64,000 bases of DNA, taken from the NCBI GenBank assembly GCA_965240325.2, contig OZ251229.1, forward strand, positions 1 through 64,000. Direction: 5' to 3'. This DNA is from Rebecca billardiae RCC1528 (Eukaryota; Protista; Haptophyta). Positions 1 to 64,000 of this stretch are shown piece after piece. The notes under the pieces are model-generated. The model saw only the letters and a list, made by a program, of their open reading frames with translations, had not been told where the DNA came from and searched no databases. The number at the start of each line of letters is the position of its first letter. Positions within the stretch are counted from its first letter, which is position 1. Made by a program: the position numbers and the translations under genes.

Positions 1-128
1 CCTAACCCTAACCCTAACCCTAACCCTAACCCCTAACCCCTAACCCTAACCCTAACCCTAACCCTAACCCTAACCCTAACCCTAACCCTAACCCTAACCT
101 AACCCTAACCCTAACCCTAACCCTAACC

Positions 129-194
<66 letters not shown>

Positions 195-220
195 CCCTAA
201 CCCTAACCCTAACCCTAACC

Positions 221-260
<40 letters not shown>

Positions 261-276
261 CCCCTAACCCTAACCC

Positions 277-317
<41 letters not shown>

Positions 318-1135
318 CCCTAACCCTAACCCTAACCCTAACCCTAACCCTAACCCTAACCCTAACCCTAACCCTAACCCTAACCCTAACCCTAACCCTA
401 ACACCCTAACCCTAACCCTAACCCTAACCCTAACCCTAACCCTAACCCTAACCCTAACCCTAACCCTAACCCTAACCCTAACCCTAACCCTAACCCTAAC
501 CCCCCTAACCCTAACCCTAACCCTAACCCTAACCCTAACCCTAACCCCTAACCCCTAACCCTAACCCTAACCCTAACCCTAACCCCTAACCCTAACCCCT
601 AACCCTAACCCCTAACCCTAACCCTAACCCTAACCCTAACCCTAACCCTACCTAACCCTAACCCTAACCCTAACCCTAACCCTAACCCTAACCCTAACCC
701 TAACCCCTAACCCTAACCCTAACCCTAACCCTAACCCCTAACCCTAACCCTAACCCTAACCCTAACCCTAACCCTAACCCTAACCCCTAACCCTAACCCT
801 AACCCTAACCCTAACCCTAACCCTAACCCTAACCCTAACCCTAACCCTAACCCTAACCCTAACCCTAACCCTAACCCTAACCCTAACCCTAACCCTAACC
901 CTAACCCTAACCCTAACCCTAACCCTAACCCTAACCCTAACCCTAACCCTAACCCTAACCCTAACCCTAACCCTAACCCTAACCCTAACCCTAACCCTAA
1001 CCCTAACCCTAACCCTAACCCTAACCCTAACCCTAACCCTAACCCTAACCCTAACCCTAACCCTAACCCTAACCCTAACCCTAACCCCTAACCCTAACCC
1101 TAACCCTAACCCTAACCCTAACCCTAACCCTAACC

Positions 1136-1173
<38 letters not shown>

Positions 1174-1508
1174 CTAACCCTAACCCCTAACCCTAACCCT
1201 AACCCTAACCCTAACCCTAACCCTAACCCTAACCCTAACCCTAACCCTAACCCTAACCCCTAACCCCTAACCCCTAACCCTAACCCTAACCCTAACCCTA
1301 ACCCTAACCCTAACCCTAACCCTAACCCTAACCCTAACCCTAACCCTAACCCTAACCCTAACCCTAACCCTAACCCTAACCCTAACCCTAACCCTAACCC
1401 TAACCCTAACCCTAACCCTAACCCTAACCCTAACCCTAACCCTAACCCTAACCCTAACCCTAACCCTAACCCTAACCCTAACCCTAACCCTAACCCCTAA
1501 CCCTAACC

Positions 1509-1549
<41 letters not shown>

Positions 1550-2075
1550 CCCTAACCCTAACCCTAACCCTAACCCTAACCCTAACCCTAACCCTAACCC
1601 TAACCCTAACCCTAACCCTAACCCTAACCCTAACCCTAACCCTAACCCTAACCCTAACCCTAACCCTAACCCTAACCCTAACCCTAACCCTAACCCTAAC
1701 CCTAACCCTAACCCTAACCCTAACCCTAACCCTAACCCTAACCCTAACCCTAACCCTAACCCTAACCCTAACCCCTAACCCTAACCCTAACCCTAACCCT
1801 AACCCTAACCCTAACCCTAACCCTAACCCTAACCCTAACCCTAACCCTAACCCTAACCCTAACCCTAACCCTAACCCTAACCCTAACCCTAACCCTAACC
1901 CTAACCCTAACCCTAACCCTAACCCTAACCCTAACCCTAACCCTAACCCTAACCCCTAACCCTAACCCTAACCCTAACCCTAACCCTAACCCTAACCCTA
2001 ACCCTAACCCTAACCCTAACCCTAACCCTAACCCTAACCCTAACCCTAACCCTAACCCTAACCCTAACCCTAACC
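1..2075 (-). repeat. Telomere, (CCCTAA)n / TTAGGG type, chromosome left end
   Basis: Continuous CCCTAA array from base 1 with only occasional single-base indels. Confidence 0.99.
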
Positions 2076-2080
2076 ACGAC

Positions 2081-2133
2081 GGTTAGGGTTAGGGTCGTGG
2101 TAAGGGTTAGGGTTAGGGTCGTGGTTAGGGTCG
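2081..2133 (+). repeat. Short inverted telomere-like block (GGTTAG interspersed with GGGTCGTG variant)
   Basis: ggttagggttagggtcgtggtaagggttagggttagggtcgtggttagggtcg directly abuts the CCCTAA array in opposite orientation. Confidence 0.9.
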
Positions 2134-2151
2134 CCGGTACTAAAATGGAAA

Positions 2152-2264
2152 TTTCTCGAGATTGACCGAACCGATTTCAACGAGACTTGGGCTCTGCCAT
2201 GGAAATAAGAAGGGCTAGAGGCCCTCCAATTTTGAGAGGATTCGGCTCGGTCAATCTCGAGAAA
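2152..2264. repeat. Inverted repeat, 18-bp perfect arms
   Basis: tttctcgagattgaccga (2152-2169) pairs with tcggtcaatctcgagaaa (2247-2264); pairing extends inward after one mismatch. Confidence 0.9.
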
Positions 2265-2278
2265 ACATACTTCTAAAC

Positions 2279-3862
2279 CAAGGCCTGACAGTTGGCCCTT
2301 TGAACCCCTGGTTCCGTCGACTCCACCCACCGGGCGGTGCGGCGCGCGAGGAGCCAGCTCGCCTGAAATCAGTGCGGCCGAGACCTCGCATTAATCGCGA
2401 AAATCAGGATAATAGGCAGCCGCGCGCAGCCGCCGGGCGCGCGGGTGCACTCGGCGCGCTCCCACAAGGCCTGACAGTTGGCCCTAACCCCTGGTTCCGT
2501 CGACTCCACCCACCGGGCGGTGCGGCGCGCGAGGAGCCAGCTCGCCTGAAATCAGCGCGGCCGAGACCTCGCATGAATCGCGAAAATCAGGATAATATGC
2601 AGCCGCGCGCCGCCGCCGAGCGCGCGGGTGCACTCGGCGCGCTCCCACAAGGCCTGACAGTTGGCCCTAACCCCTGGTTCCGTCGACTCCACCCACCGGG
2701 CGGTGCGGCGCGCGAGGAGCCAGCTCTCCTGAAATCAGTGCGGCCGAGACCTCGCATTAATCGCGAAAATCAGGATAATAGGCAGCCGCGCGCCGCCGCC
2801 GGGCGCGCGGGTGCACTCGGCGCGCTCCCACAAGGCCTGACAGTTGGCCCTAGCCCCTGGTTCCGTCGACTCCACCCACCGGGCGGTGCGGCGCGCGAGG
2901 AGCCAGCTCGCCTGAAATCAGCGCGGCCGAGACCTTGCATTAATCGCGAAAATCAGGATATTAGGCAGCCGCGCGCCGCCGCCGGGCGCGCGGGTGCACT
3001 CGGCGCGCTCCCACAAGGCCTGACAGTTGGCCCTAGCCCCTGGTTCCGTCGACTCCACCCACCGGGCGGTGCGGCGCGCGAGGAGCCAGCTCGCCTGAAA
3101 TCAGCGCGGCCGAGACCTCGCATAAATCGCGAAAATCACTCTAATATGCAGCCGCGCGCCGCCGCCGGGCGCGCGGGTGCACTCGGCGCGCTCCCACAAG
3201 GCCTGACAGTTGGCCCTAGCCCCTGGTTCCGTCGACTCCACCCACCGGGCGGTGCGGCGCGAGAGGAGCCAGCTCGCCTGAAATCAGCGCGGCCGAGACC
3301 TCGCATTAATCGCGAAAATCAGGATAATATGCAGCCGCGCGCCGCCGCCGGGCGCGCGGGTGCACTCGGCGCGCTCCCACAAGGCCTGACAGTTGGCCCT
3401 AGCCCCTGGTTCCGTCGACTCCACCCACCGGGCGGTGCGGCGCGCGAGGAGCCAGCTCGCCTGAAATCAGTGCGGCCGAGACCTCGCATTAATCGCGAAA
3501 ATCAGCATATATTATGCAGCCGCGCGCCGCCGCCGGGCGCGCGGGTGCACTCGGCGCGCTCCCACAAGGCCTGACAGTTGGCCCTAGCCCCTGGTTCCGT
3601 CGACTCCACCCACCGGGCGGTGCGGCGCGCGAGGAGCCAGCTCGCCTGAAATCAGTGCGGCCGAGACCTCGCATTAATCGCGAAAATCACTATAATATGC
3701 AGCCGCGCGCCGCCGCCGGGCACGCAGGTGCACTCGGTGCGCTCCCGCAAGCCCTGAAAGTTGGTCCTAGCCCCTGGCTCCGTCGACTGCACCCACCGGG
3801 CGGTGCGGCGCGCGAGGAGCCAGCCCGCCTGAAATCAGTGCGGCCGACACCTTGCATTAATC
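2279..3862. repeat. Subtelomeric tandem satellite, 183-bp unit, about 8.6 copies
   Basis: aggcctgacagttgg recurs at 2281, 2467, 2650, 2833, 3016, 3199, 3382, 3567 and, diverged, at 3750. Confidence 0.97.
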
Positions 3863-4270
3863 CCTACGCGGCCTGTTTGCCTGAACTGTCACTCGCCGAC
3901 CCCGCCGAGCGCGCGCGCGGCCGGTAGGTGACCAGAGCCAAGCCAAGCACGCGCCGCTCTCACCTCTACCCGGCGGTTCGGAGCCGCCCAACACATATGC
4001 TCGACGGCTAGCGAGCGCTCGCTCGAGAGCGGGCCCTGCGCGACCGTCCCTATGCGGCCTATTTGCTTTAGCTGCCACCCGCCGGCCCTGCCGAGCGCGC
4101 GCGCGGCCGGTAGGTGACCAGAGCCAAGCAAAGCACGCGCCGCTCTCACCTCTACCCGGCGGTTCGGAGCCCCCCAGCACATATGCTCGACGGCCAGCGA
4201 GCGCTTGCTCGAGAGCGGGCCCTGCGCGACCGTCCCTATGCGGCCTGCTTGCCGTAACTGCCACCCGCCG
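3862..4270. repeat. Second tandem repeat, ~186-bp unit, about 2.2 copies
   Basis: ggtaggtgaccagagccaagc at 3923 and 4109; a third partial copy starts near 4234. Confidence 0.9.
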
Positions 4271-4699
4271 CGCGGCGCGCGGCGCGCGGCGCTGCGCCTC
4301 CCGGCGCCTGTGCGCACGAGCGGCGCGCTAACCTAGCCCGGCGCTCGCTCGCACGCGGTCCGCGGGTCTGCACGCGGCGGCTGATCGTACGTTCAGAATA
4401 ATATTGGTCGGGCCGGTCGAAGCGCGAGGTTCGATCGCAGGAGCGGGCGCTCGTGGCCCGCCGGAGCGAGCACAGCGGCGGCGCGCGGCCGCGGCCCTCA
4501 GCCCGTGCCCCTGCTCGGCAGCTGGGCGCTGCAGCGGGCGCACCCCACCCCGGCCTCGCGCGAGAGCAGCGGCGATGCGTTGGGGTGCGCGGCGGTGCGT
4601 TGCGCCGCGGAGTGGGCGCGTTGGCCGCTCCGGGCCCGCACCGGGCGCACGCACCGGGCACGCACTCGAACGCACTCGAGCCGGCGCGAGCTTCGACGC

Positions 4700-7600
4700 G
4701 CGGCCGCAGCCGGCACATCACAGGGGGCCAGCGCACAAGTCCGGCGGCGCGGCGTGCGCGGCAGCAGCGCTGCATTCAGCAGTTGCCGCCCACCGGGGTC
4801 AGGTTGGACGAGGTGGAAGATGGGGGGCCGGGGCGGGGCCAGCTTCAAACGGTGCGAGGCGCTCGGACGGCAGTGGGGTGCCATGCGCGCGTCGCCCCCG
4901 GCGCGCGGCCGCGCCGCCGTCCGACGCCCAACGCAGCCTCGGAGAGCCGCCACGCCGCGCAGCGGCATGCGCGTCGCAGAGCGTGCGTGCAGTCGCGGGC
5001 AAGAGGGCAGTCCAAGCGCGCAGCACGCACCCCGCGCGAAACCGCAGTGCGCGGGCTGCTGCTCGTCGGCGCGAGCCTCGCCTGCCAGGCCGCTGCGGCC
5101 CGAGCCGCGACGCCCGGCGGTCGCGAGCCGCCACGCGGCGCGCAGCCACGCCTGCGCCGAGGCAGTGAGCGCGCACGCGCGCGTAGCGGACGAGGAGCAC
5201 GCATACGCGCGTGCGCGCGTTGCTGACCCGCCGGCACCTCCCGCCGTTGCGCCCGTCTGCAAAGCGAGACCCACCCCGCGGAGAACTCGGGCTGCCATGC
5301 TGATTTCTGAACAAGCGACGGAATTCGGGAGGCGCGAGGGAAAAAAGCACCGCCCGGCGACCCACGCCCCCCCAAAAAACAGCCCTCGGCAAGCATGGCG
5401 GCCCTCGTTCCGCCTCGGCGTTCGCGGGGTCAAGACTCAAGGGCTCAAGGCGGACGTCGTGCTGTCCGGCGCGCACGCACGCCGACTCAGCGCGACTCAG
5501 CGGTGCGAGAGAGGGGCCACGCGCCGCCGAGCACCATGCGCTCGGTGCACCCCCTCCGGCTCGCACCGCCCCACCCGTGGCCCTTGCGACTGCGCCCCCG
5601 ACGCGAGCGCACTGCCCGCTCGCTCGGCCCGCGCTGAAAGCAAACGCTGCCGGCTGCGCGCGGCCGCGCGAGCGCACGGCCGAGCGGCCGAGCGCGCTTG
5701 CTGGAGGGATGCACTCGCGTCTCCGCCACTCGCACGCACGACGCCGCGCAGTGCGTGGTGCCCGCCAGCCACGCGTGAACAGCTGCCAAGTCTGCGCGCA
5801 AAGCTCGGCCGCGGCGCGCTTGGCTGTTGAAAATAAAGGCTGCGCGACTCCTGCTAGCCACCGCCGACCCGCGGTGATCATGCGCGCCGGAGTGTGCGCT
5901 CGTCTCGACCGCCACGCACCATGGCAAGGGACGGCCGCTCCCTCGAAGCGAGGCGCGTGCGCGAGCGTGCGCAGCGCGGCTGTGATGGCGCGCACCAGAG
6001 GCAGCTCGGACGAGGTGAAGGATGGGGGGGCGGGGGCGGGGGCGGGCTGGGCCGGTGCGTTGCGCCAGCCACGGCCGCGACGCCCTCGCGCCACGCGCCG
6101 CCGACCTAGCATGCGCTGCGCTCGCTCGGCCGGCCCACCCCACACGCTGCCATCGCCTGCCATCGCGCTTGGCCGGTGCCGGCCACGCGCGCGCTGCCGC
6201 CGACGCGGCGTCGGTGCGGCCGCGATAGGTCGAGCCTGGGGCGCGGGCAGCCAGTGCGGGCGCGCGCGAGCACGCCGCGGGGCGCCACGCCTCGATCTCG
6301 GCTGCGCCACCGCGTGCTGCGCCCAGGTCCGACGAGCCCAGCCCAGCCGCACGGCGCGGCGAGCTCGCCGGCGGCGCCAGTCGGCACGGCTCCGGACGCA
6401 GCCTCTGACTTGCAGCCTTCGCCAGAGCCTGGCTCGTAGTCGTCGCGTGCGCACTCGCGCGAGCAGCCCGTTGGGCCCCACGCCTCGCTCTGGGCTGGAC
6501 CGCCGCGTGCTGCGCCGCGGTTCGTCATCACACCTCTCCAGCCGGAAGGCAGAGGCCATCAGCTGCCGAGTCACAGCCGAGTGGACGTGGTCGGAACACT
6601 CTGCGCAGGCCGCGCGCGGCAACTGTGCAAATGGCGGCGGCGGGCGCGGGCGCGGCTGCTTGGCTAGATGATGCGCATGATGAGGCCAAAGGCTCGTCAG
6701 ACGCCCGTCGTCGCTGATCCGCCGCCCAATCGGCCCTACCAGAGGCGGCCCGGCCGCACCCGGACGCGGCGACCGGGCTGCCTGCCCTCTCAGACTCGAA
6801 TGCCGATGGCGTGACTCCCAGCGCGGTGGGATAGGGCGGTGCCTGCGCGGCGGCCGCCCATCACCGCGATGCTGACCAGGCGCGAGCGCGCTCGAGTGTG
6901 CTCTTCTCGACCGCCACGTGCCCGCGCCGCGGCAAGCCGAGCCCGCTCTTTCGACGTGAGGCGCGCGTGCGCCCGGCCGCACCGCAGTGGGACGGCCGTG
7001 CGCAGATGAGCTGGCGCGAATCACGCGCGATGAGGAGCGCCCTGCTGCTTGCCGCGCTCACTACGCGGCCCACCAGGCGCAGGCTTGACGGAGGGTAAGA
7101 TGGGGGGCCGGGGCGGGGGCAGCATCGATCGGTGCGAGGCGCTGAGACGGCTGCGGCGCTCCACATCAGCAGCGCCCGGCCGCGCGGCCCGCCTCTCCAG
7201 TGCGGCCCGCCAGCCAGCAGCGCTCGGCGGTAGCTGCCACAGCAGCAGCGCCCGGCAGGCGCCGCCGCGCGCGCCGCGCGGTCCGCTCGGGCGCGGAGCG
7301 GCAGCCTCGGCGCCGCAGGAGCGTGCGCGGCGGGGCTCACACACGTCCCACCGCGCAAGAGCCGCGCAATCGGCAGCCGTGACGCGCCGCTCGGCGCTGC
7401 CGCGCTCCCGCCCTGACTGGGCCGCCCTTGCTGCACGCTGGGATGCCCTCGCGGGCGTGGCCCGTTCACCCCCCAGTTCGGCCGTCCGAGTGGCCCGACT
7501 GCCCGCGCACAGCCATGCCGTGCTGCGCCACGCGAAGCGCAACAGCACCTAGCCAGCCACAACGGCACAAGCCAGCTGCAGGCTTAGCAGAGAGAGGTGG

Positions 7601-10600
7601 CATTGCCACCTCCCTCGGCTGCAGTTGCTGAGTGGTCAGCGGGACACTCGCAGGCCGCGCTGCGACAGAGACCACAAATGGCGGCGGTGGGCGGCGACGC
7701 GGGCGATGGCTGCTGATTCACAAAGCAGCCAAGGCTCGTCGATAGACGCCCGCCATCGCCGCCTGCCTCCCCAAACCGCCCAGCGCTGCTATCGGACGGC
7801 CCGCGCCGCTCGCCGGAGACAGGTCGGATGGCGAGTGAGACTGGGCTGGGACAGATACGCACCTTGGGCTCGTGCGAGGCGCAGGGGCGGATACGGCGCT
7901 CCACGTACGCGCCTCCAGGCGCACGACCGCCTCGTCCGACGCGGGCTCGCGCCCATCTTGCGCCGCGGGATGCAGACTCGTGGGGAGAGGCCATGCTGAT
8001 TCGCGCGCAGCCGCGACCAACGGTCGTCGGTGACTTCGCGAAAAAATGATTACGTACCAACCGATATTCCAGGCGAGGGAAAAGTCAACTGGGCCTCGGA
8101 AGCCAGCATAAAGACTGGCCGCGGCAGAGAGCCTCGATGGAGGCCGTTTTGAACGCGCTCGCGCGCGGCGAGGTGAGCCGTGCAGGGTTGTTCGGCGCTG
8201 TGGGCGCCTCGAGGGCGTCAAGGTAGACCGCGCCCAAGCGGCTGTCGCCCCCTGGATCGGCCTCTCCGCGCCGTGCGAGGCCACGGCGCGCGGGCGGTAC
8301 ACGACCTCCTGTCTGACGGCCGAAGGTCCGAGTGGTCAGCCCCCAGTGCGTTTCTCCAGCGGCGCACGCCAGCCTGACGGGCGGCCGGCGGCCCCGCGTT
8401 TCCGCAAAAGCGCGAAAATCTTTTTTTGCGTCGATTTCACGGTAGGCGTCGGACCTGGCGCAGTCAGGAACAAGCTATGAGAGAGCCGCCGAAGCGGCCA
8501 GTCTTTATGGCGGCGCCGCTTCCCGGCCGTCCCCGGAGGGCGGCTGTCGGTCGCGTCGCGTGCGCGCGCGCGGCGGCCCAGTGGTGCGCGAGAGGATCCA
8601 CGCGCCGTCGAAGCACGCGCCCAGAGCGCCGCTCAAAACGTCCCACGCGCTGCCATCGCGACAGTGCGCGGCGACGCGAGCGCACCGCCACTCCCCTCGC
8701 TCGGCCGCGCTGCCACGCAAACGCAGCCGGCCGCGCGCGGTCGCGCGGGTGCACTGCCGAGCGGTCGAGCGCGCGTACTGGGGGGATGCACTCGCGTTTC
8801 CGTCGCTTGCACGACGCCGCACAGTGCGCGGTGCCCGTCAGCAACGCGTGAACAGCTGCCAAGTCTGCGCGCGGAGCTCGGCCGCGGCGTGCGCGGCCGT
8901 TCAGCATAGAGACTGCGCTTCTGCTGCTCGCCACTAACCCTAACCGCGCTGCGGTGTGCTCGTCTCGATCGCCACGTGCACGCGTCCCTGCAAGGGGCGG
9001 CCGCGCCTTCGACGTGAGGCGCGTGCGCGACCAGCGGCATGCAGTAGCTGCGCGTAGGCCGTTCGCTGCCGTGATGGCGCGGACTGGAGGCAGCTCGGAC
9101 GAGGTGGAAGATGGGGACGCGGGGGCGGTGGCAGCTGAGCTGGTGCGCGGCGCCAGCCACGTACGCGGCGCGCTCCCGCCACGCGCCGCCGAGCAGCACG
9201 CGCTGCGGTCGCTCGGCTGGCTCGCACCACCCCACGCGCTGCCGTCGGCCCGCGCGGGCGCGCGATGGGCAGCCCGATCCGGCAGCGCGCGCTGCCCCAG
9301 GCCCAGCATCGGTACGGCCGCGACAGCCCGAGCCTGGAGCACTGGCAGCCCGGGCGGGCGCGCGCGGGCATAGTCGCGGGATGCCACGCATCGACCTCGG
9401 CCGCGGCGCCGCGTGCTTCGCGCCGAGGTCAGACGAGCCCAGCCGAGCCGCACTGGACGCGGGCGCGCCTGGCATCGCGCGCTCGGCGCAGCCGGCACGG
9501 CTCCGGACGCACCGGCCTCGGCGCTGCAGCCGCAGCCCGAGGCTGGCTCGAGGTCGTCGCGTGCGCCCTCGTGCGGGTAGCCCGGGGGGTCCCACGCCTC
9601 GCGCTCGGCTTGACCGCCGCGTGCTGCGCCGCGGTTCATCGCACCTCGCCAACCAGGCCAGCAGCTGCCGCGCGGTCGGAGCACTCGGCACGGGCCGTGC
9701 GCGAGCGGCAACTGAGACTTCAGATGGCGGCGGGCGCGGGCGCGGGTGAAGGCTGCTTGGCTAGACGACGCGCAGGTTGCAGCCAAGGCTCGCCAGCAGA
9801 CGCCCGTCGTCACCGACCCACCGCCCAACCCACACACACACCCCGAGGCGGCTGTCAGACGGCACGCGGAGAGCGGCCGTGCGCCGGGAGCCGGCGCTCA
9901 CGCGCGGTGCGGGGCCTGGTCGACGCAGCGGCTGCCGCTCGCTGCGGGCACCAGGTGCAGGTTGGACGAAGAGCAAGATGGGGGGCCGGGGCGGGGAGCA
10001 GCGTCGACCGAGGGCGAGGCGCTGGGACGGCTGCGGCGCTCTCCGCCCGCAGCTGCCTGGCGCGCGGGCCCGTGCGGGGCAGCACCTGGCAGCCGCCCGC
10101 AGCAGCAGCCCTCGGCGGGCGCGCGCGCCGCGCGCTCGGCTCAAGCGCGGCGCGGCCGCTGGCGCCTCGGCGGAGCGCGCGTGTGAGCGGTGGGACGTGG
10201 ACGCAAACGTGTCACGGCACGGGAGCCAGCAGACGATCACGCCCAGCGCGCGCCGGCTCGAAGCGAGCGCGGTGCGGCCGCGGCGGCCTCGTGGGGCGCG
10301 ATTCGCGCGCGTCGGGACGCGCCCGTCACAGGGGCGCGCGGCGGTGAGCGCGTCGCCAAGCGCCGCGACGCGCTGCTCGGCGCATCGCACGGCTGCGACC
10401 GCCGCCGCAGCTGGGGTCAAGCGCGCCGAGGGAGAGCGGACGCGGCGCGAGCGCATCGGCGCAGCTCGCGTGCAGTGAGAGGCTGCATGGAGGCTCTGCC
10501 CCAACGCGGCCCGCGCCGCTTCGCTCGGCGAGCGCTCGGAGCGCGACACGCGCTGTCGGGCACCGAGCGCGACCGCGCGCGCGGGGGCCAGCGCCGCGCA

Positions 10601-13600
10601 CGCGACGAGTGAGGGAGCCGCCGTCACGCGGTCGCAGCAGCGGGCGCGCCATCTCGCGGTTTAGCTGGGCACCACGCATACGCGCGACGTGTGCCAGCAG
10701 AGTGGTAGCTGTGCTGGCGGGCAAGATGTGCACGCTGGGGCGCGCCCCTGAGGGGCCTGACGCCACCCCCCACGTGTCATACTTGGTCTAACGGTGGTAT
10801 AGAGTGGCACTGCACCACCGCTTGCTTCGGGGCGCGCTCTCAGCCGACGCCCTTACCGCCCGCGCGGTGGCGCAGCGCTCGGCCGCGCTAGCCGAGTGGC
10901 GGTTGGGCTGGCGGGCAAGATGTGCACGCTGGGGCGCGCCCAGGAGGGGCCTGGTGCCGCACCCCACGAGCCAGACTCGGTCTACCGGTAGTACAGAGCG
11001 GCACCGCACCGCCGTAGCTTGCTTCGGGGCGCACGCTGGGCGGACGCCCCAAGCGCCCGCGAGCTTCTGCGCCCCCCTTGCTGCAGCGGAAGAGTCTGAG
11101 GTGCTCACTGTGCTGACTACTTGCCATCAAGCCCTGACAGCGTTGCTATGATGCAGCTGCAGCCCTCTGGCTCAGCACAGTCCGTTACGTGCGATGGCGC
11201 CGTGGCAGACCTCGTCAGCCTCTCTGCCGGCGCCTGGCAAGCCTCGTCTCTACTCGCCGCCGCGCCGGCCCCGACAGACTCAGAGCACGTGGCGACTGGC
11301 CGGCGGTCGTCAGCTGGTGCCATATATCATCACCACTGGCGCGTGCGGCGATGGTTCCGATCCCACGCCTGCGTTGCACCGCACGTGGCGGCGCACCCGG
11401 GCGCAGAGGCGGGCTTGGGGACGGGTCGGTATCGCGCGCGTGGTGCGGGCAGCGCGCGTGCGCTTCGGCCCCTCTCCTTGCACGCTCGCCGCCCCCGGCG
11501 CGGGTGCAGCCCCGCAGCGTGTGATGGCTCGCGGCCAGCCGATTGTCGCCAGGCTCGCGTGCTGCCGGCGTGCGCGGCGCGAGTCGGCGAGAAGCCTGCA
11601 CCATGTAGGCTGTCGCGCGTCAGACGCGCGCGTATATGCCACCCTTCTCGTGCGCACCCGGCCAAGCGCCCTCCACCGCATATCCGCCGCGCGTGCCCTG
11701 CCGCCTGCTGCGTGCTTGGCATATGAGAGGCAGCGCGGGGGCAACCACCAGTCGTCGGTCGGCGATCGCCATCCAGCTTGCGCGCGCTGGGCGAGCGGCA
11801 CACGGTTGCCGCTCACTACGCGCACAAGGTGCAATTTGGACGAAGCGTAAGATGGGGGGCCGGGGCGGGGGCAGCTTTGACCAGGGCGAGGCGCTGGGAC
11901 GGTCGTGGCACTGCATGGCTGGCGCGCGCCGCACTTCAAATCGGTAGTGGTGCGCTCGGGGGAGCAGATGACGAGCTATGGCTGGATCCGCCTCGAAAGC
12001 GGCGTCCCGACCGACCGAGCCGATGAGTCCTCCGACGGCCAGCCACGCCGCGAGTCAGAGTGCTCTCCGCATCGCCGCGTAGTGAAGCCTCACGCGCACC
12101 GCCAAGCAGTAGCACCCCACAACGCCAACCACCGCTGTCGAGCCGACCGCGCGAGCGCCGCGCCGCGAATCATCATCAGTGCAGCAAAGCGAGTCGGGGC
12201 GCCGGGTCGATCGGCCTCTAAGGACGCGTTCCGACCGACCGAGCCGACCCCCTCGACGGTCAGCCACGCCACCAGCTAGAGCGGACGCCGCCTTGCCGCG
12301 AACAGAGGCCTCACGCGCACGGCCGTGCTGTCGCAACACCCAACCACCGACGTGCCGAGCGGGCCCTAGCCACACTTCGCCCGAGCTCGCCGAGTGAGGA
12401 GCCGCCAGTGGGCGACCTGCGTGGTGGGGCAGGGCGGTGCCTGTGCGACTGCTGCTCGCTACCGCTGGCCCGCGGTGATCGTGATCGATAGTGCTCGTCT
12501 CAACCGCCATGCCCTGGCGACGCGAGGCGGCGCGCGCGCGAGCAGCAGCATTGCAGTGGGAGCGCGAAGAGCTAGGGACCTCAACCTGGTCGCCGCAGTG
12601 GTTGCCACTCACTAGCCACTGGGCGTACCCAGTGCAGGTTGGGAGAAGAGTAAGATGGGGGGCCGGGGCGGGTAGCCTTGACCAGGTGGAGGCGCTGGGA
12701 CGGCTGCGGCGCTCCACGCTCGCGGGCGCGCCTCTCAGGCGCGGGCTTCGCGTTGGCCCAGCGGCAGCAGCCAGTAGCGCACTCGGCGGCGAGCTGCCAC
12801 AGCGGCAGCACTCAGCAGGCGCCGCCGCGCGCGCCGCGCAATCAGCTCGGGCGCGGCGTGACGGCCTCGGTGCAGCAGGAGCGTGCGCGGTGGGGCGAGG
12901 GCTCACACACATGCACACAAGTCCCACCGCGCGAGAGCCGCGCCACCGGCCGCAGTGACTCACTGACCGCGTGACGCGCTGCTCGGCACGCAGCGCCCAC
13001 GCTCTGACTCGGCCGCCCTTGCGGCACGCGGGGATGCCCTCGCGGCTGTGGCCCGTTCAACTGCCGATTCGGCCGCCCACGTCGCCACATCGCCCGCGCA
13101 CAGCCGTGCTGCGCCACGCTGGGCACACTGGCGCCTCGCCAGCATGGAAGGCTGATGGCTTGAAGGCAGCAGCTGCCGCGTGGTCCGCTGGACACTCAAT
13201 CGCAGGCAGCGGCAAAAACAAAAAGACTATCAATGGCGGCGGCGGGCGCGGGCGCTGGCATCTGACTAGACGACGCGCCCGATGCACCCAAATCCCGCCT
13301 ATACTACGCCCATCATTGCCGACTCTCCGCCCAAACCGCCCGGCGCAGCTGTCGAATGGCCCGCGCAGCTCACAGGAGGCAGGTCGGACGGCGAGTGAGA
13401 CGTGGGGCCGGGGGCGGGGGTCGCCTTGAACTGGTACGAGGCGCAGGGGCTGGTACTGCGCTCCACGTACGTACCTCCAGGCGCACGAACGCCCCGTCCG
13501 ACGCGGGCTCGCGCCCATCGGCGCCGCTGGATGCAGACTCGCGGGGAGAGGCAGCCGTTCACTCTCGGCCATGCTAATTTGTGCGCCATGCTGCCGCGAT

Positions 13601-13660
13601 CAACGGTCCTTGATCGCATGAAGATACTGTACCAAAGGATCGGCCAGGCGAGGAGGGTCC
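4700..13660. repeat. Degenerate modular subtelomeric duplications
   Basis: Blocks ~5600-6800 and ~8650-9900 are diverged copies; ~7080-8090 matches ~12630-13660 and partly ~9950-10230. The motif gg/acgag..aagatggggggccggggcgggg recurs seven times. Confidence 0.8.
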
Positions 13661-13723
13661 CTCAGACCCGGCCGACTGCGACAGCGACACCGCGCAAACG
13701 TTGCTGCGCAAGCCGTGCGCTGC

Positions 13724-14834
13724 CAAGGGAGTCAAGGGTGCCCGCGCCCCAGTGGCACGCTCGGCGGATATTGGGATACACGCCTTTTTGCCCGCGGCCT
13801 GCGGCGGGCGGCGGCGAGGGCGTGCTCCGCTGGCGGGGCGAGCGCACGGGGCACGGCGCTGCTGGCGCGGATGTGCCCGTGAAGCCGGCGCGTGCGGACG
13901 GGCTGTTGCGGGAGAGCATTCGGCGCCCTCCTGCGCCGCGCGACTTGCGCCACGCCTCTTTCGCCTCGGCTCAGAGCAGCGCGCACGCACGCGCCGCCTC
14001 AAGGCCAGCCTTGCCGCGCCGCAGCCGGCCGCGCGCGCGCCGTGCGCGGCGCGGTCGGGAAGGAACGGACGCTGCTGCCGGGCGAGGTGGCGACGGCATA
14101 TACGCACGCCATACCGCCCCGCTACGCCTTGATGAGCGTGTCGTCGGTCTGTTTGCATGCCTCTTCGACTTTTTACAAATGGGGTGCACGACCTCGCGGT
14201 CGTGACGCTTGTCGGGACGATCATTGAGACACAGAACAGTGCCAGACGGCCGCGCGGGCTACTCTTTCATGGATGTTCATCACTGCATGGTCATGTAGAA
14301 GTGATGGCTGCGACGCTTTCCTCGCGCTGATGCTCTTTCATCATCTTCTGCGAGCTCAGGTCTGGCTTCGGGCACGACAAGTGATCAGCGCTCGTCAACA
14401 GCTGTGCGGATCCGTTCTCGTGCTCTTTCGCGGCGCCGCGGGGCGGCATGGCGTGCGCATACGCCTTCGCCATCTCGCCCGGCAGCAGCGTCCGTTCCTT
14501 CCCGACCGCGCCGCGCACGGCGCGCGCGCGGCCGGCTGCGGCGCGGCAAGGCTGGCCTTGAGGCGGCGCGTGCGTGCGCGCTGCTCTGAGCCGAGGCGAA
14601 AGAGACGTGGCGCAAGCCGCGCGGCGCAGGAGGGCGCCGAATGCTCTCCCGCAACAGCCCGTCCGCACGCGCCGGCTTCACGGGCACATCCGCGCCAGCA
14701 GCGCCGTGCCCCGTGCGCTCGCCCCGCCAGCGGAGCACGCCCTCGCCGCCGCCCGCCGCAGGCCGCGGGCAAAAAGGTGTATCCCAACATCCGCCGAGCG
14801 CGCCACTGGGGCGCGGGCACCCTTGACTCCCTTG
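13724..14834. mobile_element. Fold-back non-autonomous DNA transposon FB-1 (CAAGGG...CCCTTG, ~400-bp arms, ~315-bp spacer)
   Basis: Arms 13724-14122 and 14438-14834 are near-perfect reverse complements; the termini resemble those of the neighbouring FB-2. Confidence 0.8.
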
Positions 14835-14893
14835 GCAGCGCCCTCTTGCCGCTCGCCTCACCGTGAGGGGCCGCCAGGCTCGCTTGGCTCAGA

Positions 14894-16023
14894 CAAGGGC
14901 GGTAAGGGCTGTCAACTCCCAGTGGCGCCGAGTGGCGGAGGTTGGTTGCCCCTCAACTCGTGCGGCCTCGCGGCGCAGCGGCTAAGTCTCCTGGGGCGCC
15001 GCCCAGGAGGGCGCGTGGGGTGCGCACGCCGCGGGCTCCTGCGGCCGCGGCAGCGGCCGCGGACACGGCGCGCGTGGTTGGTCGCATGCTAGACAGTATG
15101 TAGTACCCTCCCACGCCGCGCGCCGTGCTCGCCGGTGCCCTCGCCGTGCCTCAGGCCAGCCGCGCACGCGCGCCGCACCAATGGCCAGCCGTGGCCACGC
15201 GCCAGCCGCCGGCGCGCGCGCGGTGCGCGGTGCGGTCGGCGCGGGTCGGGCGCGCGCCCGGGGCGAGGCTTGTGTATGATGGGCGCGCGTCATGCCGCCT
15301 CGCGCCGCCGCACACGAGCTTGATCACGTTCCACGCGGCTGCTGAAGGGTGCTCGTCGAGCATTCCTCGGCCATCAGAAATGAGCTTGGACAAGCGGCTG
15401 TGAGCGCACTGAGTGCGAGGAACGCGAGCACTTGGGGGCTCGCGTGCCATAGTATGATGCTAGTCGTGCTCATATCAGTGGTCTGCGCTTGTCTATCACG
15501 CGTCGCTGCCTTCCCATGATCGTCTCAACATGAGCATTTTCAAACATGGCAATGCACACTCGACAGCATGAGAACGCGTGCGCGCCGACCCATGCGGGCT
15601 CCAGCGCGGCGGCGCGAGGCGGCATGACGCGCGCCCAACATACACAAGCCTCGCCCCGGGCGCGCGCCCGACCCGCGCCGACCGCACCGCGCACCGCGCG
15701 CGCGCCGGCGGCTGGCGCGTGGCCACGGCTGGCCATTGGTGCGGCGCGCGTGCGCGGCTGGCCTGAGGCACGGCGAGGGCACCGGCGAGCACGGCGCGCG
15801 GCGTGGGAGGGTACTACATACTGTCTAGCATGCGACCAACCACGCGCGCCGTGTCCGCGGCCGCTGCCGCGGCCGCAGGAGCCCGCGGCGTGCGCACCCC
15901 ACGCGCCCTCCTGGGCGGCGCCCCAGGAGACTTAGCCGCTGCGCCGCGAGGCCGCACGAGTTGAGGGGCAACCAACCTCCGCCACTCGGCGCCACTGGGA
16001 GTTGACAGCCCTTACCGCCCTTG
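14894..16023. mobile_element. Fold-back non-autonomous DNA transposon FB-2 with 7-bp TSD (P/Galileo-like by terminal structure)
   Basis: 418-bp inverted arms at 14894-15311 and 15606-16023; termini CAAGGG/CCCTTG; direct repeat gctcaga at 14887-14893 and 16024-16030. Confidence 0.88.
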
Positions 16024-16157
16024 GCTCAGATCACGGAATTCCCCCGCCGGAACTTGCATGGCCGGAATATGAACATCAGTCATGAGCGCAGCGCCTGGGC
16101 TTCGTCGCTTGGCAACTCGCGCACCGGCCGCCGCCGTCCCTCCTCCCGAGCTCGGCG

Positions 16158-17765
16158 ATGCGCGCGGCCGCGGCCGCGCTCGCGCTCGCGCTCGCGTCCG
16201 CGGCGCGCGCGTCGGGCGGCGGGCGGCACGCCCGACACGCCCGCTCCTCGCCGCTCGCCGGGCGCCGCGTGCCCCGCGCGCCGCGCCGCGCCGCCGCTGC
16301 TGCCCGGGCTGTACGAGTGCGCCGGCACCGTCGACGACGAGGCGCGCGCATGGACGCCGGCCAAGGCGGGCGAGGGCGACTGCAGGCCGCTCGCAAAGTA
16401 CGACAAGGTCTTTGACGCCCCGCCGCCCACCGGTCGCGGCGTGCGCGCGCGCGCCCCGCCGCTCGAGCGCCGCTTCGTCGCGATCGTGCCCGACGCGGCC
16501 GGCGGCCGGCGCGCGCGCGCGCGCCAGCCGCTGCCGCTCGTCGTGCTCGGGCCGGACACGGGGCGCGCGCCGCTGGGCATGGTGGTGCCGCGCGAGCTCT
16601 ACCTCGTCGCCCAGTCCGGCGTCGTCGTCGTCATCCTCGACGGCGTCGACAACGCGTTCAACGTCGGCTTTGCGTGCCGCGCGGCCGCGGCCGGCGCGGA
16701 CGACGTCGCGTACGCGCTGGCCGCGCTGCGGTACGTGGCGGCGCGCGTGTGCGTGGACGCGCGCTCGGTGTTCTGCGCGGGGTACTCGCGCGGCGGCCGC
16801 TTCTGCGCGCAGCTCGCCTCGCAGGCGCCCGACCTCTTCGGCGCGATCGCGCCCGTGGCCTCGCTGCGCTACCCGAGCCCCAACAACGCGACGCGGCCGA
16901 TTCCGGTGATCGCCTTCCACGGGTCCGGTGCGTGGCGGCGGGCGGCGGGCGGCGGCGCGCGCGCGGAGGCGCGGGCGCCGCGCCGAGGCCCCGCGCGCCC
17001 CGCCCCCGCCCCGCGCCCCGCCCCGCGCCAGCCGACCCGATCGACCCGCTGGACGGCGGCGGCCAGCCGTACTGGCAGACGAGCGTGCGCGCGGCCTTCC
17101 GCGGCTGGGCGGCGTTCAACCGGTGCGCGGGCGCGCACAGCACGCGCGTGGACAACCGCACGACGCTCACGCAGGCGAGCGGCTGCGCGGAGGGCGCCGA
17201 GGTCCGGCTGTACGTCGTGCAGGGCATGGGCCACGTCTGGCCCGGCTCCGGGCTGCACTTCAGCCGCGCGGTCGGCCCGAGCTACGACGGCCTCGGCGCC
17301 ACGCGGCTGATGCTGGCCTTCTTTGCGCAGCACCGGCTGCCCGGCAGGTACGCGCGCGGGGCGCAGGCGCTGCTCGGCGACGCGGCCGGCGTGGGCGCGC
17401 CCTCCTCGCCGCCCGCGCGCCCCGCCGGCGCCGTCGACGCGCCGCGCCGCGGTGTGCTGCGCTGGGCGGCGTGGGAGAATGGCAACGACGAGCGCGGCCC
17501 GGCGCGGACGCCGTCCGCGGCCGCTGCGGAGGGCGGCGCGCCGGCGGCGCTGGCGGCGGGGCCGCCGGGCGGCGCACGGGTGCGGCGTGCCGCCGCGCAA
17601 GGCGCGCTGGCCCTCGCCGCGCTCGTCGGTGCGCTCGTCGGGTTGCCGCTGCTGAAGCAGCGCCGGCTGCGCGCTCTACTGCGTCGTCGTGCTGATGATG
17701 CTGTTGCTGCTGCTGGCCGGCACCAGCGCACAGGCCGCACAGCCGCCGTGCCCGCGATGCTATAA
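16158..17765 (+). CDS. Secreted/membrane-anchored alpha/beta-hydrolase, PHB-depolymerase/LpqC-like esterase (intron 16928-17031; apparent 1-bp frameshift near 16221)
   Basis: Signal peptide MRAAAAALALALASAARA; nucleophile GYSRGG; spliced FHGSADPI; GMGHVWPG His motif; C-terminal hydrophobic helix followed by basic residues. Confidence 0.8.
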
Positions 17766-17962
17766 CGTTCGACTAGCGCGCAGCCGCCGGCGCGCGACGC
17801 TCATGATGACTGCGGCGGTAGATAGTATACGACTGCATGCGCTGATGATATGTGATGAAGCGCACTACTATACAATCATCAGCAGCAGCAGCAAACGTGC
17901 GCGTACTACGCGCGCCGCCTAGCTGTTAGCACCATCAGTCAGTAGCAGCAGCAGCGTCGTAC

Positions 17963-19689
17963 TAGGGGGGCCAAACCGCTCATTTAAAAAGAAAATCAAA
18001 GCCGCGGCGCATTTTCGCTCCTCCTTCGGCCTTTTAGGGTGGCGCGGAGCCTTTTTCTCGGACCCCGGCTCGAAAATCGAGCTCCGACGCGTTCGGGCGC
18101 TCAGAGCTCGGTTCCGCTCGAGCACGAGCGGCCGGAGGCAGTGGACCGCCGCGCGCTCGCGACCTCTGAGACGCCGATATGGTCTCGGGTGCGCGCGCGC
18201 GTGACGCTGGTGGGCGCTACTGACCCGTGCCTTTGCGCCACCAGCGGCTCACCACCCGCTTCTTGGCCACCTCGCGCCGTGCGCGGCGCGCGTCGGCCGG
18301 CTTGAATTGGTGCGCTGCGTACGCCCGCTACGCTACCTCACGGTGTGGCGCATGATCAACTCGGACCAATGAGATCGATGCTCGGACCAATCGTCCATGT
18401 ATGTCTGTGAATGCCAAGCTCGCCTAACCTGCCCTACTGCGCCGGAATCGCCGTCAGCAGACCGGCGCGAGCTCGCGCACAACACCTCCGCGGAGCTCGC
18501 AACTGTCATGTTCCGCTTGTAGGGCTCGTGTTTGCACCTGCCGTGGCACTTGCGATGGTCAGTACGTTGGGTATGGGTCACGTGTGCCCGCTGATGGCGT
18601 CGGGGCGCCTCCCATTCGCCTCTCAGGACGTCGCGGACGTGCTCGCAGGCAGCGGTTGGCTCCGTTCGACAGGTCCGACGTGCACTCGACCGTGCCTGCA
18701 AGCGCGCCCCTGTGACGCTCATGCCTGCAGAAGCAGATGCAGATGGGCCCCCATGCACCCTGGTGCGCCCAAGACCGGCGGGAGCGTCAGAGACCTTCTC
18801 AATCTTGACACCTTGCACACGCCGGCGCTTGCCGTTGGGCTCTGCGCAGCCAGCCAGGAGCGCCGAACAGCGCCGGATCAGCCTCTGTAGGCCGAATATC
18901 CGCCCCAAAGCCCAGAAATAGCGCGGAACAGGGTAGGGCATACCTATATGGACCGATCCCATCCAGCCTGGTTTGGTGCAGAGACGCCAGCCACCGCCTG
19001 GAGCAGGCGTTTGCTGCCGAATCGCATGCTCGGCACTGTGCCGCACTGCGACGACGACAGATTTGACCTGCCTCGTAGGTCTCGGCCAGGGAGCGGTGAC
19101 GGTTGGCTCGAGTGACTTTAAACCTTGACGATGACCGAGAGCACTCCCGGGCTGAGGACGTGGGGCCGGTGCTTTGGGTCTACTATGTCTGCAATACGCC
19201 GTACGCGTGGCCGTATACACAGTCTGAAAACGTATCTCGCAGCTCGAGATCAGACGAGACTGTATTCATCAGCATGGCGCCTATATACACGGTGGGTATG
19301 TAACGACCAGTGGCTTCCAGGAAACTACATATTTGACAGCCTGCCAGTACACCGCCTATATCGCATGTTGGGACCTGCTGCTGCTGGGGACTCAGAACGA
19401 TCTCGCCGAGATGCTCTATCAAACTGAGCAGTCGACATGGTCTATATGTCACATATAGGACGACCGTTACATGCCGTTTCCAATAAGTTCAGGCTCATTC
19501 TAATAAGTAAATATGGTAGCCGTTACGCCCTATAATCAGGGTATGTGCACCTGATTTTTTTACATGGCCGGCCCAGACCCCGCTCCGCAGAGGGCAAATG
19601 ATCCAGCCCGAAATCAGCTCGTCTAAACACTCGCTAGGACCCGCGCTCGTGGCCGTCAGTAACGCTACAGTGCCACTTTGGCCCCCCTA
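17963..19689. mobile_element. Non-autonomous hAT-like DNA transposon, 13-bp TIR TAGGGGGGCCAAA, 7-bp TSD
   Basis: TIRs at 17963-17975 and 19677-19689; gtcgtac directly repeated at 17956-17962 and 19690-19696; lower-GC interior with no intact transposase. Confidence 0.8.
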
Positions 19690-20014
19690 GTCGTACAAGG
19701 CGCAGCGCAGTTGTGAATGTGATGCGCTCGGGACGAGTAGATCAACATCACATCAGCAGCCTGGCCCTGAGGCTGTGAGCCTCAGCCTGCTGCGTGGCGA
19801 TGACGGCGGCTCACGCCAGCAGTCCCACGCGGGCCTCGCCCCGCTGCACCCACAGCAGCGGGCCGGACTGCCAGCTCCGTCGCCCGACGGGTGAGCGAGA
19901 CACACACACACCAGCCTCTTGGCGCGCCGGCGGCGCGGGGCTTATCGGCGCCCCTCCCGGCCGCTGCGCGCGCGCTCGGCGCTCGCGCGCCGAGGTGAGA
20001 CGAGCCGGCGCGGC

Positions 20015-21481
20015 CTACCGCGCGCCGCCGGCCCGCGCCGGCCGCGCGGGTCGGGCGGTGGTGCGCGGCGGCGGCGCCTTGGCGCTGATCCGCGCGAGCG
20101 CGCCGCCGCCCGCGCCGCCCGCGCGCCGGGCGAAGAGGCCGGCGGCGATCGCCGCGCCGCCGGCCGGCGCGGCCGCCGCGCCGCCGGCCGGCGGCGCCGG
20201 CTCGGCGGCGGCGGCGGCGGCGCCGGCCGGCTCGGCGCGGAGCGCGTGCGCGCCGCTCGCCCCCGCGCCGCCGCCCGCCTCCGCGCCGGGCAGCTGCACG
20301 CGCGCGGGCGGGCAGCTGAGCGGCGCGCCGCCCGCGCCGGCCGCGCACGGCAGCGCGGCGCGCAGCGGCACGCCGGCCGCGCGCAGCCGGCACGCAAACA
20401 GGCGGCAGGCGAACTCGTAGAGCGCGACGTCCTGCGCGAGGCAGGTCCGCAGGAACGCCACCGTCGCCGCCGACGTCGGCCGCTTCAGCGCGCCCGCCTT
20501 CTCCCGCGCGAGCGGCGCGCCCTCCGCGCTCGCCGCGCGCTTGCGTCGCTCGTACACGCGCGAGAGCGTGCCGAGGATGTGCGGCAGCGTGCGCTCGAGC
20601 AGCGCGACGGACTCGCCAAAGGCCTCGGTGACGCCGATGAACGCGTACTCGTGCTGCAGCGCGCGCGCCGCCGAGAGCAGCGCCGCCGGCCCGTCCACCC
20701 GCCGGCACTCCGGCCCGAACCCACAGAAGAACGCCACGAGCATGTTGGTGTACACGGCGGTCGCGTCGTCCGAGCGGTTGGTGCCCATGGCGCACGTCGG
20801 GTTGTGCCGCACGAGCGCGTCGACGGTGAGCTTCGAGGTGGGCGGGATGCCCCACTGCACGCGCGCGCGGCGGCGCGCCTCGGACATCCACGCCGTCGGC
20901 CGCGGCCCGAACCACGAGTAGTACTTGCCCGAGATGTACCGCGCGACCGGCTCGCGCACCATGTTGATCAGCAGCGGCCGCGGCAGCGGCGGCCGCGCGG
21001 CGCACGCGGCGCCGCGCGAGTGGTCGGCGCGCCAGTGCGCGCCAATGTTCACGTAGTACACGTGCATCACCGCCACCACGCGCCGCGGCGCGTGCCGCCG
21101 CGCGCACCCCTCGCCGTTCAGCTCAAAGAGCTCGGCGAGGATCGAGTCGAGCCGCGCGCGCAGCCGCAGCGAGAGCGTCTCCTTGGCGGGGCGGTCGACG
21201 AAGGCGTAGCCGTTCTCGCGCGCGGCCGCGCCGAGCAGGTCCTTCATCGTCGTCGAGCCGCACTTGGGCACGCGCGTGTACAGCACCGTCGCCGCCGCGG
21301 TCGTCGCGTTCGCGCCGCGCGGCCGCCGCTTGAGCCGCGCGGGCGCGCTCGGCACGAGGCCGCCCGGCGGGGCGGCGGCGCCGGCGAGGGCGAGGGCGAG
21401 GGCCGGCTCGGCGCCGAGCAGCTCGCCGCCGGCCGCGCCGCGCGCCGCCGCGAGCACCAGCGCGAGCGCGGCGGCGCTCAT
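20015..21481 (-). CDS. Sulfotransferase, heparan/uronyl 2-O-sulfotransferase-like (Sulfotransfer_2)
   Basis: Signal peptide MSAAALALVLAAA; 5'-PSB YTRVPKCGSTT; 3'-PB INMVREPVARYIS; YAFIGVTE motif. Confidence 0.85.
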   Translation of the reverse strand: MSAAALALVLAAARGAAGGELLGAEPALALALAGAAAPPGGLVPSAPARLKRRPRGANATTAAATVLYTRVPKCGSTTMKDLLGAAARENGYAFVDRPAKETLSLRLRARLDSILAELFELNGEGCARRHAPRRVVAVMHVYYVNIGAHWRADHSRGAACAARPPLPRPLLINMVREPVARYISGKYYSWFGPRPTAWMSEARRRARVQWGIPPTSKLTVDALVRHNPTCAMGTNRSDDATAVYTNMLVAFFCGFGPECRRVDGPAALLSAARALQHEYAFIGVTEAFGESVALLERTLPHILGTLSRVYERRKRAASAEGAPLAREKAGALKRPTSAATVAFLRTCLAQDVALYEFACRLFACRLRAAGVPLRAALPCAAGAGGAPLSCPPARVQLPGAEAGGGAGASGAHALRAEPAGAAAAAAEPAPPAGGAAAAPAGGAAIAAGLFARRAGGAGGGALARISAKAPPPRTTARPARPARAGGAR

Positions 21482-21603
21482 CACGGGGCGCGCCGCCTGC
21501 GTGCGACCTGCTGCCCGGGGGCAAAACGCGCGCACAAGACAGTGAAGGTGGCGTCGTCGCGAGCGCAGTGCGCGGCGCACGATGGCGGCCCCTGTATTGG
21601 ACG

Positions 21604-22677
21604 ATGGCGGCGCTCCACCACTTGCTCGCCGCGCTCGCCGTCTCGTGCGCGGCGCTGCGCGCGGCGCGGCTGCCCGCCGCGCGGCTGCCGCCCGGCCGGC
21701 CGGCGCGCGCCGCCGCGCCGCACGCGCCGCGCGCGCCGCCCAACGCCACGCTCTACTTCCACCACCTCGCCAAGGCGGCGGGCACGGCGTACGCGCGCGA
21801 GCTGCTCGGCACGCTCGCGCCCGCGGGCTGCCGGCGGACGAAGAGCGGCCGGGCGTGCCGCGCGGCGGCGGGCGATCTCGCGGGCGGCGGGTGCGAGCTC
21901 GTCACCTGCGAGAACGGCGGGCTGCGCGCGCGCCTCGACCGGCTGCGCGCCGCGCTGCCGCCCGCGCGCGAGGTGCGCGTCGTGCTGCTGCTGCGCGAGC
22001 CGGCCGCGCACGTGCGCTCGATGTGGGCGCACTGCCAGCAGGAGGGCGCGGAGGGGCTGCGCGCGCACGGGTACGCGCGCATCGGCTGGGCCGACTGGCT
22101 CCGCGCGTGGGCCGCGCTCGCCGACGCGGAGGACGCCGCCGCGCCGCCGCGGCCGCCGCGGCCGCCGAGCGCCGCCGCGCGCGCGCTCACCGCGCGCTAC
22201 TGCAAGTGGGACCCGCGCGACATCCAGACGGCGGAGCTGGGCGGCGCGGCCGGGCTCGGCGGCGCGCACCGCGCGCTGCACCGCGCGTGGGCCGTCGGCG
22301 TCGCCGAGCGCTTCGGCGACTCGCTCTGCGCGCTGCAGGCGCGGCTGGGCGCGCCGCGCGCCGCGTGCGAGTGCGGCGCGCGCTTTGCGAGCGTCGCGCA
22401 CTCGACGTGCACGGCGGCGGTGCGCGTGAGCGCGCGGGACGCGGCGCGCGTGGCGCGGCTCACGGCGCGCGACGCGAGGCTGCACGCGCACGCGGGGCGC
22501 GCGCTCGACGCCGCGCTCGCCCAGCTCGGCCTGCGGCCCAAGCGCGCGCGCTGCGCGGCCGCGGCCGACGGCGCCGTCGACCGCCGCCTGCCGCCGACCG
22601 GCGGCCGCGCCGCGCGCTCGGGCTGCGACCGCCTCCTCGCCCACAACCGGACGGCGGCGGCGGGCGGCGGGGGGTGA
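21604..22677 (+). CDS. Divergent sulfotransferase-family protein
   Basis: Signal peptide MAALHHLLAALAVSCAAL; 5'-PSB-like YFHHLAKAAGT; 3'-PB-like LLLREPAAHVRSMW; AVGVAERF..SLC motif. Confidence 0.75.
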   Translation: MAALHHLLAALAVSCAALRAARLPAARLPPGRPARAAAPHAPRAPPNATLYFHHLAKAAGTAYARELLGTLAPAGCRRTKSGRACRAAAGDLAGGGCELVTCENGGLRARLDRLRAALPPAREVRVVLLLREPAAHVRSMWAHCQQEGAEGLRAHGYARIGWADWLRAWAALADAEDAAAPPRPPRPPSAAARALTARYCKWDPRDIQTAELGGAAGLGGAHRALHRAWAVGVAERFGDSLCALQARLGAPRAACECGARFASVAHSTCTAAVRVSARDAARVARLTARDARLHAHAGRALDAALAQLGLRPKRARCAAAADGAVDRRLPPTGGRAARSGCDRLLAHNRTAAAGGGG

Positions 22678-24752
22678 CGCGCGGCCCGCGCCACGCCGCG
22701 CGCGCCCGCCGTGGGCGCTCGCGCGGTAGTAAGACTTCGTTCAGTGACCGGATGCATGCGGGCGGCTGCTAGCCGCGGCCCGCCGGCAGCCGCCGGTCAC
22801 AGACCGGCGCGCGTCAGATCCCGATGCAGTGACGATATATTGCTGCCCTATATATATATAATTGTCTCGCGCGATCGATTATGGGCGGGGTATAACTTGC
22901 CGGCAGCCCCGGCCGAGGCATCACGCAGTCCTGGAGCCCCAGGTGGGCACGCTCCCGCCGCAAGCATGGCGTCCGTGGGCCCCGCCTGCAGCAAGTCCGT
23001 CCGCGCCGCCTGCAGCGCCCACGGCGTGCAAGGCTGCACTCGCCGGGCCGTCGGCGGCGCCAGGCGGCTGATATGCCTATGCTCTACAGTACTGCTCCCT
23101 GGAAGAGTTCCCTACTGCCCTCGTCCCACCCACCCTACTGACCGGTTGTCGGTGGGGTGGGCATAGCAGCTTAGGGTTGGGGTCCGGTGCTGGGGGGTCG
23201 GGGGGGGGGCGGTGGCCCGCGGGGCCGCCTCTGCCGCTTACTCGGCGTCGCGCCTCCCCTATTATTGCGTGCGCGTTCGGGCAGATTAGGGCGTCGGCCG
23301 CTCGCGTCGTACGTGCATTGCCCAGCTCGGCCTCTGTTGGAGTTGTCATCGAGTCTGTCGTGTTCGGCCTCCACTCTCCAGGCGGCGTGCATTTAGGCGG
23401 CGCGTGCGATCGTATGACGTATCAGTCGGCATTGCCTCTATCGTGTACTTCCTGCTGTACGGCATCCGTGTACGGCACGAGGTCGAGGCGGTGTCGTGGC
23501 TCGATCGGCGGCGCGTGCACTTTGTTCTTCCAGCTCGGCTGCTCCTGGGGGACAGTCGGTTTCCCCACTGCCTCGTGTCTATCGACACGTTCAAAGCTCG
23601 CCGAGCAAGTTATATGCGCCAATCCGCTCCCGGGATACCATCGTCAACTGGTACTAGTAGTCCGGACTGCTTCTACTCTGACGACTCGTCATGGGCATGA
23701 TCGAGTCCACCGATATATATGACGCGATACGCGATTAGACGGCGCTCAGTCAGCCGGATCATATCGAGTCGTAGTATAGTATACTACTCGTCGTCGTCGA
23801 CTACGGACACGGTCGTCGTCTGCTGTACAGTGATGATCGGAAGACTCTGCAGCGCTGCTGAACTGCCGTAGGCCGTGCTGTGCTTAGCTACGCCGGCTGG
23901 GCTACGGCCGTACGGCTGCGCTAGTATCATTATCGTCGTCAGCACATATTGCTAAGTCGCGCGTCATCATGCATCATCGGCGTAGCAGTCAGCTGATCGT
24001 ATATAAAGACTTTACAGCTAGGACTCAGCATCACTGCGCTGACTGATGGGGAGCGCGCATGCGCTGTGATGATCCGGCCGGCGTCGTGATTACTGGCCCG
24101 ACGGACTGAGTGAGCCGGGCGGGCCGGACTGGTCACTCGGTCGCGGCGTCGTTCACTCTAGGCGCTGCAGTGCATCCGGGACCGTGATCGCCCTGGGAGC
24201 CGAGTGACACTGACCGTCTCAGGTCTAGCTGAGTCAGGACCGGCGGGGCGCGCGGAGTGTTACGCTGCTATATCTCAGAACGGGCGCGCGTAGTACGTAC
24301 CAGTGATTCAGAGTCGATCGAGCAGTCGTAGTCGTACGGCAGTATAGATCGAGAGAATATGATGCAGATGCTGATATGATGATGGCGACGATGTCGTGTG
24401 TGTGCATGCACATGATGAAGTATATATATATACATGCATAGTGTAGCGCGCGAGTTACTGGCGCGCGACGAGATCAGCAGCCGTCTGCAGCAGAGCCGAA
24501 ACTCGCGCCGCGGCGGCCCGGCCGCCGTGCCACGCTCGAGTCTCGCGGCCGTCCACCTCAGCGCGCGTCGGCATCAGCACATCGCCTCATGCATCCGCGC
24601 ATGCTGACCGAAGCTCGCCCAGACGGCTCGCGCGCTCATGCGGCGTGAGGAGCGCATCGCCGTGCCGTCCGAGGAGCGCGGGTCGGCGGCGGTGCGCGCG
24701 CCCTCCGGCTGCGGCTGCCGCGCGCCAGCCCGCGGCGCCGCGCGGCCGGGGC

Positions 24753-25748
24753 TTAGGGCCGCGGCGGCGCGGCGCGCGCGGGCCCGCCGTACCCGGCGGC
24801 GGCGCCGAGCGCCCACACCGGCGGGCGCGCGCCGCCGCCCCACGCGCGCGGCACGGCGGCCGGCGGCGCGCCCAGCGCGAGCAGCGGCGCCGCCGCGCCG
24901 CCGCGCGCGCGCGCGGGCTCGGCGCCGCCGCCGTGGCCGCGGCCGCCGCCGCCGCCGCCGCCGCCGGCGGCCGGGCGCGCGTGCAGCGAGCCGCAGCCCT
25001 TCGCGCCGGGCACGGCGCGCGCGATGCGGCTGGCGTACGCCTGCGCCACCGTGCGCGTCGAGAGCACGTACTCCTCCTCGCTCACGCTCAGCTGCGCCAG
25101 CGGCCCCGACAGCATCAGCCTGTGCTCGAGCGGCTCGTCGCAAAAGGGCGGCGCGGCCGGGCCCGTGTCGGCGGGCGGCGGCGCGCGGTGCGGCGAGGCG
25201 GGGTCGGCGAGGGCGGGCTTGGGCGGTGTGCCGAACGCGGCGGCCACGCGCGCGTCGGCGACCCCGAGCAGCCGCGCGAGCCGCACGCGCAGGTCGCGCC
25301 GCGTCGTGTTGAGCGCCGCGCGCGCGTCGCGCAGCCGCGTGTCGCACGCGCCCTTGAGCGGCTGGCGCGCGCGCGGGCCGACCGCGCCGACAAAGGCGCG
25401 CAGCACGGCGCGCGCGGCCTCGGGCGAGGCGGCGTCGACGCCGGGGCCGGTGAACGCGTCGGCGCCGCGCGCGCGCAGCACGGTGCCCAGCGTGCCCCGC
25501 CCGCGCGCCGAGCCCGCCGTCGCGCCCGAGCGCACGCCGCCCGCCGGCGCCGCCGCGCCCGCGCGCGCGCGCGCCGCGCCGCCCGCCGCCGCCTTGTAGA
25601 CGAGGTCTGCGAGCGAGCGCGTGCGCACGTGCAGCATGGCGGACTCGGTGTACGGCGCCCAGTCGAGCGAGTGGTTCCGCCGCGGCGGCGCGCCGGCGAG
25701 CACCTTGCCGTCGCAGCGCACGGACATGTTGCGCAGCGCCGGCCCGGC

Positions 25749-25782
<34 letters not shown>

Positions 25783-26492
25783 CGCGGCGGCGTCGGGCGC
25801 AGCGCGGCGGCGCGCGGGTCGCGCGCGGCGATGCGCGCGAGCTCGGCCGCGCGCCACATCGTCTTCACCGACGCGCTCGGCTGGAACCGCGCGCGCCGCA
25901 CCGCGCGCGCGAGCGGCGCCGCCGGGCAGCTGCGCTCCAGCAGCTCCATCGTGGCGGTGCGAAACTGTATGGCGCCGAGGGCGTCGGCGCCGCCGATGCG
26001 GCGGAGGTGCTCGGCGATGGTGGGCGCGTCGAGGACGAGGAACTCGTCCGTGTCGGCGAGCAGCACCCACTCCGCCCCGCGCACCTCCAGCGCGAAGCGC
26101 AGGCTCGCCTCCGCCGTGCGGTTCGACCGGCCGCCGCCCGGCGCGACGACGTGCACGCCGGCCATCGCGCCCACGGCGTCGTACGCGCGCTGCGCGAAGG
26201 GGGCGAGCGGCGGCGGCGTGGTGTTCACGATGATCACGTGGAAGCCGAGCGCGCGGTACCACGCCGCCCAGTGCGCCGCGTACGGCGCGTCGTGGTACGA
26301 GCGGCCGAGCACGACAAAGGCGTGCGGCGGCGGCGCCGGCGCCGGCTGCCGCGGCGGCGGCGCGGCGGCGGCGGCGGCGGCGTGCGAGGCGGCGTGCGGG
26401 GCGGGCGGCTTGGCGGGCAGCGCGCGCGCGGGCGCCGACAGCGCCGCGAGCGCGACGCCGAGCGCGAGCGCCGCGCGGCGCGGCGGGCCCAT
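24753..26492 (-). CDS. Glycosyltransferase, GT92/Glyco_tranf_2_4-like, with signal peptide or anchor
   Basis: MGPPRRAALALGVALAAL; HWAAWYRALGFHVIIV; DxD motif in EWVLLADTDEFLVL; later VKT and LHV motifs. Confidence 0.75.
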
Positions 26493-26755
26493 GGCGGCGG
26501 GCGGGGTGGGCAGAGTCCGACTCCGCGCGGCGGACCGTGACGTCGACTCGCGCGCGCCCGGCGCGCCGCGCAACTACTATCTACTGCTACTATGATGAGA
26601 AGTACTTATGATACGCGCGCTTGTCGCGTGTATACAGTATTATTCGCGAGGCGCTGCTGACGAAACAGGGGCAACATCATCACTACTAGACGTATGATAG
26701 CAGTAGTAGTAGGACTGGCGTGCGGAGTCAGTCCCGCTGAGCGGCATCAGTGGCT

Positions 26756-28577
26756 TCAGAGGCGCTCCATCTTGGCCATCAGCCCGGCGAGCTTGCGGAA
26801 GGTCTGCTGCATCTCGGGCGTGGTCATGTCCTCGGGCAGCGAGCCCGCCGGCGCCGCGCCCGCGCCCAGCAGCTCCATCGCCTGCGCCGCGCGGCGGCGC
26901 GGGCGCGCGCGTCGGCGCGCGCGCGCGGCGCGCGGCGCGCGCGCGGCGCGCGGCGCGCGCGCGCGCACCTGCTTGAGCTCGCCGATGGAGGCGCCCTGCG
27001 AGGTGAGCTGCTGGCGCAGCTCCTTGAGCATGCTGTCGTCCATCTGCCCCGAGTCGACCAGCGCCTGCAGCTGCTGCAGCGCGGGCAGCAGCTGGCGCAG
27101 CGCCTTGTCGTCCATCACGCCGCCGCCGCCCGGACCGCCGCCGCCGCCGCCAAACAGGCCGGGGCCGCCGCCGCCGCCGCCGCCGCCGCCGTCGGTGCCG
27201 AGCTGGCCGAGCATGAGCGCCTTGAGCTGCTCCTCGTACACCTTCTCCAGCCGCTTGTCCGTGATCCCCACCACCTGCGCCAGCCGCTCGATCGCCCCCG
27301 CCTCCGCCTCGGCGGCGCCGCCGGGCGCGCCCGCCGCCCCCATCAGCGAGCCCAGCGCCTCGGGCGAGCCCGCGCCGCCGGCCGCCTCGCCGAGCAGGCC
27401 GCCCATCATCGCGCCGACGCGGGCCTTGAGCAGCCGGTTGAGCTGCCGGTTGCTCGCGCCGCCCGCGTACAGGCCCCTCAACCCCGTGCCGCCGAACGCG
27501 AGCCCCATGCCGCCTGCGGCGCGCGCGCGCGCGCGCGGCGTGTGAGCGCGCGCGCGCCGTCGCGCGTCGCGCGCGCGGCGCGCGGGCGGCGCGCGCGCAC
27601 GCAGCAGCACGCCGATGGCGTCGATGGTGCGGTCGAGCCGCTCGAGCGCCTTGGGCGCGGCATCCATCGCGCCGTCGCCCAGCCCCGCCTTCGCCCCCGC
27701 CTCCACCGCCTCGATCGCCTCGTCCACCCGCTCCGTGAGCAGCGCGCGGGTCGCGCGCTGCACGGCGCCAATCTCGAGATTATCATCTCCCGCCAGAGAT
27801 CGCTCCTTGAGCAGCTCGAGCGCGCCGACGGCCTCGGGGGGCGGCCAGACCTCGTCGAGCGCGAGCACCGGCTTCGCCGCGCCCTCCGTCTCCTGCCGCA
27901 TCTGCTCCGCCGCCGCCAGCTCGCCCAGCGGGTCCGCGCCCTCCGGGATCGCGTCGAGGCGGCGCACCGTCACGGACGAGACGGCGGCCGCGCCGTCCGC
28001 GGCGGCGGGCGGCGGCGGCGGCGGCGCGGTGGACTCGCCGGGGCGGCGGACGGTGACGGCCATGGGCGGCGGCGGCGGCGGCGCGGCGGCGGCGCGCTCG
28101 GCCGCCGCCGCCTCCTCCTGCTTCTTGCGCTGCGAGCCGCGCGCGCGCCGGTGCGTGCGCGCGCGTCAGCCGCGCCGCGCGCCGCGCCGCGCGCGCGCAC
28201 GCGCGCACGCACGCGCGCACCTCCTCCTCCGCCTCGCGCTTGCGCTTGGCCTCCTCGCGCGCGGCCTCCTCCAGCGCGGCCTGCGCCGCCTCGATCGCCT
28301 CGACCGACGCGTCCACGCCCGCGACGAACGCCGCCGCGTACTCGCCTGCGCGCCGCAGGGCGCGCGCGGCGCGGCGCGCGGCTCGGCGGGCGGCGCGGCG
28401 GCGCGGCGCGGCGGCGCGCGGCGGCGCGCACCGATCCCGCTGTCGGCGTGGAGGAGCTGCGAGAGGGTCTCGCCCGCGGTGCGCGCCTTCTCGCGCCGGA
28501 ACAGCTGGCCCAGCCCGCCGCCGCCGCCCGCCGCCGCGGGCGCCGCGGCCGGCGCGGCGGCGGGCGGCGCGGCGAGC

Positions 28578-28633
<56 letters not shown>

Positions 28634-29356
28634 GCGGCTGAGCGTGCGCAGCGTGGCGAGCGGGTCGTCGTCGGCGTCGGCGGGCGAGGCGCTCACGTCG
28701 AGCACCGGCTGCGCCGCCGCCGCGCCCTCGCCCCCGCCCGGGGGCCCGCCCGGACCGCCCGGACCCGGCGCGTCGGGCACGAGTTTCGTCAACTGGCGGC
28801 GCAGCTCGTCCGTGCGGCGCCGCTCCGAGCGCGCGCGGCCCCAGACGGAGAGGGCCTGGCCCGAGGCGGCGGCGGCGCCGCCGACGACGAGCAGCGTGCG
28901 CGTCGACACGCCCGACGCGCCGTCCAGCTCCGCGTCCGCCGTCACCACCGCCGCCGCGCCGTCGCGCGCGCGCCGGCGGCCGGCGGCGGCCGGCGGCGCG
29001 TCCGCGCTCGCGGCCGCGGGCGCGGCGAGCGCGGCGGGCGGCGCGCGGAAGCCCGAGGCGCAGGCCCACGCGGCGAGGAGCGCGGCGCGCCGCAGCCGCT
29101 GCAGCCGCGCGAGCCACGCGCGCGCGCCGCGCGCCGCCGGCGCGGGCGGCGGCGGCGGCGGCTCGTCGCCGCCGCCGCCGCGCGGCGCCGCGAGCCGCGC
29201 CGCCGCGCGCGGGTGGGCGAGCGGTCGGCGCGCGCACGGGGCGGCGGCGGCGGCGGCGCGCGGCGGCAGGCGCGCCGGCCGCAGCGCCGCGCCCGCCGGC
29301 GCGCCCAGGTGCAGCAGCGCGAGCAGCGCGAGTGCGAGCGCGGCGCGGCCCCCCAT
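26756..29356 (-). CDS. Hypothetical protein with signal peptide and possible plastid transit region; 5 exons (introns 28346-28431, 28130-28220, 27514-27600, 26882-26968)
   Basis: GT-AG introns join three ORF fragments in phase; N-terminal MGGRAALALALLALLHLGAPAGA, an Arg/Ala-rich stretch, hydrophobic segments, a coiled coil and a helical C-terminus. Confidence 0.7.
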
Positions 29357-29569
29357 GAGCGTGCGTCGATTGATGAGCGCCGTCGGCGGTCGGCCCTGCT
29401 CACGAGCGTCGCTCTCGCCACGCGGACACGAGTCCGGGCGGATACGCCGGGCGCCTGCTCTGCGACCCCTCGCTTACGACCGGATACCCTTACTTACGTG
29501 CAATCTGGGGGTTGAGTGGCTTTCTGATACGACCACCCTGACCCGCATACGACCCGACATCGTAAGTCA

Positions 29570-29723
29570 GACTTGCATACTCCCCTCGCACATACGACGC
29601 GGGCAGTAAATCACGCGCGATTGACTTGCATACCCCCACGCGCACATACGACGCGGGCAGTAAATCACGCGCGATTGATGACTTGCGTACCCCCACGCGC
29701 ACATACGACGCGGGCAGTAAATA
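29570..29723. repeat. Tandem repeat, 53-57-bp unit, about 2.8 copies, between divergent genes
   Basis: gacttgcatac...cgcacatacgacgcgggcagtaaat at 29570, 29623 and 29680. Confidence 0.9.
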
Positions 29724-29769
29724 CTAACGTGCTGAGTCGGGCCGCGAGGCGGGGCCGCGGGGGGCTCGG

Positions 29770-30039
29770 ATGGCCGCGACGGCCGCCGCCACGGAGGGAG
29801 GCGGCTGGGAGGGCTTGGCGCTCGCGCTCGGCGCGGCGCTCGTGCTCGCGCTGCTGTGGTGCAGCGGCGCATGGCGCGCGATGAGCGCGATGGCGGACAG
29901 CTACAACCAGGCCTACATCGACGGCGAGGACGAGGCGGAGGCGGAGGCGGCGGGCGAGGCGGACGCGGCGGCGCGCCCGACCGCCGCGGCGCGCGGCGCG
30001 GACGACGCGGCGGCGGCGCGGCGGCGCAGGGCGGCGTGA
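29770..30039 (+). CDS. Small single-pass membrane protein (89 aa), or first exon of the downstream methyltransferase
   Basis: ATG in gene-like context; TM segment LALALGAALVLALLW; acidic tail; GC3-rich codons. Confidence 0.5.
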   Translation: MAATAAATEGGGWEGLALALGAALVLALLWCSGAWRAMSAMADSYNQAYIDGEDEAEAEAAGEADAAARPTAAARGADDAAAARRRRAA

Positions 30040-30047
30040 GCCGCGGC

Positions 30048-30914
30048 GTGCCGGCGGCGTCGCCGCGCGCGCGCGCACGCACGCACGTGCTCGTCGACGC
30101 GCGCGGCGCCGAGCTCCGCGTCGCGCTCGCGGACGCGGCCGCGCCGCACGGCCCCTCGGGAGTCGGCGGGCACGCGTGGCCGTGCGCGCGCGCGCTCGCG
30201 GCGCACGTGTGGGCGCAGCGCGAGGCGCTGGTGGCGGGGCGGCGCGTGCTGGAGCTCGGCGCGGGGCTCGGCCTGCCCGGCATCGCCGCCGCCCTCGCCG
30301 GCGCGCGCGCCGTCCTCCTCACCGACCGCGCGGACGGCGCGGCGCTGGCCGCGCTTGCGGCCAACGCGGCGCGCAACGGCCTGCGGCCGCGCGGCGCGCC
30401 GTGCGACGTGCGCGTGCGCGCGCTGGAGTGGGCCGAGCTCGCGCCGCTCCCGCCCGGCGAGGCCGCGGGCCCCGACCTCGTCCTCGCCGCCGACGTGTGG
30501 TACGAGCAGCACGGCTCCGGCCGCGAGTCCGGCCGCGAGTCCGGCCGCCGCGCGCCGCCGGCGGGGGCCGGCGCGCGCGCCGCGCCGCCGGCCGCGCCGC
30601 CGGCGGGCGCGGGCGTGTGCGAGGCCGCGGTCGCGGCCATCGCGCAGCTGCTGGCGATGGGCGGTGGCGGCGGCGCGGGGGGCGAGGCGCCGCGCTGCGT
30701 GTGCTGCTACGAGGAGCGCGACGAGGAGCTCAGCGCCGCGCTGCTCGGCCTGCTGCGCCGCTACGCGCTGAGCGCGCGCCCGCTGCCGCTGCCGCCGCCC
30801 GGCGCGTGCGCCGCCGAGGGCGCGGCCGAGCCGGCGGCGGGCGCGGGCTGGGGCGGCGAGCTCGTGCTGCTCGAGCTCCGGCTGCAGGCCGCGTGTGAGG
30901 CGTGGCGGCTCTGA
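30048..30914 (+). CDS. Seven-beta-strand protein methyltransferase, METTL21/METTL23 (Methyltransf_16) family; start uncertain
   Basis: GGHAWPCARALA; motif I VLELGAGLGLPG; VLLTD; LEW; DLVLAADVWY (DxxY). Confidence 0.85.
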   Translation: MPAASPRARARTHVLVDARGAELRVALADAAAPHGPSGVGGHAWPCARALAAHVWAQREALVAGRRVLELGAGLGLPGIAAALAGARAVLLTDRADGAALAALAANAARNGLRPRGAPCDVRVRALEWAELAPLPPGEAAGPDLVLAADVWYEQHGSGRESGRESGRRAPPAGAGARAAPPAAPPAGAGVCEAAVAAIAQLLAMGGGGGAGGEAPRCVCCYEERDEELSAALLGLLRRYALSARPLPLPPPGACAAEGAAEPAAGAGWGGELVLLELRLQAACEAWRL

Positions 30915-31133
30915 CACGCGCGGCTGCTGCCGCCACACTGTACGCGTAGTCACTTAGTGGTAGTGGTCACTCAGGTCAGAGGACTGATGGCGCTGACAAT
31001 GGCAGAGTAGGCACTCGAAAATGCAGCCGCCGCAGCCATCGTGCGGGGCTCGGCGCGAGCATCCGCCTTCGTCCGGCGCTGTGTGTGTCGTGCGGCGCGC
31101 GGCGCGGCGGCGGCGGCTGCGCGCGCGGGCGGC

Positions 31134-31751
31134 ATGACGATCCGCTTCGTGCTGATGGTGAACAAGCAGGGCCAGACGCGCCTCGCGCAGTACGTCAACA
31201 TGCACAACATCGAGGAGCGCTGCGCCCTCGAGTCGGAGGTGATCCGCAAGTGCCTCTCGCGCACCGAGACGCAATGCTCCTTCTACGAGTTCCGCGGGTA
31301 CAAGGTGGTGTACAGGCGGTACGCGAGCCTCTTCTTCATCGTCGGCGTGGAGGGGGACGACGAGGTGCGCGCGCGCCGCCGCCGCCGCCCGCGCCGCCGC
31401 CGCGCCCGCCGCCGCCCACCCACACCGCGCGCCCGCTCCGCGGCGGCTCAGAACGAGCTCGCGATTCTCGAGTTCATCCACGCGCTGGTCGAGACGCTCG
31501 ACCGGTACTTTGAGAACGTGTGCGAGCTGGACATCATGTTCAACCTCGAGAAGGCGCACTTCGTCGTCGACGAGATGCTGATGAACGGCTGCATCATCGA
31601 GGTGCGCGCGCCAGCCGCGCGAGCGAGCCGCGCGCCGCCGCCGCGCTCACCGGCCTCCGCCGCGCCTCCCCGCTGCGGCCGCGCGGCGCAGACGAACAAG
31701 AACAACATCCTCGCGCCCATCCACCTGCTCGACAAGGCGTCGGGCATGTAG
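31134..31751 (+). CDS. AP4S1: AP-4 adaptor complex sigma subunit (introns 31365-31451, 31602-31691)
   Basis: IRFVLMVNKQGQTRLAQY, YRRYASLFFIVG, NELAILEFIHALVETLDRYFENVCELDIMF, IIETNK after splicing. Confidence 0.95.
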   Translation: MTIRFVLMVNKQGQTRLAQYVNMHNIEERCALESEVIRKCLSRTETQCSFYEFRGYKVVYRRYASLFFIVGVEGDDEVRARRRRRPRRRRARRRPPTPRARSAAAQNELAILEFIHALVETLDRYFENVCELDIMFNLEKAHFVVDEMLMNGCIIEVRAPAARASRAPPPRSPASAAPPRCGRAAQTNKNNILAPIHLLDKASGM

Positions 31752-31827
31752 CGCGGCGCAGACGAACAAGAACAACATCCTCGCGCCCATCCACCTGCTC
31801 GACAAGGCGTCGGGCATGTAGCGCGGC
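31681..31827 (+). repeat. 70-bp perfect tandem duplication of the AP4S1 splice acceptor and terminal exon
   Basis: 31681-31750 repeated at 31751-31820. Confidence 0.95.
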
Positions 31828-32022
31828 GGCCGTGCTGCGCCCGCGCACAGGCCGCGCGCACTCCGCCTCACACGGCGCACACAGGCACTCTCCGCTACTG
31901 AGACTGCCCGCTGCCACAGTGGCCGAGTGGGCGTGGCGCGCGGGTTGGCATCGCGTGCTCAGTACGATCAGTAGGTAGCACAGCTTGACGATCCAGCGCG
32001 CGCATTATTGTACGACGACGAC

Positions 32023-32025
<3 letters not shown>

Positions 32026-32070
<45 letters not shown>

Positions 32071-32080
32071 TATATATAAT
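32026..32080. repeat. (TA)n microsatellite
   Basis: Direct reading. Confidence 0.9.
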
Positions 32081-32666
32081 CAACAGCATCATCATGGCTC
32101 TAGCAGCGCTATAATAATATAGCGCAGCGCTGTCGTCGTAGTACGACGACAACTCGGCGTAGGACCGTAGGACGGTACCTGTCACACAGGCAGGCGTAGG
32201 GCCGACGAGTAGTGCGTGCTGACAGCAAAGGCCCTGTGCCTCGACGATGATACGGTCCGCCCGGTGGCACGGTCACACAGCTCGGACACAGCAGAGTAAC
32301 AGACGACTGTAAAACAGACGACTGCGCTCGACCGTGCACCGACTGCACGGACCACGGTGACGGTGACGGGGCGGCGGGGCGGCACTCGCCGATATGATGA
32401 TGGCGCGACGACGATGCACGTGAGGCCCGGAGCCGCCGGAGATTGAGAAACGCGCGCACGTCGGCCCCGTGCGCATCGGAACGCCTCCAGGGCCCCGTCG
32501 TCGGCTCGCGCCGATGCGCGCGCGCCACCGCCCGCGCCCCGTCCCCGCCGCCAGCCGAGCGCCAGCCAGGCTGCCGCCCCACACCGCACACGGGTCGGCT
32601 GTGCACGCGGCCGGCCAGGAGCGGCGGCGGGCGGCGGCGCGTCGCGGAGGGCGTGACGTGCGCCGC

Positions 32667-33792
32667 TCAGTCGGCGGCCGATCCGGCGCGCATGGTCGGG
32701 ATCTGCGAGGCGGCCTCGGTGGCCGCGTCCACCGCCGCCTCCGCCTCCGCCACCGCCGCGGCCGTCGCCGTCTCGGCAGCGGCGCGCACGTCGGCCGTGG
32801 CGTCGGCGACGGCCCCCGCGGCGGCGCCAGCCTTGGTGGGGGGCGGCGAGGGCGCGGGCTGCGGCCGCTTGCCCGCCGGCCGCCGGCTCTCGCCCGCGCG
32901 CGACGCCCACGGCGCGCGCGCCTGCAGCGTGCGCCACACGCCCTGCACGGTGCGCGCGCCCGTCGCCGCGTGCTGCAGGCCGAGGTGCAGAGCCGCCAGC
33001 CAGCCTGCGGGCACACACACACACACACACACGCGCGCGCGCACACGCGCGCACACGCAGGCGCGCACGGGGCGGCGCGCGTGAGGGGCGCGGTGCGCGG
33101 CGGCCCCGCGGTCCCGCGCGCGCGCGCGCACCGAGCGACGCGGTGAGCGGCAGCGCGGCCGAGAGCAGCGCGTGCCGCTGCGGCGGGTGCATGATCATCT
33201 CCTTCGCCAGCTCGATCAGCGCCTCGAGCACCCACACTGCAGACGCGCCCGCGGCGAGCCGGCCGAATTTGATCACGGCGGGGCCGAGCGCGGTGCCGGG
33301 GCACTGGTCGATGGAGCAGCCCGAGATCACGTCGGTGAAGACGCCTGCACGCGCGCGCGCCCGCGCACCCGCGCACCCGCGCCTCAGCGGGCCGCGCCCC
33401 CCAATGCGCGGCCACGTCTGCGCGCGCGCTCCAGCGCGCGCGCGTGCAGCGGTGCGCGCACCGAGCAGCAGGTTTGGGACGATGAACGCGACGAAGCAGA
33501 CGACGACGCCGACGGCGAGCCCTTTCCGCTGCCCGTACAGCGAGGTGGCGTGCACCACGTTGAGCATGATCCCCGTCAGCGCGAGCAGGTCGAAGGCGTT
33601 GGTGCTGAGCTGCGTGCCCGGCGCAGCGCCGTGGTCGTGTGCGTACGCGCCGGGGGGCAGCACGTTGGACTGCACGAGCATGTTGGCGAACTCGTTGGAG
33701 AAGGGGAGCAGCGCGCGCGTCGTGTCCCACCCCACGCCGGCGAACTCGGCCACCGCCGAGCGCGCCTCCGCGTGGCCGCGCAGCGGCGGCAT
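32667..33792 (-). CDS. Hypothetical multi-pass membrane protein (introns 33345-33461, 33005-33131)
   Basis: Phase-compatible GT-AG introns; hydrophobic helices AFDLLALTGIMLNVV, LAVGVVVCFVAFIVPNLLLG, LLSAALPLTASLGWLAAL. Confidence 0.7.
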
Positions 33793-34296
33793 GGTCAGGT
33801 CGGTCGGTGGGCTCGCTCGCCGAAGGGCAGGCCGCAGGCGGCCGTGAAAGCGGCTCGGGCGGCGGTTTCAAGGCCCCGCGCAGCACTGGCGGACAGGGCC
33901 GCCGCGGGGTGCTTGATGACGAAAGCAAGCTTCATCAAGCGGGAATTACTTTAGGGAAAACCCCGGAAGTCCGACGAGGACCGACCGAGCAACCAGAACT
34001 CCGACAAACCTCCGCATCTCAGCACGGCGATTTCCGGACTGGCACCCCCGCCAGTTTTCCGACGGCCAGAAGCTTCGGGAGCGAGCAAATGGCGCCGCTC
34101 GCCCGCAACGCGGAAGATACCGCTCGCGGCGAACCGGCGCGAACGCCCGCCTTGTATTCGGGCGGAGTACCCTAATGAGCGGGGGTGGGTACTTTCGTAT
34201 TGCGCGCAGCCTGACGCCCACCCGCGACGAAACGACGCCGTCGACTCCTCCCGCCCGGACCGCCGCCGGAACGTTGCTCGTCAATTAGTTAGAGAA

Positions 34297-37200
34297 ATGC
34301 GACGCCGGGGGGCGCGCCGCAAAACTTGCTCCCGAGCTCGCCACGAGGGACGATCGATGCCTCGCACGACGTTAAGGGGGTACGCCTGCCACGCGCGCGG
34401 GCGTCGTGCGCGCGCCGCGTGGTCGCGCGCGGCGCATCGCGCGCGCGTGTGTCTTCGTTCGCGCGCGCGGCGTGCGCTCGCGCATGTCGTCACGCCGTGC
34501 GTTCTGCGTCGTTGCGCGGCGTCGTGCCCGCGTGCCGCGCGCAGGCCGCCGCCGCCTGCGGGGACGACTCCGACTGCGACGAGCTTCGCGAACGGGGCTG
34601 CTGTGGACGTGGTGTACGAGCAGGGTGCACCGGCAGTCCGTGCTGTGGTCGCGGCGCTTGGGGTCGGCGCACACGGGCGAGTGCAGACGTACGTCCTCCG
34701 GGCTGCCGAGGGAGTGTCTGCTCATGCGTGGGCTGCGGTCCCTGGCGACACCGTCGGTGCGTCCGCGGATGGAACAGTCGAGGGCGCAGGCTCGTTGAAG
34801 AGGGTGCCAGCGGCGCACGTGCGTGCGCCGCCCGCCGGCGAGCAGTGCGCCGAGCAGGGGCAGGGCGCCGAGCAGGGCGCCGAGCAGGGCGCCCTGCTCG
34901 GCGCCCTGCTCGGCGCCGAGCCGGGCGCCGAGCAGGGCAAGCAGGCCGCCGAGCAGGGCGCCGAGCCGGGCGCCGAGCCGGGCGCCGAGCAGGGCGCCGA
35001 GCAGGGCGCCCAGCCGGGCGCCGGGCAGGGCGCCGGGCAGGGCAAGCAGGCCGCCGAGCAGGGCGCCGAGCCGGGCGCCGAGCAGGGCGCCGAGCAGGGC
35101 AAGCAGGGCGCCCAGCCGGGCGCCGGGCCGGGCGCCGAGCCGGGCGCCGAGCAGGGCAAGCAGGCCGCCGAGCAGGGCGCCGAGCCGGGCGCCGAGCAGG
35201 GCGCCGAGCAGGGCGCCCAGCCGGGCGCCGGGCAGGGCGCCGGGCCGGGCGCCGGGCCGGGCGCCGAGCAGGGCAAGCAGGGCGCCGAGCAGGGCGCCGA
35301 GCAGGGCGCCGAGCAGGGCGCCCAGCCGGGCGCCGGGCATGGCAAGCAGGCCGCCGAGCAGGGCACCGAGCCGGGCGCCGAGCAGGGCGCCGAGCAGGGC
35401 GCCCAGCCGGGCGCCGAGCAGGGCGCCGAGCAGGGCGCCGACGGCCGGCCGGCCCGCCACGGCAGCACGCGCGTGGGCGGCGGCAGCTACGCCGCCCAGG
35501 GCATCCAGCAGGAGGCTGCGGGGCAGCGCGGCGCGCAGGGGGCGGCTCACCACAACGGGCGCGGCGGCGTGCGGACGCGGGCCATGCGCCGCCAGCCGCC
35601 ACTTGCGCCACCCGCCGAAGCGCTGCCCGGCGTCACCTCGGCGCCGGCGCCGCCGTCGGCGCCGACGGCGGTCGCAGGCGTCACGGCGGCGCCGGCGGCG
35701 CCGCCTGCGGCCGCCGGCGGCCCCGCGACAAGCGACGAACGCGCCGAGCCGCCACGCGCACCCGTCGCAACGCTGGCGCCGGCGCCGCCGCCGCCGCCGG
35801 CGCCGACGGCGGTCGCCGGCGTCACGGCGGCGCCGGCGGCGCCGCCTTCGGCCGCCGGCGGCCCCGCGACAAGCGACGAACGCGCCGAGCCGCCACGCGC
35901 ACCCGTCGAAACGCTGGCGGGTGCCACCGGCGTCACCGCGGCGGCGCCGGCGCCGCCGCCTGCGGCCGCCGGCGGCCCCGCGACGCGCGCCGAACGCGCC
36001 GAGCCGCCACGCGCACCCGCCGAGGCGCCGGCGGCTGCCACCGGCGTCACCGCGGCGGCGCCGGCGCCGCCGGCGCCGGCTGCGGCCGCCGACGGCCCCG
36101 CGGGCGTCAACTCAGATGACGCCGGTGGTGCTGCCTCGGGCGAGGTGGCACGGGCGGCGACGGCGTCGACCGCGACGCGCGCCGAACGCGCCGAGCCGCC
36201 ACGCGCACCCGCCGAGGCGCGGGCGGCTGCCACCGGCGTCACCGCGGCGGCGCCGGCGCCGCCGGCGCCGGCTGCGGCCGCCGACGGCCCCGCGGGCGTC
36301 AACTCAGATGACTCCGGTGGTGCTGCCTCGGGCGAGGTGGCACGGGCGGCGACGGCGTCGATGGGTGGAGCGGCGGCTGGCGCAGCGGGGTCGCACTCCC
36401 ATGCACCACAGCAGGCGCCCGCCGCCGCGCAACCCGGCGGTGGCGGCCACGCTGACGACGGCGGCGGCGTCTACGGCAGCGGCGACGGCGGCTCACGCGA
36501 GCTGTTCGCGATGAGCGATGTCTTGCAGCACGTGGATCATTTCTTCAGCGGCATCTACGGGAAACGCCGGAGGTTCGGCGGAGACACGCCCGCCGCGCCG
36601 GCGCAGGCGCACGCGCACGTGCTGGTGCGCCCCAGCGCGGTGGCGGATGCGGACGCGCGGACGACGAAGCACGGGCCGCAACCGAACAACGGCCGATTGG
36701 TGCCGGCCATCCTCAGGTTCAACCGCGCGTTCGCGTCACGGCATCTCGGCGGCGGCGGCGGCACGGTCCGCGTGGTGAACGTGGTGTGCGATGCCACGAA
36801 CAACAAGCACTTCGGCGTGCTCACGGATGCCGACGCTGTGCGCGAGCTGTGCGCCTCGGGCGCCTTGTACACGCGCAGCGAGGTGGACGATGCGGTGCGC
36901 GAGTTCTACGCCGGCGCCGCCGCGAGCGTCGGCGGCTCTGTCTCTGAGCTCGCCCTGCGCGCAGCAGGCGAGCACTTCGGTGTGCACGGCCCGTTGCCCT
37001 ACGTCCTCGACGCGGACGTGCGAGTCGCCTTAGCGGACGCTGAGGCCGACGACGATGGCGTCGCAGGCGGCGACGCGCCCTGGGTTCACCGGGCGCTTGC
37101 GTTGCCCTCGATGCGGCGCTCGGGACAGGCGGTGTTCGGCCTCCCCGCCGTGGTTGCACAGGCGCCCTCCTGGTGCGCGCTTGTGCCCACGCCGCTGCGG

Positions 37201-39440
37201 GCGCCCGCTGAGCAGGGGACGTCGCCTTTGCTGCACGCCGCCGTGGCCGTGGTGGACTACCGGTCCGTGGACACCGACGACACCGACGAGTCGGAGCCCG
37301 TCGTCGGCGCGCACGCGTACGCCATCCGCTTCGAGAAGGGCTGGCGCCTCCTCACCTTCGCCACGCGGCCGCCCAGTGGTGCGGCGGGCGCGATGACGGC
37401 TGCGACGTGCACGGACCTCACGGTCGACGCCTTCGCCGCCGCCGTCAGCCGGCGTGAGGTTGCTGCGTGCGAGCTGCAGTCAGCGCCGCCGCGGGCCATT
37501 GCGCCCCCCGTCCAGCACGCCGCCCCCGCGCTCCACGACTCGCCGCCCAGCCCGGACGAGACGGACGCGTTGCCGCCCCGCCCGCGCCGGGACGTGGTCC
37601 CGACGTCCACGGACGTGCTCATGGGCGCCTCCGCGGTGTGCAGCGCGCTCGGCATCGGGCCATGCCATTGGGCGCCCGATGGCGACCCGCCCGGGCTCAT
37701 GACGAACGCCGCGGCCATCGCGGAGGCGGCGCTCACGTACGTGCAGTCGAACTACGACGTGATTGGGGGCACGGCGGCGTCGGCGGACCTGCTGCACACG
37801 CTCCACCAGATCATGGTCGCCGGCCGCCCGCAGCGCTCGTTTGACAGGCCTCTCCCCCGGCCGGGCGGTGGGACGCGCGTGCGCGTCGCAGGCGTCGTCG
37901 GCGAGCTGCCCGTCCATGAACAAGAGCTGATGCTCGCCTCGAAGCACACGTGCGTCGCGGCGGCCATCGCGTGCGCCTCGGCGCTCGTGCTGCGCGTCAA
38001 GGCGGCACACCTGCGATACGACGCCCTCGCCGACGTCAGCGTGGGCGATGGTGCGTCCTTCGAGGCGGCGGACTACCTCACCAAGGTGCGCATCGTCAGC
38101 GCACGGCTCGTCGCGCCCGAGCGGAAGAAGCGGCTCACCTTCGAGCTCCTCGCCGTCTCCGAGGATAACGCCGGTGCTTACGACCGCGTGCTCAACGCCG
38201 ACACGAGCTCGCGGGCACTCCACCGGGACGAGGTGCTCGAGTTCACCTACGTGCCTTCGAAGACGCGCTCGTGGAAGTCGACGGAGGCGCTGTCAACGCA
38301 CAGCCGCGCGGCGGCCGGCGACGACGCCGACGCCGGCAACTTCGGCACGCTGTTCTTCGTCCCGCACATGCGCGACCCCGTGAAGGCAGCCGCCCTGGCG
38401 CGCCCGCCGCCTGCCGGGACGCCACCTGCCGCGCCGCCCGTGGGTGCGATTGTGGACTTTCGCCCCTTGTGCATCAGCGTGTGGGCTGACATCGTCCCGT
38501 TCTGCCAGGATCGGCTCTGGACGCACCCGGCGGACCCAGTCACCGGCAAAAGCAGCGGCGTGGACGCGCCGAAGATGTACGCCGCCGCGCTCCACAGGCG
38601 CGCGCCCTCGCTGGCGCGGCACGTACAGGCGGCGCCAGCGCGCAAGCGTCGCCTGAACGAACGCGGCGCCGACGCGGGCGGCGCGGGCGGCGCCGCCGGT
38701 GGGCGTGTGGTGGCGCGCCGGCCGGTCGGCGACCCGGGCCGCGTCGCCGTCACACGGCCATCCGCCGTCGCGCGCGCACCCGGGCCACCCGAACAGGCGA
38801 CGCGCATGTGCACCGAGCTCGCTGCGGCCCACGCCCAGCTCGCTGAGATGGTGCACGGCATCCCCAACGCAATGGCACAAGCGATCGGACAACTCGCTGC
38901 GAACGACGCCAAGCGCCAGAAGGACTACGAGGCCTGGCGCGCGGCGGACGACGAGCGGCGCCGGCAGGAGCGCGCGGCGGACGAGGCCTGGCGCCAGCAG
39001 GAGCGCGCGGAGGCGGCGCGCCGACGCGACGAGGATCGCGCGGCCGCAATGAAACGTGACGAGATCGCGAGCGCGATGGTGGCGTCTATGCAGGCGTTGA
39101 CGCAGTTCATGATGGACCGCAGCGCAGGTGGCGCACAGCCCGGCCCGCACGCGTCGGCGCACGCGGCGTGCGTCCAGCTGCCAACAGGCGAAGCACCGCA
39201 CGGCGCGCACGCCCCGGCTGCGGGCCCGTCGGTGAGCGCTGCGTCCGCTGCGCCCACGTCGCGCGCACCCACGGCACGGCGTGGCGCGCCGCCGCCGGTC
39301 GCATTCGGCCAGCGCGCGCGGCGCCGAGTGCCGCCCCCTGACTCGCGTGTGCCCGCCAGGCCGCTGCACTGTCGCTCCGTGCGCCGGCCGCGCAGGCCGA
39401 CGAAGCCCCCGCGGGCCAGCCCCCGCCGGCCGCGCAGTAG
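34297..39440 (+). CDS. MULE second (accessory) gene, ~1,600 aa, unknown function; predicted introns 34380-34544 and 39232-39359 (unspliced ORF runs to 39996)
   Basis: 1899-codon ORF starting inside the left TIR; GAEQ repeat, Pro/Ala repeats, globular-looking core at ~36500-38600, basic ARKRR motif, C-terminal coiled coil. Confidence 0.7.
34849..35439 (+). repeat. Coding minisatellite, 12-bp ggcgccgagcag ([11 protein letters not shown])
   Basis: Direct reading; frame preserved throughout. Confidence 0.95.
35620..36362 (+). repeat. Coding internal duplications (~120-bp units and a 192-bp unit)
   Basis: ERAEPPRAP occurs four times; 35978-36169 is repeated at 36170-36361. Confidence 0.85.
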
Positions 39441-39992
39441 ACGCCGACCCACAAGGGCGCGTCCTGACGTGCCCACGCGCCGCCCACAGGTGCGCGCACA
39501 CACCACATCGGGCGGCGCCAGCCGTGCGCACGCCGAGCGGCGTGTACGCGCAGCCCTGGCTCAGTCGCGCCCGACCGCCCCCGTGCGCGCGCGCGCGTCG
39601 CGGTGGCGTGCACAGGCTGCGCGCCACCCGGGGCGGCCACGCGGGTGGCCGCCACCGCTGGCAGCATCTGGCCACGAGCTCGGCACCCGGGGTGCCGGCG
39701 GAGTGGCTCGTCGGAATCGCCGTGGCCTGAGCCCGGTTCTCCGAGCACACGGCCACAGGCACCCCCCCGGCCAGCGCCTCTGCGCCACTCGCAGTGACGG
39801 CGCCACAAGGGCCTACGGCGGGGCCCGCCGAGAAGGTCTTAGCGCAGGTCTTAGCGGGATGCAAGCAGCGCCACGCGCGACAACACTGATACACGCCGCC
39901 GGGGGCCCACACTGTGCCGGCCCGTGCTATGTCGTCGTCAGCTCGGACGCAGGCCGGCCGGCCGGTGCCGTGAGTCGGCGCCTGTCGTTCTG

Positions 39993-42900
39993 TTAGCTGG
40001 CACCTGGCGTGCTCAGGCGGCGTGGTGCGCACTCAACGTACCCCTGCAAGGGTGATGTAGCTCGCATGAAGTGCGCCAGACGCCCCTCGTTGTTGTCGCG
40101 CGCCGAACGCGCCTCCAGGGGCGCCGTCGCCGACACCACCGCGCCGAAGTGGCAACGGCCGTCGTACACCACGGCCATCCACGTCGTGCCCAACTGCGTG
40201 ACGTCCAGACGCTGCAAGGCGCGCCGCGTGCGCTCGTCACGCAGGCGCAGGTGCGCATGCGTGCTCACGGCGACGCTGCCCTTGCGCCCGCCGTCGTCAG
40301 TCCGCCGCCAGCGAAGGCCCGGCCGCGTCTGCACGGGGTAGAACCAGACGTTGTCGGTGAACGCGCGCCACGCCGCCTCCTCCGGCGTAGCCCCGCCGCG
40401 CAGCTCAAGGACCACCAGCGGCAGGCCCGTGGCGCGCGCCGTCGCGACGTGCGAGCCCCACGCCGACCACGCACCAGCGCGCGCCGCATGCGCGCCAGCG
40501 CCGTCGCCCGTGTACCGGGCGCCGCGCGCGTACGCGCGCGCCGCTGCTCCCAGCGTCCGCACGCCTCCAGTATGTCGCAGTGGCAGTGGCAGCACCTCCT
40601 GCCAGTCCTCGTCCTGCACTTCGAGTCCTTGGCCGGTGCGGGCCCGGGGGATGGATGCTGGCTTGACGCCAAGCATGCCGAGCGCGCTTGCCGCCGACGC
40701 CGTGGCCGACGCCGTGCCGAGCGTCTCGCCCGGTCCGTGCTCGTCCTCCCACGACGCGATGTACGAGCACACGCCGTCGCGCAGCGTCTGCGCGCGCGCG
40801 TTGGCGGCGGGCAGGTCGGCCCGCACGCCACGCGTGTCGTGCGCGAGCCACGCGTGAAAGTAGCAGTCGCCATCGCCGGGAACGTCCTGCACGCTCGTGC
40901 CGCCGCCGAAGAGCTCGCGGATGGCCGCGGCGACGTTGCCGTCGCCATCCACGCCGCCGGGTGCTCCGGTCTGTGCACCAGCCCGCGCCTCGGGCGGCAA
41001 CGCCGGCGGCAGGGGCAGCACGGGGAAGCCCAGGCGCTCGAGCAGGACCGCGGCGTCGTCCACCGGCGCGTGCACGTGTGCGGCGGCCGCCGGAGCCACC
41101 GCAGCCGGCGCAGCCCCGTGCCCGGCGGGCGCCGGCGCCGCCGCACCCGCGTCCACGGTGGCGTCCGTCGCCGCCGCGGCGCGCGGCGCGGCTGCGCCGC
41201 GTGGCGCGGCATCACCCGCCGTCACGTCAGCGCGGCATCGCTCCGCCGTCACGTCAGCGGCGGTCTCGCCCAAGGCCAGGCGCAGCCCCAAGCCCACGTC
41301 GCACCGCCATGCCCCGTCGGAGCCGTCGAGAGGGACCACCTCGGTGCCGAACGCGCTCGGGTCCAGCGCATCCACCTCGCACCCGCGCCGCCTGGACGCC
41401 AGCCTCACGTGCGCGTCCGCAGCCGGCTGGAACGCACTCCAGCGCGACGCCGGCAACACCCCGTGCGCGCGCGGGGTGGCCTGCGGCGCAACCACTGCGT
41501 AGAACTGCCGGCGAGGACACACGTTGCGCACGATGGCCACCCAGCCGGTGCCCATCGCCCCGACGTCGAGCGTGCGCAGGACGCGTGCGTGCGTCTCGCG
41601 TCCCAGGCTCAGGCGCGCTTCGCACAGCGGACGTGCGTCCGCGTGCGCGGCGCCTGCGTCGGGCGTGTCGGCGCGCCGGCGCTTCGCGCCGGCGCCCCCG
41701 CGAGCGCGTGGCGCCGCCGGCGCCGGCGGCACGCGCACTGCCGTCGGAGGATACCACCGCACGTGCTCACGCATGGCGACGCCGTGCACGTCGCGAGCTC
41801 GGCGTGCGTAGGCCATGTCGAAGACGAGGAGGTGCACGCCGGCGGCGCGAGCGACTGCCGCGTACCACTCAGGGCCATCGCACGTGTTGCCCGGGCTGCT
41901 GACGTACCCGTCGCACGTGTACTCCGCCGCTCGCACTGCCAGCGTCACTGCGTCGTCCAGATCGCGCACGCCCTGGCCGGGGGTGTGCCACGACGACGAG
42001 TCGTCGGGGGCCACCATGCGCAGAGCCCGCAAACGCGCCTGCCCAGCTTCGTCGCCACCTGCGCTCTCCGGGGGAAGTGCGCGCACGTCAGCGCCGCACA
42101 AGCCGATGAAGCGCGCCTGCGCTCGCAGGTCCTCTGCCGACTCGGCCGGGCCCAGCGCGCCACCCCAGCCGACGGAGTGCTCGGTGGGCGTGGCATGCGC
42201 GTGCGCGGCCAGCCACGACGCGGCCGCCGCGCGCAGGCGCCGCGCGCAGCACGCCCACCACAGGGCCTCAAGCGTGCTGGGCGGACGCGCCCGCGCGTGC
42301 GCGTGCGCGAGCACCGCGTGCAGCACGTCGTCACCGTCGGCTGGCACGGGCAACGGCTGTGCGGCGCCCGCGCCCCAGAGGTCGTCGAGCACTGCCTGGG
42401 CGCAGCAGAGCCGTAATCGGGCGAATTCGGCGTCGTGGTCGTCTGCGCCGGCGGCGGCGTCGGCGGCGTGGAACAGGCGCACCGGCGCGTGGCGGTCATC
42501 GCCCGCGGCGCGCGCTCCAGCGTCGCGCACCGGCAGACCAGTGCGCGCCAAGTGGGCGACCGCGTCGTCCGCGGTGGCGACGGCTGTGTCGTCCGCGGCA
42601 CCAGACGTGCCACGCGCCGTCCCCAGCAGGTCGGCGCCTGCGCGCGTTGGGCCCGGCGTCGGCACCGACCGCGCCGCCGACGATGGCCCCGCCGTGGACG
42701 CGCGGGCGCCCGCCGCCTGGCGCGAAGCCGGCGGCAGGCGCCCATCCGCGGCCGCACCGCCCGCGTCGTCGGCGGCGGCCGCAGTCCGAGGGCGCTTGGG
42801 CGCGCACGGCGCAGACGCGGCCCCCGCGCCCGCGCGGGAGGTGCCAGCCGCGGCGCCCGCCTGGCCTGCGGCGCCTGCGCCCGCGCCGCCGCCGCCAGCC

Positions 42901-45900
42901 AGGACGTCCGCCAGGCCCGCCGCCGCCGCCGCGACGTCGTGTGCGCCTGCGTGCGCCCACACGTGGGAGGCCGCGTTCGGAGCGGCGCCGCCCGAGCCCC
43001 TCGCGCCGCCACTGCCCTCGGCGGGCACGGCGGGCGACGCGTGCGCGCGCGCCAGCTCGGCGGGGGCGGCGGCGGCGCGCGCAAACTGTGCCAGCACCTT
43101 GCCCGTCGTCGCGCTGGACGCGCCGAATGCGTCACCGGCCGTCTCGCTGAGCGTGGGCCACGGTGCTGACAGGCCGCGACTGCACATGAACATGGCTGCC
43201 CTGCCCCGACCGATGCCAGGTATGCGCCGCAACGCCGCGAGCACTGCGGCGCTGTCGTCAGCGAGGCGCGCGTACGCCGACTCGGACTCCGCCGCCTCCG
43301 CCGGTGGCTCTGCCGCGCCCGCGCGCGCCCGAGGGACTCGCGCACCCGGTGGCGGTGGCGCGTGGGCGCCGGGCCACGGGGGGCGGAAGGGATGCTCAGT
43401 CGCCGCCAGCGGTACTGTGTCGCCCGTGGCCGGCAGCGGCTCCGCGGCGTGCGCGCGCGCGCGCGCGGCGGGCGTCGTGCCGGCGTCCGCGCCACTGCGC
43501 GGGCCCGTCGTGCCCTCAGGCGGTGCGGCCGGCCGCTGCGTGGCGGCGTTTGGCATCGGTGCCGTCGCGAAGCCCATGCGTACGCCGGTGCCGCCAAGTG
43601 CCTGCGAGGCGATCGCGCGCGCGCAGTGCCGGCGCGGGCCGCCGCGCGCGCCCGCGCCCGCCGCGGCGGCGCCGTCGCGCGTCTGGGCGGCCGCCGGCTG
43701 CGCGCGCCCGGGCGCGGGCGCCGCCGCGCCGCGGCCCCCGCGGCCGCCTGCGCGGCCCCCGCGCGCGCCTGCGGTGCGCGCGGGGTCGCCGCGCGCGGCC
43801 CCACCGCCGTGCTGTCCGCGCATACGGTGGTATGGCACGTCCTCCGGCCTCGCGCCGCGCGGCCCGTCGGGCGCCGCCGCCTCGCCCGCCGCGGCTGCGC
43901 GCGCTTCGCGCAGGCGCTTCCACGCCCCCGCGACGAGCAGGAAGTAGCAGCACGTGCACATGTACAGCCCGCTGTCCAGCGCGCCGAGGTGCCACACATA
44001 CTTGCACTGCGCGGGCGAGTGGATGAAGCAGGCGCAGCCCTGGCACGCCAGTCGGGGGTCGATCGGCGGCGAGTCCGCCGGCCACGCCGCGCTGAGGTCC
44101 GCGGCCTCGGGGTCGAAACACGCGCAGCAGCGCAGTTGCGCGGCGGCGGTCGTGCCGGCCGTGTACGTGGCAAAGTGGCGACGTCGCTGGTTCGCAACCA
44201 CACCCTCGCGGAGCGGGCCGGCCACGCGCACGAGCACGTTAGTGTCGTCGAGCACGTGCGTGTGCGCGATGCCGTACAGGTGCTCCGGCAGCCCCTCGAG
44301 CACACGCGCGAGCTCGTCGCGGTGCGCTTCGCGCACGCGCCGGGCGAAGTCGCCGTCCGGGGCTTGCTCCCTCAAGGGGCGCACGTACGACGCCGCGGAT
44401 TTGCCCAACTGCACGCGCGGCGCGCGCGCGCGCGGTGCGCGCGGGTGGCGCGCCCCGGCGCGGCCCTCCCAGAACGCCAGCCGTCGCGCCGAGGACGCGG
44501 GCCTGCCCACGCGCGCGGGCACCGCTGGCATGGCCACGTACTTTTCGAGCAGGGCGCGCTTGGCGAGAGCGGGCAGCAGCAGAGCCGCAATGGCGTCCTC
44601 CAGGCGCTGGGGCGGTGTGATGACGTCGAGCTTGGTGATGGCCACGACGCGCCCGAGCGTGTCCACCCGGGTGTCGTGTGCGTCGCGCTCGACCCGAAGG
44701 CCCACCTGCGCGAACCACGTCTCGCAGCGCAGGTCCTGGGGCAAGCACGTGCCCATGGCACGGCCGACGGAGGTCGCCACGCGGCAGAAGTGCATGCACG
44801 GCAGGCGCTTGCGGCGCAGCAACGCGCAGCACCGGAACTCGTCGAGGTACACGTGGCGCGGCGCCGAGCCGTCCGTGGTGTTGAGCATGCGCAGGGCACC
44901 TGCGTGCGGCCCGTCGAGGACACGGTGCACTTCCACCTGAGAGAGCGTGCGCGCCGTGCTCACCTGCTGGCGCACGTATTCCAGGTGCCGTGGCGGCAAC
45001 CCGTGCACCTCATCATCGGCGTCGGGCTTCAGGGCGTGGCGCACGGCGACGCTGCGGTGCGTCGCGTAGAGGCGAAAGAGGTTGTCGTGCAGGTCGAGCA
45101 GCATCCACACCGGGCCCTGCGCCTTGCGCACCGGCAGCAGCCAGTGCATGAAGGACTCCGCCGGCGCGGACGTCACGTAGCCGCGCAGGGACACCGGCGC
45201 GAAGCACGGGAAGAGCTCCTCGCGGGGGATGACGTCGAGGATGCGCTTGGCCGACTCTGGCATCTCCACCCAGGCGGCCTCCCACACCTCCTCGGTCAAC
45301 GCGTCCACGCACGCGTCGAACACGCGCAGGATGGTGGGCACCTCGTTCGCCGAGTGTGCGTAGCCCGTGATGAAGGTCTGGCGCTTGTGGAACGTGCACA
45401 GGAAGAGGTGCCTGCGCGGGCACAGCAGCTTCCACGCGCCGCGCAGGCCCTTCTGGCCGTCCGAGATGGTGACGCCGTTGGGGTCGTCCCACACAGCCGC
45501 CCCGCCGAGGTGCTGCATGAGGTATCCGACGTGCGCGCACCACGAGTCCAGGCACTCCACGTCGACGATGTACGACACGCACAAGACGAACAGCTGCCGG
45601 TTGGCGTTCACGGCCAGCGTGACGAAGAGCATGCCTGCGTCGCGCGCGTGCGTGCGCGCGGGCAGGTCAGACGGGCGGGCGCTGAGGCGGCACGGACGCA
45701 CGCGGCGTCGCGAGGGCGTGCCCGGGTGCGGCGGGCGCGCGCACCCGCGCGCTTCGCGCCACCGCTGGCGGGGCGGTGCAGGAAGCACGCGTCGCTGAAC
45801 GCGGCCGTGTTGCCCTTCGCGTGAAAGTGCTCGCGGTAAAGCGCCTTGGCCTGCTTGGGCACGTAGTGGAAGCCACCCACTGCCTTCTTGCCGCGCACGT

Positions 45901-48900
45901 CAGCCAGCGCCTTCTGCACCTCCGCCGCGTCGGGGTTGAAGGCCGCGCGCTGCGCGCCCGCCGGCAGCCCCTGCTGCACCTCGTCGTGCACGCGGCCGAA
46001 CATGGCCAGCAGCGCGTCCTCGACCGAGTTCTCGTGGAAGATGATGGGCGCGACCTCGTTGCCCTCCTGCGACAGCGACGCGCACACGGCCACGAGGTCG
46101 CGCGACATGGCCGTGTCGTCCCCGTAGATCTCGGCGCGCGCTTCTTTGTGCGCTCGCGCGATGAGCGATTCACCCATGGGGAGCTCTGCGTCCAGCTGGC
46201 GCGCGACCTCTCGTGCTTGCTGCGGGCCGTAGCACAGCTGCGCGTGCGTGGTCCCGCGCCGGGCCAAGCGCGCCTTCCAGTCCTCGACGATCGCCCGCCC
46301 GAGCTCGTGTTGGGAGTACGGCGTCGTGCGCACGCCCGGCTGGTTGGTCGGGCGCGGCAGCGAGCCGATGGGGTGTTCCTCGGACCCCTTGCCCATGCGC
46401 AGGTTGCGGCACATGGAGCCGTGCGCGACCGAGCGTTGCACGGCCCACGGCGGCGCGCCAAACGTGTCCACGTACTTCGACGGGCCCACCACCACCACGG
46501 ACGGGCACCCGGGCGTGGGGCATCCGATCGTCAGCTTGGCGCGGTCGACGCGCCGCGTCGGCGGCATGGCCCCCCGGTGCAGCGCGCACTCCGAGGCGTG
46601 CGTGAGCGCGTCGGCGAGGCGCGGGTACACCTGGCGCACCATCGGGGGCTCGAGCAGGGTGGCGTCCGCCTTCACCTGGGAGTACGGGCGCGGCGCCCGC
46701 AAGCCCATTTTCCTCCACAGTGCCAGGGGCCGGAGCTCGAGGCGGTGCGCTGCCGCCGACGTGCTCGCCGAGGTGCTCGACGGCGCGGAGTAGCGGAAGT
46801 ACCCGGCGTCACCGCCGTGGTGCAGCGACTCCGGCGCAACAAGCCGGGCGCCGGCCTGGCCGGCGCGGGGCTCGGCGGGACCGGTGGAGGGCGGCTGCGC
46901 GCGAGCGACGATGGGTGGACACGGCATGAGGGCAGCCAGCGGGTCGCGCGCGCGAGCGGCGTCGCTGTCGGCGGACTCGTCCGCCTGCAGTGCCGCCTGC
47001 GCCGCGCGCGCGCGGGCGTCCGCGCAGTCGTCGTCCGCGATGCCCTCCTCCCAGTCGCGCACGTCGATGGCGGCACTGGCGGGATCGGCGTCCGTGACGA
47101 GCGGCTCGCCGCGGGCGTCGGACTCGCCGACGCGCATCGTCGGCCAGTCCGCGCTCAGGGCGAACAGCGGCGCGTTGCCGCGGGCGGCCGCCGTCGTGTG
47201 CGTCCTATGGCCCACGGACGCGTCGACGAGGGGCACTCCACCGCGCGCCCATGCGGGCGCCGACTTCTCCGTCGCCAACGCGTCGGCAAGGTGGCCACCG
47301 AGGTGGGCACGCTGGCCGGCGTGCAGGGCCAGGGCGAGGTCCCCGCCGGACAAGAGGCCACCTGCGTGCGGCAGCGCAGGGAGGGCCCTCAGCCGCGCGT
47401 CGTCGTCGTCATTGCCGCCGTCGCCACCGGAGGCGCCGCGCGGCTGCGGCGGCGCGCGCGAGGCGCAGCCGGGCGGCTGCGCGATCACCGCGCGCGCGCT
47501 GCTGCTGTCGAGGGGCGGCCCCGCCGGGTGGAGTGGCGGGCGCGCCGTCGCGGCGCACACAGCAGCGCCGGGCACCGTCACCGCGACGCAGGGCACGGCG
47601 TCGCCCGCAGCGCAGGGTGCGCCCGGCGCTGGCGTTGCCACGCGAGCGGGCGAAGAGTGCCCATCGCCAGGCCGCGGCGACGCGGGCTCGTGCGCGCCCG
47701 GCGCGTCCGAGCTCGAGCTTTGGCGGGCGCCGGTGTGCCGCAGCGGGGCGGACGCTGCGTCGGGGCGACGCACGGCCGTGGGCGCGCGCGGCCCGACAGC
47801 CGGGTCGTCAACGCCATCGGCGCGTGGGGGCCGCGCGCCCTCGTCAAAGGGGGCGCCCACGTGCGCGCCCGTGCCGTGCGCGGCCGCGGCGGTGGGCGCG
47901 CGCCCACCGCCGTCGGCGTGAGGCGCGGGGTGGCCGCCCGCAAGCCCCACGACGTGGGGCACGGCAGGCGCCGCTGCGCGCTCATGTGCGAGCTGCGCGC
48001 CGTCGGCAGCGCACACGGGCAGCGCCAGCTGCAGCGCCGACTGCGCCCAGGCCCGCTGCTCGTGGTCCGACGGCGCCTGCTGGCCGTGCGCCGCGGTCGG
48101 CAGGTCGACCACCAGGCGGGAGACGTACTCGTGGTGCGCAGGCGAGCCGAGCCGGAAGCGGGCGTCAGCGCCAGCGCGCGTGGGCTCAGCCCCCCAGCGC
48201 AGCCTGGTCTCAAACGAGTGCTGGAGCCCGCGCTCGAGGGCGGGCACGAGCCGATACGGCGTGGGAGGCGGGTCGGAGCGCGCCGCGCACGGCGTGGCGG
48301 CGGGGCGAGGCGCGCTCGGCGGCGGCGTGAACGAAGCGCGGAATGTGTCCGCGAGGCCCCGCCCCCCGAATGAGAACACAGCCTTCAGGACGAGCGCGTC
48401 CGCCGCACCCTGACGCGTAGGCCTCTTGCGCGAGGACGACGGCACGGACCCCGAGGACGCGGCGCGCGCACTGGGGGCCGAGCGGTGATGCCACATGGCG
48501 GGGAAGATGTGCACTGCACCTGCGCTTTCCTGCAGGGCAACGTCGCCGTGCAGCGGCACGGCGTCGGCGCGCGCACCGGGGGGGCGCGCGCCGACCGTCT
48601 GCAGCGGGAAGGGATTGGTGGGCACACTTTGCGGCAAGTGCAAGAGGACCACTGCCGTCCACAGATGGTCCTCGTCGGTCGTGCCGTCGACGTGCCACCC
48701 GTACGTCGTGACGTCGCCGTCGTCGCACGTGCCGCGGCCCCCGTCGGGCGGACGCATCGGCCGCCCGAAGACATGCCAGGCCGTGAGGTCGAGCGCGTCG
48801 AGGCCGCGGACACCGTCAGAGGCGTCGCCGCGGAACAACGAGCTCACGACGCCCTTCAGCGCCGCCACCACGCGCTCAAAGGCGCGGCACCCCAGCACCG

Positions 48901-51376
48901 AGCGCGCAGAGGAGCCGTGGTCGCCCACCCCCCAGCGCCGCTGCGCGGCCGCCTCGCCGCCCGCGTCCGCGGACTGGTACGCGTGCACCGTGCGCAGGAG
49001 GCCGCCACCCTCATCCAGCAAGGGCATGGACGCATCGCCGTCCCCGCCGAGGCCTGCGTGCTGCAGCACGTACTCGCGCAACGGGCCAACCAGCACGCCC
49101 ATGTCCATGTCCAAACGCTGCGGTGCCGCAGCGGCGGCACCAAACGCGGCCTGCAGCGCGCGCCCAACCGCGGCGTTATGCGCGAGCATGTCGTCGAGGC
49201 TGGGCGCGGGCGCCGCCGCAGGCGTCGGCGCCAGCGCGTCGCCCAGCGGCGGCTCGCCTGCAGGCGGCAGCGCGCGCGGCACCACCACGGCGGAGGCAGG
49301 GCGCATCGCGCCCGACGCCGCGCTCGTCACCTCGTCGCGCCACGGCGCAGCGGCGCCCACGACAGCGTGCGCACCGCACAGCGTCAGCACCAGCGTCACT
49401 GGCGGCTGCGAGACGGCCGCGCCGGCCACGAGGGCCTGCGCGAAGGTGGCGTCGAGCAAGGGGTGCAGACGCGCGCCCTCGCCGACGTGCACCAGCGCGG
49501 GCGCGAGCGGGATGACCACTGCCCACACGGTGCGCTCGGCGATGGTGGAGGCGGCCCGCAGCAACGGCCGCGCCAGCCACCCTTCGCGCAGCGAGCCGTC
49601 CTCGCACGCGGCCACAAAGGCCGCAAGACCGGCGTGGCCGTCGGCGACCACGGCAGCACGCAGCCTGACGGCGGCTGCGCGCACGGCGGCGTCACGTCCA
49701 GCGGCGGCGCCGGACGTGGCAGCGCGCGGCGCTCCATCTGCCGCCACCCCTTCGCCGGCCCCCACGACGGCCTGCGAGACGGCGCCGAGCCACGCCAAGC
49801 GGGCGCTCTCGAGTTCCGCACGCAGCTGCTGGTCGCGCCAGCGTGCCTGCTCAGCCGACGCGGGAACGAACGCGCGCGGCTGCGCCGGCACGGGCGCGCA
49901 GAGCGCGCGTACGGCAGCGTACGCCTGCGTGCGCAGCTCCGCCGCTCGCGCACGCAGCGCGTCCGCGCAGAGGCTGCTGCGGCCTGCTGGCCACGACGCC
50001 ACGCGCTCGAAGGCGACGAACAGAGGCTCGGACTGGCCAGCGTCCGCGCCGAAGACGGCGCGCGCGTAGTACATCACCGCCTCGGACGGGCATGACAGCG
50101 GCGGGCACGGGGGGGGCGCGCCCGTCCAAGCGCCCGACGGCGCCGCCGCCGCCGCCGTCGTCGCCGGGAGCACGTCGTCGACGCCTCCGCCAGTCCCAGC
50201 ACCTGGGCGGGCATCCGGACGGGGGGCGCACAACGCCGCCAGAGCCAGCTTCGTCCGGAACGGAGCGGCGGCCCAGGCCGCACGCACTGCCCACGCGCAT
50301 GCGCCCTGCGCGTGCTCAGCGGCGCGTGCGTGCTGCCCTGGGGTCGGCGCCGAGGACGACGGCGACAGCGACTCCGCGCCACCCGAGCGGCGCGCGTGGG
50401 ACGTGCCTGCGGGCGGCGGCGCCGGTTTCCCTCCGAGCGCCGCTGCGGACGCCGTCAGTCGCGCCGTCTCCGCGAAACTGCCCTCCTCCGCCAGAGCCCC
50501 GTCGGCGGAAGCACCACAGGCAGCGCGCACGGCGATCTGCGCGACGGCCCTGAACCAAAGGGCCGCCGCGCACACGCGCGCCACCGAGTCCGCGCGCTCA
50601 CGCAGCGCGTCCGGGTGCGAAGCCAACAACTCCGCACACTCCACCACAGTGAGCAGCGCGTCGGCGCCGCTGCCACCCCATACGCGCGGCACTGTGACCT
50701 GCGCAGCGGCGGCGCCAAGGCCCACGTCGGTGCTGTGGACCACGCCGAGGGTGCACAGCACCAGACCAAAGGTGAACGTCCACGGGGCTGCTGCCGAGGA
50801 GAACTGCAGCGTGCACAACGCGTCGTCAGCCGCTGCGATCACCGCGTCCACGAGCAGCAGGTCGTCCTGACTGCTGGGGCCGGCGGACACATGCCGCATG
50901 CCCGCCTGCGCGGTACGTGCCAGCACGTGCGGCGGAGAGGCAAACGCAGGCGCGCGCGAGCACACACACGGGGCACATCGTCAGACAGGGGACGGGGGCG
51001 CATGGGAGTGGTGCTGTGTGCGCGCGCGCGGCGGCGCACGCCACCAACATCGCTGCCGACCACACACACCCGCCCCGGCCCACCGCGACCTCGCACCATT
51101 CACGAATCACGAGTGCGACTTGCCTGCTCGTCGCGGCCGGCGACCGTCGACGCCTCAGACCGACTCGGATGCGAGAAGGGGGAACTCCTGCGAGGGGAGG
51201 CCGCAGGGAACAAGAACGGTCGGTGCGTGTGCGCGATGCGCCGCGCGCGACCGCGCGGCGCGCGCACGACGCCCGCGCGCGTGGAAGGCGTACCCCCTTA
51301 ACGTCGTGCTCACGCCCAGCCCTCCCTCGTGGCGAGCTCGGGAGCAAGTTTTGCGGCGCGCCCCCCGGCGTCGCAT
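39993..51376 (-). CDS. Multidomain MULE transposase, predicted ~3,650 aa (exons 51294-51376, 51124-51187, 45745-50905, 39993-45634)
   Basis: MuDR ZnF CPTPGC...HGSMC; spliced FSDACFL..GMLFVTLAVNANRQ; ISDGQKGL...HLFLCTFH; TSAPAESF (Glu); SWIM CC..LPCMH; PHD-like C/H pattern; HhH IPGIG; OTU PGDGDC...HFGA; 2OG-Fe(II) WHVD...IFP..HHRS. Confidence 0.85.
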
Positions 51377-51880
51377 TTCTCTAACTAATTGACGAGCAAC
51401 GTTCCGGCGGCGGTCCGGGCGGGAGGAGTCGACGGCGTCGTTTCGTCGCGGGTGGGCGTCAGGCTGCGCGCAATACGAAAGTACCCACCCCCGCTCATTA
51501 GGGTACTCCGCCCGAATACAAGGCGGGCGTTCGCGCCGGTTCGCCGCGAGCGGTATCTTCCGCGTTGCGGGCGAGCGGCGCCATTTGCTCGCTCCCGAAG
51601 CTTCTGGCCGTCGGAAAACTGGCGGGGGTGCCAGTCCGGAAATCGCCGTGCTGAGATGCGGAGGTTTGTCGGAGTTCTGGTTGCTCGGTCGGTCCTCGTC
51701 GGACTTCCGGAGGATTCCCAAGAAACAAGTAAACAAGGCCCGGCCTCCATCTCTCCTCCGCCGTGCGCGCCAATCGTCGGCGTAGCTCTCGGCCTCGCGG
51801 CGGCACCGGGATCCCCCGCCCGCTGCTGCTCGCGGCGGCCGCGCGCGCGAGGGCGCGGGGCGGCGGCGCGCGGCGGCGGC

Positions 51881-54459
51881 ATGTTCAAGTCGAACCCGTT
51901 CGACGTGTACGCGCGGTACACCAAGCGCAAGAACGACCTGTGCGCGCTGGTGAGCGAGGCGCGCAAGCTGCTGGGCGCGCTGCACGCGGAGCACGAGCGG
52001 CTCTCGCGCGCGCCGACGGGCGTGCCGTGGATGCTCGGCCCGGACATGCCGACGGACCAGCAGCTGAAGGAGCTGATGGAGCGGCTGGTCAACGACCGCA
52101 TCTCCGTGCTCGTGATGGGCGAGACCAAGAACGGCAAGTCGACGTTCATCAACGCGCTGCTGGGCGCGGAGGTGCTGCCCTCCGCCAACGTGCCGTGCAC
52201 GTCCGTCATCTGCTCCGTGCAGTACGCGGACTCCAAGTGCGCGCGCGGCGCGCGCGCCCGCGGCGGCGGCGGGGCCGCGCGCGCGCGCGCCGCCCGCGCC
52301 CACGCGCCGCGCGCGCGCGTGCCGCGTGCCGCGTGTGCGCGCGCACGCACGCGCTGCGCGTCGGTCCGCAGGTACGCGCTCGTCACGCGGCGCAACCACG
52401 CGGACGCGGCGGCCAAGGAGATGGTCGACCTCAAGTACGCGCCGACCTCGGCGTACGCGGCGTCGCCCGCGCGCGGGCGGAACGGCGCGGCGCGGGCGAA
52501 CGGCGCGGGCGCCAAGGCGCCCGGCGGCGCGGGCGGCGGCGGCTCGGCCGCCTCGTCGCCGCGCGCGTCGGACGGCGGCGCGGACGGCGGCGGCGCCGCC
52601 GCCGCCGGCCCGCGGCCGGGCGACGCGCTCCGGCCGTACGTGATGACGCCGCGCGCGCAGCGCGACTTTGAGTCCAAGTACGAGTGCGTCGAGGTGTTCT
52701 GGCCGCTGCCGCTGCTGCGGCACAACGTGGTGCTGGTGGACACGCCCGGTCTGAACGAGCGCTCGTCGATGGACGTGGTTGTGCGCGAGCACCTGCCGCG
52801 CGCCGACTGCGTCGTCTTCGTGCTCAACGCGACCAAGGCGATCACGCACGTCGAGGCGCGCGCGATCACGGAGGTGCGCGACCGGCTGGGCCACGGGCAC
52901 ATGTTCGTCGTGCTCAACAAGATGGACCAGGTCGAGGTTGCGGAGCTGGAGGCGACCAAGCAGTGGGTGGGCGAGACGCTGGCCGAGCTGCTGCCCGACG
53001 CCACCTCGGACGCGGAGAGCGTCGTGCGGGGCACGCCCAACCGCGCGCTGTTCGTGCACCACGTCTCGAGCACGGACGCGCTGCGCGCGCACGCGCGGGG
53101 CGAGGAGGTGCCCAAGCCGTTCAAGGCGCTGCACGAGTGCGTGGGCAAGTACCTCACCGCCGAGCGCTTCCGGCCCAAGCTGCTCTCGGGCGGCGCCGCG
53201 CTCGCGCACGCGCTCGGCGCGGTCGCGGCCGGACTCGAGGCGCAGCGCGCGCAGCTGGCGCACGCGAGGGCGGCGCGCGGCGCGCAGCGCGAGCGGCTGG
53301 CGCGCATGTCCGAGCTCGCGTCGTCCAAGCAGGCGCGCCTCGAGTCGAGCGTCGCCGCGCTGCACGCCGAGCTCGCGTCCAACATCCAGCGGGTGCGTGC
53401 GCGCGCGCGTGCTGCTCGCGCCCCGCTGCGCGGCCGCGCGCGCGCCGCCCGCCGCCGCGCGCACTCACGGGAAGCGCGCGCGCGCCTCCCCGCCGCGTGC
53501 AGGCGCTGCTGAGCTACCTGCACTCGCTGCTGCCGCGCGTGGAGGAGATCGCGATGGGCCTGGACGAGGCCACCTTCGTGCCGCGCCGCTCCACCGAGTA
53601 CGCGCGCGACGCGCTGAGCGAGGTGGGGCGCGCGCTCGAGGCGGACCTGCGCGCGTGGGTGGCGCGCGAGCTGCTGCCGCTGGTGCAGCAGGCGTACGAC
53701 GACGTGATCGCGGCCACGCGCGCGGAGCTGGGCGAGCTGGTGCGCGAGCTCAAGCTCCTCGACGGGCTCGCGTTCGGCGGGCTGCACGGCATGCGGCTCG
53801 GGCAGTCGACCGGTGCGCGCGCGCGCGCGCCGCCCGCGCGCCACACCGTGCCCGCGCGCGCGCGCGCGCTCACGCGAGCGCGCGCGGTCCGTGTGGGCGG
53901 TGCGGCGGTGCGGGCAGACGCGAGCCGCCTGATCGAGAGCCTCGACTTCCACCGCTCGCTCAAGCGCGCGCACAACGGCATGGCGGTGGGCGGGTGCGCG
54001 ACCGCGGCGGGCGCGACGGTCGTCGGCGTCAAGGCGGCGGTCGGCGGCGCGCTCGCCGCGGCGGTGGGCGCGGTGGGCGCGGGCGGCTGCCTGCTGGCGA
54101 CGCTGGGCGTGGCGGTGGGGTGCCAGCACTACCACGCGCTCTCGCACCTCAAGAACTCCGCGCCCGAGATCAAGCAGCAGGCGGCGATGGAGGTGCAGAC
54201 GCGGCTCGCCGCCGCGATCGACGACGAGTCGGACGCCGGCCTCGTGCCCACGCTGAGCGCGGCGGCGGTCAAGCCGATCGACGACGCGGTGCGCCACCTG
54301 TTTGGCACGTACGCGATGCAGCTCGCCTCGATCGACAGGGCGAGCGGCACGCTGCAGCACGAGACGGACTCGCTGCAGGACGCGCTCGACTCGGTCGAGG
54401 CGACGCTCGCCAAGTGGACCAAGCTGATCAACCGGACCAAGGAGCTGCTCGCGGGGTAG
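51881..54459 (+). CDS. Dynamin-superfamily GTPase, mitofusin/bacterial dynamin-like type (introns 52237-52371, 53393-53502, 53813-53917)
   Basis: G1 GETKNGKSTFINALLG; G2 PCTS; G3 DTPG; G4 NKMD; coiled coils; Gly/Ala-rich hydrophobic hairpin near the C-terminus. Confidence 0.88.
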
Positions 54460-54819
54460 CGCGCGCGAGGCGGCGCGGGGCGCGGCCGCGCGGCCGGCCG
54501 TGTTCCAGGAAGGACCGGCGGGACCGGATGCGCCCGTTGGTCGTGTCTTAAGACCAGATCAGCATTACAAAAGCGAGAGGTCCTGCCAATATGCGGGCAT
54601 AGGGGAGGATGAATACCCGCCGCTCCGCAGGCCGCTCATCGCGATATCTCGCCAGCGCCTCGTCCACACATCCGCCGCTGCCCACCTTGTGGCTGCGGAC
54701 CCGCCACCCAACATTAGCGCCGCGACGAGCTCTCTCGCTCACCGGGGGGCGGGCGCGGGCGGCGCCGAGCACGCGCGGCGCGGCGGACGCGAGCGGCTTC
54801 AGCGCTTCGGGGGCGCGGC

Positions 54820-57504
54820 ATGGGGGCGTCGAGCGCGAAGCGGCTGCTCCTCGCGCTCGCCGCGCTGGGCGCGCCCGCGCGCACGCCCGCCTTCTCGCTG
54901 CTGCACGGCGTCGACGAGCCGGGCGACAGCGTCGCGGCCGTGATGGCGCAGGCGCGCCGCTGGTCGGCGCCGCGCCGCTTCGGCTCGACGGACGGGCTGG
55001 GCGGCGGGCTGTCGTTCGCGCTGGACGAGCGCTTCTGCGACATCATGCTCCCGCGCTTCCTAGAGGAGAACGCCGAGGCCGCGTGGGCGTCGCTCGACCC
55101 GCTGCTGATGGCGCAGCACACGGGCTGCGAGCAGATCCTCGACGCGATGCGCCGCGCGTTCGACTCGTGGTCGGCGAACCACCCGTACATCTCGTTCCAG
55201 CACGACACGGCCGAGTGCGCCGGCCAGCCCGACTGCGACTCCACCGAGGTCTTCGTCACCGTCTTCACCGCCGAGCGCGGCGGCGCGAGCGGCATGCCCG
55301 AGGGCGCGCTCGACTCTGCGGGCGAGAAGGCGGCGCTCGCGCAGGTGCGCGCGTTCGCCGAGGAGCCGGCGCGCGGCATCCTGTGGGACGAGCACGCGCG
55401 CAACGGCACGGGCGACGCGCGCCTCATGCCCGGCATCAACGTGCTCCGCGCCGACCTCCGCTTCAACCAGGTGCGCGCGCGCGCGGCGCGCGCGCCGCGC
55501 GCGCCCCCTGCCGCGCGGCGGCCCACGCGCCTCCGCCCGCGCGCGCGCGCGCGCGCGCAGAGCATGTGCTGGTACCTGGACAACGCGTTCTGCGCGCTCT
55601 TCAACGAGCAGCGCGACGAGTCGAGCGGCTCCTCGCGCCGCTCCTCGGGCGGCACCGCGCTGATCGGCGTGTGCATCACGCTGTGGGCGCTGGGCGTGCT
55701 CTACCTGTGCCGCCTCGCCTACCTGTGCGCGCACGGCAAGCTGCGCACCTTCTGGACGCACGACGTGCCCGACGACGTGTTCGAAGGGATCGGCCGGCGC
55801 GAGCGCGCGCTGTACATCGCCGCCAAGTTCCGCCCCGAGCGCATCGCCCTCGCCGTCTCGCTCGTGGTCGTGCTGCCGCTGCTGTGGAGCCGCGTGGTGC
55901 TGCCGTGCGTGCAGTGCTACGACTTTGAGGCGAGCGCCGTGCACGAGGTCGGCCACCTGCTCGGCGTGGGGCACCCGCACGAGGCGCCCGCGCTGCGCCT
56001 CGTGCGCGAGGACGAGCAGACGCGGCGCGACGTCGCGTGCGGCCGCGGCGTGAACGGCTCGCTCGAGACGTACGGCGGCACCGCTCTGGGCGAGGGCGGC
56101 TACTCGATCATGGCCGCGGTCACGCAGTTCAACGCAAAGGCGTGCATCGGGCAGGACGACCTGGACGCGCTCAACGCGCTCTACCCCACGTGCGCCAAGG
56201 GGGAGACGCTCGGCCCGCCGATGTGCGTCAAGACGCGCCGCTCGCTCGGCGCCGCGCGGCTGCTCGGCACCGTCCTCTTCCCCGCGCTGATCGCGTCCAC
56301 CGCCGTGTTCGTGCTGCTGCACGCGGTGCGGCGCAACGCCAAGCGCGCGCGCGACGCGCTCGAGCGCTACCTCGACGCGGCGGTGGTGGTGCCGGGCGCG
56401 GCGCACGTGCGGCCCGAGGTGGCGCGGCGCATCGCCGAGATGCTCGGCGAGACCGAGGCCGAGCTGCGCCGCGCGGAGGAGGCCTCCGGCCTCGTCCTCG
56501 CCACCGCGTCCGCGCCCTCTGGCGCGCGCACCTCGCTCTCCAGGCGCGCGCACCGCTCGCGCTCGCGCGCACACCGCCGCGAGCGCGAAGGAGCCGACGG
56601 CGCCGCGCCGGGCGGCGCGGCGGCGGCGGCGGCGGCGGCGCCTGTCGCGGCGTCCACCGAGGGCGGCGCGATCAGCTCGCGCCTCGCCTCGTGGTGGCCC
56701 GGCGGCGCCGGGCGCAACGGCGGCGCCGCCGCCGATGGCAATGGCGGCGGCGCGGCCGCGGCCGCGGCCGGCGGCGCGCCCTCGACGCCGCCCGGCGGCC
56801 GCGCGCTCGCGCGCGCGCCCGGCTCGGGCGGCGTGCGCGCGCCCGCCGGGCAGACCGGCGGCGGCTCGTTCAGCGCGCGGCTGCGCGTGATGCCCGCCAG
56901 CTGGCGAGCCGCCCTCGGGTACGACACGTCCGTGCCCGACTCGCCCCCGCCCCTCACGCCCGAGCTCACGCAGGAGGGCGCGCCCGCCGCCTCGCCGCAG
57001 GAGCCGCCCGAGGCCGCCGCGCGGCGCGAGCGCGCGGCGCGCCAGGCGCGCGGCGCGTACGTGGGCGCGGCCGTGCAGTCGCTCGCGTACATCGAGGCGG
57101 CGACGGCGGCGCAGACGCGCGCGCACGAGCAGGCGCGCGCGCGCGCGCTCCAGCAGCAGCACCCCAGCGCGCCCAGCGCGCCCAGCGCGCCGCCGCCGCC
57201 GCCGGCCGCCCCGGCCGCCGGGCCCGGCGGCGGCAGCGTGGGCGGCGTGGAGGGCGTGCCGCTCGTGGAGGGCGCCGCGCAGCCCGCGCCGCAGCCCAGC
57301 GCCAGCGAGCGCTACGGCGCCGCGCACTCTGCTGCGGAGGAGGAGGCGATGATCCGCGCCGCCATCGAGGCCTCGCTCGCAGAGCAGCCGCAGCCGCAGC
57401 CGCCGCCGCCGCAGCCGCAGCCGCCGCAGCCGCCGCAGCCGCAGCCGCCGCAGCCGCCGCAGCCCTCTGAGGACCCGCCGCCTCCGTTCGAGCTGCACGT
57501 GTGA
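54820..57504 (+). CDS. Membrane-embedded metzincin (M10/matrixin-like) with C-terminal ubiquitin-interacting motif (intron 55471-55560)
   Basis: Signal peptide; AMRRAFDSWS; HEVGHLLGVGH zinc motif; Met-turn SIM; DDLDALNALY; three TM helices; EEEAMIRAAIEASLAE. Confidence 0.85.
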   Translation: MGASSAKRLLLALAALGAPARTPAFSLLHGVDEPGDSVAAVMAQARRWSAPRRFGSTDGLGGGLSFALDERFCDIMLPRFLEENAEAAWASLDPLLMAQHTGCEQILDAMRRAFDSWSANHPYISFQHDTAECAGQPDCDSTEVFVTVFTAERGGASGMPEGALDSAGEKAALAQVRAFAEEPARGILWDEHARNGTGDARLMPGINVLRADLRFNQVRARAARAPRAPPAARRPTRLRPRARARAQSMCWYLDNAFCALFNEQRDESSGSSRRSSGGTALIGVCITLWALGVLYLCRLAYLCAHGKLRTFWTHDVPDDVFEGIGRRERALYIAAKFRPERIALAVSLVVVLPLLWSRVVLPCVQCYDFEASAVHEVGHLLGVGHPHEAPALRLVREDEQTRRDVACGRGVNGSLETYGGTALGEGGYSIMAAVTQFNAKACIGQDDLDALNALYPTCAKGETLGPPMCVKTRRSLGAARLLGTVLFPALIASTAVFVLLHAVRRNAKRARDALERYLDAAVVVPGAAHVRPEVARRIAEMLGETEAELRRAEEASGLVLATASAPSGARTSLSRRAHRSRSRAHRREREGADGAAPGGAAAAAAAAPVAASTEGGAISSRLASWWPGGAGRNGGAAADGNGGGAAAAAAGGAPSTPPGGRALARAPGSGGVRAPAGQTGGGSFSARLRVMPASWRAALGYDTSVPDSPPPLTPELTQEGAPAASPQEPPEAAARRERAARQARGAYVGAAVQSLAYIEAATAAQTRAHEQARARALQQQHPSAPSAPSAPPPPPAAPAAGPGGGSVGGVEGVPLVEGAAQPAPQPSASERYGAAHSAAEEEAMIRAAIEASLAEQPQPQPPPPQPQPPQPPQPQPPQPPQPSEDPPPPFELHV

Positions 57505-57850
57505 CCACCGCCCGCAGCAGCGCCAGCCGCGCTCGCGCAGCGCCCGGCGGCGCCCGCCCGCCCGCGCGCGAACTACCTTCCGCGCCAGTCGGACGTGAGC
57601 CCTGATGCGGCTCGGGCCGGCGGCTGCGGCTGCGCCGCCCGGGATATCGATCTAAGCAGCAGTTCATCATCACGCGGCACGCGTCGCACGATACCATGAC
57701 GATGATCGATGCATCAGATTGCAGATATACGGAATATGGCGCGCGGCAGTGCGGGTGCCTACTGACTGCTGCGCGCGCGCACTAACTCATCGGCGCTGAT
57801 GATGGCCGGAGATATCTGCGCATGATGCGCGATAGTATTATGAGCAGCGT

Positions 57851-60800
57851 CACAGTGGCACCGGAACGATGGCGATTGCGGATAACCCGTGCACGCACGG
57901 CGACCGCCGCGGAAAAATTCTGACGGCCACGTGAGCGGTCGCCGGCCGGCGCTCGTGCGCGGGGGCAAGGCGCACGGGTCCCGGCAGGCGGAGGAAGCCC
58001 GCCCAGACCCACCTCGTCGCCGTCTTAGCCGTCCTTGGGCGCCGTGCGCAAGGCGCGATTGCGACTCGCGGTCGACATGTTGCACGCGAGGCGCGTGCAA
58101 CCACTTCCGAGGGCTTAGCAAGCGCAGGATGGAGCTAGATGGGTGGGGATCAGTCCCAGTGGTATCTATGCTTATCGTGACGCCCCGAGCGTCGCTCTTC
58201 TGGAGTGCATCTGGGTCTACGGATGTCGGCATGCTGAGCAGTGGGCACCGGTGCTTGTCGACGGCCGTGACCCACTCATCAAGCGTGCCGGTGGCACGCT
58301 GGCTGACGGCCGCGATCGGCCGCCGGCGAGTGCGTCGGAGGAGTGATTGCAAGCATCGGCATCGTCTGGGCGTGTATGCAAGGCCTCGCTGCCGGAGGGC
58401 TCCGCTCGAGCCCGCGGCGATGGGCGTGCGAGCTCGCAGCAGCGCCCGGGCCGGGCGGGCAGCTGAGCCGCGCGCCGCGCGGCTGCGACGCTGCTCGGTG
58501 GCACGCTAGCTCGTGGCCGGGATGGGACGCTGGCGAGGGTGCTTTAGGGACGGCTTCAACCATCGGCATCGGTTGGGCGCGTGTGCAAGGCCTTTGGGCG
58601 GCGAATGCTGACGCGCGGCGCCGAGCCCGGCGCGCGGCGGCGCCGAGTGCTGCACGCCGCAGAGCGTGGGCGGTGGCTGCGAGCGTGCGCGTGCGCGGCT
58701 CGGCCCGCGCCGCCACAGCCGTGCGAGGTGCGCGTCACGCAGCGTGGGCATCGGCGGCGAACGCTGACGCGTGGCGCTGAGCCCGGCGCGCGGCGGCGAG
58801 TGCAGCTGCACGCCGCGCAGCGTGGGCGGCGGCGCGCGGCGGCCCCGATGATCGATCCAGGCGACTGCCGCAGAGGGAGCAGCAGTCGCACCGGGCAGAC
58901 TGATTTGGGTATACCGCGCGCGCCGGCAGGCGGATGCCGTGCCACCGACTATACTCTCGGAGTCTGACGGCTTGGACGGCCCGGAGCGTCATCGCGGCCG
59001 TTCGGGTGGGCCGCGACCGGCGCGCATCATACGAGTCGCGCAGCTGGACGTGGAACAGACAATGAGCAGCCCATCACATACGGTCGTCGAGGCCGGCGCG
59101 CCGTGCTGGGGGCTCATATGTCGCGTCGTACGACTCTGACGATATACGGCGCGGGAGCGCGGCGCGGCCGAGCGGCGGCCCCGCCGCCGGCCCCGCCGCC
59201 GGCCGCCGGCGATCCGCGCATATCGGGCCGCGCACCCCCCGCGCGCGCGCGGCGCGCGTCAGATGTCATCTCGGACGGTCCGCGAGATGCGGCGAGATCG
59301 GAATCATCCGAGCAGCGCAGCAGTAGTGACGCCGCGCAGACGATATGAGTAGTGAATCGGCCGCGCGGCGGCCGGGTACTGATGATGAGATATAGCGGAC
59401 GGACGACGACTGCTGATCGGAGATGACTGGCGCCAGCAGTAGAGTGACTGTCAGTCGGCGTCGAGCGGTGAGTCATGATCATCGCCCGGCGATGTCATCG
59501 GACGAGCCGGCGGTGCTGCAGTCCGCGGTGCTGACGTATCCGGGCCGGCCCCGGGGCGCGGCACCGGAGGCGGCCGCGCGGTGCTGATGAGACGGGCGGC
59601 GGCCAATGATGGGCCACGCGCGGCAAGTGGCTGGTCTTACCGCCCGAACTGCCAACTGGCCGGGCTGGTGAGCGGCAGCAGCCGTTGGCGCGAGCGCGGG
59701 CGTGCAGTGGGCAGGCAGCTCGCTTGTTTGTCGAGATCACAGCTCCTCGCGCCCCGAAGCGATGCGCCGACCTGCGCGTGGCCGCAGCGGATACAGAAAG
59801 CGCGTTCCAAGCCACCCGCTCGAAGTCGTTGAGTCACAGGCCAATGCAAGCACACGCGTGGCTCGCGCGCACGCTTCGCCGCGCAGCTCGTCGACCACAG
59901 CAGTGCTTGAGCTCAGATTGGCGGTCGTACTGCGTCGTCACCGAGCAAACGCAAAGCACCTGCTGCGATCACACTGCTGCTCGACGGTCTGCCAAACGGA
60001 TGTGTCGTGGGCGCCACGAGAGGCTCGTAGGCACAGACATCTTGCCGCGTCCACACGATCGCCCCCTTGCCCACTGGAAGCATCGGTATCGCCTGCGCGC
60101 GCGTCGCGCAGGCAGGTGTGGTGGGCGTGCTCGCGCACACGTGAGCGCATGCCGCAGCGCGCGCATCCGGTTGGAACGTGCCGCAGGATGCTCCAGGCGT
60201 GGCAGCCCGCTGCGACGCCGTGCAGCATCACACCCGCTATCATCAGCGCGCGCGCGGTCAGGTACACTCGTATTGGCTTCGTCGGCAAGGGCTGCCCAAA
60301 GTCGTGGAGAGTCGCTCGCGCCGTGCCGATCGGAGCCATCGACACCTGAAAAGCGGCCCTGCTGCGCCAGCGGGTGACCGTACCGGAACGCAACGGCCCT
60401 GCAGAGAGACCCACTGGTGTAGGCATGCGCCAGACACGCGATCGCGCAGGTGTCCGCGCGATGAATCACACGCAGCTGTGCGCGCGGGTCGCGGGAGCAG
60501 CTGCCAGCGGGCACGACCGAGGACGTGCCGCCGGGCATCGTGGCCAGCTCACATGATGAGGAGGTCCGAAACCCTGTACGTCCATGGCATATCCGTATAG
60601 ACCAGGGGCACCCCGCCCATCGTGCAGCGTCTCGCCAGACAATGACTTATTAGGTTCACGAGCCCCGCCTGCCCAAAGTCGTGCACCGTGTTTGAGCACG
60701 CCCGTCCGTGCCCGAGGCGGGCATGTGACCTGAGCGAGTCGAGAGAGGTGGCACTCTGCGCGGGCGATTTGGGCGGGGTGGAGGGGCAGGGCTTGTGGTA

Positions 60801-61038
60801 AGCGCGCACGGCGCGCGGCGCACTCCTCATCGCGCGCGGGCCGTCGCGCGACTCGCACCACACCGTCGACGGCGACTTCGCGCGAGCCAGCGAAGTCCGT
60901 TCGAGAGGCGTCCGCCGGCCGAGGCCAGGTTGGACGGCGGCCATCGTGAAAACCACGGAAAATCATTTTTCCCACTGGGGGAGCGCCGGGGCGACGAAAA
61001 GGCTTATCCGCAACATCGTCCCTTCCGGTGCCACTGTG
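57851..61038. mobile_element. Non-autonomous or decayed CMC (EnSpm-like) DNA transposon, TIR CACAGTGGCACCGGAA, 2-bp GT flanks
   Basis: 16-bp perfect TIR, then shared TTGCGGATAA; gt at 57849-57850 and 61039-61040; internal degenerate repeats at ~58350-58840. Confidence 0.78.
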
Positions 61039-61052
61039 GTAATTATTATTCG

Positions 61053-61053
<1 letters not shown>

Positions 61054-61127
<74 letters not shown>

Positions 61128-61217
61128 TAGATTATATATTAAGATAAATAAAACAAACATTATATATATATATTATTTATAAGCAGCAGCGCGGCGGATA
61201 ATCGGCGCGGATAATGG

Positions 61218-61301
<84 letters not shown>
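61054..61301. repeat. (TA)n and (TG)n microsatellites in an AT-rich island
   Basis: Direct reading. Confidence 0.9.
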
Positions 61302-61339
61302 CGCGTCGTCGCGTTTCTGAGGCTATGCTACTGCTACGG

Positions 61340-62643
61340 CTACGACGACTCCTGCTGGACGATGCCCCCACCGCCCGCGGCCACGGCCACCGGCGCTCGT
61401 GGCACCGCGGGCGGCGGGCCGAGAGCGAGCCCGCCCGCGGCCACTGGACCGACTGGACGGACCACCGCCGCCAGCTCGGATGAGCAGTCCGAGGGCGAAG
61501 GCAGCGCCGCCGGCTGCTGCTGCGGATCGTCGCCGCCGCCGTCCGCGAATGGCAGCGGCCGCGGCTCGTCGGCGCCGTCCTCCTCGTGCTCGGCGAGCTC
61601 GAAGGCGTCGAGGCTGCCGGCGACGCAGTGCGCGAGCGCGCGCATGACCGCGGTCGCCTTGAGCACCATCTCCGCGTGCTCGGCCTCGGGGCACGAGAGC
61701 GCGGTGATCGCGCCGCCCGCGCCGACGTGCACGCCCGCGGGCGTGCACACGGCGGTGCGGATCACGATGGCGAGGTCGGCGGTGCCGCCGAGCGAGAGGC
61801 AGCCCAGCGCGCCCGAGTACACGCCGCGCGGCGCGCCCCGCTCGATCGCGTGGATGAGCTCCATCGTGCGCAGCTTGGGCGCGCCCGTCATCGAGCCGCC
61901 CGGGAAGGTGGCGCCGAGCGCGTCGAGCGCGCCCAGCCCGACGCCGAGAGGCGCGCGCACGGTGGAGACGAGCTGGTGCACGGAGCGGTACGACTCGACG
62001 CGCAGCAGCGCGGGCACGCGCACGCAGCCGGGCACCGACACGCGCGCGAGGTCGTTGCGCACGAGGTCGGCGATCATCAGGTTCTCCGCGCGCTCCTTGG
62101 CGGACGCGCCGAGCGCCAGCGCCAGCAGCCGGTCGGCGCCGCGCGTCGCCCCGCGCGGCGCGGTCCCCTTGATGGGCTTGGACTCGGCGAGCAGCACGCG
62201 GCCGGAGAGGCAGCCGGGCGCGGGCGGCGCGGACGCGTCGGCGCCGAACGGCACGCCCTCGTCGTCCACCAGCTCCTTCGCCGCCGCCTCCGCCGTGCGC
62301 GCGCACACGCGCAGCAGCCGCTCGGGCGACGAGCAGCACACGGCGAGCGCGGGCGCGCGCGGGGGCAGCGCGGGCGCGCGCGCGCAGCCCTCGAGCGCGC
62401 CCGCGGGGTCGACGCGGTAGAAGGCGCCGTTGGGCGCGGGGTTGGTGGCGCGCAGCGTGAGGTACAGCGCGAGCGGCGGCAGCGCCCCGCCGCCCCGCCG
62501 CTGCGGCGCCTCCGCCCTGAGCTGCTGCGTGAGGCACAGCTCGTACGACTCGCCCGCGCGGATCGCGCCCAGGCACGCGCGCACGGCGCGCACGTACGCC
62601 TGCACGCCCTGCGCGGGCACGAAGCGCGCGGCGGGCGCGCACG

Positions 62644-62675
<32 letters not shown>

Positions 62676-64000
62676 GGCGGCGGCGGCGGCGCAGGCGCCG
62701 TCGCTGCCGCCGCCGCCGCCGCCGCCGCGCGCGCGCGCGGGTCGAGCGGCTGCACGCCGTGCGCGCGCAGGTAGGCCGCGGCCGCGCCGCCGCTGCCGCG
62801 CACGGCCGCGCGCGTGGCCGCGCGCCAGCGCGCCGCCTCGGCCGCGTCGGCCGCGCACGCGCCGCCGCCCTCGGCGGCGCGCACGAGGTGGCAGAGGTAC
62901 AGCGAGCCGCTGTCGTGGTCGAGCGCCACGAAGCGGTCGGCGAACACCATGCACACGTCGGGCACGTGCGGCGCGCGCGCGGGCGGGGCCGCAGCCGCGC
63001 TCGCGCCGCCGCCGGCGCCGCCGCGCGCGTCGGCTCGCGCGCCGTGCGCGAGCGCCGGGTCGTGCCGCGCCTCGTACCCGACGTAGCCGACGTAGCCGCC
63101 GCGCAGGGCGTCCCACGGCAGGGCGGTGGGCGCGCCGTCGTCCCAGCCGCGCACGTCGCGCGCCTCGTCCAGCGCGTACGCGCCCAGCGCCGCGCGCGCC
63201 ACGCCGAGCACGCCCTCCGCGCCCGCGCGCACCGCGCCGCGCGCGCCCCCGCCGGCGCACGCGCACGCGCACCGCACGCCGCCGCCGCCGCCGCCGCTGC
63301 CGCTCGCGCAGAGCACGCACACGGGCGCGGCCGGCGCGCAGTCGAGCGCGAGCACGTGCGCCAGCGGGCCGCCCAGCCCGCCCGCGAATGAAAAGCGCGC
63401 CGCCATCGCGCCCGCCGTGTCCGCGGGCGGGAGCTCGGCGTCTGCGGCCGCGCGCCCGGCCGGCGCCGCCGCCGCCGCCGCCGCGCCGCCGCGCGGCTCG
63501 GCGGCGCGCGAGCTCGAGTCGAGCCACCACGCGACGCGCTCGTGCGCGTGCAGCGCGACGAACGCGTCGGCCAGGTCCGCCGGCGGCGGGCCGTCCGCGT
63601 CGCCCTCGGCCCAGCGGTCGACGAGCAGCAGCACGCGCTGCGCCCCAGCGCGCTGCGCCCCAGCGCGCTGCGCCCCAGCGCGCTGCGCCCCAGCGCGCGC
63701 GCCACCAGAGGCGCGACCGGAGCGCGCGGCGGCGCCGGCCGGCGGCGGCGGCGCGCGCGCCGCGCCGTCCGCCGCGCACTCCGCGCACGGCGCGTCCGAC
63801 GCGGCGCGGTCGGGCTGGCTCGGCGTCGGGCGCGGCGCGGGCAGCGCGCGCGGCGGCGCGTGCGCGCGCGTGCGCGGCGCGTGTTGCGCCGCAAAGTTGC
63901 GCAGCATCGCGTGGCCGTGCTCCGAGTGCACGGACTCGGGGTGGAACTGCATGCCGTACAGCGGCAGCGCGCAGTGCTCGACCGCCATCACCGTGCCGTC
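61340..64000 (-). CDS. ADCS: Aminodeoxychorismate synthase, fused PabA-PabB, 5' end outside the window
   Basis: GATase YGMQFHPES; chorismate-binding motifs GESYELCLT, SSPERLL, KPIKGT, KERAENLMIADLVRNDL, FPGGSMTGAPK. Confidence 0.93.

Follow-up and report, generated by a model that had tools for sequence, protein, structure and literature searches.

The window, by which we mean the whole 64,000-nt stretch analysed here, comes from a very GC-rich alga (Rebecca billardiae) and contains a structurally complete element of 17,766 bp bounded by terminal inverted repeats (TIRs) of ~494 bp. The main arms of the TIRs (33954-34350 and 51323-51719, 397 nt) are 99% complementary and a second block (34364-34447 and 51226-51309, 84 nt) is 95% complementary, so that the 17.8-kb element with near-identical ~495-bp TIRs described in an earlier note on this DNA is confirmed, and the repeat length lies within the usual range of Mutator-like elements (MULEs, about 100-500 bp). 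The terminal 32-mer is found at two sites in the window, both of them ends of the element, with zero expected. MULEs normally generate target-site duplications of 8-11 bp, and here none is seen although the TIRs look young: within ±25 bp of either end the search found no direct repeat of this length with one mismatch or fewer, and the best candidate (7 of 9 positions matching) sits at offsets that leave non-inverted ends.

Two long minus-strand open reading frames, ORF1 (45608-50965, 1785 aa) and ORF2 (39993-45788, 1931 aa), and a plus-strand ORF of 1899 aa that is convergent with them occupy the space between the TIRs (Table 1). The GC content is 73-85%, and because several frames stay open at such a composition, ORF length alone proves little.

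Table 1. Features of the element (window coordinates)
Feature	Position	Strand	Details
Left TIR	33954..34447	+	397 nt (99%) and 84 nt (95%) with a 13-nt unmatched gap between; termini GGGAA..CCGGAAGTCC
Second, convergent ORF	34297..39996	+	Clear coding signature at 34840-35600 (12-nt repeat) and 36400-39200 only
Transposase downstream exon (ORF2 part)	39993..45634	-	Open to stop codon 39993-39995
OTU-type cysteine protease domain	40104..40916	-	Cys1642 (40865-40863) in VPGDGDCYFH; WG near 40472; His1880 (40151-40149)
Candidate inactive OTU-like region	41349..42401	-	DGDD replacing DGDC; Atlas 0.88, 45/100 matches in OTU clusters
Ala/Gly/Arg/Pro-rich stretch	42500..43880	-	More than one open frame, no codon periodicity; holds the HhH-like motif
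HhH-like motif	43089-43286	-	LRRIPGIGRGRAAMF; Pfam HHH (PF00633) E 0.13, 12.6 bits vs cut-off of 24
Clade-conserved Cys/His zinc finger	43914..44156	-	12 invariant columns
MULE DDE core	44682..45800	-	D1 45793-45791; D2 45461-45459 (SDGQKG); CxxH 45398-45387; E 45158-45156
SWIM-like finger CC-x9-PCxH (ORF2 aa 320-333)	44780..44840	-	From alignment with relatives
Intron, GT-AG, 110 nt, phase 1	45635..45744	-	Frame offset, periodicity switch, same-position intron in relatives
Transposase upstream exon (ORF1 part)	45745..50965	-	First ATG 50899; D1 at 45793-45791
Cys..Cys...His..Cys motif (CPTPGC...HGSMC)	46346..46558	-	Pattern; Pfam blank
Candidate 2OG-Fe(II) oxygenase core	48341..48763	-	His758-x-Asp760 48694-48686; His826 48490-48488
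Right TIR	51226..51719	-	Inverted counterpart of left TIR

The spliced frame and its coding signal

The data support the splicing of the two minus-strand ORFs into a single frame of about 3,600 codons. The intron, which begins GTGCGC and finishes GCAG, joins ORF1 to ORF2 because its 110 nt (2 mod 3) equal their frame offset; the resulting frame runs for 3,620 codons with zero internal stops, and the codon-position GC periodicity (GC3>>GC2) changes frame exactly at the intron. The first catalytic Asp of the transposase (ORF1 aa 1725) sits 16 codons upstream of the splice, and the second Asp and the Glu are encoded in ORF2 and hence in a different frame, to which the GT-AG intron of fitting length provides the connection. 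In the metagenomic relatives L001, L003 and L005 (28-31% identity) a GT..AG intron likewise follows the conserved DAAHLRRG.GHGYKGG, at the matching position; that of L003 contains stops, and phase 1 could be traced in L001 as well as in the window. Both the phase-compatible intron just past the first catalytic Asp and the joining of the two ORFs into one frame, which the earlier note had proposed to encode a single ~3,650-aa protein, are thereby upheld.

Upstream of the intron the exon encodes, in order, an N-terminal ~600 aa without assignment, a candidate oxygenase region, a low-complexity linker, an N-terminal zinc finger and the first catalytic Asp. GC3>>GC2 holds in the ORF frame across nearly all of 50962-43823 and again across 42560-39993. 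Between these parts, at 43880-42500 (ORF2 aa ~636-1095), the periodicity is flat and another minus-strand frame is also open, so the OTU part described below could belong to a separate gene or set of exons. One may go further and suppose that the transposase stops after its Cys-rich finger and that captured host sequence or separate genes make up the OTU part and the N-terminal half, which remain open through the rarity of stops at 75-85% GC. Several frames are indeed open over 41.9-44.3 kb, the known relatives show the core only, and the transcripts (the sole run holding the sequence yields low-depth contigs of 200-430 nt) include none that spans the intron and display no joint; MULEs are also known to capture host fragments (PMC6431247). 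We nevertheless think this rather unlikely, as the frame downstream of the flat stretch is the one upstream of it, in the periodic parts the other frames are interrupted by stops, the frame stays open for 3,620 codons although chance would make ~1.4% of them stops (an estimate from base composition), and both catalytic residues of the OTU, Cys and His, are preserved.

The plus-strand ORF lacks a coding signature over its first ~500 nt and last ~800 nt, and its product gave no match in Pfam, PHROGs or NCBIfam. Of the two long intact convergent genes claimed earlier, then, the spliced 3,620-codon frame and the 1899-aa ORF stand, but the coding signature is patchy in the latter and absent from the former at 43880-42500.

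A very divergent Mutator transposase and its relatives

The core of the spliced frame carries the hallmarks of a DDE transposase, with D1725 in ORF1 and D110 (SDGQKG), C131-x2-H134 and E211 in ORF2 all invariant or aligned in alignments A1 and A2 and spaced D-74-D-101-E on the spliced frame. A C/D-x2-H motif after the second Asp reportedly defines MULEs (Yuan & Wessler 2011). The protein itself matches the Pfam MULE family (PF10551) with E 0.0033 and 18.3 bits, below the cut-off of 27.6; several of its homologues come up to, or close to, the Pfam thresholds for MULE, Transposase_mut and SWIM, and some pass a cut-off (P0014 with 49.2 bits and P0011 with 30.3 bits for MULE, P0010 with 25.5 bits for Transposase_mut). 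Membership of the MULEs follows because homologues with E values of 1e-4 to 5e-29 carry these MULE, Transposase_mut and SWIM matches.

The SWIM-like finger, which has no Pfam match of its own, aligns with those of P0011 and P0014 (Pfam SWIM, E ~1e-3), and the SWIM domain proposed earlier is retained as SWIM-like on the strength of this alignment. For the proposed MuDR-type zinc finger, a Cys/His pattern (CPTPGC...HGSMC) is present upstream of the DDE domain, where a MuDR/WRKY-GCM1-type finger would sit, and the relatives in A1 are likewise Cys-rich N-terminally; the position fits, but Pfam is blank. The finger downstream of the core (CCxC..Cx2CxCx2Hx4C..Cx2C), which the earlier note had called a PHD, proved to be something else: a profile of it found as its best PDB matches the IBR-like ZBR of FBXO43 (E 0.014) and FBXO5 (E 0.1), a faint likeness, and it is part of the core shared by relatives in which the other modules are missing. 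A PHD identity was rejected, with no Pfam PHD match in six of six members and no PHD in the PDB search.

An exhaustive phmmer search recovered 16 homologues among 1.84 billion proteins, all of them on the DDE region, with E values down to 5e-29 and 28-31% identity to the nearest known relatives, so that the clade is nearly unsampled. The metagenomic relatives (proteins P0001-P0007, loci L001-L005) share with the giant element the segment preceding the DDE domain, the DDE core, the SWIM-like and Cys-rich fingers and the position of the intron after the first Asp. They differ in their conserved coding span, which is ~1,100 aa compared to a frame of ~3,600 codons, and in their lower GC content (58-66%), and neither an OTU nor an oxygenase was found beside the core on their 5-6-kb contigs. 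The clade is rare and deeply divergent and comes from intron-bearing microbial eukaryotes; its conserved intron is the sign of an old eukaryotic lineage. Together these data support the assignment of the core, DDE domain included, to a very divergent Mutator (MULE) transposase and of the giant element to the autonomous ones.

Domains outside the conserved core

An OTU-type cysteine protease domain with an intact Cys/His pair, already proposed in the earlier note, is well supported at the C-terminus by sequence comparison and structure prediction. The Cys loop VPGDGDCYFH (aa 1636-1645) is expected ~1e-4 times by chance over the 5,615 residues that the three ORFs encode, the top two PDB sequence matches of this part are nairovirus OTU active sites, and Atlas, a feature search based on a protein language model, returned OTU at 0.92 with 177 shared features, where 170 is the bar for the same family. 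When the domain was aligned by MAFFT with 32 viral OTUs, which had been picked by the Cys loop only, the LR helix, the WG (AWSAWG) and the His fall in conserved columns, and His1880 (GRCHFGAVV) occupies the nearly invariant His column. Profile searches reach less far: Pfam OTU (PF02338) matches a tight piece with E 0.16 and 12.9 bits against a cut-off of 23.3, over profile positions 1-43 only and as the second of two weak matches, with an unrelated family slightly ahead (E 0.15); an HMM built in-house from viral OTUs aligns no further than the Cys loop and the helix behind it; and past that loop neither pairwise nor HMM similarity to viral OTUs exceeds that of shuffles. An AlphaFold model built with the MAFFT alignment (A3) has a mean pLDDT of 58.5 (70-91 in the core) and places a helix after the Cys motif (pLDDT 83-88). 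Nearly all of its best 50 Foldseek matches in the PDB are named OTU-family deubiquitinases, led by OTUD3 (4bou; E 1.9e-4, probability 1.00, TM 0.70), a test that is partly circular because the rows of the alignment were true OTUs.

The second, degenerate OTU of the earlier note retains its Atlas lead, but the region is a weak candidate, being blank in Pfam, PHROGs and NCBIfam and without similarity to the intact OTU. The proposed HhH is similarly weak: the motif can be read in the sequence, and its Pfam match is sub-threshold. It sits where the codon periodicity is flat.

The N-terminal half may contain a 2OG-Fe(II) oxygenase of the prolyl-hydroxylase type. Atlas placed ORF1 aa 600-900 at 0.92 with 2OG-Fe(II) oxygenases (PF13640), sharing 150 features and so falling below the bar of 170, and nearly all named matches were 2OG-FeII_Oxy_3 or related families. 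The putative iron ligands H758-x-D760 and H826 as well as K862, a candidate distal residue for 2-oxoglutarate, are present with plausible spacing (an HxD...H gap of 66 residues), a loose pattern that is not significant alone, and the region lies in strong coding periodicity. What remains of the oxygenase proposed earlier is this lead and this pattern, for Pfam is blank even for the 141-aa core at E up to 10, as are PHROGs, NCBIfam, the PDB sequence search and a phage tblastn, no relatives were found among viral contigs or by a word-based protein search, and single-sequence AlphaFold gave no usable fold (pLDDT 33). Nothing here points to an eraser of silencing marks, because the lead is of the prolyl-hydroxylase type and not TET/JBP, AlkB or JmjC. 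Overall, profile searches did not recover most of the domains listed in the earlier note.

A probable giant autonomous MULE and its counterparts

The locus is probably a young, intact, autonomous MULE with one spliced transposase gene of ~3,600 codons and an OTU protease at the C-terminus of its product. The conserved core (ORF1 aa ~1595 to ORF2 aa ~617), composed of the N-terminal zinc finger, the D-D-E RNase-H-like domain with its CxxH, the SWIM-like finger and the IBR-like finger, would bind the ~494-bp TIRs and perform cut-and-paste transposition. Lineage-specific additions would be attached to this core via long low-complexity linkers, namely the N-terminal half with its possible prolyl-hydroxylase-like oxygenase and the C-terminal OTU-type protease. 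By analogy with Ulp1 and OTU domains found in other transposases, the protease may act on the transposase, or on host proteins where the element excises or inserts, and strip them of ubiquitin or a ubiquitin-like modifier; alternatively, it might cleave the giant product into working pieces. Other MULEs are accompanied by mudrB or by VANB/VANC, and the convergent second gene could accompany this transposase in the same manner.

If cleavage were the main task of the OTU, it would cut a 3,600-residue polyprotein at its long disordered linkers into the transposase and accessory proteins, much as the polyproteins of RNA viruses are cut by papain-like and OTU proteases. The globular parts are spaced by low-complexity linkers of 300-500 residues, the relatives conserve only the ~1,100-aa core, and viral OTU proteases within large viral proteins are among the closest matches in sequence and fold, all of which would suit such processing. 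The matched nairovirus OTUs, however, act on ubiquitin and ISG15, and no cleavage-site motif was identified. While viral deubiquitinases often process polyproteins too (PMC9741609), the general view of Ulp1 and OTU domains in other transposases is that modifiers are their targets (PMC2836005), and we hold a predominantly processing OTU to be unlikely.

It is also improbable that a hydroxylase-type oxygenase and the OTU, tethered to the TIR-binding transposase and acting, where the element lies or at its target, on host proteins such as ubiquitinated histones or repair and silencing factors, make up a self-contained anti-defence transposase, or that, in a variant, the OTU renders it a self-processing polyprotein; if that variant were true, this would be the first cut-and-paste DNA transposon expressed in such a form. 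We give very little credence to the earlier note's chromatin toolkit, in which a reader finger, an oxygenase 'eraser', an HhH and a deubiquitinase tethered to the TIRs would remove silencing marks or ready target chromatin, for although the OTU is supported, the oxygenase has its Atlas lead and HxD...H spacing, and transposons with silencing-related factors exist (PMC12730594), the oxygenase failed every profile, PDB, tblastn and folding search and its lead does not connect it with marks on DNA or histones, the finger taken for a 'PHD' is a core finger of another kind, and the HhH lies in a stretch without coding signal. An anti-silencing function of the element's protein is a conjecture.

Returning to the autonomous MULE with a C-terminal OTU, its close counterparts include the Mutator elements that carry Ulp1 (KI-MULEs and relatives in Arabidopsis, melon, rice, maize, hydra and lancelet), some of which carry a PHD finger (PMC2836005). 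These share with it long TIRs and a Mutator transposase product that includes a papain-like protease of the ubiquitin(-like) system and a Cys-rich finger, whereas the giant element has an OTU instead of Ulp1, a finger that is not a PHD, ~3,600 codons within 17.8 kb and a transposase from a very distant clade. Ginger1 resembles it as a TIR-bounded cut-and-paste element with a DDE transposase and a C-terminal OTU-like (or Ulp1) protease, but its DDE domain is of the Gypsy-integrase type and its elements measure 2.6-7 kb (PMC2836005), while the DDE domain here is that of Mutator. Helitrons and Helentrons likewise encode very long proteins (over 1,500-2,000 aa) with an OTU, a VTD deubiquitinase or a 2OG-FeII_Oxy_2 domain (PMC9741609, PMC11417382, PMC6431247), yet they use rolling-circle Rep/helicase chemistry and not DDE, and the oxygenase, which recurs in one Helitron-like group, is AlkB-like in contrast to the prolyl-hydroxylase-like PF13640 candidate found here. 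If the latter were confirmed, a DDE transposase would be seen to have gained a new type of enzymatic partner. Silencing-related factors are known as VANC of the VANDAL MULEs, as SET genes in Phytophthora MuDR/Harbinger elements and as TET/JBP in fungal DNA transposons (PMC12730594); the shared idea is a DNA transposon, MuDR-type ones included, that encodes a protein for its own epigenetic state, but there the factor is mostly a separate gene, and the giant element has no confirmed domain for DNA methylation or histone marks.

The earlier note knew of no described MULE with this combination, which overstates the novelty: Mutator with Ulp1 and PHD and Ginger1 with OTU are already published (PMC2836005). 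Because Mutator-Ulp1(+PHD), Ginger1-OTU and Helitron-OTU combinations are all on record, the giant element is not new in kind. Most cut-and-paste transposases stay below about 1,000 residues. Cut-and-paste mobilisation is, moreover, thought to become less efficient above a few kilobases (PMC6431247), and a young 17.8-kb MULE with a frame of 3,600 codons stretches both size limits. For the OTU domains that transposons encode, activity is yet to be assayed (PMC9741609). With this element, Mutator would join Ginger1 and Helitron among the transposon superfamilies that independently recruited an OTU protease, and this recurrence argues that the control of ubiquitin-type modification may be a general need of mobile elements.

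Architecture of the element and its two convergent genes

The element at 33954-51719 is a real, young, giant Mutator-type transposon (MULE) whose transposase probably carries a fused OTU protease. It measures 17,766 bp in a region of 70-85% GC (base composition in the window), and its inverted repeat pairs 33954-34350 with 51323-51719 over 397 nt at 99%, followed after 13 unmatched bases by a further 84 nt at 95%, giving terminal inverted repeats (TIRs) of ~494 bp. This upholds the description, in an earlier note on this DNA, of a 17.8-kb element with long near-identical TIRs. Within the window the terminal 32-mer is confined to the element's two ends, and searching it with the three ORFs (tblastn and BLASTP, also ORF against ORF) gave no further copies. 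At offsets up to ±40 bp the ends show no target-site duplication, a misfit with a textbook MULE. The flanks just outside the TIRs are AT-rich, which is odd for a 75% GC genome (ATTACTTTA, element, AAGAAACAAGTAAAC), and have TTACTT in common in inverted orientation; either an outer end of the element that has degenerated or an AT-rich target preference could account for them. Excision of the element restoring one flanking ORF was considered and dropped, as the flanking minus-strand ORFs sit in different frames, and a bacterial or viral origin is rejected in view of the spliceosomal introns in relatives, the host-like GC3 bias and the transposon-like TIR structure.

Coordinates of the open reading frames, flanks, oxygenase candidate and the introns of three metagenomic relatives of the transposase (loci L001, L003 and L005)
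Feature	Coordinates	Strand	Length	Remark
ORF1	45608-50965	-	1785 aa	
ORF2	39993-45788	-	1931 aa	
ORF3	34297-39996	+	1899 aa	
AT-rich flank	33941-33953			ATTACTTTA; directly beyond TIR
AT-rich flank	51720-51738			AAGAAACAAGTAAACAAGG; directly beyond TIR
2OG-Fe(II) oxygenase candidate	about 48341-48763			H758-x-D760, H826, K862 (ORF1 numbering); strong coding signature
Intron of relative	L001:2540-2675			same position as the window's intron
Intron of relative	L003:2965-3105			same position as the window's intron
Intron of relative	L005:3320-3433			same position as the window's intron

Since stop codons are rare and several frames are open at such GC content, coding was tested by codon-position GC. 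In the ORF1 frame GC3 lies far above GC2 between 50962 and about 45743; from there the signal changes to the ORF2 frame, where it lasts until about 43823. Between 43880 and about 42500 the signal is flat, after which it resumes in unchanged frame as far as the stop at 39993. On the plus strand the ORF3 signature is limited to 34840-35600, a 12-nt repeat, and 36400-39200. At 39993-39996 the two convergent ORFs end in an overlap, TTAG, which supplies TAG as the plus-strand stop and TAA as the minus-strand one. Pfam scans with whole ORFs gave no matches, PHROGs and NCBIfam searches returned noise only, and the ATG-started ORF2 product has no exact record in public assemblies.

In the second, convergent gene (36400-39200, plus strand) a clear coding signature covers about 930 codons; the gene has no match in Pfam, PHROGs or NCBIfam and may encode an accessory protein; its ORF extends ~800 nt beyond the signature stretch without coding signal. 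Within the same plus-strand ORF lies a 12-nt minisatellite (34766-35440) with about 46 copies in register and an occasional step of 9 or 21 nt; it encodes G-A-E/P-Q-G-type repeats and has mutually inverted parts (GCCCTGCTCGGC versus GCCGAGCAGGGC). Tandem repeats of 141 and 192 nt follow at 35639-36361, with neighbouring copies 96-99% alike and Ala/Pro-rich coding, where the frame is open yet codon periodicity is flat.

The spliced transposase

On the minus strand, 45744..45635 reads GTGCGC...ACGCAG, and its 110 nt equal the exact offset between the ORF1 and ORF2 frames; the joined frame runs for 3,620 codons with no stop, or 3,598 if counting starts at the first ATG (50899). Of the catalytic DDE triad, the first Asp (FSDACF, ORF1 aa 1725) is 16 codons upstream of the junction while the second Asp and the Glu are located in ORF2, so an active enzyme needs the join. 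In three metagenomic relatives, at 28-31% identity, the matching site after the conserved DAAHLRRG.GHGYKGG is likewise occupied by a GT...AG intron. Their introns differ in how they interrupt the frame: that of L003 contains stops, that of L001 shifts the reading frame, and that of L005 is in frame and stop-free, so that an ORF caller reads straight through it. Phase 1 was traced in L001 and in the window. This shared position is the best evidence for the predicted splice, and with the open joined frame it bears out the earlier proposal of a phase-compatible intron at 45635-45744. One public run, of unspecified kind, holds 38-43% of sampled words, and none of its contigs contains the spliced joint; as these contigs are just 200-430 nt long at depth 2-5, with none over 45664-45860, the run neither supports nor refutes splicing.

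The window's own Pfam MULE match is sub-threshold (E 0.0033). An exhaustive HMMER search of ORF2 aa 40-1239 against 1.84 billion representative proteins found just 16 homologues, all from metagenomes and assemblies and all matching the first ~330 residues of the query, with E down to 5e-29; a word-based search with ORF2 was blank, probably swamped by Ala-rich words. In several of the homologues MULE, Transposase_mut and SWIM reach or nearly reach the Pfam thresholds, and in the alignments the second Asp and its KG, the C-x2-H motif, the Glu and one Arg never vary, in agreement with the DDE core of MULE type that had been proposed. Judged by sequence, the transposase is a true Mutator-superfamily member of a rare deep clade. 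By tblastn, the core common to the relatives' contigs comprises ORF1 aa ~1595-1757 and ORF2 aa ~42-617 and holds a pre-DDE segment, the DDE domain, a SWIM-like finger and a Cys-rich finger. Among the relatives themselves, conservation spans coding sequence for about 1,100 aa, and no Pfam matches were found beside the cores in their contigs; everything outside the core appears lineage-specific, as far as the short contigs reveal.

The probable OTU domain and the other proposed modules

The C-terminal domain (ORF2 aa ~1614-1900) is very probably an OTU. Its Cys loop (VPGDGDCYFH) would be expected by chance ~1e-4 times in the 5,615 residues that the three ORFs comprise, at their composition, and the language-model protein feature search (Atlas) placed the domain among OTU clusters from giant viruses and haptophytes (score 0.92; 174-177 features shared, exceeding its own same-family bar of 170). 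The two best matches in a PDB sequence search were nairovirus OTU active sites (E 0.12), and Pfam, given a tight 76-aa piece, returned two weak matches with OTU second (E 0.16 versus 0.15 for an unrelated family). From 43 viral OTU-type proteins gathered by Cys loop alone, 32 non-redundant ones were used in a MAFFT alignment, in which the LR helix, the WG motif (AWSAWG..GLPLVVL) and His1880 of ORF2 fall in conserved columns, that of the His being nearly invariant. AlphaFold with this viral-OTU alignment gave a core pLDDT of 70-91, and the top 50 PDB matches in Foldseek were almost all named OTU-family deubiquitinases (best OTUD3, E 1.9e-4, TM 0.70); since the sequences aligned were themselves true OTUs, this fold model is in part circular. 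Past the Cys loop, the scores from an HMM built on these viral OTUs and from Smith-Waterman comparison with six viral OTUs did not rise above shuffles. For the OTU piece, a search of viral contigs gave no related loci, and a word-based homologue search was also blank, probably through the same Ala-rich words. Together the Cys loop, the WG/His columns, the language-model search and the fold model agree with the intact OTU that had been proposed. Small OTU proteins on two giant-virus metagenome contigs (L006 and L009) have a long helical insert between Cys loop and WG motif, a spacing that resembles that in the window's OTU, and a lysine/proline-rich repeat tail (PSPPKKVQK; RRTQR in L009).

The intact OTU Cys/His pair lies in the same open frame as the transposase, and the stretch of flat codon-position GC lies within that frame; that the modules are separate genes or captured cargo rather than one protein is unlikely.

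The remaining domains proposed in the earlier note fared less well. The second, 'degenerate' OTU (41349-42401) has a language-model lead, with a score of 0.88 and 45/100 matches in OTU clusters at a recognition below the bar, as its only positive lead, and tblastn and BLASTP gave no similarity to the intact OTU and no detectable paralogy. The HhH motif (LRRIPGIGRGRAAMF) is present (Pfam HHH E 0.13) and sits in a stretch without coding signature. No support was found in Pfam, PHROGs or NCBIfam for an N-terminal OTU-like region. The supposed PHD is a finger with 12 invariant columns (11 Cys/His) common to the relatives; its pattern ends H-x4-C, its profile gave no PHD match, and its best PDB matches, weak ones, are the IBR-like ZBR domains of FBXO43 and FBXO5. 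Going by these columns, the finger belongs to the clade's transposase and is not an added histone reader.

For the candidate 2OG-Fe(II) oxygenase the chances are evenly balanced. The H758-x-D760/H826 residues are in place and the language-model search points to prolyl-hydroxylase-like 2OG-FeII_Oxy_3 clusters (0.92, 150 shared features, under the 170 bar). Searches of PHROGs, NCBIfam, PDB sequences and phages by tblastn were blank, and so was Pfam, even for a 141-aa core with matches up to E 10 admitted; a word-based homologue search was blank too, probably swamped in the same way. Viral contigs gave no related loci, phmmer against 1,025 ORFs of giant-virus contigs found nothing, and a single-sequence AlphaFold model was unusable (pLDDT 33). 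Even a genuine oxygenase would, by this lead, be of a protein-hydroxylase type and not TET/JBP, AlkB or JmjC, and therefore nothing links it to silencing marks.

Proposed action and comparison with known systems

The element has TIRs, a spliced Mutator-type DDE transposase and an intact OTU Cys/His pair in one open frame. The transposase core would bind the TIRs and perform cut-and-paste. Ulp1 and OTU domains in other transposases are thought to remove ubiquitin-type modifiers (PMC2836005, PMC9741609), and by analogy the OTU may free the transposase, or host factors at the break, of such modifiers. Alternatively, the OTU could process the giant product at its long linkers; such polyprotein processing is compatible with the main reading and is a rather improbable role. 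Transposon-encoded epigenetic factors are an established theme, with SET genes in MuDR elements, VANC in VANDAL and TET/JBP in fungal DNA transposons (PMC12730594); with the PHD rejected and the oxygenase searches blank and without a link to silencing marks, the 'self-encoded chromatin-modifying toolkit' of the earlier note finds no support in the form stated and is very unlikely.

Literature searches found no Mutator transposase with an OTU domain, with a 2OG oxygenase or of such size, and a survey of MULEs across eukaryotes makes no mention of haptophytes or proteases. Mutator transposases with Ulp1 and PHD were published in 2010 (PMC2836005), whereas the window's Mutator carries a probable OTU and a finger that is not a PHD. 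OTU, a VTD deubiquitinase and an AlkB-like 2OG domain are found in Helitron-like elements (PMC11417382, PMC9741609), in contrast to the prolyl-hydroxylase-like 2OG-FeII_Oxy_3 lead for the candidate here. Ginger1 transposases, also published in 2010, have a C-terminal OTU or Ulp1 (PMC2836005), and the window's Mutator transposase likewise has a probable C-terminal OTU.

Follow-up and report, generated by a model that had tools for sequence, protein, structure and literature searches.

A putative prolyl-hydroxylase-like 2OG-Fe(II) oxygenase domain in the predicted transposase gene of a Mutator-type element of Rebecca billardiae

Dioxygenase cargo of transposons and the Mutator element of R. billardiae

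Among the DNA transposons of fungi, 11 lineages, including Kyakuja, Dileera, Zisupton, Plavaka, hAT, EnSpm and Helitron, carry genes of the TET/JBP dioxygenase family; MuDR is not among the 11, and the report speaks of TET/JBP genes in elements, the words fused and fusion being absent from it (Kojima 2025, PMC12730594). MuDR families with SET genes and the anti-silencing proteins of Vandal elements are also described (PMC12730594). An active AlkB is carried by Gypsy elements of the orchid Phalaenopsis (PMC9289625); in plant RNA viruses, replicase polyproteins include AlkB domains with poorly conserved sequence on either side (PMC2553587). The word oxygenase is absent from the survey of the Mutator/MULE superfamily (Dupeyron 2019, PMC6446971). 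The enzymes that transposons carry are pointers to host defences; those of the TET/JBP and AlkB families indicated 5mC and m6A.

The window analysed, 64,000 nucleotides of R. billardiae contig OZ251229.1, contains a Mutator-type transposon of 17,766 bp with TIRs of ~490 bp, residing in a very GC-rich eukaryote (Table 1). Like other members of the Mutator/MULE superfamily (PMC6446971), it has long TIRs, a DDE core with a CxxH motif (D1703, D1771, E1872), zinc fingers, a convergent second gene and protein-modifying cargo, but it differs in its size of 17.8 kb, its predicted transposase of ~3,590 aa and its oxygenase domain. No target-site duplication (8-11 bp in Mutator/MULE elements) accompanies this copy, the flanks of which share no word of six or more letters. 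The DDE core matched positions 17-95 of the 99-position Pfam MULE profile with an E value of 0.014, which does not reach the curated cut-off, and homologue searches with the core were blank, as were library scans of the second gene for a family match. Removal of the 128-nt predicted intron joins two long frames into 3,592 codons. The first main exon encodes an unassigned N-terminal part, the oxygenase domain, an Ala/Pro-rich linker, a zinc-finger-like motif that we take to be of the MuDR/FAR1 type, and the first catalytic Asp. Among the RNA runs searched, none contained the stretch; one low-depth run yielded short near-identical contigs (e.g. 48769-49105, with no differences), none of which contained a splice joint.

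Like the fungal elements with TET/JBP, this is a cut-and-paste element with a 2OG-Fe(II) dioxygenase, but theirs belongs to another dioxygenase family; and as in the AlkB-bearing Gypsy elements and viruses, a selfish element has a captured 2OG dioxygenase, lying in the viruses within a polyprotein, but theirs are RNA demethylases, whereas the present domain lacks AlkB signatures and its carrier is a DNA transposon. Given the 11 fungal lineages (PMC12730594) and the orchid elements (PMC9289625), the term "new system" used in the first-pass annotation is overstated. What is new is the prolyl-hydroxylase-type clade together with the in-frame fusion to a Mutator transposase, a combination that was not found in the literature searched.

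Table 1. Features of the R. billardiae Mutator-type element, in positions of the 64-kb window.
Feature	Position	Strand	Basis or detail
Right TIR	51226..51719	.	~490 bp
Two candidate small leader exons	51376-51294, 51187-51124 (GC donor)	-	prediction only; ~51 aa added in frame
Main exon 1 of transposase gene	45763..50905	-	first ATG 50899
2OG-Fe(II) oxygenase domain (DSBH), putative	48362..48907	-	aa ~665-846; ESM features, own HMMs, alignment, alignment-guided AlphaFold model
Y733-x-x-H736-x-D738 (YGWHVD), putative iron-binding HxD and P4H-type Tyr at H-3	48686..48703	-	alignment
H745 in place of near-invariant Arg opening strand III (Arg322 of PHD2)	48665..48667	-	alignment
Strands VI-VII, G794..F-P800..H805, putative distal iron ligand	48485..48522	-	gap-free profile match, 11 bits alone
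~25-aa Ser/Ala/basic insertion between strands VII and VIII, contains RKR	48398..48472	-	predicted disordered, pLDDT <50
Strand VIII with K839 (2OG-anchoring position) and S843, VLKAVFSF	48368..48397	-	predicted strand
Zinc-finger-like motif C-x4-C...H-x3-C, upstream of DDE core	46409..46522	-	motif only
MULE DDE core	45156..45793	-	D1703 (45793, exon 1), D1771 (45461), CxxH 1792-1795, E1872 (45158)
Predicted intron, GT-AG, 128 nt	45635..45762	-	prediction; removal joins two long frames
Exon 2	39993..45634	-	remainder of DDE core and downstream modules
SWIM-like finger (exon 2)	~44830-44790	-	motif
Cys-rich PHD-like stretch (exon 2)	~44125-43940	-	motif only, Pfam blank
Weak HhH (exon 2)	~43240-43180	-	E 0.099
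Two OTU-like modules (exon 2)	second: C3303 at 40865, H3541 at 40151	-	motif only, Pfam blank
Second gene, convergent	34297..39996	+	1,899-codon frame, GAEQ minisatellite, Ala/Pro repeats
Left TIR	33954..34447	.	397 bp 99% complementary and 84 bp 95%

Reading frame, residues and predicted fold of the oxygenase domain

The five motifs reported in the first-pass annotation are all present on the minus strand where it had placed them, in the frame of the ORF at 50965-45608: YGWHVD (His at 48694-48692, Asp at 48688-48686), WTAVVLL (starting at 48661), GAVHIFP (from 48520), WHHRS (distal His at 48487-48485) and VLKAVFSF (Lys at 48385-48383). This frame is stop-free over 1,790 codons and also holds the Mutator zinc finger and D1703. 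Along its whole length GC3 lies at 0.75-0.97, and a codon model derived from nearby host genes favours this frame over the other two minus-strand frames, which it does not do at the predicted intron. An intronic origin of the oxygenase segment, which the annotation had named as fatal to its proposal, is ruled out by the stop-free frame, the GC3 and the codon-model preference. The codon fit of the domain (-0.09) is no better than that of the linkers, compared with +0.24 for the DDE core.

The predicted layout of the domain is an N-terminal helix, strands I-VIII in the right order and three inserted loops, which are long and of low complexity. The classical pair of an HxD on strand II and a distal His on strand VII is found as H736, D738 and H805 in invariant or near-invariant columns of the reference sequences, H736 aligning with the invariant W-H columns and D738 with a near-invariant D column. 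Classical 2OG-Fe(II) oxygenases anchor 2OG by an Arg on strand VIII, and JmjC proteins by a basic residue on strand IV (PMC2938197). A Lys at the usual Arg position, as noted earlier, is present as K839, in a register inferred since the 25-aa insertion precedes it; in the clade a Lys there is not unusual, and 9 of 50 references carry one on this strand. The spacing from the Asp to strand III is presumably equal to that of PHD2. The Tyr at H-3 (Tyr310 of PHD2) is common to all P4Hs, and Arg322 of PHD2 represents an Arg that holds the substrate proline in all P3H/P4H (PMC4396695). Here the Tyr is present as Y733 and the Arg at the active-site opening is replaced by H745, and the domain was therefore filed as P4H-like rather than as a P4H member. 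Three other family positions are also replaced: on strand I a Trp takes the place of Tyr, no GG motif remains, and Gly (G845) stands where the family has a Trp six residues after the basic one. Identity to any aligned clade member is below ~25%.

Structure prediction, which had been proposed as a check of the DSBH fold, gave a divided answer. Single-sequence AlphaFold of the domain produced no fold (pLDDT 33), whereas an alignment-guided model (pLDDT 64) had a best fold-search Z of 8.4 to prolyl hydroxylases; the alignment biases this model, and the fold-search ranking is not independent, the guiding sequences being of the prolyl-hydroxylase clade. Since a full-length MAFFT alignment misplaced strand VIII of the references on an inserted loop, the references were cut after strand VII for fold prediction. 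Strand VIII, including K839, was nevertheless modelled as a strand (pLDDT about 77), although the alignment did not extend over it, and is the only part of the model unaided by the alignment.

Relationship to 2OG oxygenase families

HMMs were built from YbiX-seeded (YbiX/PiuC-type) phage and bacterial 2OG oxygenases. These scored the domain at 14.6-16.3 bits (per-sequence E about 4-5e-7, or about 0.01 when scaled to a Pfam-size library, by which measure the signal is weak), a clade-level match that is the sole one in the window: the next best of 979 six-frame tiles reached 0.1-0.7 bits, and none of 10,000 shuffles, global or local, attained the score of the domain. With the loops removed, the score was 17-19.8 bits and the hhalign probability 93.7; global hhalign with the uncut domain was unsuccessful, and the whole-protein HMM score was 7-9 bits only. 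By ESM features the nearest clusters were 2OG-FeII_Oxy_3 (0.94), with 10 of 10 in the same clan, and neighbours stayed within protein and small-molecule 2OG families after nearer families were skipped; the shared-feature count of 159 is below the 170 typical of same-family matches. In the PDB, a profile of the clade alignment found PiuC, the chlorovirus prolyl hydroxylase, a transmembrane P4H and the PPHD of Pseudomonas.

Membership of 2OG-FeII_Oxy_3/PKHD is suggested by the HMMs (15-16 bits) and ESM, yet Pfam PF13640 itself is silent: the comparison with Pfam 2OG families advised in the first-pass annotation gave no match, nor did PHROGs or NCBIfam, with whole ORFs, the domain or motif pieces as queries. 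The domain had no match among PDB sequences, no homologue by phmmer or tblastn, and no relative at E 0.001 among 1.8 billion proteins in a search with no limit on protein length; another homologue search covered proteins of similar length only, and its blank result says nothing of shorter kin. The closest group by profile and ESM match is the prolyl-hydroxylase/PKHD clade (PF13640: YbiX/PiuC, cyanophage oxygenases, chlorovirus vCPH, PHD/EGLN, algal P4H), which shares YxxHxD...G..FP..H, the strand-VIII basic residue and the H-3 Tyr; the domain differs in having His for Arg before strand III, in lacking GG and the strand-I Tyr, in its long loops and in being embedded in a transposase.

Other families were considered and rejected. 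Strand VIII reads K-A-V, with no RxS, which we take to be the signature of TET/JBP, and the Tet_JBP cluster was absent from three ESM searches, with Pfam blank. Nor does K839...G845 contain RxxxxxR, presumably the AlkB signature, and a narrow AlkB HMM gave 1.6-2.2 bits, reached by 1% of shuffles. JmjC was absent from the ESM lists, and predicted strand IV has no basic residue, the Lys being on strand VIII. Skipping seven other 2OG families in the ESM search still brought up neither AlkB nor TET/JBP. These absences count against the base-modifying oxygenase raised as a possibility in the first-pass annotation. The HMMs, ESM features and shared stop-free frame argue for the other parts of that annotation, a DSBH 2OG-Fe(II) domain sharing a frame with a Mutator transposase, nearer, by these searches, the H-3 Tyr and the Lys of 9 of 50 references, to prolyl-hydroxylase-like families than to TET/JBP. 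The interpretation in the annotation is supported in part: this is probably a genuine, strongly diverged 2OG-Fe(II) oxygenase domain of the protein (prolyl) hydroxylase branch.

Possible activities of the domain

The best explanation, to which a probability of about 0.45 is assigned, is that a Mutator element captured a prolyl-hydroxylase/PKHD (2OG-FeII_Oxy_3) oxygenase, which came to lie in the first half of the transposase gene and would act as a protein hydroxylase. Transcription of the gene would start from the right TIR, with a single splicing event within the DDE core, and the polyprotein would enter the nucleus. There H736, D738 and H805 may bind Fe(II), with K839 and S843 anchoring 2-oxoglutarate, and the domain may hydroxylate a side chain of a protein, with Pro the most probable residue. 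The substrate would most likely come from the element itself (its Ala/Pro-rich linkers or its second protein) or be a host protein encountered where transposition takes place. In concert with the OTU-like tail, such a modification could tune how stable the transposition complex is, how it is ubiquitinated or which partners it binds, a role like that proposed for accessory protein-modifying domains of other large transposons. The domain would then work like a divergent prolyl hydroxylase and not as a 5mC/6mA eraser. ESM, the HMMs, PDB retrieval, the complete triad, the H-3 Tyr, strand VIII and the shared frame favour this explanation; the four replaced positions, the ESM count, the absent homologues and a codon fit below that of the DDE core weaken it. 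If kept, a prolyl-hydroxylase-type domain with intact iron ligands would point to protein hydroxylation, or to some novel base chemistry, as a lever in host-transposon conflict; being small (~200 aa), it is directly assayable.

Those same replacements, the three long low-complexity insertions, the linker-like codon fit and the lack of relatives would also be expected of degenerate, non-catalytic cargo, an oxygenase fragment whose frame is preserved solely because a stop codon would destroy the transposase and that may bind iron, 2OG or peptide. This is unlikely but deserves weight, and it would reduce the finding to an oddity of an oversized Mutator family; against it, the three iron ligands, basic residue, H-3 Tyr and G..FP..H strand pair persist despite divergence past the reach of BLAST, a pattern expected of purifying selection on an active site, and the model places the insertions only in loops. 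Chance occurrence of the motifs in a GC-rich, Ala-rich frame, for which the blank libraries and PDB sequence search, the failed single-sequence model and the low whole-protein score could be cited, is largely refuted by the eight ordered strands, the shuffles, the uniqueness in the window, the unaided placement of strand VIII and the agreement of two unrelated methods, ESM and the HMMs. PHD-type enzymes are oxygen sensors, and not every PKHD/PiuC-type or HalD-type neighbour is a protein hydroxylase; even so, an active oxygenase that acts on a small molecule, or senses oxygen, iron or 2OG and couples transposition to metabolic state, is very unlikely, the element having no pathway genes and no direct sign of such a role.

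It is improbable that the domain, after a substrate switch within the prolyl-hydroxylase-like clade, oxidises 5mC, 6mA, T or alkylated bases in element DNA or RNA and so counters silencing, and as improbable that the transposase brings such an oxygenase, switched from peptide to a nucleic-acid or chromatin substrate, to its own TIRs, where a silencing mark would be removed or altered. The missing RxS and RxxxxxR, the AlkB score within the range of shuffles and the absence of AlkB, Tet_JBP and JmjC clusters from the ESM searches oppose it. Fusion to a DNA-binding nuclear enzyme, the TET/JBP and AlkB cargo of other transposons, which acts in this way (PMC12730594, PMC9289625), and the loss of the peptide-binding Arg with gain of a basic loop are in its favour. 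If this is true, transposons would have independently enlisted 2OG dioxygenases against silencing for a third time, TET/JBP and AlkB being the earlier cases, and here from a clade that is not known to modify eukaryotic DNA. Also in its favour, phage members of the clade often adjoin DNA endonuclease V genes, and the element is slightly lower in CpG (1.27, compared with 1.36-1.39 in flanking host DNA) and higher in TpG/CpA (1.21, compared with 1.02-1.07), a weak hint of methylation.

Probable oxygenase domain of the transposase

The transposase of the 17,766-bp Mutator-type element contains a segment that is very probably a true descendant of the 2OG-Fe(II) oxygenases with a double-stranded beta-helix (DSBH) fold. 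The motifs reported in the first-pass annotation (Y733-G-W-H736-V-D738, WTAVVLL, G794-AVHIF-P800, H805 and K839, numbered in the predicted transposase) are all where it had placed them, and a single stop-free frame joins them to a zinc finger (C1460-C1497) and to the first catalytic Asp, which makes the fusion independent of the predicted splice. GC3 is 0.75-0.97 throughout this frame, and a codon model trained on the neighbouring host genes scores the domain at -0.09 in frame versus -0.62 and -1.27 in the other minus-strand frames, with no frame preference in the predicted intron; the DDE core fits this model better (+0.24). On these grounds the segment is coding, though it may hide in-frame introns, and the intronic origin that the annotation had named as a refutation is rejected.

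Standard libraries (Pfam, PHROGs, NCBIfam) gave no match to the domain, and phmmer found no relative among 1.8 billion proteins. By ESM features its nearest clusters were 2OG-FeII_Oxy_3 from diatoms and viruses (0.94; 10/10 in the same clan); with that family skipped the neighbours were a haptophyte cluster, Oxy_5 and OGFOD2-like, and with seven families skipped, HalD, Oxygenase-NA, Asp/Arg hydroxylase and Ofd1. Our own HMMs, built from oxygenases gathered with Escherichia coli YbiX as seed (a family picked after the ESM lead) and scored without filters, gave 15.9, 16.3 and 14.6 bits (per-sequence E about 5e-7, or about 0.01 scaled to a Pfam-size library), a score matched by 0/10,000 shuffles; none of the rest of the 979 six-frame tiles of the window exceeded 0.7 bits. 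After manual excision of three loops the HMM score was 17-19.8 bits and the hhalign probability 93.7, and MAFFT put W735, H736, G794 and H805 on invariant columns. Two methods, ESM features and HMMs, agree on the 2OG oxygenase assignment first proposed from motifs.

For AlphaFold, the reference oxygenases were trimmed after strand VII, leaving strand VIII unaided. In the alignment-guided model (mean pLDDT 64) a 25-residue loop comes out disordered, and the segment with the Lys that follows it forms a strand (pLDDT ~77). Fold searches ranked prolyl hydroxylases at the top (Z 8.4, rmsd 3.6, 131 aligned), with NgTET1 at 6.9 and FTO at 6.7; as the model was guided by the alignment, this ranking is not independent evidence.

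Affinities within the 2OG oxygenases

The domain had been described as closer to prolyl-hydroxylase-like families than to TET/JBP, and this is supported: searched against the PDB, the matching profile finds PiuC/PKHD, chlorovirus prolyl hydroxylase, transmembrane P4H, Phytophthora P4H and Pseudomonas PPHD, and strand VIII (K-A-V-F-S-F-G) has neither RxS, the signature of TET/JBP, nor RxxxxxR, that of AlkB. Among the profile comparisons, the YbiX-seeded HMMs matched the domain; neither an Oxy_5-like profile, at -0.7 bits, nor a narrow one for AlkB, at 1.6 bits, did so. The basic residue that binds 2OG lies on strand VIII in classical enzymes and on strand IV in JmjC (PMC2938197), and JmjC is rejected by its predicted location on strand VIII here. 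The predicted register puts K839 at the usual Arg position, which holds Lys in 9/50 references as well.

Prolyl 4-hydroxylases share a Tyr at H-3 and a substrate-binding Arg (PMC4396695), of which the domain has the Tyr (Y733) and a His (H745) at the Arg position. Other residues stand in for the strand-I Tyr (W708), the GG motif and the Trp that follows the basic residue as well, so the domain, which may work like a prolyl 4-hydroxylase, is not assignable to that family. In phages, members of the YbiX/PiuC clade of oxygenases are found again and again beside DNA endonuclease V genes, which hints at a role in DNA repair for some of them.

Possible function and known systems

The reading we hold most likely, at roughly 45%, is that the transposase carries the domain as an active protein hydroxylase. 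This reading builds on the ligands, frame and clade, and supposes that the transposase gene would be expressed, that the domain would bind iron and 2OG, and that a peptide substrate would be hydroxylated. Pro makes up 8-10% of both element proteins, with many Ala-Pro steps, which brings to mind the viral Pro-rich proteins on which a viral prolyl hydroxylase acts (cited by PMC4396695). The OTU-like tail, recognized by motif, suggests a second protein-modifying activity; its second module has GDGDC..H, and the first has Ser instead of Cys and looks inactive.

Degenerate cargo is less likely. Against it, every iron ligand is kept amid extreme divergence and the insertions fall in loops only, a pattern that, judged on this one sequence, speaks for selection acting at the active site. 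A base modifier is less probable still, since both strand VIII signatures are absent and the AlkB score is low. We give little credence to a small-molecule enzyme or sensor, and least to a chance motif, given the uniqueness among tiles and shuffles and the concurrence of ESM and HMMs.

Selfish elements with 2OG dioxygenases are already on record: fungal DNA transposons carry TET/JBP in 11 lineages, which do not include MuDR (PMC12730594), orchid Gypsy elements carry an active AlkB (PMC9289625), and in plant viruses AlkB is part of replicase polyproteins (PMC2553587). The present case resembles the first in joining a 2OG dioxygenase to a DNA transposon, but with another clade and a Mutator host, and differs from the others in having no AlkB signature. 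Some MuDR families are also known to carry SET genes or anti-silencing proteins (PMC12730594); no oxygenase is named in a survey of 1,631 Mutator-like elements (MULEs; PMC6446971), and a literature search of incomplete coverage found no paper combining a 2OG oxygenase with a Mutator transposase. As far as this search reached, the clade as transposon cargo and its in-frame fusion to a Mutator transposase are new.

The element and its genomic setting

The window begins with a telomere (CCCTAA repeats), has ~74% GC and contains short, GCGC-rich introns, as in a GC-rich eukaryote, probably an alga. The element, comprising two convergent genes, lies 34 kb from the telomere. The host genes on either side of it, a minus-strand gene starting near 33790 and the dynamin-like gene at 51881, face outward, so that both turn their 5' ends towards it. 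No target-site duplication was found in the flanks of this full-length copy (33945-33953 / 51720-51728), which may have arisen by recombination between two insertions or have an adjacent deletion.

Features of the element and its surroundings
Feature	Position	Remarks
183-bp satellite after telomere	2305-3887
66-bp motif	4771-13421	seven occurrences
Two more inverted-repeat pairs	13717-16029	arms 349 and 432 bp, ~300 bp apart
Host gene, minus strand	starts near 33790
Terminal inverted repeats (TIRs)	33954-34350 / 51323-51719	397 bp at 99%, plus 84 bp at 95%
ATG and predicted 83-nt exon in each TIR	34297-34379 (+) / 51376-51294 (-)	up to GT donor
Tandem repeats in the second gene	34839-36361	12-bp minisatellite, ~52 copies (GAEQ); 114-192-bp tandem duplications, Ala/Pro-rich
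Transposase gene, minus-strand long frames	50980-45611 and 45899-39996	ATG 50899
Predicted GT-AG intron	45762-45635	128 nt
Two OTU-like modules, transposase gene	40150-42010	by motif; without Pfam support
Dynamin-family GTPase, host neighbour	51881-54459	Pfam Dynamin_N, E 6e-12
Matrixin-like metallopeptidase, host neighbour	54820-57504	E 3e-4

Removal of the predicted intron fuses the two transposase frames into 3,592 stop-free codons. The junction falls within the MULE core, with D1703 before it and D1771, CxxH and E1872 after it; exon 2 has a Pfam MULE match below the cut-off (E 0.014, profile positions 17-95 of 99), and the missing part of the profile is that encoded by exon 1. The predicted TIR exon, present with the same ATG in both repeats, has a predicted in-frame splice directly to the second gene and, via a 64-nt exon whose donor is GC, to the transposase; a basic 28-residue N-terminus may be common to both proteins. 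Around CxxH (45376-45405), a contig from a low-depth public run has six differences (three silent, three replacing), a hint of a diverged sister Mutator family. The two additional inverted-repeat pairs look like small non-autonomous elements.
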